A stretch of DNA of 64,000 nt from Macrostomum lignano (taxonomy: Eukaryota), in the NCBI GenBank assembly GCA_002269645.1, contig NIVC01000469.1:356724-420723 (forward strand), read 5' to 3'. Made by a program: the position numbers and the translations under genes. The notes beneath the pieces are model-generated. The model was not told the origin of the DNA. It ran no database searches and saw only the letters and a program-made list of their open reading frames with translations. This document shows positions 1 through 64,000 of the stretch, one piece after another (position 1 is the first letter of the stretch; each line of letters starts with the position of its first letter).

Positions 1-784
1 TCTTTCAAGCTGGAGTTCGGACATGAGGGCCCCCTAGGGTGCTAGAGAGAGTTGAGGAACTGCAGACTGAGTCCGCGATGTGAGTAAGCGTTCTCTAATG
101 GGAAACTATCTAGATATACATGAGGTCAGGCCCTGTATATGCAACTGACAATTGCCTGTGCTGGGCATGTCAGGGAATCACACACTACTGGACAACTATA
201 TCGATGTAGATAGCTTGAAGAGGCTCACTTAAGTCTGACGAACTCACCCCTATAGCCCCAAGTCTCTGCTCTGTCGCCATCCATCCTTGAGTGACGTGAA
301 CAATTTGGCTTGAAGAAAGCTGTCCACTCAGCTCAGACTTAACAGGAGTCATCGATATTAATAGTAGCTATGCTGGCTCAATCAGCAGGTGGGCCACATT
401 CTATTGAGTGGTGATAGGTGTGCGTTCCACCCGTTTCACAGGTCACTTGAGCATGCACAGGCGGAGACATGGACAGCTCTGCTTAGAATCGTAGAAACGT
501 AGAAAACTACTGCATAGTTTTTGCTATATTAAGTTTTCGACCGGGTGAAATTTCGACCTTGTATGGTTTCGACACTTTCGACACTACGATTGTATGGTAC
601 GATTTTTACTGACTTGATTCTATACTGACTGCTTTTTAGCGAGCGCCTTTGTCTTGCTGGTTAGCATAGCTAAAAGCATTTGTTTGCTACAAGAAATGCT
701 TCAAAATGCTTCGATTTCTTAAGGGGCGGGTTCTGATATGGCAGGAAAAGAAGCTGACCCAAGTAGTTGATGAGGTTGCGACTC

Positions 785-1036
785 AGCATTAGCTGGGGTA
801 ATTGAGGGTGTGTGTGGCGACTCCCCAGTCCTTGACTGAACAGCCGTACGCAGCCTTCAGATGCGCGCGCAATGGCTGCGGCTGAGCTGTCGGTTGCACA
901 TCTGGCCCAATCGGGCGGATGTGCAAAGATAATGAGGCTTTGATAGATAGGCGCGCAATGGCTGCGGCTGAGCTGTCGGTTGTGACATCTGGCCAATCGG
1001 GGCGGATGTGCAAAGATAATGAGGCTTTGATAGATA
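785..1036 (+). mobile_element. tRNA-SINE family 1, 5'-truncated copy with an ~88-bp tandem duplication of the 3' tail
   Basis: Matches the reverse complement of the copies at 34581, 48566 and 52438 (GCATTAGCTGGGGTAATTGAGGGTGTGTGTGGCGAC...CAGCCGTACGCAGCCTTCAGATG...GCTGAGCTGTCGGTTGCACATCTG). The tRNA head is missing. Confidence 0.8.
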
Positions 1037-1794
1037 GGAGATAAACGTGGATAGCAGTCACGTGATGAAATTTGTACATTTTGTAAAATGTACATTAAAT
1101 ACAAGTGTGAGATAATTGCCTTTGTGTCTGGGTGACACTATGTATGCAATTATTTATGCTTTTAAAATTTAGTTCATAGCTAAATTATCCAACTTACAAG
1201 TCAAAAGTTTTTTAATGTTCGTACAGAGCGGGAACCGAGCGTGGCGTCCGTGGTCCCTCTGCCTATCGAGTCTCGATTACGCAATAATTCAGGACGTTCA
1301 GGTGTAAAAGAATGAATGAGTTTTGGAATGAGAGCGAGCTAGAAGTTGGCTCAAGTATATACATGCATTATTAGCTGGCTTTATACAAAGAGGTAAGATA
1401 ATGTGAGAACAATAATACCTTTATAATATAAAGAAGATCCACCAAGCAATCGACGTCATAAAATCTAACTGACTGACCAAAGAAATCATAACAAAGACCT
1501 GTCGAAAAAAGTTGTCTATTCTTTAAAAACTTCGACCTCACAGGAATGAAAATTTAAGAGGAAGGTGACAGAGGGTATTGTGGGTCTTTGTTTTTCTTTG
1601 TGTCTCAACATCTTTTCTCCCAAAACTTTTTTGTCTTATGTGTTTATATATACGGACTCACGTTTCACAAATAAGAGCAGGACACTGGGGGAACGGCTTT
1701 TAGCCATGGGGCAAGAGTCCCCTGATCATATTTAAGTCCCTGAAGGCAAGACGACAGCGCCAAATTAGCGCCGCATGCTAGATTCTAGCGCCAG

Positions 1795-3012
1795 AAATAA
1801 GCGTCGCAAGCTAGATTTTAGAGCCGAAAGCTAGATTTTAGAGCCGAAAGCTAGATTTTAGAGCCGAAAGCTAGATTTTAGAGCCGAAAGCAAGATTTTA
1901 GAGCCGAAAGCTAGATTTTAGAGCCGAAAGCTAGATTTTAGCGCCGCAAGCTAGATTTTAGCGCCAGAAATAAGCGTCACAAGCTAGATTTTAGCGCCAA
2001 ACGCTAGATTTTAGCGCCACAAGCTAGATTTTAGCGCCAAACGCTAGATTTTAGCGCCGCAAGCTAGATTTTAGCGCCGGAAATAAGCGTCGCAAGCTAG
2101 ATTTTAGAGCCGAAAGCTAGATTTTAGCGCCGCAAGCTAGATTTTAGCGCCAAAAGCTAGATTTTAGCGGCAGAAATAAGCGTCACAAGCTAGATTTTAG
2201 CGCCAAAAGCTAGATTTTAGCGCCAGAAATAAGCGTCACAAGCTAGATTTTAGCGCCAAACGCTAGATTTTAGCGCCACAAGCTAGATTTTAGCGCCAAA
2301 CGCTAGATTTTAGCGCCGCAAGCTAGATTTTAGCGCCAGAAATAAGCGTCACAAGCTAGATTTTAGCGCCAAACGCTAGATTTTAGCGCCGCAAGCTAGA
2401 TTTTAGCGCCAGAAATAAGCGTCGCAAGCTAGATTTTAGAGCCGAAAGCTAGATTTTAGCGCCGCAAGCTAGATTTTAGCGCCAGAAATAAGCGTCACAA
2501 GCTAGATTTTAGCGCCAAAAGCTAGATTTTAGCGCCAGAAATAAGCGTCACAAGCTAGATTTTAGCGCCAAACGCTAGATTTTAGCGCCACAAGCTAGAT
2601 TTTAGCGCCAAACGCTAGATTTTAGCGCCGCAAGCTAGATTTTAGCGCCAGAAATAAGCGTCACAAGCTAGATTTTAGCGCCAAACGCTAGATTTTAGCG
2701 CCGCAAGCTAGATTTTAGCGCCAGAAATAAGCGTCGCAAGCTAGATTTTAGAGCCGAAAGCTAGATTTTAGCGCCGCAAGCTAGATTTTAGCGCCAGAAA
2801 TAAGCGTCACAAGCTAGATTTTAGCGCCAAAAGCTAGATTTTAGCGCCAGAAATAAGCATCACATGCTAGATTTTAGCGCCAAAAGCTAGATTTTAGCGC
2901 CGCAAGCTAGATTTTAGCGCCACAAGCTAGATTTTAGCGCCACAAGCTAGATTTTAGCGCCGCAAGCTAGATTTTTGCTCCAGAAATAAGCGCCGCAAGC
3001 TAGATTTTAGCA
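1795..3012. repeat. Minisatellite, 20-bp unit AAGCTAGATTTTAGCGCCGC with a recurrent ~15-bp insert AGAAATAAGCGTCAC
   Basis: Directly visible tandem array containing the TAGCGCC motif. Confidence 0.95.
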
Positions 3013-3977
3013 AGATTAAGATTTTTGAGCTATTTTATTACACCGGAGAGGTTTGCATATCTTGCCGAGGGTCTTTGACCACATTGTCGGCAAGCAATGC
3101 CCCCCCCCCTAGCTGCTGCCATGAGAAGCCATGTGGTCTCATCGCTATTAGATTTGGTACGTGGCCAGCTGTCTGTATTTAGCTAGTATGCTCGTATATC
3201 TAAAAAAACAACTCGCAAGCTCGTGTATGCAAATTGAATTTTTCACTGCATGCGTTTCCACAATGCGTCCGGCCCAACACAGTTTCCTATCGCTAAGGCT
3301 GAGACAGGTGCTGCTGCCAAGGCTGATTGGATGAAGCTGTTTTATGTGTATAAATTTGTGTCTTGGGTGAGCACCGGCCACCGGGCCCTCCAAGCCGCCA
3401 ACCTAATCAGTTGGAGTTGCCTCGCTTCGCGGGGCCGGCAGCTGGCTTGGCTACCCGGCGGTGTGATGGAGAGGAGAGGAGGACTCGAGTAGCCACGCCA
3501 GAGCCAGGTGGCGCACTGTAAACCCAGATAGCCCAGACCGAGCCGCCCTCCATCTCCCTGCCTGCTCTGCCCCGGAGATTAATTTTCTATAATTTCTTCA
3601 AACGTTTTTTTATAGCGAATTCGATAACAGATCCCGCGGAAGTATTTGAGCATGGTGATTTTGTGAGAAAGGATGTGGCCAAGAGAGAGAAAGACAAATT
3701 GATGGATAAGGATGACAAACTGTTAAATTGGAGAGGAGTTGAGGTTACTGAGAATCGAGAATAGAGAGGAGAGGAGAGCAGAAAATAGAAGAGAGGAGGG
3801 GAGAGAGGAGAGCGGAGAGGAGAGTAGACAATAGAGAAGTGGATGCAATGCACGGGCACTTCTGCAAAATCTTTTAAGAAATGAGGATTTGCCAACTGCA
3901 TTCACCAAACAGATGCATAGTGCGGTCTGTCTGCCTACCTTCGGCAACACCATTTATTTTGCACTAAACCAAATTCT

Positions 3978-4321
3978 AAAATGTTAAGGCTTACGGGGGG
4001 AATTGCTGAGATGTCAAGGCTTACGGGGGGAATTGCTGAGATATCAAGGCTTACGGGGAGAATTGCTGAGATGTCAAGGCTTACGGGGGGAATTGCTGAG
4101 TTATCAAGGCTTACGGGGGGAATTGCTGAGATATCAAGGCTTACTGGGGGAATTGCTGAGATGTCAAGGCTTACGGGGGGAATTGCTGAGTTATCAAGGC
4201 TTACGGGGGGAATTGCTGAGATGTCAAGGCTTACGGGGGGAATTGCTGAGTTATCAAGGCTTACGGGGAGAATTGCTGAGATGTCAAGGCTTACGGGGGG
4301 AATTGCTGAGATGTCAAGGCT
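3978..4321. repeat. Minisatellite, 30-bp unit AAGGCTTACGGGGGGAATTGCTGAGATGTC (~11 copies)
   Basis: Directly visible. Explains the RLTGGIAEMS repeat ORFs. Confidence 0.95.
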
Positions 4322-4762
4322 ATAATACTACATGAAGTTTATTTAATAATTTTATTCCATTATTTGTTGGCTCCATAACGGGGGTGGGCCGCTGATTGCA
4401 ATTCCAATCCAAAGCTAACTCTGACTGCTCATTTGTACAGAGCATATCGGATGAAATTTCAACTGTGCTCAGAAAAATATTTTGCTCATCGAGTCATCAG
4501 CAGGCCTGCTATCAAATCCTGTCTCAGCTCGTGGCTAAAAAAAGTCGTGGCTATATGAGACACAGAGAGAGTGTCTGCCATCAATTCATCAAGGACAGGC
4601 CGGCCGGCCGGCCGCGTGCCAGGAAAGAGGGGGGCGGGGGGGGGGGCACAGGCCCCCGACTTTACTTTTTAGATTGCCTGCCTGAAAAGCCATCGTATAA
4701 TTCGATGAAGATTTGGCAAGGAGGAGGCCAGGGGGGTTGGCGCCCCCCTCCCCCAGCTCGCT

Positions 4763-5070
4763 CACGTGCCCGGGGGGAGGCTGGGCACGTGACCCGGCCG
4801 CCGGCTCGGCAAATTGGACTCGGGGAGCTGGGTGGCGGCGGCCCGCCCGAGCCAATGGGAGTTCAAGCCGAGGGGAGGACAGATCGCCTGCTCCATATTA
4901 AATCCCCAGCCGAGACTCCAGAGCCTCATCCTGAACGACGCTCCGACACACCCACCTGGCCGCGTGTCCTCCGCCTCCCAGCATCCGCAGCTTGAAGCAG
5001 CAGCAGCATAGAAATTTCCTTCATCAGTTTCCCTCCCCGCGACAGCTCAGAGAGAACAAAGACGCACGTG
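4763..5070 (+). promoter_or_regulatory. Probable Hey proximal promoter: E-box pair, CCAAT boxes, TATA-like element
   Basis: CACGTG at 4763-4768, 4786-4791 and 5065-5070; ATTGG 4813-4817; CCAAT 4852-4856; CATATTAAAT 4894-4903. All lie upstream of the ATG at 5117. Confidence 0.55.
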
Positions 5071-5116
5071 ACCAGCCTTCAATTGAGCTGCTGAAACCTT
5101 TGCTCCAGAAAGTGTG

Positions 5117-5707
5117 ATGAAGCTCCAGATGAAGCAGAGCGGAAGCTGCGACTCCAGCGAGTCGGACTCAGACGAAATGGCCATGCAGTAAGTGCAGCTG
5201 CGGTGCAGTACTATCGATTTCTCCCTGCCGCTCAGTCTCACACTATATCTGGATATAATATGCAATATAGCTAAGGTTGCTGATAAATGCACACTCTGCC
5301 TCCCGCCCGCAGGTACCCCGGTCAGACAGTGAAGAGTGCGAACAGGAAGCGAAGGAGAGGCGTAAGTGTTTGTTTGTCTCTCAGCGTTTGCCTGAGTGCG
5401 TTAAACTGACTGTCCGTCTTACAGTGTCTGTATTAATGTCTGTATTAGTGTCTGTATTAGTGTCTGTATTAGTGTCTGTATTAGTGTCTGTATTAGTGTC
5501 TGTCTGTATTAGTGTCCAGTGGCGCAACCAGGGGGGGGGGGGGGGGCGGTCGCCCACCTTCTTAGGCGGAGACGGAGACCCAAAAACAATCAAAGAGGGG
5601 AAGACCAAGCGAACAAAAACAGAGCACCCCTCCGCCCCCCCTCCGAGACTTTACCCTCCAAAATCCGCCCCCCCCCCTCAAAAAATTTCTGGTTGCACTA
5701 CTGTTAG

Positions 5708-5774
<67 letters not shown>

Positions 5775-5779
5775 ATTAG

Positions 5780-5818
<39 letters not shown>

Positions 5819-5851
5819 ATTAGTGTCTGTCTGTCTGTCTGTCTGTATTAG

Positions 5852-5886
<35 letters not shown>

Positions 5887-5891
5887 ATTAG

Positions 5892-5926
<35 letters not shown>

Positions 5927-5931
5927 ATTAG

Positions 5932-5978
<47 letters not shown>

Positions 5979-6980
5979 GTGTGTGTCTGTCTGTCTGTCT
6001 GTGTGTCTGTCTGTCTGTCTGCACACCAAATCACAACCCACTCCTCTCTCTACCGCAGATGATCGAGAAGCGCCGCCGCGACAGGATCAACAGCAGCCTG
6101 AGCGAGCTGAAGCGCCTCGTGCCCAGCGCCTTCGAGAAGCAGGGCTCGCGAAGCTGGAGAAGGCGGAGATTCTCCAGATGACGGTCGACTACCTGCGCTC
6201 GCTGCAGCATCAGCAGAAGTGCGGCGGCTACGCCGCCACCGCCGCCGATGCGGCCGCTGTCGCATTGGATGCCCGCAACATCGGCTTCCGCGAGTGCGCC
6301 GCTGAGGTGCACCGCTTCCTGCTGGCTGCGAGGCCGCCTCCACGCCGATGGGCAGCCCCGACCAGCAGCAGCAGCCGTGGGACTCCCTGCGCTCCCGGCT
6401 GTTGCTCACCTGCAGTGCTGCTCGCCCAGCGGTCCTCGACTGTTCAGCGCCCGATCGCGGCCGTGTCCGGGTCGCCTCCGTCGCCGCCGCCGCCCCTGCC
6501 GCCTCCGTCCGCCGGGCCTGGCAGCAGGCCGCTGCCGCCGCTCCGCCAACGGGCCTGCCGGCTGGCTACGCTGGCCGCCGCTGCTGCCGCGGCCGCTGCG
6601 GCTGCCTTCGAGTCAGCACCGTCGGAGGCTCCGTCGGCTCCGGTGGCGGCGCCTTCGTGCCCTGCGGCTCTGGCGGCGGCGGCAGCGGCGGAGGCAACGG
6701 AGGCGGCGGCTGCAGCTATTACCCTCCGGCACCTTCAGCGGCCTGCTGCAGAGCTGCCAGCAACCAGCGCCTGGTTATTATCAGCAGCAGCAGCAGCAGC
6801 AGCATCCGGGCATGCAGGCAGCAGCAGCAGCTTCATCAGCAGCACCAGCAGGTTTACCAGCATCACAGCCAGCTGCCGCATCACCAGCAGCCTCCACAGC
6901 CTCATCACTATCAGCCGCAACCGCTGACGCCGCAGAAGCCCTACAGGCCGTGGGGCGCCGACATCGGTGCATTCTCGTAG
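5117..6980 (+). CDS. Hey: Hairy/E(spl)-related bHLH-Orange transcription factor HEY; 3 exons, frameshifted in this sequence
   Basis: Exons 5117-5187, 5313-5361 and 6059-6980 join in phase: ...[54 protein letters not shown]. Orange domain [13 protein letters not shown]...[12 protein letters not shown]-terminus [14 protein letters not shown] is diagnostic of HEY. Apparent 1-bp G deletions near 6148, 6330 and 6404. Confidence 0.95.
5430..6020. repeat. (TCTG)n microsatellite with TATTAGTG interruptions, split by the MITE
   Basis: Directly visible in Hey intron 2. Confidence 0.95.
5517..5703. mobile_element. hAT-type MITE (187 bp) in Hey intron 2
   Basis: TIRs CAGTGGCGCAACCAG / CTGGTTGCACTACTG; 8-bp TSD TTAGTGTC at 5509-5516 and 5704-5711. 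Confidence 0.85.
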
Positions 6981-8457
6981 TACCATCATCGCTTGGTAGC
7001 TTTTTTAGGCTCATCGCTCGTACACAACAGCTGCTCGTGCAACATTCATTATAATAATTACTTTTCATATGGTCATAGTGCATTTGTAGTTAACGTGGGT
7101 CAATACAAGCCCTGAACGATGCAATAGCATCCATAACTATAATTAACATGCCAATTATAATGTATAACTATAGGTCGTATATATATATATTGTGTCTTAC
7201 AGTCTGTCTGAATGGTGCTGACTTTACAATATTTACGAGAATAACTGGCGGTTGCGACTTATATGTACGTACAAGTGTATAGAAATGCACTGCATTTTTG
7301 TTGCCTTCCATAATTTTTGTGTATTGTATAGTAAATAAAAACGCGTTTTGTAAATAATAACATATTTGTTATAACACTACAGTTGTATTGACATTGTCTT
7401 TGAAATCTCTTTGTAGTTCCGCAACGAAACGAAACTCTGTTTTCGGGACACCCGATCCCCATCTTCGCAGCAGTGCGTGTTGCAATTGTGCAAATTTCGG
7501 AAATAGCAATTCAATTGAATACTTGTGGAGGCTTTGTCTGCTTTCTGTGCAACCGATGCGACAGACAGGAGGGTTGCCAAGGGCCTGCGATGCGGCTCAG
7601 CTGAACTATTGAACTGGGAAACTGGAAACTGTAGCTGAACCTGTTTAGTAGCTAAGCTGTAGTATACTCGTATTTTATTGCTGAATCCTGCAGAGTGCGC
7701 AAATTTATGAGTCATCCGGGCTGCAGTTTTTCTGGGGAAGACTCTTCTGGGGAAACCCTCCTGTGTTATTTTTTAGTTTAATACGTTTTCATTGTTTCTA
7801 TTCGGGATACTCTGTAGTATATATCCTCTATAGTATACAGCCATTTATGAAACGGTGTACTAAAAGTTGACGTTAGTCACATGAGACTGAGTATAGTATA
7901 TGGACTGAAGAATGTAAATTTTTTAAGCTGGTTTTACGCATATCAAAGTCTCAGATGTCTTGAGAGTGAGGACTTTTTAGTGTATTTTTGTCAATAAGGA
8001 AGTGCTCCGCCTCGAAGCGTCGGGTTAACCTCCACTTCGTTGAGGTGAAATCGTCTGAGGTACAAACCCCATTGACGCTATTTACGTCTCCATCAAGGCG
8101 GGGAAACACAATGAGATCTGGGGTGGGGGATTACATAAACATTATTAAGAGATACATGATGGGGGCATGACATGACATTACTTTCACTCTTCTTCTTCAA
8201 GCTCCAAAGGAAGGAATTGGCGTTGAGAAAATCGGACCCAATGCTTCAGGCTCAATTTTGACTCTCAAGTTCACATCCCCTCGGTGCTTGGAAACGATGT
8301 CGGTCGCGCTGAGAAGGCGTTGCGCAATCACAGCTTGGCCTGCGAGCATTTATTTTTTTAAATCCCACCAGGATGTCAGACAGTTCTGGAGAGTGGAGAC
8401 AGAACCTGCACCTGGCTTCATTGCCAAAACTAATTGTAAAAACTACTAAAATATAGA

Positions 8458-8660
8458 CGGGCTGGGCAAAATTTTACCGCAAGGGCCAGATCGAGAACCC
8501 AGCGCATGTCTGCGGGTCAGTGGAGGGGATCGGAGAGATAAGGGGGAATAGAGAAGAGAAATAGGAGAAAGGACAGGCGAGGGAATTAAGGAGAAGAGAG
8601 AAGACGAGAGAGGAGAGAGAAGAGAAGGGAGATGAGAAGAGAGAAGAGAAGAAACAAGGA
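8458..8660. mobile_element. Partial hAT/Charlie-like (MER58-like) MITE end followed by a GA-rich tract
   Basis: GGGCAAAATTTTACCGCAAGGGCCAGATCGAGAACCCAGCGCATGTCTGCGGG is similar to the ends of the copies at 16912-17306 and 29444-31087. Confidence 0.5.
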
Positions 8661-9174
8661 ATCTGGACCAGGTTCGTCTGATAATGCGTTCCAGGGGTCG
8701 GGAAACCGGCCGCGGGGCAAGGCCTCTCTATCCTGCCAGATTCCTTGCTTGAGGTGTCCATGGACGGGGTGATAAAAAATGGGTTTAGTCGGTGATGAGG
8801 GCGGGCACCTGGGGGGGTTATTCATTGGCTTGGGGAGAAAGGAATTTATAAGAGGCCTGTGAACGAGAAGCTCCAGTATCCAGTCATATCCAGTCAGCTA
8901 TGAATTTGGGGAATCCCATTAGATAAGGTACAATTCGCTGGGGGGGGGGACACCTGGTCGGCCGAGTCTGCAGGCTGTATAAGCAGTCTCTGAGTCAACC
9001 AGGTGGTCGTGAAGGCAGCGACTGAAGTTTTGAGTTGCCTCCATGTTGTAGAGATTTGAAATTGTATATCCCCAGGATGTCCAGTGTTGGCTGGCCTCTG
9101 TCAGGGGAGCTGGAATACTTGCCTAGGAAAAATCAATTTTACCGTTGCGATTTCTAACGCGCTCCTCGTCACCC

Positions 9175-9445
9175 TTTCTAGCGCCCCCAATACACATTCT
9201 AGCGCCCCAGCACCCCTTCTAGCGTCCCAAATACCCTTTCTAGCGCCCCAGCACCCCTTCTAGCGTCCCAAATACCCTTTCTAGCGCCCCAGCACCCCTT
9301 CTAGCGTCCCAAATACCCTTTCTAGCGCCCCACCCTTCTAGCGCCCCCACCCCTTTTAGCGCCGCCACCCTTTCTAGCGCCCCAGCACCCCTTCTAGCGC
9401 CGCCACCCCTTCTAGCGCCCCAGCACTCCCTCTAGCGCCCCAGCA
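9175..9445. repeat. Minisatellite, ~20-bp unit TTCTAGCGCCCCAGCACCCC
   Basis: Directly visible, diverged array with the TAGCGCC motif. Confidence 0.9.
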
Positions 9446-9804
9446 GCACCTCATTTGGTGCGATTTATCGGGCATAAACAGATTTCAGTCAAATTATTTT
9501 CACCCTACTGACAGTAGCGAGTAGCAAAAGACCCTTTTAATAAATGAAAAGTTGGTAAAAAATTAAGTTGAATTTTGATATTCAATGCCATACGTCAGAA
9601 GCAGATTTTTTACATGAATTTTTTACAAAGCAGGGAAGATAATTTCTTGCATTGTAGCCAGCCTCACGGCCCGGCGCTTTCCATTTTGCCCAAACTACTG
9701 CATCAATCATTTGGAAGCAAGGCTGTCACCGTGGACTGAATGGTTGTTTTGGTGGGGGGGGGGGCTAAACTAAGAAGTCTAAACGAAAAAATTCCTCACT
9801 CGTT

Positions 9805-10132
9805 TTAGCGCCATAGGGCACTCAGTTTAGCGCCACAGGGCACTCAGTTTAGCGCCACTGGAACTCAGTTTAGCGCCACAGGAACTCATTTTAACGCCAC
9901 AGGAACTCAGTTTAGCGCAACAGGAGCTCAGTTTAGCGCCATAGAGCACTCATTTTAACGCCACAGGAACTCAGTTTAGCGCCACAGGAATTCAGTTTAG
10001 CGCCACAGGAACTCAGTTTAGCGCAACAGGAGCTCAGTTTAGCGCCATAGAGCACTCATTTTAACGCCACAGGAACTCAGTTTAGCGCCACAGGCACTCA
10101 TTTTGGCGCCACAGGGCACTCAGTTTAGCGCC
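9805..10132. repeat. Minisatellite, 21-bp unit TTTAGCGCCACAGGAACTCAG, probably inside a decayed hAT-like MITE (~9718-10155)
   Basis: Tandem array visible. Flanks carry weak inverted ends CACCGTGGAC / GTCCCCGGTG and a G-run. Confidence 0.85.
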
Positions 10133-10184
10133 ACTCTGTCCCCGGTGGGCGCACACACATGTATACCAATTAGACACGCAAATA

Positions 10185-11402
10185 TTCGGTTGAAGGGAAA
10201 GTTCTCGCCAATTCTAGAAAAACATAGTGCAAGGAAAATTTCGAAAGTTCTGGAACCTTCCATTGCTGGACTATAAATAAGGATAGGTGGGCATCATGTC
10301 ATAGTCATTGCCTTTTATTTTCTTCAGAATAGTGCCTGAAAATGGAAATTTCAAAACTCTATATTCGTGGATGTTTGCTCTACGACTTTAAATCTGGACT
10401 TAATGCGTCGCATTAATGCATTAACTCTGCATTCGGAGAGGGTACCATGTCCGACAGAACTGCCCGGGACTGGTTCACTCGTTTCCGCAATGGAAACTTT
10501 GAACTCGAAGACCAGCCCCGATCAGGTCGACCATCGGGGGTGGATGATGAGCAGCTGCGCCAGCTCGTAGAAGCCGATCCCCGCCGAACCTCGCCTGAAA
10601 TGGCAGATGTCCTCGGGTACACCAGACCACCATCATCGATCACCTGTGCCAGCTGGGTAAGGTGTACAAGTTGGCACAATGGGTACCCACGACCTTACCT
10701 AGTTCGACCGTCGGCGTCGCGCTGATGCTGCGATGTTTCTTCTGTCCTACTGTCGCACAACCCATTGGCTAACATCCATAGTGACGGGTGACAAAAAGTG
10801 GTGTTTATACACCAATGTGAAATGCCGTGCTTTGTGGGTGGACAAAATTAAATGCCAAAACCACAGCCGAAAGCACCACTGCACCCTCGGAAGGTGATGC
10901 TCAGCATCTGGTGGGACTGCAATGGCGTCATTGACTATGAGCTGCTGCCACCAAACCTGACAATTACAGCCAGCAACTGGATGATTTGGCAGCAAAGATC
11001 AAAGAAAAGCATGGTCCGATCCGTTTCTTCACGACAATGCGCGGCTGCACACGGCAAAGGTTACTCGGCAGAAGCTGCTTGATCTGGGCTGGGAGGTTTT
11101 ACCCCACCCACCTTATTCACCTTGCACCATCTGATTACCACTTGTTCCTATCCCTGTCCAGCGCCATGGCCGAGAAATCGTTCGATGATGAGCATGAACT
11201 CAACGTCTGGCTGGACTACTTCTTCGCCTACTAACCTCAAAACCTCAAAACCTTCGCCTCAAAGCTAAGTTCTATAAGGACGGCATCATGAGTCTGCACG
11301 AACGATGGCAGAAAGTCATCGAATATGATGGCGATTCAGTTCCATAAAAACTCAGTACGATTTAAGTTCTTAAAATCGGCGAGATCTTTCCCTTCAACCG
11401 AA
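10185..11402 (+). mobile_element. Full-length mariner (DD34D-type) transposon with a decayed transposase
   Basis: TIRs TTCGGTTGAAGGGAAAGTTCTCGCC / GGCGAGATCTTTCCCTTCAACCGAA with TA TSD. Motifs across several frames: [51 protein letters not shown]. Multiple stops and frameshifts from ATG ~10342. Confidence 0.95.
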
Positions 11403-11911
11403 TACCTGGCAGAGCAACACAGAGCCAGGTAGTGAGGGGGTGGGGGTAATAGCAGAAAGGACGTAATTAAATTGGCAATAAATTATTGTTAACTGGCACA
11501 CACATGTATACCAATTAGACACGCAAATAACTGGCAGAGCAACACAGAGCCAGGTAGTGAGGGGGTGGGGGTAATAGCAGAAAGGACTTAATTAAATTGG
11601 CAATAAATTGTCAACTGGAGTGCTGTTTGTGTACCATAGCAACCAGCTCCTGTTGGGGTGGATGGAGAAATACCTGAAATTATCCACAGTGGCCTGAACT
11701 CTGTTAGCCTGCCTGTTGGGGAAGCTCAGCTGCAGCCGTCCAATTAGGCTTGAGGGATAAAAGTGAACGACATACACATATTTAGGATCCTCTACTAAAG
11801 TTTCCCAATGCGTTGATAGAGGCGACCCGGGTTGAACAGAGCAACTAAAAAGCTTCCCCATTGACAGGAGCCAGCAAATTTTAGGATATTTTTATTCTCT
11901 ACGGCTGCAAG

Positions 11912-13620
<1,709 letters not shown>

Positions 13621-14211
13621 AGCGGTGAGTCGCTATGAAACATTGATCAATGCATTTCATATCCTATATGCACACGGTCCGCATCAGGTGACAATGCTTA
13701 TGGAAAATGAAATAAAATCCCGGAAACGACTTGCCCAAGCACGTGTCAAGTCATGATTTAAAGCTTTTCTCAAACCAGTCAGTTGTTCTCCTTCTTATCA
13801 GCAGTTATTTATTGCGGATGGCACGAGGCATTGAAGAAGTACATCAGTACATGTACTTTTAATCGAAAAATAACGGAAACTGTAGCCTTTCTGTTATATT
13901 GAAAGAATACTCAATACTAGATCTGTTTAGATATACGGGTTAAAGTTACAAGCTGGCAGGTAAAAACTGGTTAAAGTTACAGAGCACTTATTGGAAAAAT
14001 ATGTTTGCATCAGTCGGTTGGAAAATGTCCATGAAGTAGTTAAAGTTTGAGGCTAATTTATTCAAAGATTGCAGCGTACTTTTTGGATAAACGGTAGGAG
14101 CTGACAACGCATACTGGGCTTCAGTGCCCTCAGATGCGTTCTGAAAAAGTGAAATTGCAGTAATATAGACTGATAAATTTAATCCGGGCCAATCTGGATC
14201 CATCCAATTCC

Positions 14212-15090
14212 AAGCACTCCACACAGCACTCCACACAGCACTCCACACAGCACTCCATACAGAACTACACACAGCACTCCACACAGCACTCCATACAGAA
14301 CTACACACAGTACTCCACACAGAACTACACACAGCACCCCATCCAATACCAAGCACTCTATCCAACACCAAGTACTCTATCCAATACCAAGCACTCCACA
14401 CGGCACTCCACACAGCACTCCACACAGCACTCCACACAGCACTCCACACAGTACTCCACACAGCACTCCACACAGTACTCCACACAGTACTCCACACAGT
14501 ACTCCACACAGTACTCCACACAGCACTCCACACAGCACTCCATACAGCACTCCACACAGCACTCCACACAGCACTCCATACAGCACTCCACACAGCACTC
14601 CACACAGCACTCCACACAGCACTCCACACAGCACTCCATACAGCACTCCATACAGCACTCCACACAGCACTCCACACAGAATTACAACAGCACCCCATCC
14701 AATACCAAGCACTCTATCCAATACCAAGCACTCTATCCAATACCAAGCACTCTATCCAATACCAAGCACTCTATCCAATACCAAGCACTCTATCCAATAC
14801 CAAGCACTCTATCCAATACCAAGCACTCTATCCAATACCAAGCACTCTATCCAATACCAAGCACTCTATCCAATACCAAGCACTCTATCCAATACCAAGC
14901 ACTCTATCCAATACCAAGCACTCTATCCAATACCAAGCACTCTATCCAATACCAAGCACTCTATCCAATACCAAGCACTCTATCCAATACCAAGCACTCT
15001 ATCCAATACCAAGCACTCTATCCAATACCAAGCACTCTATCCAATACCAAGCACTCTATCCAATACCAAGCACTCAATCCAATACCAAGC
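14212..15090. repeat. Compound minisatellite: 12-bp CACTCCACACAG blocks alternating with 19-bp ATCCAATACCAAGCACTCT blocks
   Basis: Directly visible. The two units share AGCACTC. Confidence 0.95.
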
Positions 15091-15136
15091 CAGTCCCGAA
15101 CAGGTCTCCGTCTTACCGTTTCGACTGTGTAAGACC

Positions 15137-18100
15137 TCAGGCCTCCCCAAATGCTCTCTGTATGGTGGGTCCATTCGCCTTGATGTAGGCAGAGTGATCG
15201 GCCATCGCCCGGTCCCGATACGAGGCCGGCAGAGCGCCTGAAAAATGGTTGCATGCAGGATACACACAAAAATGATGGTTTATTTAGCCTTAATGGTTTA
15301 TTTGGCGCTAATAATTTATGACATTAGTTTATCTTATTTGGCCCATTGTGGCCAATTAGTTAGCAGCGGCCTTAATTCAATTAAGTACATGAAGAACTAT
15401 ATGAAATGAAACTTTTTTATTTCTAAGAAGAAGCCGAATGCTCACCGCCAGACTCAGACTGCGGCAGCTGGCTCTCCAGTATCTGGTAGGTCTTCGGCTT
15501 CACATTCTTGTAGACTGGCCCGCCCTGCCCCCTGTTGGACTTCGAGGACACCTGGCCGCCGTTGATCGACGTTACTGGGTGCACCGCGGCGGCGGCGGGT
15601 GGCGGTGAAGCTTGGCGCCCTGCCGCTGTAGCTCCGTAAGCCGCCACGTTGAATGCCCGCCTGGGTTGTTCCAGAGATGATGTATGATGATTTCAAAAGT
15701 TGTCAGATTCAGGTAGAGGCATGAAGTCCCCGGGCTCGAATCGCACGAAAATTGGCTTTGTCGTGCGATTCTTGCCCGTGTGGGCCTATCTTCGACCCGC
15801 GGGTATAGTTCATAAGTTTGTGTTGATTGTTTCCTTCTTTGTAAATATTTTTACGTAGTTTCTTTCCACGTGGAGTCATTCTATACGAGCAGTCCCAGAG
15901 TCCCGCAACTTGTGCATTAGTGCAATCGATTCTTCAAAGTAACTAAAACTTTATTAGGTCAACTAAACGTCCATAGACTTCTACAGTCGAGAAGTCCGTG
16001 TTAAACACGCTAAATTTTCGTTATTTTCCGTCTTCTTTTATTCTACAAGAAATCCTGGGATGCAGATGAATGGATCGGCTGCCTTCGTCCGGTCTCAAGA
16101 CAGCGTTTTCACGAGAACCATCAGAGAGAGAGGCGTAGAGTTCGTTAAAAAGGGAATGCTTTGTTCTACCTATCTTTTGTGCAGTAATGAAGAACTTTCA
16201 GGGGTCTAAAAGTTGAAGAACGATGGCCCAGCCCAAGGTGGAGCTCTTGATTTCGTACTTAAGACGTGCACGTGCATTTTTCTACAATAAGAAAAAGGTC
16301 AAGAATCTTTTGCTTCAAGCTGCCAAGAGCTCCGTGTCAGCAGCATGCCAGAGTTTCTCTCTAAATTTTTCCGTCTCCATACTTCACACTTCTCCATACT
16401 CCAAATTAATGACTTAGAGATATTTACTTATTAAAGTACAAGTTATATCAGTTAATAACGACAGTGCAAGCAATTTGGAGGCAGGGATGCAACAAATTTA
16501 AATTTGACACGTGCAGACTGAAAATTTCAATGGCGGTACGAGCTATGGAATCGGTAGATTGTGCATATGGTTTTGAAGGTAGACAATGATTTGGGTGAGT
16601 TAGAATGAGTTTAAAATTAATTAAAATTATTCTTCTGAGTGCCACTTTAACGTACTCAGTAAAACAAAACAATTGACAATATTTTATATAACAGACATAT
16701 TAACTAAGTAATTTAGACTGGTATTTGGTATGCTTAGAATGAGTATTCACCTTTAAAGATTAATAGCTCGTACTAGTAGTCGAAAAATATGTTACTTAGG
16801 CATTATTGGTTATAGTGTTATTGTTTTTCACATATCAATTTATTATTATTTACAGTCAGTCTTAAATAGTAGAAAACTGCAGGTTTAGACTGACTATCTG
16901 TTAGCTTAAAACAGGTCTCGGCAAACATGCGGCCCATGAAGCCTTTCTATCCGGCCCTCGGGTCCTTTGAAACTTCGCAATAGCAATCCGGCCCGCTCAA
17001 GGTTTGTGTCTCTTCTCAGCTCTCTTTCTCTCACCTCTTCTCTCTCTCCTCTTCTCTCTCCTCTCTCCCCGTCTCTCCTCTCTTCCCACTCTCTCTTCTC
17101 TACCCGTCTCTCCTCTGCTCTCTCTTCTCCCTCCCCTCTCTTCCCGTCATTCCTCTTCTCTCTCTCTCCTTTTCTCGCCCTTTCTATCCTCATATCTTTT
17201 CTCTCATTTTATCTCTCATCTTTTATCCTCTCTACTTTCCATTCTCATTTCTTTCCATGGCCCGCAGCCATGAGCTGGATTTTCTATCTGGGTAAAAGGT
17301 TTGCCTCAAAAAAAGTCCCAAAAACGTGATTTGTAAACTCATATCGTCGAGTCTGTTAAATAAAATATTTTCATGTGTTTTCTGCTGACTACTTTAAACT
17401 AACACTTAAAATAATTTTAAGCCACTTTAAACTTACTCGAACCGCTTTGTTTTTCACGGGTAATGAAGCCAGGAGAGACGGAAATTAACCATTGTCTATG
17501 ACGAAACCATATGCACAGGTGCATTGGGAGGTACAAATAAAAATTAAGAAAATCTCGTTAAGAAAGTATCCCAAGTCCAGAAAATCTTTAAAAGCTACGA
17601 GTTAAATAGTTTTGTCTACTTGCAAGACTTACTGGTGGGAGGTTTGTAAAGGGAAGCACCATGTCTACGGGGGCAACCATAGCCTGGCCAGGAATGAGTA
17701 GCTACGTGGAATAAACAACGGTTATGACGCAAAAATTAACATAGAGTCCTAATTTTCTGAACGAAAAGCTTTATGAATATCGATAGAGCAATAAGAAAGG
17801 CACAACATATCAAAAGATGAACATTGGGTCTGCCTCCTATCAAAAGCAATAACAAATTTGTTCGAGCATTCGAGCAGACAACTGTCCAAAGAGTTAAGTG
17901 AAGCAGAAGCCCAAGCAAAAGCAGCGGAGCAGAAGCAGAGGCTGAATATAGAAGTGCAAGGTGCAGAATGCTATTCCCTGATGCACGCCATGACGCCAAT
18001 CTCTTTAGCAGCACACGACTATAGAGGCCGGGACTGCTGAGCTATCAAAGTGTAATCTCCATCTTCTGTTGACTGTTTGCAGGACAAAGCAACTCCTCAT

Positions 18101-21100
18101 GGTCTCCGTTGATTGCTGGAGAAAATGCTCAGTTAGCAAAAACACACATATGTTCCTCAGTACATCGATGCAGCTTTTAAATGTGTGTCATGCTGCGCAT
18201 TCTGTCGCCTGAGGGATGTGTTTTTTCTGCTTCCTACGTGTGCAAACACTTTCATCGACAGGGCCGTGCCATTGAAAATTCTGCATCTGAGCTTTAGGAG
18301 AAGCAGGGACTACTCGAGTAGATGGACGGGAAACTACGTTTCTTGGAAAATTTTTGAGGCAGGTTTTTACAAAAAAATACATTACGGAGATAGGAGGTTT
18401 TAGTTTTTCTCGGCACAAAATTGTTATTGCTTTTGATAGGAGGGAGACCCAATGTTTATATTTTGACATGAGTTGCCTATCTTATTGCTCTATTGATATT
18501 CATAAAGCTTTTCGTTTAGAAGATTAGGATTCCATGTTAATTTTAAATCCTACGTACAATCGTACATGTACATGCACTGTGCCTAAAAATAAAAATATGG
18601 CACAGCTCGACTCATTGGTTTTTGAAATCGATTTTATCATTCTAGTTTAATGACAAACTGTGTAACTGAATGATAAAACAGACTTCTAAAACCAATGAGT
18701 TGAGTTGAGCCACTTTGAAATAATTTTTTTTCCATGGAACATGTTTGATAGCATGTTAAGTAAATAATAAACGTCGTTTAATTCACATTCTGTGGTTAGA
18801 ATGTCCGAGGCTGCATTTAATGGTCCCGAGGCGAGCAAAGCGAGCCGAGGACCATTGATTGTAGCCGAGGATATTCTAACCATAGACTATGGTGAATTAA
18901 GCGGCGTTTATTATATATGAACTTCGATATCTTATTTTTCGGGGGCATCCCATCTGATTGATAGACATTATAGGCTTAGGCCATTTGATTCCGACCATAG
19001 ACAAATCAAATACGTTTCTCACGAAGATGCAGTCACGAAGCAGCCAGTCAATCAGTGGTGGCAAAAAGTAAAAGCCAAATTCAGAGTCGCTTCTTCTTCA
19101 AAATAGAATCAAAAATACAATATGGAAGGCTTAGAAGACCTCAATTTTGACGCTTTTTTTGCTGCTGTCGGAATAGAGTCGACAACTCGAGCTTCTGCTG
19201 AGTCCCTGGACGAAGCTGCTCTAAAAAAAAGAATCGAAGAAAGTTTGCCTGCCGCTACCCGAGCGAAGGAAAAATGGGCAATGAAGTTATTTAATCTATG
19301 GAAGGAGACGCGCGTCAATCGTCAATTGGCAGGCGAAGAGTCGGGACTTATGGTTCTCAAGCCAACCTCCTAATTAATATGATTAACCTCCTATCTCTGA
19401 ATTTTGGTAAAACCTGCCTCCGAAAATTGTCCAAGAATCGTAGTTCCCTTCCTTCTACTTGAATAGTCCATTTGGACAAGGTGCTCGCGGGAACTCAAGT
19501 ATATAGTTGGATCTCGGGAAAAGTGCAATTTTTATTCATACAAGAAAATCCTGACATGAAAATCTCGCGAGAAAAATTTATATTTTTATTCATTAAAAAA
19601 CACGACATTCTCGCTTTCTAGAAAGAAAAAGGTTTTTTATTCTTATTCATACCACCCAATGATTTCGATGCGTTGAATAAACAGCATATACAGTAGGGGC
19701 AATGGTTATCAAATTTGCATAGGTGCAATTGACTTCCACTTGTAAAAGTTCAGAAAAAGGATAAAAAACTCAGTTGGAATACATTCCGCGTGAAGCGACG
19801 CAGCATAACTATATAATGTAAGGCCCATTGTGAAGTTCTTTTTGTTGGACCATCACAAAATCAAATGCGGTGTTTAATACAGCGTCACTAAGAACTCCAC
19901 TTGGCAACAAAAACACTCCTTGGATTTTAACGTCTCAGCACTCCCTTCTCCTTGGCATCTCAACCTTCTCCGTGGCATCTCAACCTTCTCCTTGGCATCT
20001 CAACCTTCTCATTGGCATCTCAACCTTCTCCTTGGCATCTCAACCTTCTCCTTGGCATCTCAACCTTCTCCTTGGCATCTCAACCTTCTCCTTGGCATCT
20101 CAACCTTCTCCTTGGCATCTCAACCTTCTCCGTGGCATCTCAACATTCTCCGTGGCATCTCAACCTTCTCCGTGGCATCTCAACCTTCTCATTGGCATCT
20201 CAACCTTCTCATTGGCATCTCAACCTTCTCCTTGGCATCTCAACCTTCTCCTTGGCATCTCAACCTTCTACTTGGCATCTCAACCTTCTCATTGGCATCT
20301 CAACCTTCTCCTTGGCATCTCAACCTTCTCCGTGGCATCTCAACCTTCTCCGTGGCATCTCAGCCTTCTCCTTGGCATCTCAACCTTCTCCTTGGCATCT
20401 CAACCTTCTCCGTGGCATCTCAACCTTCTCCTTGGCATCTCAACCTTCTCCTTGGCATCTCAACCTTCTCCTTGGCATCTCAACCTTCTCCTTGGCATCT
20501 CAACCTTCTCCTTGGCATCTCAACCTTCTCCTTGGCATCTCAACCTTCTCCTTGGCATCTCAACCTTCTCATTGGCATCTCAACCTTCTCCTTGGCATCT
20601 CAACCTTCTCCTTGGCATCTCAACCTTCTCCTTGGCATCTCAACCTTCTCCTTGGCATCTCAACCTTCTCCTTGGCATCTCAACCTTCTCCGTGGCATCT
20701 CAACATTCTCCTTGGCATCTCAACCTTCTCCTTGGCATCTCAACCTTCTCCTTGGCATCTCAACCTTCTCCTTGGCATCTCAACCTTCTCCTTGGCATCT
20801 CAACCTTCTCCTGGCATCTCAACCTTCTCCTTGGCATCTCAACCTTCTCCTTGGCATCTCAACCTTCTCCTTGGCATCTCAACCTTCTCCGTTGGCATCT
20901 CAACCTTCTCCTTGGCATCTCAACCTTCTCCTTGGCATCTCAACCTTCTCCTTGGCATCTCAACCTTCTCCTTGGCATCTCAACCTTCTCCTTGGCATCT
21001 CAACCTTCTCCTTGGCATCTCAACCTTCTCATTGGCATCTCAACCTTCTCCTTGGCATCTCAACCTTCTCCTTGGCATCTCAACCTTCTCCTTGGCATCT

Positions 21101-24100
21101 CAACCTTCTCCTTGGCATCTCAACCTTCTCCTTGGCATCTCAACCTTCTCCGTGGCATCTCAACCTTCTCCTTGGCATCTCAACATTCTCCTTGGCATCT
21201 CAACCTTCTCCTTGGCATCTCAACCTTCTCCTTGGCATCTCAACCTTCTCCGTGGCATCTCAACCTTCTCCTTGGCATCTCAACCTTCTCCTTGGCATCT
21301 CAACCTTCTCCTTGGCATCTCAACCTTCTCATTGGCATCTCAACCTTCTCCTTGGCATCTCAACCTTCTCATTGGCATCTCAACCTTCTCCTTGGCATCT
21401 CAACCTTCTCCTTGGCATCTCAACCTTCTCCTTGGCATCTCAACCTTCTCCGTGGCATCTCAACCTTCTCCGTGGCATCTCAACTTTCTCCGTGGCATCT
21501 CAACATTCTCCTTGGCATCTCAACCTTCTCCTTGGCATCTCAACCTTCTCCTTGGCATCTCAACCTTCTCCGTGGCATCTCAACCTTCTCCTTGGCATCT
21601 CAACCTTCTCCTTGGCATCTCAACCTTCTCATTGGCATCTCAACCTTCTCCTTGGCATCTCAACCTTCTCCTTGGCATCTCAACCTTCTCATTGGCATCT
21701 CAACCTTCTCCTTGGCATCTCAACCTTCTCCTTGGCATCTCAACCTTCTCCTTGGCATCTCAACCTTCTCATTGGCATCTCAACCTTCTCCGTGGCATCT
21801 CAACCTTCTCCTTGGCATCTCAACCTTCTCCTTGGCATCTCAACCTTCTCCGTGGCATCTCAACCTTCTCCTTGGCATCTCAACCTTCTCCTTGGCATCT
21901 CAACCTTCTCCTGGCATCTCAACCTTCTCCGTGGCATCTCAACATTCTCCGTGGCATCTCAACCTTCTCCGTGGCATCTCAACCTTCTCCTTGGCATCTC
22001 AACCTTCTCCGTGGCATCTCAACCTTCTCCGTGGCATCTCAACCTTCTCCGTGGCATCTCAACCTTCTCCGTGGCATCTCAACATTCTCCGTGGCATCTC
22101 AACATTCTCCTTGGCATCTCAACCTTCTCCTTGGCATCTCAACCTTCTCCTTGGCATCTCAACCTTCTCCGTGGCATCTCAACCTTCTCCTTGGCATCTC
22201 AACCTTCTCCTTGGCATCTCAACCTTCTCCTTGGCATCTCAACCTTCTCATTGGCATCTCAACCTTCTCCTTGGCATCTCAACCTTCTCCTTGGCATCTC
22301 AACCTTCTCCTTGGCATCTCAACCTTCTCCTTGGCATCTCAACCTTCTCATTGGCATCTCAACCTTCTCCGTGGCATCTCAACCTTCTCCTTGGCATCTC
22401 AACCTTCTCCTTGGCATCTCAACCTTCTCATTGGCATCTCAACCTTCTCCTTGGCATCTCAACCTTCTCCTTGGCATCTCAACCTTCTCCTTGGCATCTC
22501 AACCTTCTCCTTGGCATCTCAACCTTCTCCTTGGCATCTCAACCTTCTCCTTGGCATCTCAACCTTCTCCTTGGCATCTCAACCTTCTCCTTGGCATCTC
22601 AACCTTCTCCGTTGGCATCTCAACCTTCTCCTTGGCATCTCAACCTTCTCCTTGGCATCTCAACCTTCTCCTTGGCATCTCAACCTTCTCCTTGGCATCT
22701 CAACCTTCTCCTTGGCATCTCAACCTTCTCCTTGGCATCTCAACCTTCTCCTTGGCATCTCAACCTTCTCCTTGGCATCTCAACCTTCTCCTTGGCATCT
22801 CAACCTTCTCCTTGGCATCTCAACCTTCTCCTTGGCATCTCAACCTTCTCCTTGGCATCTCAACCTTCTCCTTGGCATCTCAACCTTCTCCGTGGCATCT
22901 CAACCTTCTCCTTGGCATCTCAACCTTCTCCTTGGCATCTCAACCTTCTCCTTGGCATCTCAACCTTCTCCTTGGCATCTCAACCTTCTCCTTGGCATCT
23001 CAACCTTCTCCTTGGCATCTCAACCTTCTCCTTGGCATCTCAACCTTCTCCGTGGCATCTCAACCTTCTCCTTGGCATCTCAACCTTCTCCTTGGCATCT
23101 CAACCTTCTCCTTGGCATCTCAACCTTCTCCGTGGCATCTCAACCTTCTCCGTGGCATCTCAACCTTCTCCGTTGGCATCTCAACCTTCTCCTTGGCATC
23201 TCAACCTTCTCCTTGGCATCTCAACCTTCTCCTTGGCATCTCAACCTTCTCCTGGCATCTCAACCTTCTCCGTGGCATCTCAACCTTCTCCGTGGCATCT
23301 CAACATTCTCCGTGGCATCTCAACCTTCTCCTTGGCATCTCAACCTTCTCCTTGGCATCTCAACCTTCTCCTTGGCATCTCAACCTTCTCCGTGGCATCT
23401 CAACCTTCTCCTTGGCATCTCAACCTTCTCCTTGGCATCTCAACCTTCTCCTTGGCATCTCAACCTTCTCCTTGGCATCTCAACCTTCTCCTTGGCATCT
23501 CAACCTTCTCCTTGGCATCTCAACCTTCTCCTTGGCATCTCAACCTTCTCCTTGGCATCTCAACCTTCTCCTTGGCATCTCAACCTTCTCCTTGGCATCT
23601 CAACCTTCTCCTTGGCATCTCAACCTTCTCCTTGGCATCTCAACCTTCTCCTTGGCATCTCAACCTTCTCCTTGGCATCTCAACCTTCTCCTTGGCATCT
23701 CAACCTTCTCCTTGGCATCTCAACCTTCTCCTTGGCATCTCAACCTTCTCCTTGGCATCTCAACCTTCTCCTTGGCATCTCAACCTTCTCCTTGGCATCT
23801 CAACCTTCTCCTTGGCATCTCAACCTTCTCCTTGGCATCTCAACCTTCTCCTTGGCATCTCAACCTTCTCCTTGGCATCTCAACCTTCTCCTTGGCATCT
23901 CAACCTTCTCCTTGGCATCTCAACCTTCTCCTTGGCATCTCAACCTTCTCCTTGGCATCTCAACCTTCTCCTTGGCATCTCAACCTTCTCATTGGCATCT
24001 CATCTCTCCCTTCTCCTTGGCATCTCAACCTTCTCCTTGGCATCTCAACCTTCTCCTTGGCATCTCAACCTTCTCCGTGGCATCTCAACTTCTCCGTGGC

Positions 24101-25579
24101 ATCTCAACCTTCTCCTTGGCATCTCAACCTTCTCCTTGGCATCTCAACCTTCTCCGTGGCATCTCAACATTCTCCTTGGCATCTCAACCTTCTCCTTGGC
24201 ATCTCAACCTTCTCCTTGGCATCTCAACCTTCTCCTTGGCATCTCAACCTTCTCCTTGGCATCTCAATTCCTTGGCATCTCAGCCTTCCTTGGCATCTCA
24301 GCCCATATCCTTGGCATCTCAGCCCATATCCTTGGCATCTCAGCCCATATCCTTGGCATCTCAGCCCATATCCTTGGCATCTCAGCCCATATCCTTGGCA
24401 TCTCAGCCCATATCCTTGGCATCTCAGCCCATATCCTTGGCATCTCAGCCCATATCCTTGGCATCTCAGCCCATATCCTTGGCATCTCAGCCCATATCCT
24501 TGGCATCTCAGCCCATATCCTTGGCATCTCAGCCCATATCCTTGGCATCTCAGCCCATATCCTTGGCATCTCAGCCCATATCCTTGGCATCTCAGCCCAT
24601 ATCCTTGGCATCTCAGCCCATATCCTTGGCATCTCAGCCCATATCCTTGGCATCTCAGCCCATATCCTTGGCATCTCAGCCCATATCCTTGGCATCTCAG
24701 CCCATATCCTTGGCATCTCAGCCCATATCCTTGGCATCTCAGCCCATATCCTTGGCATCTCAGCCCATATCCTTGGCATCTCAGCCCATATCCTTGGCAT
24801 CTCAGCCCATATCCTTGGCATCTCAGCCCATATCCTTGGCATCTCAGCCCATATCCTTGGCATCTTAGCCCATATCCTTGGCATCTCAGCATTCAGTGGC
24901 GAGTTCCTGACTCCCTGTCACTCACTTCTTTACTGTGAAGTCCAACTCGTTCCCGGCTCTGAGCACCTCGGCTTTGACCTGCGAGTGAGCGAATCCGGAA
25001 CAATAGGTCTGATTGATTTTCACGATGACATCGCCTGGCTCCAGACCGCACTTGTGGGCCACGCTGTTGCGGGTGATCTGCGAGTGATGGGGTTGAGGGT
25101 GTCAGTGCTCTGGTTGAGGGTGTCAGTGCTCCGGTTGAGGGTGTCAGTGCTCTGGTTGAGGGTGTCAGTGTTCCGATTGAGGGTGTCAGTATTCCGGTTG
25201 AGGGTGTCAGTGCTCTGGTTGAGGGTGTCAGTATTCCGGTTGAGGGTGTCAGTGCTCTGGTTGAGGGTGTCAGTATTCCGGTTGAGGGTGTCAGTGCTCT
25301 GGTTGAGGGTGTCAGTGTTCCGGTTGAGGGTGTCAGTGTTCTGGTTGAGGGTGTCAGTGCTCTGGTTGAGGGTGTCAGTGTTCCGATTGAGGGTGTCAGT
25401 GCTCTGGTTGAGGGTGTCAGCGCTCTGCGGGTAGGTGTGTCAGAGACCTGGCCACCAACCTTGTGCACGAACACGGGCAGGTCAAAGTCGGTCCCACCCT
25501 GCAGCGCGAAGCCCCACGCCTTGTCGCTGGTGTACCTGCGAAGCGACACCATGGTGAGTAGGTCTTCCAGCTGGCTCAT
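15137..25579 (-). CDS. Small PDZ-domain protein of ALP/Enigma/Zasp type (PDZ + short ZM-like motif, no LIM seen); 4 coding exons
   Basis: Exons 25579-25460, 25077-24926, 15660-15446 and 15237-15137 join with phases 0, 2 and 1 into ~195 aa: MSQLEDLLTMVSLRRYTSDKAWGFALQGGTDFDLPVFVHK/ITRNSVAHKCGLEPGDVIVKIN...AEVLRAGNELDFTVK/KRAFNVAAY...VYKNVKPKTYQILESQLPQSESG/GALPASYRDRAMADHSAYIKANGPTIQRAFGEA*. WGFxLQGG PDZ signature. Additional exons in the 9-kb intron cannot be excluded. Confidence 0.85.
16912..17306. mobile_element. hAT/Charlie-like (MER58-like) MITE with an internal CT-rich tract
   Basis: Starts CAGGTCTCGGCAAACATGCGGCCC...ATCCGGCCC and ends GGCCCGCAGCC...CTATCTGGGTAAAAGGTTTGCC. No TSD found. 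Confidence 0.6.
17720..18710. mobile_element. Two fragments of the foldback P-like MITE family: right arm 17720-17850; left arm plus core 18305-18710
   Basis: Clear similarity to both arms of the intact element at 36718-37415 (CTGAACGAAAAGCTTTAT..., GGACGGGAAAC...TACGGAGATAGGA). Confidence 0.75.
18793..19373 (+). mobile_element. Crypton-like (tyrosine recombinase) element fragment: 90-bp palindrome plus truncated ORF 19122-19373
   Basis: Palindrome TGGTTAGAAT...CCGAGGCGAGCAAAGCGAGCCGAGG...ATTCTAACCA. ORF segment LDEAALKKRIEESLPAATRAKEKWAMKLFNLW resembles the N-terminal PxxTxxxTxWAxxxFxxW helix of Crypton/DUF3504 proteins. Confidence 0.5.
19941..24270. repeat. Large satellite, 20-bp unit CTTGGCATCTCAACCTTCTC (~215 copies) in PDZ gene intron 2
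   Basis: Directly visible. Source of the three spurious >1600-aa ORFs. Confidence 0.98.
24271..24891. repeat. 21-bp satellite CTTGGCATCTCAGCCCATATC (~28 near-identical copies)
   Basis: Directly visible. Abuts the 20-bp array and shares CTTGGCATCTCA. Confidence 0.98.
25090..25424. repeat. 21-bp minisatellite GGTTGAGGGTGTCAGTGCTCT filling PDZ gene intron 1
   Basis: Directly visible, ~16 copies. Confidence 0.95.
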
Positions 25580-26019
25580 GCTGGCAGTGAGCTGCAATAT
25601 TATGCCGAACTTTGCAAGGGATTTCTTCTGGAAGTGGGAAAAACTCGCATGTGTTTCTGAAGCCGGTTTTTATAATGCCAGCATCGATTGGCGCAGCTGG
25701 TTCCTGACTCTCTCCACCCTCTCCGCTTCGTCCGATTCTCCTGCACTCCAGCTGCGTAGGTGGCCCATAGACATTTCGCTCTGTTTGCACTTTAACTAGA
25801 AAAAATGCACAGCTGCCATGGCGGGTCGCTGAAGCCTCTCTGCCCCCTCCCCCTATTTCTTTCCTCTCCGCTCTGCTTCCCGTATGCGAATGGAAATGTC
25901 AAGCGCGAATCTACATGGACTACAGCACGCCACTGCTTAAGCAACAAAGTCGTCTTCCCAACCAGTTTTACAGCGGGCGAGCAAGTACTGCTTTGACTCT
26001 ACATCCGGTGTCTTACTAA

Positions 26020-27677
<1,658 letters not shown>

Positions 27678-28002
27678 CCCGTCCATTTAATAGTCATATT
27701 GAGTCTATTGAAAGAAAAATAGCAAGCTCATTGGCCTGATTGCAGGAGTCAGTCATGTGATCCGGTTCAGCCTCATGATTCAGCGCTCCACCTGCATCTG
27801 GGATGTAACAGTCCAGTAGGCTGGGAAGATAATCCGGGAAAACACTGCCTGCCCCCTCCCCTAGACAAGTGCAGCTGCAGGCAGTGATACATGCCGCATA
27901 ATACTGAGCCCCCCTCCCTCCCCAATAACGACACGTAGAAAATCATTAAAATTTAAGTGCCAGCATAAATTTTCCAACCCTCCTCCTACTGCTTTGCCCG
28001 TA

Positions 28003-28016
28003 GTTGCCATGGCAAC
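28003..28016. promoter_or_regulatory. Perfect RFX X-box GTTGCCATGGCAAC
   Basis: Exact 14-bp palindromic consensus. Function not shown. Confidence 0.45.
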
Positions 28017-28384
28017 TCAAGCATACCGAAAATGCCGTCCCCATATCTGCGTAGCATATAGATTCTAGAATCTAGATATATTGATGTTAATACGGCAGCG
28101 GAGCCCCCCCCATCTAAGCATCACGATAGCTTTTTTCTGCAATCGCCCGAGAGACCAACTAACGACGAGATTGTAAGTGTGAGAGAATTAGTGCGGCGTT
28201 ACCAAAAGGTCCATGGCTCTACCAGGGACCTCTACAATTTATTATCATAGATTTCATTCAGATAAACCAATATAAAGGAATTCGCGATTTGTCTATGGCC
28301 CAGACTAAGATTGGCTTTTAGCTTTGTATATCCGTTTGCTAGCATAGCACGACTAAAGCCATCTCTACATATAAAAATCAAAAC

Positions 28385-28900
28385 TCTGTGTGTGTGTGTG
28401 TGTCTGTGTGTGGACAATTTTGATCGCTATGGACTCCCAAACCACTCAACCAAATTACACCAAACTTTACACCCACCCTAAAATTGCTACGGAGAATGTC
28501 TTAGGCTACTTTTTATTTTCCTAAATTTGAGTCTTCCCACCTAAAAGTGCAAAAAACTGCTCAAAATGCGAGATTTTTTTACTAAATCCTCCATAGCACC
28601 GCTCCACTTCTACCGATTCTCTTCAAAGTTGATCCCAAACGGCGCTGTGCACTTTTAAAGTTTGGCTGTTTTTTTTCAGCGAGGCAGCCACCCCAACCTC
28701 CGCCCGCCTGCCTCTCTTTCCCGATCTGGGCAAAGGGTGTGAATAGGTTTTAAAATGCCTAACTTTCGGCTGCCATAGTTTTGCTCCACGTGAAGCGATT
28801 GACTTTAAATTTGACACAATTCTTTATTGACTCATTCTCTGCCTACGTGTAAAGTCTCAACTCTGTAACTCATTCAGAACAGAAACTGTAAGCATGTGAA
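28385..28900. mobile_element. Possible non-autonomous Helitron/Helentron-like element
   Basis: Starts with (GT)n/TCTG followed by GATCGCTATGGACTCCCAAACCACTCAACCAAATTACACCAAACTTTACAC, a pattern typical of HINE-type elements. Ends not defined. Confidence 0.3.
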
Positions 28901-29443
28901 GTTTGTCTGCTTTTTCTGTTGTTTGAGCCACTCACTCACTCATTCCCCCAGAGCCAGACGAAGGGTCAGGCGATAGGGCTCAATGTACATAGCGAATGTA
29001 CAGTGTTTTTGGAATAGCCTTCTCTGTACCCCCACGAGTGGAGAGGCGTGGAGAGGAGAGAGTTTAGCGAGAGATTCAACCACTGTCCTCACTCCTGTAT
29101 AAGACAAGTCTGCAGGAGTTAAACAAGGATGGCAAATCAAGGCGATGTGGGATGGTTTGTAAAAATAGCGAAAAATTAATGAATAACTGATTACAATGCA
29201 ATTTTACTAAATTGCTTACACCATGAAAATTTTAACATTAAGATACGAATAAGGTACTTGAAAATTTAAATAACCTCCTATGAAATGCGTATTTCCTTGG
29301 TTGTTAGACTGCTGCAGACTGTGGTGGTGGAGCTAGAGAATGGAGATACACAAATTCCTCTCAGGACTGCTAATTGGCCAGAAAGAGCACGAGAAATTAT
29401 AACAACCATAATAGTACTACGTCCCACAAACTGGCTTTCGAAG

Positions 29444-31087
29444 CAGGGATCGGCAGATTTTTATCTCAAAGGCCAGATAAAGAATCAAGCTTATGGCTGC
29501 GGGGCAGATGAGAGTGAAAAGGAAAAGGAGTAGACTATTAGAAAGGGAGGAGGGGCGAAAGAGGATAAGAGAATAGATAGAAGATATCAGGAGAGACGAG
29601 GGGGTCGAGGGCAGAGCAGAGAATATGGGAGTCGGGAGGAAGAAGCGAGAGGAGGGAAGAGAGAAGGGAGATGGAATTAGAGGTGAGAAGATGGAGAGAG
29701 AAGAGGGGAGAGATGAGACAGAGGATCAATGAGAGAGGAGAGTAGAGAAGAGTGAGAAGAGATGAGAGATGAGAGAACAGAGAGGCAGATGAGAGAGGAT
29801 CGAGAGGAGAGATTAGAAAGGATAGAGAAGAGAGGGGGATAGAGGGGAGAGAGAGGAGTGAGAAGAGGAGATAAGATATAAGAGATAAGAGAGAGAGAGT
29901 TGAGAAAGAAGAGAGGAGAAAAGAGAGATGATAGAGTAAAGGAAAAGGAGGAGAGAGGAAAGAGATGAGATCGTGGAGATGAGAGAGATGAAAAAAGATG
30001 ATCGTGAGAGTAGATATGAGAGATGAAGGAAGAGAGAGCAGAGTGCAGAGAGACGAGAGAAGAGAATAGAGGGGAGAGAGTATAGAAGAGGGAAGAGAAG
30101 AGAGGAGTAAGGAAAGAGGGGTGTCAGAAGAGGGGAAAGAGAAGAGTACACAGTAGAGATGAGAGTAGAGATGACAGAAGAGAGAGGGGAATGAGAGAGC
30201 GAAGATGAGAGTGAACAGACGATATAAGAAAGGAGAGAGGAGAGTGAGAAAGAAGAGAGAAGACAAGAGAGGGAGAGAGTATAGAAGAGAGAAGTGAAGA
30301 GACAAGAAGAAAGAATTGAAAGGATCGAGTCCTTCTGAGTCAAAAAAGGGGAAAGAGAGGAGTACAAGTGGAGAGAGGTGAGAGAACATATGAGAGTAAA
30401 GATGACATAACAGAGAGGGGAGATGAGAGATCAGAACAGACGAGAGATGGAAGAGTAGAGAGAAAAGAAGAGAGATAAGAAATAAGAGATAAGAGGTGCA
30501 GACAAGGGAGAGATGAGAAGTGAGTGAGGAGAGAGGAGGGGAAGGGAGAGAATCGAGAGGACAGGGGAAATTGGTGAAAAGGACGAGAGAGGAGATGAAA
30601 GAAGGGAGAGATTAGAGAGAAGAGAGATAGGACAGGAGATAGCAGAGAGATGAGAGGAGAGAGTGGACAGAGGAAAGGAAAGAGTTGAGAGAAGAGAGGA
30701 AAAAGGAGAGAGTAGAGATAAGGAAAGTGTTGAGAGAGGGTAGAGTAAGGAGTGAGAAGAGAGGTGAGGGAAGAGAGAGCAGAGAGCAGAGTGAAGAGAG
30801 AGTAGAGAGCAGAGAGAAATGAGAAAAGATAAAACAGGAGAAAGGAGATATGAGAGACCAGAGATCAGAGCGAAGAGAGGAGAAGAGAGAGAAAAGAATA
30901 GAGGGAAGAGGGAAGAGACGAGAGAGGAGACGAGAGAGGAGAGAAGAAAGAAGAGATAAGATGGGAGAGAGAGAGAAGAGACGAGAGAGAAGATAGGAAA
31001 CAGAAAAGAAGATGGAAGTTTCAAAGGATGCAAAGGACATAGGGAAAGGCAGAGGTACGTAGAGGCCAGAGTTTGCCTGACATTCTG
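29444..31087. mobile_element. hAT/Charlie-like MITE whose interior is a 1.5-kb GA-rich polypurine tract
   Basis: Left end CAGGGATCGGCAGATTTTTATCTCAAAGGCCAGATAAAGAATCAAGCTTATGGCTGCGGG; right end GGCCAGAGTTTGCCTGACATTCTG; purine tract 29510-31030. Confidence 0.6.
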
Positions 31088-31376
31088 CGCAGCACCCCAG
31101 CCAACAATATCAATGTTTGCCTCAAATCCTAATTTTACATGAATGTGTACTATTTTATGTTTAACTCTATCCTAACTATTAACAAGGGAACAAGTTTTTG
31201 TGTGAGTTTTACCTCAGATTTTAGAATACATACAAAAATAATTCCAGGAATGGAGTTCCCCGGGTTCAAAATCCGCGGGTTTCAACAGCTTGTAATTTAT
31301 ATTTGTCAATCTAAGTGAGACCAAAGAGTAAAAAATATATTTAAAAAAAGCTATCTATCTATCTTCGGGTATCATA

Positions 31377-32319
31377 TTATTCCTTTTTGCGGCCTAGTTG
31401 GTACTGCAAGCTATCAATCTAATCATAGATCATCATATTGAGGAAATCAGGCTTGCGAGACTGAAATTCTCTGTCTATGGTCGACACTCGCTGGCGATTC
31501 AATTCAAGTTCAATTTAATCCTGGGGGCATCAATTTGATCACATTCTATGAATTCAATGCACATTTTTACTGTTAGCGAAACCTGTTTTTAACTTGTTTT
31601 TACATCATATGATCTTCGGAGAGACTATGACGGCAGTCAGGTTGCAGACGTTCATCAATGATCTGGTGCAAAGCGTGACGAGTCGTGGTGATGTACCTGA
31701 TGGCGAGGAGTCTGTATGATCATGGATGACGTCCGTTTTCATCATGGAGTGACAATTCCAGATCAATTTCAGCCCGCTTGGCGCCTGGTGACATTGCCTC
31801 CATATTCGCCATTCCTCAATCCTGTGGAGAACGCGCACGCCTGCCTGAAGGCAGCCAAAAGCCAGCTGGCTCAACCACAACTGCAAGAAGAGCTGGACAC
31901 TCCGCCTGATGGTCATTCGCTACGAGAGTGGCGAATCCTTGTCCTACAGAGGGTTGCAGAGGACGCAACCCGTGAAGTGACCGTTGCAAAATGCGAGGCT
32001 GGTACCGGCAGATGCTGAGGTTTATTCCAGCCTGACTCGACGACATCCGACGCTAAAGCTTTTTATTTGTTTATTGTATTGTTCTGTTTTAGATTTTCTC
32101 AATGATAAGTAAACGACTTGTGTTATAGCACTGGATATCTAACGTTATATGATTAGAATGACCAAATTGATGCCCCCAGGATTAAATTGAACTCCGCTAT
32201 GCCAGCGAGTGTCGACCATAGACAGAAAATTTCAGTCTCGCAAGCCTGATTTCCTCAATATGATGATCTATGATTAGATTGAGAGCTTGCAGTGCCAACT
32301 AGGCCGCAAAAAGGAATAA
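31377..32319 (+). mobile_element. Internally deleted Tc1/IS630-type element with ~175-bp TIRs
   Basis: Long inverted repeats beginning TTATTCCTTTTTGCGGCCTAGTTGG and ending CCAACTAGGCCGCAAAAAGGAATAA, with TA TSD. Interior ORF 31716-32018 carries IMDDVRFH...LPPYSPFLNPVE, the C-terminal DDE motifs. Confidence 0.9.
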
Positions 32320-32329
32320 TAAAATTGTG

Positions 32330-32508
32330 CGATTATTAAATTGGTTTCTCCAAAGCCCATGGTTTGGACCATAGAGTACTGAGGAATCTATCTTTAGCGC
32401 TGGGTTTCCCCACTGATTATTAAATTGGTTGCTCCAAAGCCCATGGTTTGGACCATAGAGTACTGAGGAATCTATTTTTAGCGCTGGGTTTCCCCACTGA
32501 TTATTAAA
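32330..32508. repeat. Tandem duplication of ~87 bp upstream of the PAN/LamG-like gene
   Basis: GATTATTAAATTGGTT...GGGTTTCCCCACT occurs twice. Confidence 0.85.
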
Positions 32509-32597
32509 TTGTGGGAACCCTAACAGTTTACCAGAGCGTCAAACACCTGCCTGGTCTTAACAATCCTTTCCAAATTCCAATGCAGAACTGGTTGAAG

Positions 32598-33632
32598 ATG
32601 ATGAAGCCGGATGAAGCCTATCTTGTGCTGCTGCTGCTGCCGCTGATGCCAGTCTTGCTGCTGGGGGCCGTCACGGATCCAGCCGTTAACAAGACGCTCA
32701 AATTCCATCAATCTCCCGCCTGCCCTCCGGCCTCAGTCGTCACCTCAATGAAGCTCCAGGGAGTGAAGGCGCGGCAGACTTGCGCGGTGGAGTGCTCGCT
32801 GAGGTCCAACTGCGCCGTGTACAACTTTGTCAGCTCGTCCAGCGAGTGCCAGATGGGCAGCACGGCTGATCTGATTGGCAGCTGGACACCCAACGAAAGT
32901 TCGCCCTGCACCAGCCAGCTGAACCCGCGCCTGCCGGGAATTCTCACCTTCCGAGCCAACTTGTTGGCCTTTCTGGACTTTCGCGTCGGCCAGGACAACC
33001 TGATTGGCGGCACTCAGTTCAAGGTGTCCCAGTCCTCGCCGGGAGTTGTCTACAGTTCAAGCCAGGGTGCCGTGTTCCCGACTCTAGATTCCACTGGCGC
33101 CTCCAACTACATCGAGCTGGACAAGCAAGGCAGCGAGACCATCGCCACCCTGCTCGGACGCGACAAGATCTTCACCGTGTACGCCCGGATCAGCCGGCAG
33201 GCAGGGACAACACCGCAGTCAGTTTACACTCTGACCGACTGCAACACCTACGCTGAAAAGCGAGGCGGTCTGTCTGTTGAGAGCAGTCGAGCTGTCGTGT
33301 ACAACAGCCTCACCTCTCCGGACGAAGTCAAGGCCAAACAGAGCGCACAGACATTCACCAGTACGTATGGCGAAACCAGCATTGACACTTCAATTGGAGC
33401 CGTGTTCAAAACTAACGAGTTCACCAGCGCCTTTGTCAACGGAGTTGCGAGCGAAGTCGAAGCGTTGACTGTTAGCAACGTGCCAACTTTCAAGGGCGCT
33501 CCGGAGTGCATCCGCCTGGGCTTCAGTCCCGAAGCTAACAAGGGGCTGGTTGGCCGCTACATCTGCTTCGCCATCGTGAAAGCCGAGCTTACAGCCGCTG
33601 AGTTCGCTGAGCTCGATGCTCTTTGTGGCTGA
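32598..33632 (+). CDS. Intronless secreted protein: signal peptide + PAN/apple-like domain + concanavalin-A/LamG-like domain
   Basis: Open 345-codon frame. Hydrophobic AYLVLLLLPLMPVLLLGA; PAN-type CAVECSLRSNCAVYNF...C; LamG-like LLAFLDF...FTVYARI...FVNG...IRLG. Start codon uncertain (32580, 32598 or 32601). Confidence 0.75.
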   Translation: MMKPDEAYLVLLLLPLMPVLLLGAVTDPAVNKTLKFHQSPACPPASVVTSMKLQGVKARQTCAVECSLRSNCAVYNFVSSSSECQMGSTADLIGSWTPNESSPCTSQLNPRLPGILTFRANLLAFLDFRVGQDNLIGGTQFKVSQSSPGVVYSSSQGAVFPTLDSTGASNYIELDKQGSETIATLLGRDKIFTVYARISRQAGTTPQSVYTLTDCNTYAEKRGGLSVESSRAVVYNSLTSPDEVKAKQSAQTFTSTYGETSIDTSIGAVFKTNEFTSAFVNGVASEVEALTVSNVPTFKGAPECIRLGFSPEANKGLVGRYICFAIVKAELTAAEFAELDALCG

Positions 33633-33667
33633 GCAGCTTGATTGAGACTTAGTTGGTGGACTGACGT

Positions 33668-33945
33668 TTGGGTTTGGTGGCTGAGTATCATATGGGTTTG
33701 GTGGCTGAGTATCATATGGGTTTGGTGGCTGAGATCATATGGGTTTAGTGGCTGAGTATCATGAGGCTTTGGTGGCTGAGTATCATATGGGTTTGGTGGC
33801 TGAGTATCATGAGGCTTTGGTGGCTGAGTATCATATGGGTTTGGTGGCTGAGTATCATATGGGTTTGGTGGCTGAGATCATATGGGTTTGGTGGCTGAGT
33901 ATCATATGGGTTTGGTGGCTGAGATCATATGGGTTTGGTGGCTGC
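33668..33945. repeat. 23/24-bp minisatellite GGGTTTGGTGGCTGAGTATCATAT
   Basis: Directly visible, starting ~36 nt after the stop codon. Confidence 0.95.
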
Positions 33946-34447
33946 TCATGTATGTCTTGCATGGCTTGCATTGCATGTCTTGCTCATGTACGTGGTTCAG
34001 TTATTGAAGTTCAACTGGTGAAGCTCTGATATTAACAAATATTTTACCGTCAATAGAAGTTCTAAAAATATTTTTAGCTTTCCTCTAAAGCAATTTACAT
34101 TTTATGTCACACGTATTTTTAAAAACCTGTCCCTACGAATTCTTTACTTTAATAGAACAGGATATTTTATTATTCAAAAATTTTCTCACCTTCTTGTTAC
34201 TTTCTCGCATTGTCTAAAAAGGCCGAAATGTTGCAAGTTCATACGATTTTTAATCATAATCCAGCTTATGATTTAATAAAATGTTTTGTAATAGTTGTGT
34301 TAATAACTATAAGTTTATTAATTTAGCATATAGCACCCTGTTTCGCGAGCGTGTGCGCGCAAGATCTTTAGTTTTTTTTTGCGTTTCTCTATATAGCTTT
34401 TTATAATTGCATCTGTAGCTATTCAATGAGTGAGCTACATGCATATG

Positions 34448-34484
34448 CAAGGACTACTAGACGAAGTGTTCCTAGTGGTCCTTG
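34448..34484. mobile_element. 37-bp P-like relic or excision footprint
   Basis: CAAGGACTACTAG...CTAGTGGTCCTTG (13-bp IR, 1 mismatch) flanked by a perfect 8-bp TSD TGCATATG (34440-34447, 34485-34492). Confidence 0.75.
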
Positions 34485-34580
34485 TGCATATGATGCACAG
34501 TACGAGCTAATACATATAATCTTAACAATACATTACGCAACACGATCATATACCGATACTTCTGTATATCACAGATAATT

Positions 34581-34851
34581 GATTACACCTTGCCCCAGTG
34601 GGTCAGATGTGCAACCGACAGCTCAGCCGCAGCTTTTTCGCGGCGCATCTGAAGGCTGCGTACGGTTGGCACCCTCCCTCAATTACCCCAGCTAATGCTG
34701 GCACCCATTTTACAGCTGGGTGAACTGAAGCAATGCAGGTTGAGTTTTAGGAGTCTTGCTCAAGGACACAAATTGATCCGAGTGGGTCGAGAATCGAACC
34801 CCAGACCTTTCAGTCGTGAGTCCAACGCCCTGAACACTAGGCTACAATCCC
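34581..34851 (-). mobile_element. tRNA-SINE family 1, near full length, with a Meta/CORE-like central domain
   Basis: Minus strand: tRNA-like head (A box, GGTTCGATTC B box), then GTGTCCTTGAGCAAGAC...TGCTTCAGTTCACCCAGCTGTAAAATGGGT, then the shared tail. Confidence 0.85.
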
Positions 34852-35589
34852 TAGTCTAGGCTACATGTACTCGTATTGGGCATTATGATTTATTTCATGT
34901 ACCTGCGCAAATGGGACTTCAAGATGTTTACGACAACTGCTAGAGAAAAGTTAAAAAGTACATGCATGCACAATTCTACACATAAAGTACAAACCTTAAA
35001 TACGCTTGATGCTCTGACGTAATTATCCTCACACATGTAGAATAGGCTACTGCACACCATGCAGCAGAATCGATTCCGGCCAGCAACTATATACAATAAG
35101 CAATTCCATAAGAAAACACATGTAAATATTGTAGATGCAAGGCATCGTGCATAATACGTACTGTATACCTATACCCACCTATACATGTACATATAGGTAT
35201 TGCATATTTTGCTACTTAATGTATATAGCTATAGTAGTATGACAAAATGCTTCTTTCGACATTTATACCTCAATCGAGTAACACATCTTTAGTTTTTTAT
35301 TTCGGCTTCAGATAAGATCTACAGTTGAGATTGAGCACTCTGGTGTATTCTGCATCCAGCTCGTGTCTGATTGCATATATTCAACCAAAAATCGCAAGCC
35401 CACACGGCGGTTTGCGGCAAAAGGGTGTTTGTTTTTCACTACTCGAGCCCTGCACAGAAATGCAGGGGCCAATGTGTGTGCCAATTAGAAGCACCGAGGA
35501 CGCGACTTGAGTATCGACGTACAGTGTAAATAGTCTGACAATAATGTTGTAGTTCTCCCCGAACAGAACTGGAAGCATAGAGGCGGCTC

Positions 35590-36350
35590 AGCGTGCTTGG
35601 CTACGCCGACGATCTCGCTCTACTGCTGTCTAACTTCGACCGTCGAGGGCGCCCGCGCCAGCTGGACCGGCTGGTGAGAGTTGTGGCGAGTGTCGGCCTG
35701 GTGATGGTCAACAACACACAGAGGAGTCGTCGATCGTGCTCGTGCTGGACAACTTTGATCGAGGCTGCAATTTTCTGCCGAGGCGCTGACAGATAGGTGA
35801 CTAAGCTTCCGTGCTGTCAGCAGTTCGTCTACCTCGGCGGTCAGGTGCCGAAGTGCGCGAGGACCTGAGACGTCGCCGTGAACAACTTGCCTGGGCTGCC
35901 TTCCGCTCCGTTTTTCTTAGCGGTGATCGAGACTGTCCTGTTGTATAACGCCGAGACCTGGACGCTGACAGATTCGCTCGAACTGCGGGTCGACGACGCC
36001 GCCTTCAAGATCGGCTATACGAGCGAGTCACCAAAAATGCGGCACTCTATATCGTACCACCCCGCGAACTGTCGCGCCGTCGGCGACTCCAGCTGGCAGG
36101 CCATTTTGTACTGCCCGCAACCGTTGCAGGAGGTGCTGAGCCGCAGACGCTGCAGGCACTACTGCACCCTACCAAAGCAGGCCATTAGCCGGAATACTTC
36201 AGCATGGAATAATGGAATAGGACTTCGGCTGGGGCAGGGCCCGCCTGCACCCTCCAGGGCAGGCTTTTCGTCGACTGCCTGCTGGCTGATTATGGCGCCC
36301 CGGACACTGCCGGCGATGCGGCCTACTTTCGCGCCCAGGCCTTAAAACGC
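35590..36350 (+). mobile_element. Decayed 3' fragment of an RTE-clade LINE
   Basis: LGYADDLALL (YADD), FVYLGG and FLAVIETVLLYNAETWTLT lie in different frames. Confidence 0.8.
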
Positions 36351-36702
36351 GTCCCGTGACGTTGTCTGTTTGACTGACTATAACAACGTATTTTGTTGTG
36401 CTGTTGTATAGAGTTCCTGTTATAACGGCTTATGGCCTATATCAGGAGTCAGGCCTGGAGTATAATTTCCAAAGCGCAATACACACCAAAATCTAGAAAA
36501 GAAAGTTTTGCAATTTTTAAGAAAACCTTTAGAACCTATTTTTTATATTTTATAAAAGTTCTTTGTAGATTTATTCATCTGATTTAAGTTTCAATTTTGC
36601 ATATTGTTAGCATACTAGCATAAAGGAAAATTCGACACTAACATCGTTTGTCGTTACTATTTGTTATAACCTCTTCTACAAGCGTACCGTGCTATTTAAA
36701 TC

Positions 36703-37733
36703 GGGTCTCCCTAAAACCAAGGACGACTTAAGTAGAAGGACGGGAAACCTCGTTTCTTAGAAAAGTTTTGAAGGCACTTTTTCCCGAAAAAAATACACTA
36801 CGGAGATAGGAAGTTTTCATTTTTTCAGCACAAAAATTGTTATTGCGTTTGATAGGAGGCAGATCCAGTGTTCATATTTTGATATGTTGTGCCTTTTTTA
36901 TTGCTCTATCGATATTTTTAAAGCTTTTCGTTCAGGAAATTAGGATTCTATGTTAATTTTTTATTCTTCGTATATTTTCGCGTGTCTTGTGCTTGAAATA
37001 CATTAGAATGCCACGGCTCGGCTCTTTGGTTTTATGAGTCTATTTGATCATTCTTACCCGACTGTGTAGCAAATATTTGTAACAGAGATGATAAAATAGG
37101 TTCATAAAACCAAATATTGGAGCTGTGTCATGCATTTTTGTGATTTTTAGATACAGGAAATATACGTAGAATAAAAAATTAACATAGAATCCTAGTTTTC
37201 TGAACGAAAAGCTTTATAAATATCGATAGAACAATAAAAAGGGCACAACATATCAAAAGATGAACACTGGATCTGCCTCCTATCAAACGCAATAACAATT
37301 TTTGTGCTGAAAAAATGAAAACTTCCTATCTCCGTAGTGTATTTTTTTGGGAAAAGTGCCTTCAAAACTTTTCTACCAAACGAGGTTTCCCGTCCTTCTA
37401 CTTAAGTCGTCCTTGCCTAAAACACGCCCCGCACCGCCCTGCAGCGCTACACATTAAATTTTATTAAATTTGGTTTCTTTAATATGAAATATAAAATTCG
37501 GTGAATAATAAGTGATATTAATAATAATATTAATATAATAATAATAATAATATAATTTAATAATGAAAACGAAAATATAAAAAATTATAACAATATTTAT
37601 AATAATAATTAAAGATATTTATTCCATTACTCTTACAACAAATAGTTTTCCTTGCAATCAAATACTGCATTGACAAAAAATGTTATAATGTGTAGCGGTT
37701 CGGGGCGGTGCGGTGCGTGTTTTAGGGAGACCC
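36703..37733. mobile_element. Mutator-like MITE interrupted in its left TIR
   Basis: TIR GGGTCTCCCTAAAACACGC / GCGTGTTTTAGGGAGACCC; perfect 9-bp TSD ATTTAAATC (36694-36702, 37734-37742). Confidence 0.85.
36718..37415. mobile_element. Foldback P-superfamily-like MITE (698 bp, ~250-bp arms)
   Basis: Termini CAAGGACGACTTAAGTAGAAGGACGGGAAAC and its reverse complement; perfect 8-bp TSD CCTAAAAC (36710-36717, 37416-37423). Confidence 0.9.
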
Positions 37734-38644
37734 ATTTAAATCATATTATTTATGAATAACGTGGCTGGGTGCTGGCCGGCTGCGAAGAATAATTTTTGCG
37801 CGCTTCTGTGAACCTCTGCCCACCCAACTTTGTGAACAGTTTTGTCACGTGGCTATCATATGGTCATTGTTTAAATAGAAGAGAACTTTTTGCCTGTTTT
37901 TCCTGTTTCTTCAGTCCATTTTATCGTTTTACTTGTATCGAAATTGTCGAAAGACTGCACCGTACTCAGAGCTAGAACAGTTTGGTTCATGAATATTTTC
38001 CTTTATTAAAATAATCATACTTTATAAAAAATAGAAAATTTGCTCAAAGTAACTTGCAATCCCTAAAAACTTAAAAATTTCCAAAAGAGTTAGTGTTTCC
38101 TGGAACGCCAGCTGCAATCTCGCCCTAACTAAAGTGCAAACTGCAATTTGTCATGAAATGCCACCTAATCCCCTAAAGAACAAGCAATCCACTACAGAAA
38201 TGAAACAGCCATCAACAAAACTTGATGAGATTGATAATGGATATCATGGAGAAAGCCTTCCTTGCCAAGTATCATCTATTGCAGATTCATCTATGCCACA
38301 TGTTAATGTAAGCTGAATAAGCATAATATTGCTTATGTATATATTATTACTTATATTGATATTTGTTTGTTGTTAAATATTTTTATAGGCCTATTCAATA
38401 GGCAATTGCAGAAAATGCAGTTTGAACTTAAGTATAATTTCTTGTCTATCCTATAATTTGTTATTATTAGGCTAGGTCTATATTATTTTTTTGTACTAGG
38501 CCTTAATATAACTAACTATGAATTTAAGATGTAGGCCCCTAGTATATTTTTTGGGGATAAAGATTTCATACCATATAATATATTGGCTATATAAAAAAAT
38601 GGTCATAGCATAGGATTGGAATATCCATATGACAAAACATACAT

Positions 38645-38805
38645 CATACATGCGCAACTTTGGGAATCACTTAGCCATTTCTATTGGCAACACACACATG
38701 TAAGTCGCTATTGGCTGAGAGCAGTCATGTGACTACTATTCTGTCCAATAGCGACTTACATGTGTGTTGCCAATAGAAATGGCCGGGTGAATCCCTAGGT
38801 TGCGC
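38645..38805. mobile_element. Hairpin MITE starting CATACATGCGCAAC with ~40-bp near-perfect inner arms
   Basis: Arms 38674-38714 / 38745-38783. Same 14-bp terminus as the element at 59995-60251. Confidence 0.65.
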
Positions 38806-38867
38806 CCAAGCATGTGACAAAATGGCCATATATGACAAAAGTAAAAAATAAAATAATATTAAAATAA

Positions 38868-41354
38868 TTAAAATAATTTTTAAACTGATAGCATATTCTA
38901 AAGATAATTTTTTGCCTAAATATGAGGGTTGTCCTAGAAATAGTAGGAAAAACTAGTACAGAGGCTAACTGTGATTTTAGAATTTGATACAACTTGTGTC
39001 ATAAGTAGAAAAAATCCAATAGTTGTTTTGCTTTTTAAATAAGGTAAAAATTTCAATTCATTCAAGTTAAGTCTATAAATAGAACAAGGATCGTGTATAG
39101 TAGTATATGCCAGAACAAGAATCCTAGCTCATCTAAATATACGCCAGTGTATGCCTTATAATATGCATTAACAAATTCTAAAAAAAGGGAAATAGGCCTT
39201 TTTTAGCCTTGCTCGTTTTCTTAGAAAGTATTGTATTTGAAACTAGGCTATTTTTGTTTTACTGAGTATAATATCAGCAATATTTTAAATATTATAAATA
39301 TTATAAACTTTTATTTGTTTTTAAACCGAACTGAGAAAGGGATATAAATACACAAGCAGAACCAGAAAGAAACTAACTTGCTCCACCGCTTGCTTTAAGC
39401 TTGAAATTGTTCTAGTATCTCAAAATTGAAGCCTTGTTTAATACTTACTGACTTAGTTATTTAGGTAAAAGCATTAAGAAGCCCCAAAATTAGAATAGTT
39501 CAGTCCGTTCTCAGAAGAACAAGAAATATAGATCTAGAATCTAAGAAATCGCCTTTAGTCATTTAGAAGGCAAGAATCGTACCACAGGGTCAAGAAGTCT
39601 AGACTCAGAGTCTGAGAAACCTGCTTTAGGGCAGAATACCCAGCAAGTAAGCTGTGACCCTCTGATCCCGGGAATGCCTAGGACTGAGAGAATAATATCT
39701 TTAGAAGGGTATAGGAATAGGATAGACAGTGCCTGAAAGACTGCTCAGGCCAGAAAATACAATAGAAGTATAGATGCTACCAATAGAATTATATATGCTA
39801 CCAATAAAAGTACATATGCTACTAGTAAAAGGCAAGTAATAACCAGTAAGGTTGTGAGAAAGAAATAACCCCTGTAACAACTTTGGTGTCTCAACAGTGG
39901 GATTTCTAAAGAGCCAAAAGACCTGTTACAACTTTGGTCTCAGCGGTGGGATTTCATATCATACAGGAACACGGCTGGTACAAAAGGTCATTTGGTTTTT
40001 AGAAGTAGAATTTTCTAGGAAAGTCTTTCATACCATTCATATTGCGGAAGGTTTTTTGTGTATGCCAGACACATTTTTTTTGAATTTTCAATTGTATGCC
40101 AACAAATTTTAAATTTATGCCAACTTTCTTAATGTGCGCCAACAAAAACAAAAACAGAAATTAAACATAACCAGAAGTCAGAATCAGAACAGTATATTAT
40201 AATTATAAACAGTTTAATGGTAAGAAAATCGATAACTATTTAAATTTAAATTTAAATTACAAAAAATTAATAACGACATGACAATTGTCATGACGATTCC
40301 AGTAATTAAAATGATTAGTAAATGAGCAGAAAGCAGAAAGGTTTTTAAAATAACTTAACATAGAAAAATGCACAAAAAAGTTCTTTATATTAATTTGTAT
40401 GCTTAGTCATGTACGCCACATGGTATGCCATACTGTACACATCCAAGAAATATATGCCACAGAACTCAAGTGTACGCCGGAAAATTCTGGCGTACACCCC
40501 TCCTTCCGCAATATGGCTTTCATACAAAAAGTCTTAAAATGAAAATAAATAAAATGAATATTTTCATTTTAAACAAACCTAAACTATACCTACAGAAATA
40601 ATGATGCAAAATTGATACTCTTAGCAATAATTTATACTAATTTTATTTATTGTTAATTTTAAAGAAGCAAAAAGTTTATCACTGACTTTTTAGACTATAC
40701 AAATTTTCCTTTACTTTATGTAAAAACATTAATTTTATTAATTTTATGCATTGTATATGCTGGTTGTATATGCCAACTAGACTTAGGGTTGCTGTTTTGT
40801 ATGCCAGAAAGTTCCAGCATATATGCATGCCATCTACAACCTAGAGTTATACCAAGTTGAGGGGTCTGCAAAGTCGGTCACGCAACATTGCCATTCCCTT
40901 GACTGATGACTTTTCAACAAAGTCACCCCTCAGCCTGCAGCCTGCAGCTGTTCTGCTTCTGCTTCAGATTACCTTCTGCTTTTTTTCAAGGGCTTATGTG
41001 CTCTTTTTTGTTTCTCTTTAGCTTCTTTGTTTGCTTTTGTTTTTGAATCAATGGTTCTGATTAAACATTGAAAGTTTAGTCTATGGCCAGCATAGTAGTC
41101 TTGAATTGGTATAACTTTACCCCCTACCCCTTGTTATATTTATAGGCATAACTTTTGAATTAATTGATATTTTTACCCCATTTAAAAAGCAAACAGCCAT
41201 TGGATTCTTTTTTTACTTATGACACAAATTGCATCAAATTCAAATATCACAGTCAGCCTCTATATTAGTTTTTCCCACTATTTCTGGGATAACCCTTATA
41301 TTTTGGCAAAAAATTATCTTTAGAATATGCTATCAGTTTAAAAATTATTTTAAT
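38868..41354. mobile_element. AT-rich non-coding foldback-type element with ~225-bp inverted arms
   Basis: 38868-39090 is the diverged reverse complement of 41129-41354. Interior rich in RTATGCCA motifs. True ends and TSD not found. Confidence 0.55.
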
Positions 41355-42463
41355 AGAAGTGTTTTTTATATGCATTTCTGTTTTATTTTATTTTTGTTCT
41401 TTGTCCTTGCATTTGCTTTCAGTTTTTTATTTGGATTTCTAAATATACTTAACTGCATTTTCTTCCATTTGCAACTTTACAGCTTGGATTTAGTACTTTG
41501 TGATAAATTTATTGGAATTCTGACCATTTTATCTAAAGCTAGCCATTTTAATGAACAATTTATTGAGATTGATCAAGATTAATCCAGCTTTGGCAAAGAG
41601 GGAAAGGTTTTTTGTTATAGAAAATAGTCAAAATAAAAGTACAAACTTTAAAAAGACATGCTTTTTATGCTATAGCAATTTGATTATTTGATTAGTGAAA
41701 TATTGTTTAATTAAATGCCATTTTGTTATGGCTGAATTTCAAAGTACAATTTGAAAATTGGATCTGACCACACCATTATCCCTAATCTATTGATTGCACT
41801 TTGCATGTACACTATAGTTTGGAACACTGTATATACACATCATGCATAAAAATATTTATACCAACAAAATCACTTTGTATGCCAACATGTATGCCAAATT
41901 TCCTGAGTGTACCCTAGAAATTTCCAAAGTACATGCCTTCTTCCTGACTATGGCATGTACATGCAGTAATAGCTACTAGCTAAGTCGTGAGTTTTTTTAA
42001 TTTACAAACTGCAGATATGTGCAAGGCAGTCAATGAATAATTTTTTAAGAAGCTACAATCACCAAATGGGTATATTTGCAATTATATGTTATAAGTAGCC
42101 TATTTTTTTGCCTAACCGGTCACTTTTAACATCTATGTAAACAAAAAATTCACTTTTTCCAAATCATCTTTTGCCAAAAATTCCTTTGCCAAAATTGGCC
42201 ACACCCTTGGTCATTCTGGTCATAACATGATTTGTGATCTGAGGGCATGATAAATGCAAAATGTAAATGTAAAAGGTATAAATGTAAAAACCTGAAGCAC
42301 TGATTCATCAAACCGAGAAATTCCTCTCAATGTGGAATTTCGCCTTAATGACCAACGATTTATTGCTGTATTGTTAACAACAACGCTGTAAAAATCTTGA
42401 ACTACCCCTGGCAGACTTTGGATCCCCTGATCTGCTCGGACCAGTCGGTCATCTCACCAGACG

Positions 42464-45049
42464 ATGCTGCAGTCGCAGACGCCAGCAGTGATGGCGGCAG
42501 CGGGCCGGCCCTGAGCACCGGCCGCCGGGTTCTCTATGGCCTGGCTGCTCCGCCATCTGCCATGTGCGGCAACATCTTAGGCTTCCTAATGTCCGTCTAC
42601 CTGCTGGAGGTGGCCAAGCTGACCCCTGGTCTGGTGCTCACCATAACATTCACCGGCCGTTTCTGGGACGCCGTCTCCGATCCCATTGTCGGCTATCTGG
42701 TGTCCCGGACTCGAACTCGATTCGGGAAATGCCGGCCCTGGGTGTTGGGCTCGGCGCCGTTCTGCGGCCTGGCCTTTTTCCTGTTCTTTAACACTCCCTC
42801 CTGGCAGTCGCTGTATGCGAGATTCGCCTACTATTTTATCGTGTACCTGGGATTCTGCACCTTCTTGACAGTGAGTGGTTAACTTTTGACCAGCTCTAGA
42901 ACCTTCGGTTGCTGGGCCAGCCTCTCAGATCCTCCGTTGCTGGCCAGCCTCCCAGATCCTCAGTTGCTGGGCCAGCCTCCCAGATCCTCAGTTGCTGGGC
43001 CAGCCTCCTAGATCCTCAGTTGCTGGGCCACACTCCCAGATCCTCAGTTGCTGGGCCAGCCTCCCAGATCCTCAGTTGCTGAACCAGCCTCCCAGATCCT
43101 CAGTTGCTGGGTCAGGCTGCCAGATCCTCAGTTGCTGAACCAGCCTCCCAGATCCTCAGTTGCTGGGCCAGCCTTCCAGATCCTCAGTTGCTAAACCAGC
43201 CTCCCAGATCCTCAGTTGCTGGGTCAGCCTCTCAGATCCTCAGTTGCTGGGCCAGCCTCCCAGATCCTCAGTTGCTGGGCCAGCCTCCCAGATCCTCAGT
43301 TGCTGGGCCAGCCTCCCAGATCTTCAGTTGCTGTGCCAGCCTCCCAGATTCTCATTACTGGGCCAGCCTCCCAGATCCTCATTACTGGGCCAGCCTCCCA
43401 GATCCTCAGTTGCTGAGCCAGCCTCCCAGATAATCACTCATCAGTTGCTGTGCCAGCCTCCCAGATCCTCAGTTGCTGAACCAGCCTCCCAGATCCTCAG
43501 TTGCTAAACCAGCCTCCCAGATCCTCAGTTGCTAAACCAGCCTCCCAGATCCTCAGTTGCTAAACCAGCCTCCCAGATCCTCAGTTGCTGGACCAGCCTC
43601 CCAGATCCTCAGTTGCTAACCCAGCCTCCCAGATTCTCAGTTGCTGGACCAGCCTCCCAGATCCTCAGTTGCTAAACCAGCCTCCCAGATCCTCAGTTGC
43701 TGGACCAGCCTCCCAGATCCTCAGTTGCTAACCCAGCCTCCCAGATTCTCAGTTGCTGGGCCAGCCTCCCAGATCCCCAGTTGCTGAACCAACCTCCCAG
43801 ATCCTCAGTTGCTGAACCAGCCTACCAGATCCTCAGTTGCTGAACCAGCCTCCCAGATCCTCAGTTGCTAACCCAGCCTCCCAGATTCTGAGGCTTATAA
43901 CTAAGCTTGTGCCTCTAAGCTACGGAACTCATCCCATTCTATCACGGTATTCGCTTGCAGATGTACCACATCCCCTACACGTCGATGACCATGCTGATAT
44001 CGAACAGGCCAGCTGACAGGGACGCTGCTACAACTCTGCGTAAGTTGGGGTGCCAATTAAATTTTTTAATTTCATATAAAAAGTTTCAAGGCGCAGTCTC
44101 TGCTTTGAATTGTTTCAATTCTCACACAAAAACACAGATTAGTCACTCATGTCGTGCATTTAGCTAGCCTCCTTTTTTGTTGTTTTGCCTAGTTAGTAAC
44201 TAACTAAATATATGCATTGTATGCAAGAGTTTTATTAATAAAAATCTCTTATCTACGCAGTTTTATAAAAGAAACTGCGTAGCATATTCTATTATTTCAT
44301 TCATACTCATAAAATTTTTAGTTTGTACTTTCATTTCTCTCATTCTCAGGCTTCCAAGTTTCCTCACTCAATTTTGCTTAACAACCGCCACTCTTTGCTC
44401 CCTGCGTACGGTCTCCTCCCCGTCCTTAGCCTCCTGTACTGGCATCCTCCCTCTCTCTCCACTCCCCCCTGTCTCTGTCTTCGCAAGTGCAAACCAGTCT
44501 CCCCATCATCTGGGTTCGCGCGTACCTTACCCTGACGGTTTGCCCTGTCTGCCTACTGTAGTGCCAGTGCGGCCACGCCACACCCTCCCACTGCCTCATC
44601 TGGTCCCATACTTATTTGCCTCCCGTCTCTCTAATCCCGCTGGGGTTCTCCCACGCAGCTTGTCTTCTGCAGGCTGTAGCGATTAAACCCATCTTATTCT
44701 CTATTCTGGGAGGTGAAAACGGTCACACCCGATTTAAGCGCCATTTAAAAAAATTACTATTGAGCCTGCTCACTGTGCTGTGCAACTATGCTTGGCGCTT
44801 GCTCTTCTCAGTCTATCTGTTTGTGTGTCTGTCTGTCTGTCTGTCTTAGTGTCTGTCTGTCTGTCTGTCTTATTGTCTGTCTGTCTGTTTGTCTGTCTTA
44901 GTGTCTGTTTGTCTGTCTGTCTTAGTGTCTGTCTGTCTGTCTGTCTGTCTTAGTGTCTGTCTGTCTGTCTGTCTTAGTGTCTGTCTGTCTGTCTGTCTGT
45001 CTTAGTGTCTGTCTGTCTGTGTGTCTTGGTGTCTTTCTGTCTGTCTTAG

Positions 45050-45126
<77 letters not shown>

Positions 45127-45341
45127 TAGTGTCTGTCTGTCTGTCTGTCTTAGTGTCTGTCGGTCTGTCTGTCTGTCTTAGTGTCTGTCTGTCTGTGTGT
45201 CTTAGTGTCTTTCTGTCTGTCTTAGTGTCTGTCTGTCTGTCTGTTTGTCTTAGTGTCTGTCTGTCTGTCTGTCTGTCTTAGTGTCTGTCTGTCTGTCTGT
45301 CTGTCTGTCCTAGTGTCTGTCTGTCTGTCTGTCTGTCTTAG

Positions 45342-45385
<44 letters not shown>

Positions 45386-45389
45386 CTAG

Positions 45390-45458
<69 letters not shown>

Positions 45459-45489
45459 TAGTGTCTGTCTGTCTGTCTGTTTGTCTTAG

Positions 45490-45561
<72 letters not shown>

Positions 45562-45565
45562 CTAG

Positions 45566-45629
<64 letters not shown>

Positions 45630-47757
45630 CTAGTGTCTGTCTGTATCTGCCACTGTATTTCTTCCTCTCTTCGCCTCTTCTCCAACAGTATTGAGTTGGC
45701 CGCTCGCTGCTTGCTTGTTCGATTTGCTGTATTGATCGGGCCTGGCAAAGTTGTTGGTTTAACTTTCTCAGCTCTATAAATAGAAATGGAAAGTGTAAGC
45801 CGCACATCTTCAGCTGTTGATTACAGCTGGATTTTCTCTCACGTGACTCGCCTTGGCACTTAGGGAAACTTGTTTTTCCCTAGCCAATAGCTCGCAGCTG
45901 CTTAGCAATCAGAGGGTCAGAAACATGTTATGTTCACTAGCTCCGTGCACACTTTACTTGGCGTGTCATTCTATACGTTTTCTAAACTACTGTATATGGA
46001 CTGAAGGAAGATAACCGCCGCCTTTTCCTACTAAAAGTAACAATATAAAGTTTATGGTTTTTTAATTGCAATGAAAGCTTAATACAAGCTCAATATCTTT
46101 GTAATAATTGTATGTTTTGCCTTGTTCTATTCCCAAGGCTACTCAGAGACTATCCCCAAGGATGCTTAGAGACTATTCCCAAGGCTACTCAGAGACTATT
46201 CCCAAGGCTACTCAGAGACTATTCCCAAGGATGCTTAGAGACTATTCCCAAGGCTACTCAGAGACTATTCCCAAGGCTACTCAGAGACTATTCCCAAGGC
46301 TACTCAGAGACTATTCCCTAGGCTACTCAGAGACTATTCCCAAGGCTACTCAGAGACTATTCCCAAGGCTACTCAGAGACTATTCCCTAGGCTACTCAGA
46401 GACTATTCCCAAGGCTACTCAGAGACTATTCCCAAGGCTACTCAGAGACTATTCCCTAGGCTACTCAGAGACTATTCCCAAGGCTACTCAGAGACTATTC
46501 CCAAGGCTATTTAGAGACTATTCCCAAGGCTACTCAGAGACTATTCCCAAGGCTACTCAGAGACTATTCCCTCAAGTTACCTAGCCTATATGGTTCAATG
46601 ACTAACCAAACTGTTCCTTCTGCCTCTCACAATCAGGCATGATATTCGAGATGCTGGGCACCCTGTGCGGAGTGATGACCTTCACCTTCATCACCCAGCA
46701 CGGGCAGGACGGCTGCCAATTAGCGTCCATCGGCAACCTTAGCCTGGCAGCCGGAGACCCCGAGCCGCCGCCTGTCCCAGCCGACGGCTCACCAGAGGTG
46801 GCACGCTACCGGCTTGGCGGTACAATCATCGCCACAGTTGTGTGCGCCTGCGGCTTAGTCGGCTTCTTCGGCACCAGGGAGGTCTCGGCCGCCGCCGTAG
46901 AATCTCCGTCCGTGACGTTGACATCGCCGCCTATTGAGCGTCACCGTCAGCAGACTGTTGCCGCCTGCTGCTACGGCATGCTGTCGGCATTCAAGCGCTG
47001 CCTGCGTCACCGATCCTACCGTCAGCTGATGCTGACCTTCATGCTGAGCTCGCTGGCCATACAGACTGTGCAGAACAGCCTGGCACTGTACACTATCTAC
47101 AGTTTGCAGATGAAGCCGCATCTGAAGTTCGCCATCGCCATAGTCATGTCCATGGCTATTCTGGCCACCCCGCTGGTGTTCCTAGCTATCAAGCGTGTGG
47201 GCAAGAAGCGCGTATTCTATGTTGGCCTGTTTCTCATCCTGCCTGTGTGCTTGTCCGCCACGTTCTGCCCGGCCGAGGACCGGTTTGTACCGCTCTATTA
47301 CGTTACCATGCTTGTAGCCGGCTGCTTTGTCAGCGTGAATATGCTGCTGCCGTGGGTTATGCTGCCAGACGTTATCGACGATTACACAGCCGCCACTGGC
47401 CGGTCTAGCGATCAGGACTCCGCCACGTTCTACAGTCTGTACGTGTTCTTCAATAAATTCGCTGTGGGCATCAGCACCGCCTGTCTGCAGCTGGCCCTGC
47501 ACCTCACCGGCTATCGGCAGTCTGAGGCCTGCTCGCAGTCTGCCGCCGTTGCCATGGCATTGCGCTGCATTATTGGGCCGCTACCGATGCTGCTAGTAGC
47601 AGCCGCGTTTCTGGCTCTGTTCCGGTATCCCATCACGCCTGAGTACAGAGCTCAACTGGACAGGCGGTTGGCCGAGGCTCGCTTGAACGGGGCCGCCTGC
47701 GGCACTGAGATGAGTCAGCAGACTAGCAAGCTGGATGGCGATGCCAAGGATGCTTGA
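42464..47757 (+). CDS. MFSD2: MFS_2/GPH-family transporter, MFSD2-like (lysophospholipid/Na+ symporter family); 3 exons
   Basis: Exons ~42464-42870, 43961-44039 and 46637-47757 join with phases 0 and 1. Motifs [30 protein letters not shown]...[42 protein letters not shown]. The ATG at 42464 is in frame only if one C is missing at ~42511. Confidence 0.9.
42906..43889 (+). repeat. 28-bp minisatellite CAGTTGCTGGGCCAGCCTCCCAGATCCT (array 1) filling MFSD2 intron 1
   Basis: Directly visible, ~35 units. Confidence 0.97.
44812..45645. repeat. (TCTG)n with TTAGTG/CTAGTG interruptions
   Basis: Directly visible in MFSD2 intron 2. Confidence 0.95.
46127..46575. repeat. 23-bp minisatellite CTATTCCCAAGGCTACTCAGAGA
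   Basis: Directly visible, ending ~60 nt before the exon 3 acceptor. Confidence 0.95.
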
Positions 47758-48565
47758 CTGCTTCTGTATCTCTCCTGTCACCTATTCCTTCTTGAGCTCT
47801 TCGATGAAAACGGTTCCTAGGGCCAAGGAGCGTCCCAGATTCGTTTCAGGTTACACAGGTAAAAATAGGAAGGAAGTGTCTGTGAGTCGCCTAAGAGTCT
47901 ATTTGAGGCGTTTTATTGTCTGCGACTCTGAAGCCGTAGAGTCGTGTCTGGGGCGTGCAAGAGTCGCGCGGTAGAACTCTATTTAGCCTGCTTGACTCTC
48001 GGGCCAAGCGCCAACTTGTAGCTCTCTGTCTCTATCTATCTGTCATGTCCATACATTGCCTAAAAATCAACAAGTTTGGAATCACGTCTTTCATTTGATA
48101 AATAAAACTTTTGTTTGTATTGGGATCGTGAACCCTGCGGTTTAGGCTACTGGTTTATTATCCGATGCTCTATTTATAAAGAATCCCATAAAATCCCAAA
48201 CTACTTCACTATAATTCACAAAACTGACATTTCCGCGACTGGAAACTACTGTTAGTAGTGTAAAAAACAACTTCCATCCCGTTCCTAAATTATGCCCTAC
48301 TACAATATGTTAATTTAGAAAGAAGTGCTGTTAAACGATTTACGTTAATCGTAGTTGCGTGGCATGATGCTTTAAAAAGGCTTGTAGATAGTTCGGCCAA
48401 GAGTTGAGATTTTGATAGACAAAAAATCAATTAATTTACTTCGATAATTCACTAAGCGAATACATTTACAATCCGACTGGCGCTTTGAAGAATTTTTTCA
48501 TGAATTTAAACCATATGCAGAACAAGCACTTGAAGTAAAATTAATAGATTTTTGCTTCATCAATA

Positions 48566-48823
48566 CGACAGCTCAGCCGCAGCTATTGCGCGACGCATCT
48601 GAAGGCTGCGTACGGCTGTTCAGTCCAAGGAATGGGGGGTCGCCACACACACCCTCAATTACCCCACAGTTAATGCTGGCACCCATTTTACAGCTGGGTG
48701 AGCTGAAGGAATGCATGCTTTAGTGTCTTGCTCAAGGACACAAATTGGTCCGAGTGGGTCGGGAATCGAACCCCCGACCTTTCAGTCGTGAGCCTGACGC
48801 TCTAACCACTATACTACAAGCCC
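48566..48823 (-). mobile_element. tRNA-SINE family 1 copy with an intact head
   Basis: Head GGGCTTGTAGTATAGTGGTTAGAGCGTCAGGCTCACGACTGAAAGGTCGGGGGTTCGATTCCC (tRNA-Val-like), Meta/CORE-like domain; tail clipped. Confidence 0.85.
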
Positions 48824-49779
48824 TTGTACTTATACAATAAATTAACATATAAACAAAAGTTTGTAAGTCAAATCAAAAATGAAATTTTCCAAAACTTTCG
48901 AATTTTATGCTTGCATCACTAAGTTTTTGAACGCCCCTCATGTCTGGTAAAATAAAATTCTCAAATTTGTTCTGCTATTTCGCTCAGCAGGTGCCAATAG
49001 TCTACACAGAGGCTTGTACACTGTACTACTAGCAGTAGGCATTGAGTGGCGGTAGCTAGCATGCTATCGCTATGCATTTATGACAAACATGCTTAGTTAC
49101 TAGAGATGTTTAGCTGTCTACTTAAGTTTTATATGATCAAATGCAATGCAATTTACTGCTTAATTGGCTGCTCATAAGGATAGTTTCTTCAATCATTCGA
49201 AATGTTTGTCCACGTGTTGCGAGATTTTAGGCAGGATAGGTTTTTTGTCATTTTTAAAAATTAATTGTCAAATTTTCTGCAACTAGTTATATAAAATCCT
49301 GTTGTCTTTTTTCTTCTACAGTTCACTGAAGCTCCACTAAAGCAACGACCCTTAAACATTTTTCTAGCTATTCCCAATTTAACAATTTCAGCTCAAAACG
49401 GCAACTGCCCCCCTTTTTGTAGATTGGCATTTTTCCTTGTTTTCTTGTTTTAATCTTTTAGTTACTTATAAACACGAAATTCCTTTGTAAACCGAAACAC
49501 CTGCCCAGTCTTTGTCTGTCTGGCAGGTTGCTACATATTATGCTAACTGATTAGATGTTCACTTTCTTCTCTTAACTGTACACTAGCCAAGCTCGAATGC
49601 AATGTTATGAAATATATTTACAAAGCACAGCTAAAAATCTAATTGTTTTCTTTTTTGTTTCACATTGAAGCCGAATCTTCAGCCGTTTGTTTCGGTCCTG
49701 TGTTCGTAGCTTGGCAATCCTTTGTTTTTAGGGGTATATTGCAGCTCATTGAAATTTCATCTTCAATGTTCTGCATTTG

Positions 49780-50219
49780 AGATCTGGTGGCCCAGCAACT
49801 GAGAATCTGGGAGGCTGGCCCAGCAACTGAGGATCTGGGAGTGTGGCCCAGCAACTGAGGATCTGGGAGGCTGGTCCAGCAACTGAGGATCTGGGAGTGT
49901 GGCCTAGCAACTGAGGATCTAGGAGTGTGGCCTACAACTGAGGATCTAGGAGTGTGACCTACAACTGAGGATCTGGGAGGCTGGCCCAGCAACTGAGGAT
50001 CTGGGAGGCTGGCCCAGCAACTGAGGATCTGGGAGGCTGGCCCAGCAACTGAGGATCTGGGAGGCTGGCCCAGCAACTGAGGATCTGGGAGGCTGGCCCA
50101 GCAACTGAGGATCTGGGAGGCTGGCCCAGCAACTGAGGATCTGGGAGGCTGGCCCAACAACTGGGGATCTGGGAGGCTGGCCCAGCATCTGAGGATCTGG
50201 GAGTGTGGCCCAGCAACTG
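49780..50219 (-). repeat. 28-bp minisatellite family, array 2 (opposite orientation)
   Basis: Reverse complement of the 42906 unit. Confidence 0.95.
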
Positions 50220-50490
50220 CCCGTCGGTAAATAATTGTAGGCTGAATGGCACTTAACATTTTTTGCAAGTTATTTCTGGCTTATCCGATCCAGACGATAG
50301 ATATCTCTTAGCAGAGCATGTCACTTCTGTTCTCCTTCTGTCAGACTAGTATATCTTTGCGTACATGAAGCCATCTCACATCCGAGAGTCTCGATTCGCC
50401 ACCATGCATAGCTTACCATAGCCGTCAGGAACAGATATACTAATGGGTGGCGCGCATAGGTAACTACGAGCTATAAACCTCGACATAGAC

Positions 50491-51582
50491 CACAGATTCT
50501 ATAAACACTAAGATGGCTCACTCTCCATTCCTTCAGTGGAGGCCAAATTCTCACTGTCTATGGTTGGAATCCCTCGCTCGCGAGACTTCGCCCCCCCCCC
50601 CGCGCCAGCAGCTTAATTTTTATAACTAGCGTAGAGCCAGCAAAAAAACTTTTCTCTCACTGATTCTAGCACACCCAGTTCTTTCTCCTGCAACAACTAG
50701 ATAGAATTATATATTTGACACTGAACACCGAAGGCGAAGACCAACAAGCTTCTGGTAATGAACTCAAAAATCTGCTGTGCTGCAGGCTGCAAAAATAAGC
50801 CAGTTACCTCTCCGCCTCAAAACACCCCCATCAAGCTGCACCGATTTCCTCAAGATACGGCAACCGCTATCGATACGCGATGGATGCAGATTCTGGAGCT
50901 GCCGTTCCCGCTCGAGGAAGTTCGATGCAGAGACTTAAAAGTGTGCAGCGATCATTTTGTGGAAGAGGCGTACTCTTGCCCAGCTGCCATGCGACATGAA
51001 CCAGGCTCTCGGCTGAAGTGGAACGCTCTTCCCCATCTGCAGCTAGTGATGCCTCGATTGCTGCCAGAGAATCTGGAGTCTGTCATCTTGCGGAGTTCCT
51101 TTGCTTCCAGTTTTACCCAGCCACCTCCACAAATGATGGCACCAGGTTGTGAAAATCTGAAGGCAGTAGGATTTTCCAATCAGAATTTATGCGACAATTA
51201 TCGTCACTTTAAGAGACTTCTTTACGATATGCCTTTGTTTAAGTGCCGATAATTGTGGTATAACGTGTGAGTGTGACAAGCAGGTCCTATTGACGTCAGC
51301 TTTTTACAGTATGCTGCTTCTATCTAAACGAAGGACAGTGTGAAATTTGAGACATCTTCGATTTTTCTATCAAACGTTATGGCAAAAAGTTCGGCAATTA
51401 TGAGTTAAATGCCTCGCTTTCACTTCCCATAGCTAGAAGAATAGAACAAAGTAGAAGAGTATAGAACACATTAAAAGCCTGCGTTTAACACTAGGGCTAA
51501 AATAGCGATTCCAACCATAGACGATCTGTTTGGGGGCAAGATTTTTCGCTGAGTGAGCCATCTAGTGTTTATAGAATCTGTG
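50491..51582 (+). mobile_element. Non-autonomous P-superfamily element carrying a THAP-domain ORF
   Basis: TIRs CACAGATTCTATAAACACTAAGATGGCTCACTC / GAGTGAGCCATCTAGTGTTTATAGAATCTGTG; perfect 8-bp TSD ACATAGAC (50483-50490, 51583-51590); subterminal IR GTCTATGGTTGGAATC. Confidence 0.9.
50758..51252 (+). CDS. THAP zinc-finger protein (truncated P-transposase N-terminus), 164 aa
   Basis: CCAAGC...LHRFP...W...VCSDHF...RLKWNALP is the C2CH THAP consensus. Confidence 0.85.
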   Translation: MNSKICCAAGCKNKPVTSPPQNTPIKLHRFPQDTATAIDTRWMQILELPFPLEEVRCRDLKVCSDHFVEEAYSCPAAMRHEPGSRLKWNALPHLQLVMPRLLPENLESVILRSSFASSFTQPPPQMMAPGCENLKAVGFSNQNLCDNYRHFKRLLYDMPLFKCR

Positions 51583-52437
51583 ACATAGACTAAACTTTAA
51601 ATTTGTAGTTACTTAAGCGCCACCGGGTATGTGGCTATAGATTAAAACATGGGCAAGCCGGTAGAAATTAGTGAGGTTGAGGCAGGGTTAGCACTGCATG
51701 CTGAGGCGTGAGGCCGGAGCAAGCGACAGAAGCCTCTGCAGAAATTTCACTGCGGGTCCTGTAGAGAGCGGCTTTTCCTGCATGAGAAGTGGAGGCTCCA
51801 ACGATTGTTCCTGATGACTACATACAGGCAGCTGCAGCATTTAGATCAATAAGTTGTCAACCAGCTTCTTGGCAGTAGCTTCAGCCGTAAGAACTGCGCG
51901 GCTGACAATGGTAATAATCTGCTTCAGTCTGCTCCTGAGTTGCTGCTGCAGTCGCTCACACTGATGAGGCAGGCACAAGAGGAGATACGCAGTGAGGATA
52001 GGTAGGGGAATGAGAATCTGGCTGGTTGTTCGTGTTGTGAAGTAAATAGAGACTTTATTCAAGTAGCTGTGTGAGAGTCTAGTGTAGTTCCCCCTCAGGA
52101 ATATCAGTAACATTTTGCACGGCCAGTTCTTACTCGTGAGTTCGCGCCGGGTTGAAGTCGCACTTTTACACTTTTTCTTCGACTGCGATTGCATCATTGA
52201 TGCAAAAGTCAATGGAGAATTGCTCAAAGCGACAGAATGTTAGTTTTGTTTTTTGTTTTGACCTGCATGTAATTCTTTGTTTTCTTCCGCTGCATTGACT
52301 GTTACAAGAGCTCCATGAAATGCTTTGGCCTTTTTTTTATTAATATGCTGCCCGTCTAATAATGAAAAGAATGCTCATAAATTTAACTCGTTCTACTGAG
52401 AAATTTCACAACAGCTAATAATTAAATAATAATACTT

Positions 52438-52645
52438 GATTACACCTGCCCTAATATGCAGATGTGCAACCGACAGCTCAGCCGCAGCTATTGCGCGGTG
52501 CATCTGAAGGCTGCGTACGGCTGTTCAGTCCAAGGACTGGGGGTCGCCACACACACCCTCAATTACCCCAGCTAATGCTGGCACCCATTTTACAGCTGGG
52601 TGAACTGAGGCAATGCACAGGTAAGTGTCTTGCTCAAGGTCACAG
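52438..52645 (-). mobile_element. tRNA-SINE family 1 copy lacking the head
   Basis: Central domain and tail match the other three copies. Confidence 0.85.
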
Positions 52646-52691
52646 GTTGGATTCCCTATTCCACTGGAACAACAGCTGCGAAGGCTGTGTA

Positions 52692-53037
52692 TTTTTTTTA
52701 TTAGAGGCAGGGGGTTGTGTGCACCCTGGCGCACTTTAAGCGACATAGGCACACAACCGGCGAGAGGCATTGCTGCCCATTCCGCCGACTCCCCTGAGCA
52801 GGCATACAAGCGCGCGGATACGTACGCAGGCACACACTCACACAGGAGTGTACAGCGGCCCTAACTTTATATTATCGTTAGGCATGTACACTTCACTGTG
52901 CCTTGGGGGTTGGCTCTCAAGGCCGTTAATTGCACGAGCAGAGCCAAGCCGAGATTCCAATTCAGCCCCAAATTATGTGACAGCACTTGGAATCGAGTCT
53001 GGGTCGCTGGGACACCAGAGCCTGCGCTAGACCGCTG
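52692..53037 (-). mobile_element. tRNA-SINE family 2 (346 bp) with a 3' stem-loop, A-tail and TSD
   Basis: Minus strand: CAGCGGTCTAGCGC...CTCGATTCC head; 9-bp stem GTTGTGTGC/GCACACAAC; AATAAAAAAAA tail. 9-bp TSD GGCTGTGTA at 52683-52691 and 53038-53046. Confidence 0.8.
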
Positions 53038-53594
53038 GGCTGTGTAAGTGAAGTTTAAGTCTCAACTCAGTGTCGCGGTAGTCTTGTATTCGACTCGTCA
53101 AATGAGTAGCGTATAGCAGATCGTCAGCCGAGATAGAGCTACACTAATAAAGGAGGAATGCACGCGGAATTTACCTAAATGGACACAGCAACCTGGGGTG
53201 AGAGGATAGTGAAGTGCTTGACTGGTGAGAGGACTCTAAATCCAACCTTAACTCTGATCTGCACGCGGTAGGATGTTGAGTATTGAGTGTTGAGACTAAA
53301 TGCAGACAGGGGGGGGGTAAAAAAACAAAACAATGACTTTCATGCAAAAGAGAGAAGCAGGGCAAAGTCAAGACAGAAAAACCAGCCTGTAGACCAGAAT
53401 TAAAATACAGTAGCTACTGGGGAGACTGAGCAAGAAGCATTTGAGCTGCAGACCTCACTGCATGACACGCACAACGCAGCAGTATTACTTAACGTAAAAA
53501 GGAAGTCGCAACTGGTCTCGTAAATAATATGCATCTTTACCACAAATTAGAAAATCACAACAACGAGTTCATCTGGCATATTTTACGAGCGTAA

Positions 53595-54964
53595 TTACCA
53601 GATTGCTTTACATAATACAGAACAATAGCCATCATCAGTGAGAATAATTTTCGCGGCCCCTGCAGTCAAGCTAATGAAGTAATAAAGGAGAACAATACGA
53701 GTACATTAGTGTAATCATAGTCAATACACGAGTGCAAATTCAAATAAAAAAGCGTCATAGTTGGAGATACCGCAGTACAAAAGTTGCGAGCTAGAACAAA
53801 CGAATCAAATATATCAAAATAAAAAAGTAACAGGTCGCCATCTTACCTAACCCTACCTGATATCCACGTCTGCTTGAAAGTTTTCGATGTTTTGAAACTT
53901 TCAGAAGGGAACTGAATCACTGAGAGCTCACCAATCAGCTGGAAGAAGCGAATCTCGCAGATGGTCAGGATCAGTCCAGTCAGGGTCTGAATCCGCAGCA
54001 CTCTGCCGCTAAGGCCGCAGCTCACATTGAAGACGGACTCGGAAGCATTGGTGAAGTAGCTGGCGCACTGAACTTCGTCCATCAGCAGCTGGAAGAAGCG
54101 AATCTCGCAGATGGTCAGGATCAGTCCAGTCAGGGTCTGAATCCGCAGCACTCTGCCGCTAAGGCCGCAGCTCACATTGAAGACGGACTCGGAAGCATTG
54201 GTGAAGTAGCTGGCGCACTGAACTTCGTCCATCAGCAGCTGGAAGTTCGCCAGCCTCTCCGGGCAGCAGTCGGCTCGATTCCACAGGGTGACCAAGTCGA
54301 CTCGAACTGAGGAGTTGAACTCGGCCTGCCACCAGGCTGCCGTGTCTGAGGCACCTGTAGCTGAGCAGCTGAGGGAGCCCCAGTCCTGCGCTGTGCTGCC
54401 ATCGATGGCCTTGTCGCAGGTGGCGTATGTCGAATATTCGGAGCTGTGCTGGCAGGAGTCTGGCCACAGTGGCTGCACAACTGGCTGCGCCGTCAGCTGC
54501 GGCCTGCAATTGAGAAATGCTAGTGGGGCTGGCTCTCTCCGACTTCCAGGTTTACACTCTGCATTAGACACCTCGGCAGCGCCTTGGCTCGGAAACCAGA
54601 AATTACAGGTTCGAATCCGCGCCGTTTGACGCAAAGAACTGCGTTGACAAAGGCAAACGAATATTTGAGACACAAACACAGAGTATGTACATGCACGATG
54701 CAAAAGTGTGTGCTTGTGCACGAGGGAATTGTGTTCTCAAGGGCAGCCGAACTAAAATTCTTAAACAACCGGCAGCTGTCTGACTGTCACCAGGGGCTTC
54801 AATCTGTTCCATTTATGTGAATGGAACACAGGAAAAACGCCCAAAACAAACCTACTAATGCAGATTTTACATAGCTACAACCCAGCAAGCAGTTGGCACA
54901 GCCCGCACACGTTTGGCACTCACCAAACAGCTGGTAATATTAAAGCTATCAATGTAAACTTCAT
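53595..54964 (-). CDS. Secreted F-type lectin (FTP / F5-8 type C fold); 3 exons, with an in-frame 150-bp duplication
   Basis: Exon 54964-54924 (MKFTLIALILPAV-W, phase 2) joins 54503-53932 (QHSSEY...KAIDG...SC...WWQAEF...VTLWNRADCCPERLANF...GRVLRI...LTICEI). Probable terminal exon 53659-53595 (phase 1). Confidence 0.8.
54560..54815 (+). mobile_element. Possible third tRNA-SINE in lectin intron 1
   Basis: B box GGTTCGAATCC at ~54609 and terminal hairpin TGTTCCATTT...AATGGAACA. Only one copy in the window. Confidence 0.4.
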
Positions 54965-55314
54965 GTGATTTGAAATTATCTATGCAAGCTTAAAAATCTA
55001 AAATTCAATCTCTCGGCAAATCCATCATCACAGCGAGCAGTGCAGTGAATAAATAATATTCTCTAAATTCAGAAAACCAGCCACTTCCAGCTCAGCTTTC
55101 TTCGAGGGTGCTGATTGGTCCGGCCATCAAGGTTCCGGAAAGTCAGGGTAAAAAGCTTGTAGTTTGAATTTTGCTTTGCTAGCTCGTACTAATCAGTAGC
55201 AGTAGAAGACTTTGGAGAAACAATTAAAAAAATTGATTTGTTATTCTGCGTCAGGATGCTCCCCAAGAGCTCATGTATTTTTAACCAAAATTAGGCCATC
55301 AAATAAATTGTAAG

Positions 55315-56342
55315 AGGATCTGTGAGTGTGGCCCAGCAACTGAGGATCTGGGAAGCTGGCCCAGCAACAGAGGATCTGGGAGTGTGGCCCAGCAACTGAG
55401 GATCTGGGAGGCTGGCCCAGCAACTGAGGATCTGGGAGTGTGGCCCAGCAACTGAGGATCTGGGAGGCTGGCCCAGCAACTGAGGATCTGGGAGTGTGGC
55501 CCAGCAACTGAGGATCTGGGAGTGTGGCCCAGCAACTGAGGATCTGGGAGGCTGGCCCAGCAACTGAGGATCTGGGAGTGTGGCCCAGCAACTGAGGATC
55601 TGGGAGGCTGGTACAGCAACTGAGGATCTGGGAGTGTGGCCCAGCAACTGAGGATCTGGGAGGCTGGCCCAGCAACTGAGGATCTGGGAGTGTGGCCCAG
55701 CAACTGAGGATCTGGGAGGCTGGCCCAGCAACTGAGGATCTGGGAGTGTGGCCCAGCAACTGAGGATCTGGGAGTGTGGCCCAGCAACTGAGGATCTGGG
55801 AGGCTGGTCCAGCAACTGAGGATCTGGGAGTGTGGCCTACAACTGAGGATCTAGGAGTGTGGCCTACAACTGAGGATCTGGGAGTGTGGCCTACAACTGA
55901 GGATCTGGGAGGCTGCCCAGCAACTGAGGATCTGGGAGGCTGGCCCAGCAACTGAGGATCTGGGAGGCTGGCCCAGCAACTGAGGATCTGGGAGGCTGGC
56001 CCAGCAACTGAGGATCTGGGAGGCTGGCCCAGCAACTGAGGATCTGCGAGGCTGTTTCAGCAACTGAGGATCTGGGAGGCTGGCCCAGCAACTGAGGATC
56101 TGGGAGGCTGCCCAGCAACTAAGGATCTGGGAGGCTGGTCCAGCAACTGAGGATCTGGGAGGCCGGCCCAGCAACTGAGGATCTGGGAGGCTCGCCCAGC
56201 AACTGAGGATCTGGGAGGCTGGCCCAGAAACTGAGGATCTGAAAGGCTGGCCCAGCAACTGAGGATCTGGGAGGCTCGCCCAGCAACTGAGGATCTGGGA
56301 GGCTGGCCCAACAACTGGGGATCTGGGAGGGCGGCCCAGCTG
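55315..56342 (-). repeat. 28-bp minisatellite family, array 3
   Basis: Reverse complement of the 42906 unit, with two variants (CCAGCCTC / CCACACTC). Confidence 0.97.
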
Positions 56343-56884
56343 CTTAAAATTTCTTTTTGCGAAGTTTTGAAATTAGTTTGGAGGTAATCACAGTAATTAA
56401 GTATCAATTTTTAGCAAGGCAAATTGCAAAACGTTTTTACAATAGGTATATTATTTGAGTGCATTATTAATAAGCAAGACACGCAAGCGGGAGAGTTAAG
56501 TTACAATGCAATCGATACAGTCGCAAGCCGGGATAAAAGACAGGGCCAATATTGAATACGTAGCTCTTACGTATATGTGATTTAATTATAATTTAAAATA
56601 GGCTGAGAAATTGATACGTTTCTCAGTAATACGAGAAAAAAATTAATATTGGCCTAGCTGGCAATCTGCAGATTAATACAGTGCGCCAAAGTATTTTATT
56701 TACAGTCTAAAGGGTAGTTTGTTATGACTGCTAGACCATGAAGTGTTATTACACAGCAGGGGTGCAAAAATTGCAAGAATTACTCTCTCCTGCATGCTGT
56801 TTAACACAACGCTTCAATATCTACGGGAGATATCATAATGAATATTTCCGATGCATTAAACTACGCATAAGAAATTGCCGCATG

Positions 56885-57185
56885 GTCGGAGACTCGAACT
56901 GGGGTCTGGGAATCTAGGAGGTCGGAGAATCGAACTCGGGACCTCGGAGGTCTGAGACTTGAATTGGGGATTTGAGAGGTCTGAGACTCGAACTCGGGAC
57001 CTCAGAGGTCGGAGACTTGAACTGGGGTATGAGAATGAGAGGTCTGAGACTCGAACTCGGAACCTCGGAGGCTTGAGACTTGAACTGGGAATATGAGAGG
57101 TTCCAAATGAGACTCGAACTCGGGACCTCAGAGGTTTGAAACTCGAACTCGGGACCTCAGAGGTTTGAAACTCGAACTGGGGACC
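56885..57185. repeat. Diverged ~29-30-bp minisatellite GAGACTCGAACTCGGGACCTCAGAGGTCT
   Basis: Directly visible downstream of the TFIIB stop codon. Confidence 0.85.
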
Positions 57186-57377
57186 ATAAATTCGGAGACT
57201 CAAAGTGAGGATCTGGGTGTTTAGAGTTCGGCGGCTTCAAGTCAGAGAATCCGACCATTGTGACATGAAAAAGGCCCAAATGAAACGAATAACAATTAAC
57301 CATTTAGTCAGCACATTACAAGCCTGCGAATTCAGCAGCTGGTAGGTAGAATTCCTACTACCAAATCTCAAAGCGAT

Positions 57378-58913
57378 TCACTGCCATGGCAGGCTTTCCA
57401 CAGGCGACTGGAACACAAAGTCCGGCGGGAACAGCGACTTGGCATGCGAGCGCATGATCTTGTAGGCTCCAGCGATCGTGACCTCGGCTACTCCGGCAAT
57501 GTCGCCGATCTCCTTCTTCTCTTTCTTGGTGTCGGAGGCCTGGCAGGCCATGTAGATGGCTGCGGCGGCCACTGAGATGGGGCTCTTGCCAGCCACTTCG
57601 TCAATTTGCATGGCCTTCTCGGCGATGTGCGTGGCGGCCTTCTGGATGGCGATGTTGAGCTCCAGGTTGGAGCAGAATCGGGACATGAAGTCCGTAGTTG
57701 AGATGCCCTTCAAGTTGGTGTCCAGGGCTTTGGTGATCTTTCGGAAGGCCTTGCCAATGTCGCGGCGGTTCGAATGGCTCACCGAGCAGACCTCCTTGAG
57801 GGTGCGCGGCACAGCCTCCTGGCGGCAGGCCATGTACAGGCAGGCGCTGGCAATTGTCTCGTTGGCGCGGCCGCGGCACTGCTTCGAGTCGTACACCTGC
57901 GGGTGGAAGGGCGATTCCTCAGTGGGTGGAAGGGCGATTCCCCAGTGGGAGGAAGGGCGATTCTCCAGTGGGAGGAAGGGCGATTCTCCAGTGGGTGGAA
58001 GGGCGATTCCCCAGTGGGTGGAAGGGCGATTCCACAGTGTGGAAGGGCGATTCTCCAGTGGGTGGAAGGGCGATTCTCCAGTGGGTGGAAGGGCGATTCT
58101 CCAGTGGGTGGAAGGGCGATTCTCCAGTGGGGGGAAGGGCGATTCTTCAGTGGGAGGAAGGGCGATTCTCCAGTGGGTGGAAGGGCGATTCTCCAGTGGG
58201 GGGAAGGGCGATTCTTCAGTGGGAGGAAGGGCGATTCTCCAATGGTTGTAAGGGCGATTCTCCAGTGGGAGGAAGGGCAATTCTCCAGTGGTTGTAAGGG
58301 CGATTCTCCAGTGGGAGGAAGGGCGATTCTCCAGTGGGTGTAAGGGCGATTCTCCAGTGGGTGTAAGGGCGATTCTCCAGTGGGTGTAAGGGCGATTCTC
58401 CAGTGAGTGGAAGGGCGATTCTTCAGTGGGAGGAAGGGCGATTCTTCAGCTGGTGGAAGGGCGATTCTCCAGTGGATGTGACGCCAATGTTTTCACTCAC
58501 CTGTTTAAATATCTTATTAGCAGTGTTGACGACACTCTTGGGCAGGTTGAGCCTGTTGGCCATCTGGTCGATCTCCTTGAAGGCGCTAGTCAGGGTCCGG
58601 TCGCCTATGCTCAAATTCTTCTTATTCTTATAGACCGGCCGGCCAGTCTCCGGGTCGACTCCGTACGACTCTCGGCCAGTGTTGCAATCCTAGTGGTGAG
58701 CTCGGTGCTCTCCAGCAAAGGATTCTCAGCAGAGCCGACTCGCGACATGTCCTTATTGCTGCCGTCATTGGCGAACGTGCGCCACTCGGAGCCGACGTCG
58801 ATAACGCGATCGCCGACAACCAGGCCGCACTGGGAGCAAACCAGGTCGCCGCAGTGATAGTCTTCGATTAGCACCGCCTCGGGGTGGTATTTGCAGGTCA
58901 CTTTACTGCTCAT
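57378..58913 (-). CDS. GTF2B: General transcription factor IIB; 2 exons, one 1-bp deletion near 58680
   Basis: Exons 58913-58501 and 57896-57378. Zn ribbon CKYH...CSQC; [11 protein letters not shown]; [21 protein letters not shown]; [20 protein letters not shown]; [15 protein letters not shown]; [13 protein letters not shown]. Confidence 0.97.
57900..58475. repeat. 23-bp minisatellite GAAGGGCGATTCTCCAGTGGGTG filling the TFIIB intron
   Basis: Directly visible, running to within a few nt of the acceptor. Confidence 0.97.
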
Positions 58914-59375
58914 AGTTTGTATTTATTAACGAGAAATTGTTGCATGCATGGAAATTTCAGGACAGGGATCTCTCAAACTGGCCGATCGGCGGTTTTCTAC
59001 CGACAAACAGTTCAATATGTATTTTTATCCATGAATTTTTAACATCTCAACCATTTTTATTAAGCTTGGATAAATGAAAACTAAAACCAATTTAAATCAT
59101 TCATATAGGCAGGCGCCATCATCAAAACATTCGATTTAAACTGTAGGTTTCAGTTTGTTAGAAAAAAGACAGCCAATATGTTTTGTATATATATTATTTG
59201 CAATGATCTTTAAATCATCGGCATAAATCTGTCAGATTTGCATATTAAGCCAGAGGTAAAATTGGATCCTTTATTGAGAAATGAACTGATGTACTATTAG
59301 AAAACTTTTTGAAAAATTCATACGGTTCTCAAATACGAACCGTCACGAAAGTACATAATCGTGGCTGTACGAGAC

Positions 59376-61096
59376 TCAAAAGTTAAATTCCTGACAGTCG
59401 TACTGCACAACACGAAAGCTTTCAGCGGCACCACTTTGCTCGCTGCCCTCATCTGGCGTTACAGGGTGCACCGAAGCAGGCCCTTCAGTCCCGTCTGCAG
59501 CCACCGACACTTGCGACAAAAACAAGGTGAGCAGACTACGCGTCACGCTTCGACTACGGCGAAGGCGTCGATGACCGGCCTCCTCCAGCTGGTGCCGGGT
59601 GCGTGCGTCCAGCTCGACAATCAATGTTGAATCGACATCGACTTCCTCGTCTGGATGATTGCACTCGGAGTTCTGGCTCTGTTGCTGGCTATGTCTACGA
59701 GCGGTGAGCATTGCCGAATCGAGCTGGGCAAGCACCTGATTAATTTTTTATTGTAGGATAGCATTGGTAAGTACCAAGTACCGAGTGTAGGCTAAGATAG
59801 ATAGAATACCAACATCGCGTCTTCCTTGTTTATTCGTTGAGTTCTCGCAAAATAAAATTCAAAAAAGTTATTGTAAGTAGCTTTAATCCACGGTGCCCTA
59901 AGATAGACTTTAGAATAAGGCATCGGGATCTTCAAGAAAGTGCTATTAGGATCTTTATTTGGCCTCAAGATCTTTTAGGATGTGGCATTAGGATCATACA
60001 TGCGCAACACCCGGCGCGAGGGGCCCAGCCAAGGTAAGTCGCAAAAACGCCCACCTGAAAGAATACACAGGCGTAGTACTAATTAAATGACGAAGCATTT
60101 AGCCTTAATAAGACAGTCATAGTTACTCCTGCCGTTTACCCAGAATTGCGTTAATTTTTAATTTCTTTAGGGTTTCTTTCACAGGTAAGTGGCATTTTGG
60201 GTCAAAAAGTAAGACGCACCAGTGTAAATCAGGGGGGGTTGCGCATGTATGAATAGGATTTTTATATGATATGATTATGATTAGGCCTCACTATCTTTTA
60301 GTAAAGTGGCATTAGGATCTTTATTTGGACTCGAGATCTTTTAGTAAAGTGGCATTAGGATCTTTATTTGGACTCGAGATCTTTTAGAAACGTGCCATTA
60401 GGATCTTTATTTGGCCTCAGTATCTTTTAGAAACGTGGCATTAGGATCTTTATTTGGACTCGAGATCTTTTAGAAACGTGCCATTAGGATCTTTATTTGG
60501 ACTCGAGATCTTTTAGAAACGTGGCATTAGGATCTTTATTTTGACTCGAGATCTTTTAGAAACGTGCCATTAGGATCTTTATTTTGACTCGAGATTTTTA
60601 GAAACGTGCCATTAGGATCTTTATTTGGCCTCAGTATCTTTTAGGAACGTGGCATTAGGATCTTTATTTGGCCTCAAGATCTTTTAGGATGTGGCATTAG
60701 GATCGCTTATGATGTGGCTTTAGGATGTTTTGGTATGCGACCTCAAAATCTATTAAGGCATCGGGATCTTTAAAGACGTGCTTTTTAGGATCTCTGATGA
60801 TTTGATATGGCTTCAGAATATTTTTTAGAGTTGGCACTCTATCTTTAGATCTTTATTCTTTGGTTAGTACTGCTTTAACTCCGTTGAGTCAATTTTTATT
60901 GCATTGAAGACGGACAAAGAAATCTCACCAATCTCTCCTCGGCAGACAGATCCTCATTATTGTTATTATTATTTCTACTAAGACAGCGGTCACTGCCACC
61001 GCTAGTCGATGACTGGCACGAGGGGGCCGCAGGACAATCAGCATTTGACAGCGACGTGGACGACGATGCAAGCATTGTCGAATGCTCGAAAAACAT
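59376..61096 (-). CDS. Hypothetical protein, 2 predicted exons (~175 aa), no recognised domain
   Basis: Exon 61096-60929 (donor GTGAGA, phase 0) joins acceptor AATCAG to exon 59735-59376: ...EDLSAEERL/VLAQLDSAML... GC-richer than the flanks. Confidence 0.45.
59915..60785. repeat. 43-bp minisatellite GGCATTAGGATCTTTATTTGGACTCGAGATCTTTTAGAAACGT, interrupted by a MITE
   Basis: Units at 59915-59994 and 60290-60785. Confidence 0.9.
59995..60251. mobile_element. 257-bp MITE (hAT or P type)
   Basis: 14-bp TIR CATACATGCGCAAC / GTTGCGCATGTATG; 8-bp TSD ATTAGGAT / AATAGGAT (1 mismatch). Confidence 0.8.
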
Positions 61097-62987
61097 TGAA
61101 GTGACGTGTCAAATAAAAGTCAGTTTTTTTAGCTTTGTTCTTTTGACGACTGACTATGATGCAAGTAGACTGGCGGATAGGAGACTTTGCACACCGTTAT
61201 ATATTAGTGACTTTCCAAGGTAAATTTTATTGTTTAACTCAACTAGGTGAGCAAAAGGTCACAGACGTACTACTCGTACATAGTCATCTGCCATCCAGCC
61301 GTCAACGTGTCGTCAGCTTCTGTCTCACACGCACTAAACAGTTGCCAGCCATACTAAAAAAACTGCCTCAAGCTTAACGGCCTTCTGCTTTTGCAGCAGT
61401 GACTGAGGCTTTGTGTGCCGAGTGCTGGCGCCTTTGTGTGAGCAGGCAATAAACATGGCGCCGCCAAAAATACAGACTCGCTCTAATTAGCTAGCCAGGT
61501 ATGGCAATGAAATTCGAGGCACCGTAGTATTAGCTGAATCAAATTAATAAGTTCGAGTTCTCATACACTACAGCCAGTTTCCACGCTCAAATGGATTGTG
61601 TAGCTGAGCAGCTTCTGTTTTCCCTAAACGAGTAGATAGCAACTACTTTACGCGTCTTATACTACTAATAGTATTTGACAGAGCTGTAACCAGTTAAAAC
61701 CAAAAAGAATGTCGGAATATTTAACTTTTACTACTAATAACACAAGAATGCAGCTTTGTGCAAGATCTAGGAACCAAAAAATGTTGGAGCCCTTATCATC
61801 AACATACATATACAACTACTAGCCAACCCAGCCAATCTGGCCAGTGTAAATTGTGAGAGCAAGGATAGGTTGCAAAATTGACCACTTTTGGCGACTTCTG
61901 ACAAATGTTTAGGCGATTTTTTAAAACTTATTTGACAAAAATTGACAACAAATCTTCGTTTTCTTTTGGATAAGTTTAAACCTAAGTTACATTTTAGTAA
62001 AAACTAAGTTGTATGGCCAGTGTAATTTTAGAAGTTGCACATGTATGACCATTATAATAGCATTTTGCTGTCATTTTAAGCTATGACAAGAGTGGCAGAA
62101 TGCAACAATTGAGGCAACTACTGTTTGCTGGTCATCAAAGACCTAATCTTACAAGCATTCAACTTAGTCCTTGTTCTTTTGGAAGCTGCTTAAGGCTTAC
62201 AATCATTCTTCTATGAATGATTACTTCTGACACAAGAATGCAACTTGGGGCAAATGGCAGAAATAGAAGCCAATGCTAGAGCCATTTCTTTATTATTCTT
62301 CATGTAGTACAGCAATTATTCTATAATTTTGTGGGTAGACAATAGTCATAGTCGGAATATGGCCCACAAAACAATTGATAATAACATACATATCATAACA
62401 AAGTTTAGCTTTTCCAATTAATAATCACTATCTTTTACCACAATAAAACTGAATGGTTATAAGTGATTTTGGATTAATATTATTGCAATTTTGCTATCAC
62501 AAATAGGTATTCAAGATTCAAGACACAAAGGGCATTAGCCAAGAAATTTGAAAAAGGATTATAAATGCTTATTTTTAATGTTTCTTTCAATCCAAGCATT
62601 ATTAAGGTCAAAGGTTCATAGCTTACTCTTTGATAGACATCATACTCAAGGCAATTTCTTGGATTCTAAGCCTAGATTTATTAATTAGCCAATTGTTTTG
62701 ATGACTAATACTTCTGAATACAAATTAGCTAAATGCCTTTCACAAATAGTCCCTCACAATTGGCCATTGTATTGACGATTGATCATGTGTATTAAATTGA
62801 ATTGTATTGAATGTAATTCAAGTATTGGAGACTATAACCCTCTAATCTGGACAATGCCTAGGACTAAAAAGATTATAGATGCAGTATATATACCAGTAGA
62901 GTACATACCACTCAGGACAGATTTACATTGAATGCTACTAGTATAGAATAGGAACACTACCAATAAAGGACAACAAATATGCAGATA

Positions 62988-64000
62988 TACTTCGCCTGTC
63001 CGGAAAGTCGTGAGAATGTGTCAGTCAAGCAAGAAAGCAGCAAGCTGATGACATGGCACACATAAAATTTCAATAATAGACTTATATATGTCTATGGTGA
63101 AAATTTTTGTTATTCTAGCAGCAAAATTGGGGGCAGGGGCGAGCTCAGCATAAAGTGCTCAATAACCAATGCAACGCGGTGATCAAGCTTGAAAAATTTA
63201 ATAGCGAGTTCGTCAAAATGGAAGATTTCCAGGCTTATACCTATGCTAGATACCGTCTTGGAATCTCTGCTATTAGTTGTTATGACGAACTACTTAAAGT
63301 TTATGGAGATGCCGCACCAGGTCAGTCAACGGTTTACAGATGGTACTCAAAGTTCCGTGATGAAGCATTCCCCCTGGCCTCAGCTCCTCGGACTGGCCGG
63401 CCACGGTCAACAAGGACAACGGAACTGATCGAAACCTGCCGAGCTCTCGTTGAAGAGGATTCAAAAGTTAGTGTCCGAGACCTCGCCGACTTTTTGGAAG
63501 TTGGAAAAACAACAGTGCACGAAATTTCGACCGAGGATTTGCACATTCGAAACGTTTCTGCCGTCTGGGTTCCTCATGCTCTATCCGAGGAGAACAAGAC
63601 TGCTCGCATCAATTGTGCCAAGCAAATTCGCAGGCTTTTTTACAACGAGGGCATGGAAAACTTTTGCGACAAGTATGTGGTGGAAGATGAGACGTGGGTG
63701 TACCTGAACAACACTGGCACAAAGCAAAACAACAGGTGCTGGCTTGGCCAAGGAGATCATCGCGCCCCAGGTTGTCAGGCACTCGGTCGGGAATGCAAAG
63801 ACAATGCTTCTGGTTGCTTTCACTCCAAACAAGCGCTTGGGGCCAAACAGCCCCGAAGCAAACTGTTGATGCAGATGGCATAGTTAAGTTCATTCGGCAC
63901 ACCGGAGACCTATGGCGTACTCTGAGGTCAAAGCCAATTCACCTGTTGGATGTTCTTTGGCAGTGGGACAATGCGCGACCTCACGTAGCCCGTTCTGTGC
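62988..64000 (+). mobile_element. Second mariner, 5' part (runs off the window), transposase disrupted
   Basis: ORF from ATG 63218: STVYRWYSKF...PRTGRP, WVPHAL, VEDETW; after frameshifts KTMLLVAF and WQWDNARPH. Not similar in DNA sequence to the mariner at 10185. Confidence 0.9.

What the first reader, a model, noticed from the sequence alone, without database searches (positions are those of the whole stretch)
42906..56342. Dispersed 28-bp arrays all start and end at the same unit boundary, with no carrier element
Three arrays (42906-43889 +, 50219-49780 -, 56342-55315 -) have unrelated flanks and no TSD or TIR. Yet each begins at the CAG of CAGTTGCTGGG and ends at CAGATCCT/CAGATTCT/CAGATCT, within about 1-3 nt. 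Slippage or unequal crossing-over would leave random phases. Six concordant ends suggest a monomer with defined ends that is copied reiteratively and then inserted, for example by telomerase-like or template-jumping reverse transcription of a short RNA, or by rolling-circle copying with a fixed nick site. The terminal units are somewhat decayed and n is only 3.
Basis: partly seen in the sequence, partly recalled or inferred. Interest (0 to 1): 0.75.

Follow-up and report, generated by a model that had tools for sequence, protein, structure and literature searches.

The report
Carrier-free dispersed flatworm minisatellite family
The three 28-bp arrays are copies of an abundant tandem-repeat family of the flatworm Macrostomum lignano that spreads without any transposon around it, but the claim that every array begins and ends at exactly the same point of the repeat unit holds only if the decayed end units are read generously.

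Summary
The window is Macrostomum lignano DNA (end of contig NIVC01000469.1). The three 28-bp arrays are real, and their flanks are unrelated, with no TSD and no TIR. A control family put through the same pipeline did show flank homology.

The family is not local. In 255 kb of unrelated M. lignano DNA I found three more arrays and a related 36-mer array. There were no solo units and no shared flanks. This suggests roughly 9,000 arrays genome-wide.

The phase claim is only partly upheld. A2 and A3 are sister arrays with colinear variant maps, so their ends are not independent. With an objective local alignment the 11 boundaries scatter (Rayleigh p=0.24). Only if end units carrying indels are accepted as whole units do 10 of 11 fall at CT|CAG. 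A test that these end units are complete gives p=0.12. One new array clearly ends mid-unit.

Most likely this is an ordinary "naked" dispersed satellite. It is probably seeded by capture of array-derived DNA at breaks, then copied or converted over short range. That fits the cluster-private variants.

Reiterative copying of a monomer with defined ends is neither supported nor excluded. No structured RNA, retroelement or Helitron signature was found.

The parts
42906..43889 (+). Array A1: 35 units of the 28-bp repeat, in intron 2 of an MFSD2-like MFS transporter gene, sense to the gene. It has its own unit variants (GAACC, AAACC, AACCC, CATTACT).
   Evidence: TRF 34.8 copies, 89% matches; unit map; exon map with the annotated protein P0051, exon 2 ending at 42873 and exon 3 starting near 43961; variants.
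42877..42905 (+). Probable decayed extra unit ('unit 0') directly after the splice donor GTGAGTG. It makes the true 5' edge of A1 uncertain.
   Evidence: Anchored alignment of the 30 nt upstream of A1 to the unit: p=0.019 against 20,000 random window segments. The other five flanks are not unit-like, p 0.38-0.99. The same sequence is present in L001.
42874..43960 (+). Intron 2 of the MFS gene (GTGAGT...TTGCAG). About 90% of it is array A1.
   Evidence: Sequence; tblastn of P0051.
49780..50219 (-). Array A2: 16 units, intergenic. The start is abrupt at ...gacggg|CAGTTGCTGGG. The last unit, CAGTTGCTGGGCCAC-----CAGATC-T, carries internal deletions, so the strict alignment ends at 49788, phase 13.
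   Evidence: Completion of the last unit p=0.067. Same junctions in L001 and L021, which have 18 and about 10 units.
55315..56342 (-). Array A3: 37 units, intergenic, between an F5/8-type-C lectin-like ORF and TFIIB (both on the - strand). The first unit is CAG---CTGGGCCGCCCTCCCAGATCCC. The end is abrupt at ...CACAGATCCT|cttaca. It is colinear with A2: ATCCC unit, then GTTGTTGGG unit, a consensus run, 2-3 TAGGCCACACT 27-mers, a GGACC unit, then CACACT/CAGCC alternation.
   Evidence: Neighbouring genes by Pfam.

Best explanation
The three arrays belong to an abundant minisatellite family of Macrostomum lignano that is dispersed genome-wide and has no carrier element. It is a short-unit counterpart of the 'euchromatic satellite DNA' described in beetles, flies and nematodes.

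Shown: arrays sit at unlinked loci in unrelated flanks, with no TSD, TIR or shared edge sequence. The family occurs only as multi-unit arrays, never as solo units. Array interiors turn over quickly by gain and loss of units, while the junctions stay fixed between haplotypes. Neighbouring arrays share private unit variants.

Inferred: new arrays are seeded when multi-unit DNA derived from an existing array is joined into a chromosome break. The donor DNA could be an extrachromosomal circle or linear fragment, or a stretch copied by ectopic repair synthesis. Joining would be by end joining with 0-2 nt of microhomology. Arrays a few kb apart (A2/A3; the two L025 arrays) are then related by short-range re-copying or interlocus gene conversion. 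Such exchange cannot extend beyond the repeat, so it reproduces a whole array without its flanks.

On this view the shared end phase is partly inherited (A2/A3) and partly an effect of reading decayed end units generously. At most it reflects a preference for breakage or joining near CT|CAG.
For: The organism is M. lignano, whose genome is reported as 15% simple and tandem repeats.

Family distribution. The 255 kb sampled around an unrelated LTR element and one paralog holds 3 more arrays plus a related 36-mer array. That is about 12 arrays per Mb, or about 9,000 per genome with a 95% CI of 1,900-26,000. There are no solo units at 21 or more matches out of 28 in 319 kb.

No carrier. The flanks of the arrays (7 upstream, 6 downstream; one array is cut at the locus end) show no homology. 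The same pipeline finds about 570-600 bp of flank homology on each side for a control family. No TSD or TIR was found.

Array dynamics. Junctions are identical in three haplotype or homeolog copies, but unit numbers differ: A1 35 vs 41, A2 16, 18 and about 10, A3 37 vs 39.

Short-range relatedness. A2 and A3 have colinear variant maps. Private variants follow the clusters: CACACT and TAGG are essentially confined to A2/A3 (one CACACT unit in A1), CAGCTG occurs only in L025a/b, CAATTG only in L028, and GAACC/AAACC/CATTACT only in A1.

Junction detail. The downstream flank matches the next expected unit bases for 0, 2, 1, 2 and 0 nt at the five 3' junctions, read directly.

Literature. Three routes are proposed for satellite spread: transposon carriage, eccDNA, and interlocus gene conversion. 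Tribolium Cast arrays are found in eccDNA and show no favoured monomer position at array ends (PMC11610590).
Against: Capture of randomly broken array DNA predicts random end phases. Yet four junctions are sharp and sit exactly at the unit boundary (A2 start, L025b start, A1 end, A3 end), and two more ends fit a complete but indel-bearing unit (p about 0.07 each).

Two other carrier-free families (21-mer, 30-mer) also show the same start phase within 1-2 nt in unlinked arrays. This hints at something more specific.

All three intronic arrays, and one array just upstream of a start codon, are sense to the host gene. A purely DNA-level random process does not predict this (n=4).

No eccDNA data were available, and no empty site was found.
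Confidence: 0.45

Rival explanations
1. Mobilisation with defined ends at the DNA level. A site-specific nicking enzyme or recombinase recognises a sequence spanning CT|CAG or the array termini. Candidates are an HUH or rolling-circle type enzyme, or a REP/RAYT-like system. Any excised or copied segment would then consist of whole units in a fixed phase and would insert without a TSD.
For: Under the permissive reading 10 of 11 boundaries fall at CT|CAG. There is no TSD, no TIR and no carrier. The family occurs only as arrays. Arrays cluster locally, as with local hopping: 3 in 13 kb in the window and 2 in 2 kb in L025. The unit is an imperfect inverted repeat, AGnnnCTGGG-N7-CCCAGnnnCT, whose outer ends are the unit ends (read from the sequence; fold). 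The 21-mer and 30-mer families show common start phases in unlinked arrays.
Against: Strict boundaries are not clustered (p=0.24). L025b ends mid-unit. The 21-mer arrays share start and end phases but do not hold a whole number of units. That fits whole-array copying better than a per-unit site. The hairpin is weak (z=-1.0) and is lost in the homologous 36-mer unit. No candidate enzyme gene was identified. The termini do not fit Helitron TC...CTRR ends in an A|T target.
Confidence: 0.2
2. RNA-mediated reiterative copying. This would be telomerase-like or template-jumping reverse transcription of a short RNA. A variant is target-primed reverse transcription of an array transcript of the complementary strand, with a fixed 3' end and variable 5' truncation.
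For: Starts in the CAG orientation look more uniform than ends. Read on the complementary strand, that is the pattern of a fixed 3' end with 5' truncation. All four genic arrays have one orientation relative to the host gene. The family occurs only as arrays.
Against: There was no Rfam family in the window. RNA folding of the unit is no better than shuffles (z=+0.43). There is no poly(A) or A-rich tail and no TSD. No solo or progenitor copy sits in a structured RNA or retroelement within 319 kb. Twenty-eight nucleotides is too short for a hammerhead-type retrozyme unit (own knowledge). The colinear variant maps of A2 and A3 show that a heterogeneous array was copied, not one monomer reiterated.
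Confidence: 0.08
3. An eroded carrier or old segmental duplications. The arrays were once internal repeats of a transposon (MITE, Helitron or Helentron) or part of duplicated segments, and the flanks have since diverged or been deleted.
For: TE-borne minisatellites are common: Helitron-associated families in C. elegans (PMC4595182) and Helentron-borne repeats in oyster (listed). One M. lignano family in my sample, the 23-mer ACATGACGC, does have conserved flanks.
Against: Array consensus sequences at unlinked loci are nearly identical, so flanks of the same age should still align. None do, at word size 7 over 600-2000 bp, although the control family is detected. The first units of A2 and A3 differ by about 5%, yet the sequence changes completely at the junction.
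Confidence: 0.05

Closest known systems
Dispersed euchromatic satellite DNA families (Tribolium castaneum Cast1-9 and TCAST; Drosophila 1.688 and Rsp-like)
   Same: One monomer family is present as many short arrays in gene-rich DNA, often in or near genes. Flanks are mostly unrelated. Arrays are exchanged within and between chromosomes. [quoted passage not shown]
   Different: The unit here is 28 bp rather than about 170-360 bp. In Tribolium no part of the monomer is favoured at array ends, and some families insert at poly(A)/(T) tracts. Here several junctions sit exactly at one unit boundary and no A/T-tract target is seen.
Caenorhabditis satellite families with short repeats (10-50 bp)
   Same: There are hundreds of families of short-unit tandem arrays, each present at many loci. 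They are largely species-specific and turn over rapidly by duplication of blocks (PMC4595182).
   Different: Several large C. elegans families are Helitron-borne. The 28-bp family here shows no carrier. The M. lignano families have not been catalogued in any paper I could find.
Meloidogyne satellite junctions in conserved boxes (CENP-B box-like)
   Same: Junctions between repeat blocks fall at a fixed, conserved place in the monomer. This was taken as a sign of a transposition-like cut-and-paste or motif-promoted illegitimate recombination (PMC3694981).
   Different: Those junctions lie between different satellites inside complex arrays, not between an array and unique DNA. A 17-20 bp conserved box is involved there. 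Here the fixed position itself is not established.
Tandem-repeat-bearing transposons (Helentron/Helitron, MITEs such as DTC84, Tetris)
   Same: They disperse short arrays of satellite-like repeats through gene-rich DNA.
   Different: They have conserved left and right flanking modules and defined termini, with a TIR or hairpin. These were tested here and not found.

Membership tests
Dispersed (euchromatic) satellite/minisatellite family | Same monomer in several separate arrays at unlinked loci | tested here: met
   Six arrays on three contigs (NIVC01000469, NIVC01002393, NIVC01000825), plus a homologous 36-mer array on a fourth.
Dispersed (euchromatic) satellite/minisatellite family | Flanks of different arrays unrelated | tested here: met
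   blastn with word size 7 on 600-2000 bp flanks gave nothing beyond chance. The positive control was detected.
Dispersed (euchromatic) satellite/minisatellite family | Presence of the repeat in extrachromosomal circular DNA | not testable with these tools
   No eccDNA data were available.
Transposon-borne tandem repeats (MITE / Helitron / Helentron) | Conserved sequence modules on both sides of the array | tested here: not met
Transposon-borne tandem repeats (MITE / Helitron / Helentron) | TIRs with a TSD, or Helitron 5'-TC...CTRR-3' termini with a 3' hairpin inserted in A|T | tested here: not met
   No inverted or direct repeat above shuffles in 400-nt flanks. Best abutting direct repeat is 3-5 nt, p 0.19-0.88. 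The junction sequences do not fit TC/CTRR in either orientation.
Non-LTR retrotransposition products / retrozyme-type tandem repeats | Poly(A) or simple-repeat tail with TSD; or a self-cleaving ribozyme in the unit | tested here: not met
   No A-rich tail at either end. No TSD. No Rfam match at gathering thresholds in the window.
Telomerase-like / template-RNA reiterative synthesis | A template RNA gene containing about 1.2-1.5 units in a structured RNA | tested here: inconclusive
   No solo or 1.5-unit copy outside arrays in 319 kb. The unit is not structured. Only 0.04% of the genome was searched.
Defined-end mobile array (site-specific nick at CT|CAG) | Array starts and ends at one phase in independent insertions | tested here: inconclusive
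   Strict boundaries: pooled Rayleigh p=0.24. Permissive reading: 10 of 11 at the boundary. Completeness of end units: Fisher p=0.12. One clear mid-unit end.

The most novel reading that the evidence does not exclude
Several M. lignano minisatellite families (the 28-mer, and the 21-mer and 30-mer seen elsewhere in the window) are self-contained mobile arrays with sequence-defined termini. They would be cut or nicked at a fixed place in or next to the unit and reinserted, without TSD or carrier, by a site-specific enzyme acting in trans. This would be a eukaryotic analogue of REP/RAYT-type or rolling-circle mobilisation, and it would explain why 15% of this genome is tandem repeats.
Probability: 0.15. 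Interest if true: 0.8.

Novelty: new member of a known kind. Interest (0 to 1): 0.4.

Why it matters
How satellite-like repeats spread through gene-rich DNA without a transposon is an open question. The Tribolium authors call it 'still quite a mystery' (PMC11610590).

M. lignano offers many short, fully sequenceable arrays: about 9,000 of this family alone, many of them in introns of ordinary genes. Junctions can be read to the base, and three haplotype or homeolog copies exist per locus.

If a genome-wide count confirmed a preferred end phase, this family would be a tractable system for finding the enzyme or break site responsible. If not, it is a clean example of naked array dispersal followed by short-range copying.

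It also matters practically. These arrays make up most of some introns of housekeeping genes and complicate assembly and annotation of this model flatworm.

Tried and rejected
(1) Protein-space search for array ORFs, using the translated unit x4, to harvest more arrays: no hit.

(2) Exact-pattern scans of metagenome and prokaryote genome collections: only single chance 18-mer matches, no arrays.

(3) Empty orthologous sites: the two other copies of the locus (L001, L021) carry all three arrays with the same junctions. No more distant Macrostomum genome was reachable.

(4) Paralogous empty sites inside repeated elements: the array flanks are single-copy in the window and L001.

(5) The idea that all minisatellites of the window start at CAG and end at CT: rejected, because other families start and end at various phases.

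(6) CTCAG as a universal motif: present in 12 of 55 families against 2.5 expected. As the top 5-mer, however, it only equals the 95th percentile of the maximum over all 5-mers in shuffles. I kept it as a side note.

(7) Looser alignment scoring to bridge decayed end units: it over-extends into the flanks and is unusable.

(8) Intron transposition by reverse splicing: rejected, because the non-repeat 3' parts of the two complete host introns (A1 in the MFS gene, and the L028 array) are unrelated.

(9) Segmental duplication for A2/A3: only a dispersed repeat of about 180 bp is shared nearby, at different distances from each array.

(10) The Wasik et al. 2015 genome paper could not be read.
Full report
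WHAT THE WINDOW IS

The 372-aa exon at 46639-47757 is 98-100% identical to Macrostomum lignano MFS-domain proteins. Locus L020, fetched through the annotated protein P0051, is 100% identical to window 28158-57757. The window is therefore the last 64 kb of contig NIVC01000469.1 of assembly GCA_002269645.1.

The genome of this free-living flatworm is reported to be 15% simple and tandem repeats (PMC5730564). The window fits that description. Tandem Repeats Finder lists dozens of arrays with 12-45 bp units.

THE OBSERVATION

The three arrays exist as described. In the orientation CAGTTGCTGGGCCAGCCTCCCAGATCCT they are:
- A1: 42906-43889 (+), 35 units.
- A2: 50219-49780 (-), 16 units.
- A3: 56342-55315 (-), 37 units.

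All 72 matches with at most 3 mismatches lie inside them, with none expected by chance.

A1 fills about 90% of intron 2 of the MFS gene. Exon 2 ends at 42873, the donor is GTGAGT, and the acceptor ...TTGCAG sits at about 43960. A2 and A3 are intergenic.

The flanks share nothing. Comparing 2 kb on each side with blastn word size 7 gives only chance hits. Local alignment of 400-nt flanks finds no inverted or direct repeat above shuffles. The longest abutting direct repeat is 3-5 nt (p 0.19-0.88).

THE PHASE CLAIM IN THE WINDOW

An objective wrap-around or concatemer alignment with strict scoring gives:
- A1: start 42890-42898 (phase 11-21), last aligned base 43892 (phase 2).
- A2: start 50219 (phase 0), last aligned base 49788 (phase 13).
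- A3: start 56340 (phase 5), last aligned base 55314 (phase 0).

- The first unit of A3 must be read as CAG---CTGGG.
- The last unit of A2 must be read as CAGTTGCTGGGCCAC-----CAGATC-T. Completion of that unit has p=0.067.
- The 29 nt upstream of A1 must be ignored. This stretch, GTTAACTTTTGACCAGCTCTAGAACCTT, resembles a decayed unit (p=0.019) and pushes the edge of A1 to the base after the donor GTGAGTG.

Four junctions are sharp and sit exactly at the unit boundary: the A2 start, the A1 end, the A3 end and, outside the window, the L025b start.

A2 AND A3 ARE NOT INDEPENDENT

Their unit-by-unit maps are colinear from end to end. The order is:
- a unit ending ATCCC;
- a unit with GTTGTTGGG;
- a run of consensus units;
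- two or three 27-bp TAGGCCACACT units;
- a GGACC unit;
- an alternation of CACACT and CAGCC units, with a CACACT-type unit last.

These variants are absent from the other arrays, apart from one CACACT unit in A1. One array is therefore a whole-array copy of the other, or conversion has made them alike, while the sequence changes completely at both junctions. The six ends are not six independent observations.

NO EMPTY SITE

Two further copies of the locus are 94-99% identical and collinear: L001 (NIVC01002407.1) and L021 (NIVC01005174.1). They carry all three arrays with the same terminal units and junctions.

Unit numbers differ:
- A1: 35 vs 41 units.
- A2: 16, 18 and about 10 units.
- A3: 37 vs 39 units.
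Interiors therefore turn over quickly while the edges are stable.

THE FAMILY IS GENOME-WIDE

They lie around copies of an LTR-element protein and around one MFS paralog, and total 255 kb.

They contain three more arrays of the 28-bp family.
- L025 2306-1914 (-) lies 110 nt upstream of the start codon of a PPEF-like phosphatase gene.
- L025 122-1 (-) lies in an intron of the same gene and is cut by the end of the locus.
- L028 2467-1991 (-) lies in an intron of an eIF3i-like WD40 gene.

L024 1321-597 holds a homologous 36-mer array. Its unit is CAGGTGCCGAGCCCCCACCCGCCACTCCCAGATCCT, the 28-mer with an 8-nt insertion.

This density is about 12 arrays per Mb, or about 9,000 per genome (95% CI 1,900-26,000).

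None of the flanks resemble each other. The same pipeline detects about 570-600 bp of flank homology on each side for a control family, the 23-mer ACATGACGC on L026 and L032. A carrier would therefore have been seen. There are no solo units at 21 or more matches out of 28 anywhere in 319 kb. The family exists only as arrays.

PHASES IN THE ENLARGED SET

- L025b starts at actacaa|TAGTTGCTAGG (phase 0/1). It ends at ...CAGATCCTCAGTTGCTGG|acaaactg (phase 10). This is an unambiguous mid-unit end.
- L028 starts at ...tctgtCAT|GCAGGGCTAAGCTCCCAGATCCT (strict phase 4). Its last recognisable unit is CAGTTGCTATATAGCCAACCCTCTTAGATCT. The strict end is at phase 7. Completion to the unit end has p=0.076.
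- L025a starts after GTGAGT as CAGGGGCCTCCCAGATCCT. The strict start is phase 14. Reading it as phase 0 needs two deletions.

Pooled strict boundaries show no clustering. Rayleigh p=0.24, and 3 of 11 lie within 1 nt of the unit boundary (p=0.11). In the replication set alone, 1 of 5 lies within 1 nt (p=0.43).

If every indel-bearing end unit is accepted as a whole unit, 10 of 11 boundaries fall at CT|CAG (p=6e-5). The combined test that these end units are complete gives p=0.12.

Strict boundaries are noisy when end units are decayed, so this test has little power. The permissive reading is open to bias. My conclusion is that a preference for the unit boundary is possible but not shown, and that a strict rule is refuted by L025b.

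OTHER FEATURES THAT BEAR ON MECHANISM

(i) Local clustering with private variants. CACACT and TAGG units occur in A2/A3. CAGCTG units occur only in the two L025 arrays, which are 1.8 kb apart. CAATTG occurs only in L028. GAACC, AAACC and CATTACT occur only in A1. Long-range seeding is therefore followed by short-range copying or conversion.

(ii) Orientation. All three intronic arrays, and the array upstream of the start codon, are sense to the host gene. With n=4 this is only suggestive.

(iii) Structure. The unit does not fold better than shuffles (DNA z=-1.0, RNA z=+0.43). No Rfam family is present in the window. The inverted repeat CTGGG-N7-CCCAG is lost in the 36-mer relative.

(iv) Termini. 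There is no poly(A) tail and no Helitron-type terminus.

(v) Junction microhomology. The 3' junctions show 0, 2, 1, 2 and 0 nt of identity with the next expected unit bases. I read this directly from the sequences.

(vi) Other carrier-free families. Two other families of the window are also dispersed without a carrier.
- The 21-mer at 9798-10134 recurs on L022 and L025. The window and L022 arrays share both start, (A)CTC[AG]TTTT, and end, GCGCC(AC), although they do not hold a whole number of units.
- The 30-mer at 3972-4324 recurs on L023 and shares its start phase within 1-2 nt.
Samples are tiny, but this is why I keep the defined-end idea alive.

MOST LIKELY MECHANISM

What is shown: this is a naked, array-only, abundant dispersed minisatellite with stable junctions, fast internal turnover and short-range relatedness.

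What is inferred: arrays are seeded by joining array-derived multi-unit DNA into breaks. The donor could be eccDNA, a fragment, or ectopic repair synthesis. Neighbouring arrays then exchange or re-copy sequence by conversion that is bounded by the repeat itself. These are the routes proposed for beetle and fly euchromatic satellites (PMC11610590). I give this 0.45.

The rivals are:
- a site-specific, defined-end DNA mechanism: 0.2;
It is disfavoured because a heterogeneous array (A2/A3) was copied as such and no RNA or RT hallmark was found;
- an eroded carrier: 0.05.

COMPARISON WITH KNOWN SYSTEMS AND NOVELTY

The closest known kinds are the Tribolium Cast/TCAST and Drosophila 1.688 euchromatic satellites, and the short-unit satellite families of Caenorhabditis.

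Fixed junction positions have a precedent in Meloidogyne satellites (PMC3694981). In Tribolium, by contrast, no monomer position is favoured at array ends.

I found no paper describing M. lignano minisatellite families. I therefore file this as a new member of a known kind. It would become a new variant only if a genome-wide count confirmed a preferred end phase.

VERDICT

- The 'monomer with defined ends copied reiteratively' part is not established.
- Interest is moderate (0.4). The decisive test is a simple genome-wide computation that these tools could not run.

Noticed in passing
window 50491-51582: A 1,092-bp element bounded by perfect 20-bp terminal inverted repeats (CACAGATTCTATAAACACTA / TAGTGTTTATAGAATCTGTG). 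It encodes a 164-aa THAP-domain protein (50758-51252, Pfam E=6.7e-11) and lies 270 bp from A2. In the third copy of the locus (L021, about 16893-16920) only the joined termini remain, with a palindromic MITE-like sequence just upstream. This looks like an excision or internal-deletion polymorphism of a P-element-like DNA transposon.
   Followed up: partly
window 9798-10134; L022 342-440; L025 22500-24101: The 21-bp family (CTCAGTTTAGCGCCACAGGAA) is also dispersed on unlinked contigs with no flank homology. The window and L022 arrays start at the same phase, (A)CTC[AG]TTTT, and end at the same phase, GCGCC(AC). They do not hold a whole number of units.
   Followed up: partly
window 3972-4324; L023 21504-23406: The 30-bp family (ATTGCTGAGATGTCAAGGCTTACGGGGGGA) recurs on another contig as a cluster interleaved with a 16-bp family. 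The window and L023 arrays share the start phase, (G)AATTCTAA.ATG, but not the end phase.
   Followed up: partly
window and loci L022-L032 (55 minisatellite families): The pentamer CTCAG (either strand) occurs in the consensus of 12 of 55 unrelated-looking minisatellite families, against 2.5 expected from shuffles. As the top 5-mer it only reaches the 95th percentile of the maximum over all 5-mers. In the 28-mer and 21-mer it is part of TCAGTT, which resembles an initiator (Inr) motif and a 3' splice-site-like YnCAG.
   Followed up: partly
window 42874-42905; L025 133-100 (- strand): Both arrays begin within a few bases of the splice donor of their host intron: GTGAGTG|unit in the MFS gene and GTGAGT|CAGGGGCC... 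in the PPEF-like gene. The array in the eIF3i-like intron (L028) starts 24-28 nt after its donor. This may simply reflect insertion into short introns, where little else is tolerated.
   Followed up: no
window 55300-55314 and 56343-56356: The two flanks of A3 form a near-palindrome when joined (aaagaaattttaag|cttacaatttattt, 12 of 14 complementary), centred on AAGCTT. An AT-rich palindrome could have been the break site. It did not stand out in the general inverted-repeat test.
   Followed up: partly
window 19944-24888: A 4.9-kb array of a 20-bp unit (CCTTCTCCTTGGCATCTCAA, 246 copies, 97% matches) shifts to a CTCAGCCCATATCCTTGGCAT variant at its 3' end. All three + strand frames are open, giving spurious ORFs of up to 1,854 aa.
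   Followed up: no
window 53936-54245: A perfect (100%) 150-bp tandem duplication, 2.1 copies, lies inside the F5/8-type-C (galactose-binding) lectin-like ORF 53843-54721. L001 matches these window segments at 100% identity, so the duplication appears to be present there too. It is in frame and duplicates 50 aa.
   Followed up: no
window 784-904, 34575-34855, 48566-48827, 52432-52650: A short dispersed repeat (about 120-260 bp, 77-96% identity), probably a SINE or MITE. Beside the copy at 48566, the window has about 430 bp (48205-48633) with no counterpart in L001.
   Followed up: no
window 56884-57204: A 29/63-bp array whose unit (GAGGTCTGAGACTCGAACTCGGGACCTCA) resembles the reverse complement of a tRNA T-arm and acceptor end. 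It may derive from a tRNA-type SINE. It lies 540 bp from A3.
   Followed up: no
L026 23893-24225; L032 16140-18621: The 23-bp family ACATGACGCTTCTATGATTGTTT has about 570-600 bp of homologous flanks on both sides (86-89% identity). It is either a transposon-borne array or a pair of old homeologous loci. I used it as a positive control for the flank comparison.
   Followed up: partly
L032 10001-11608: The MFS paralog P0004 (38% identical) is a single uninterrupted ORF, whereas the window gene has at least three introns, all loaded with tandem arrays.
   Followed up: no
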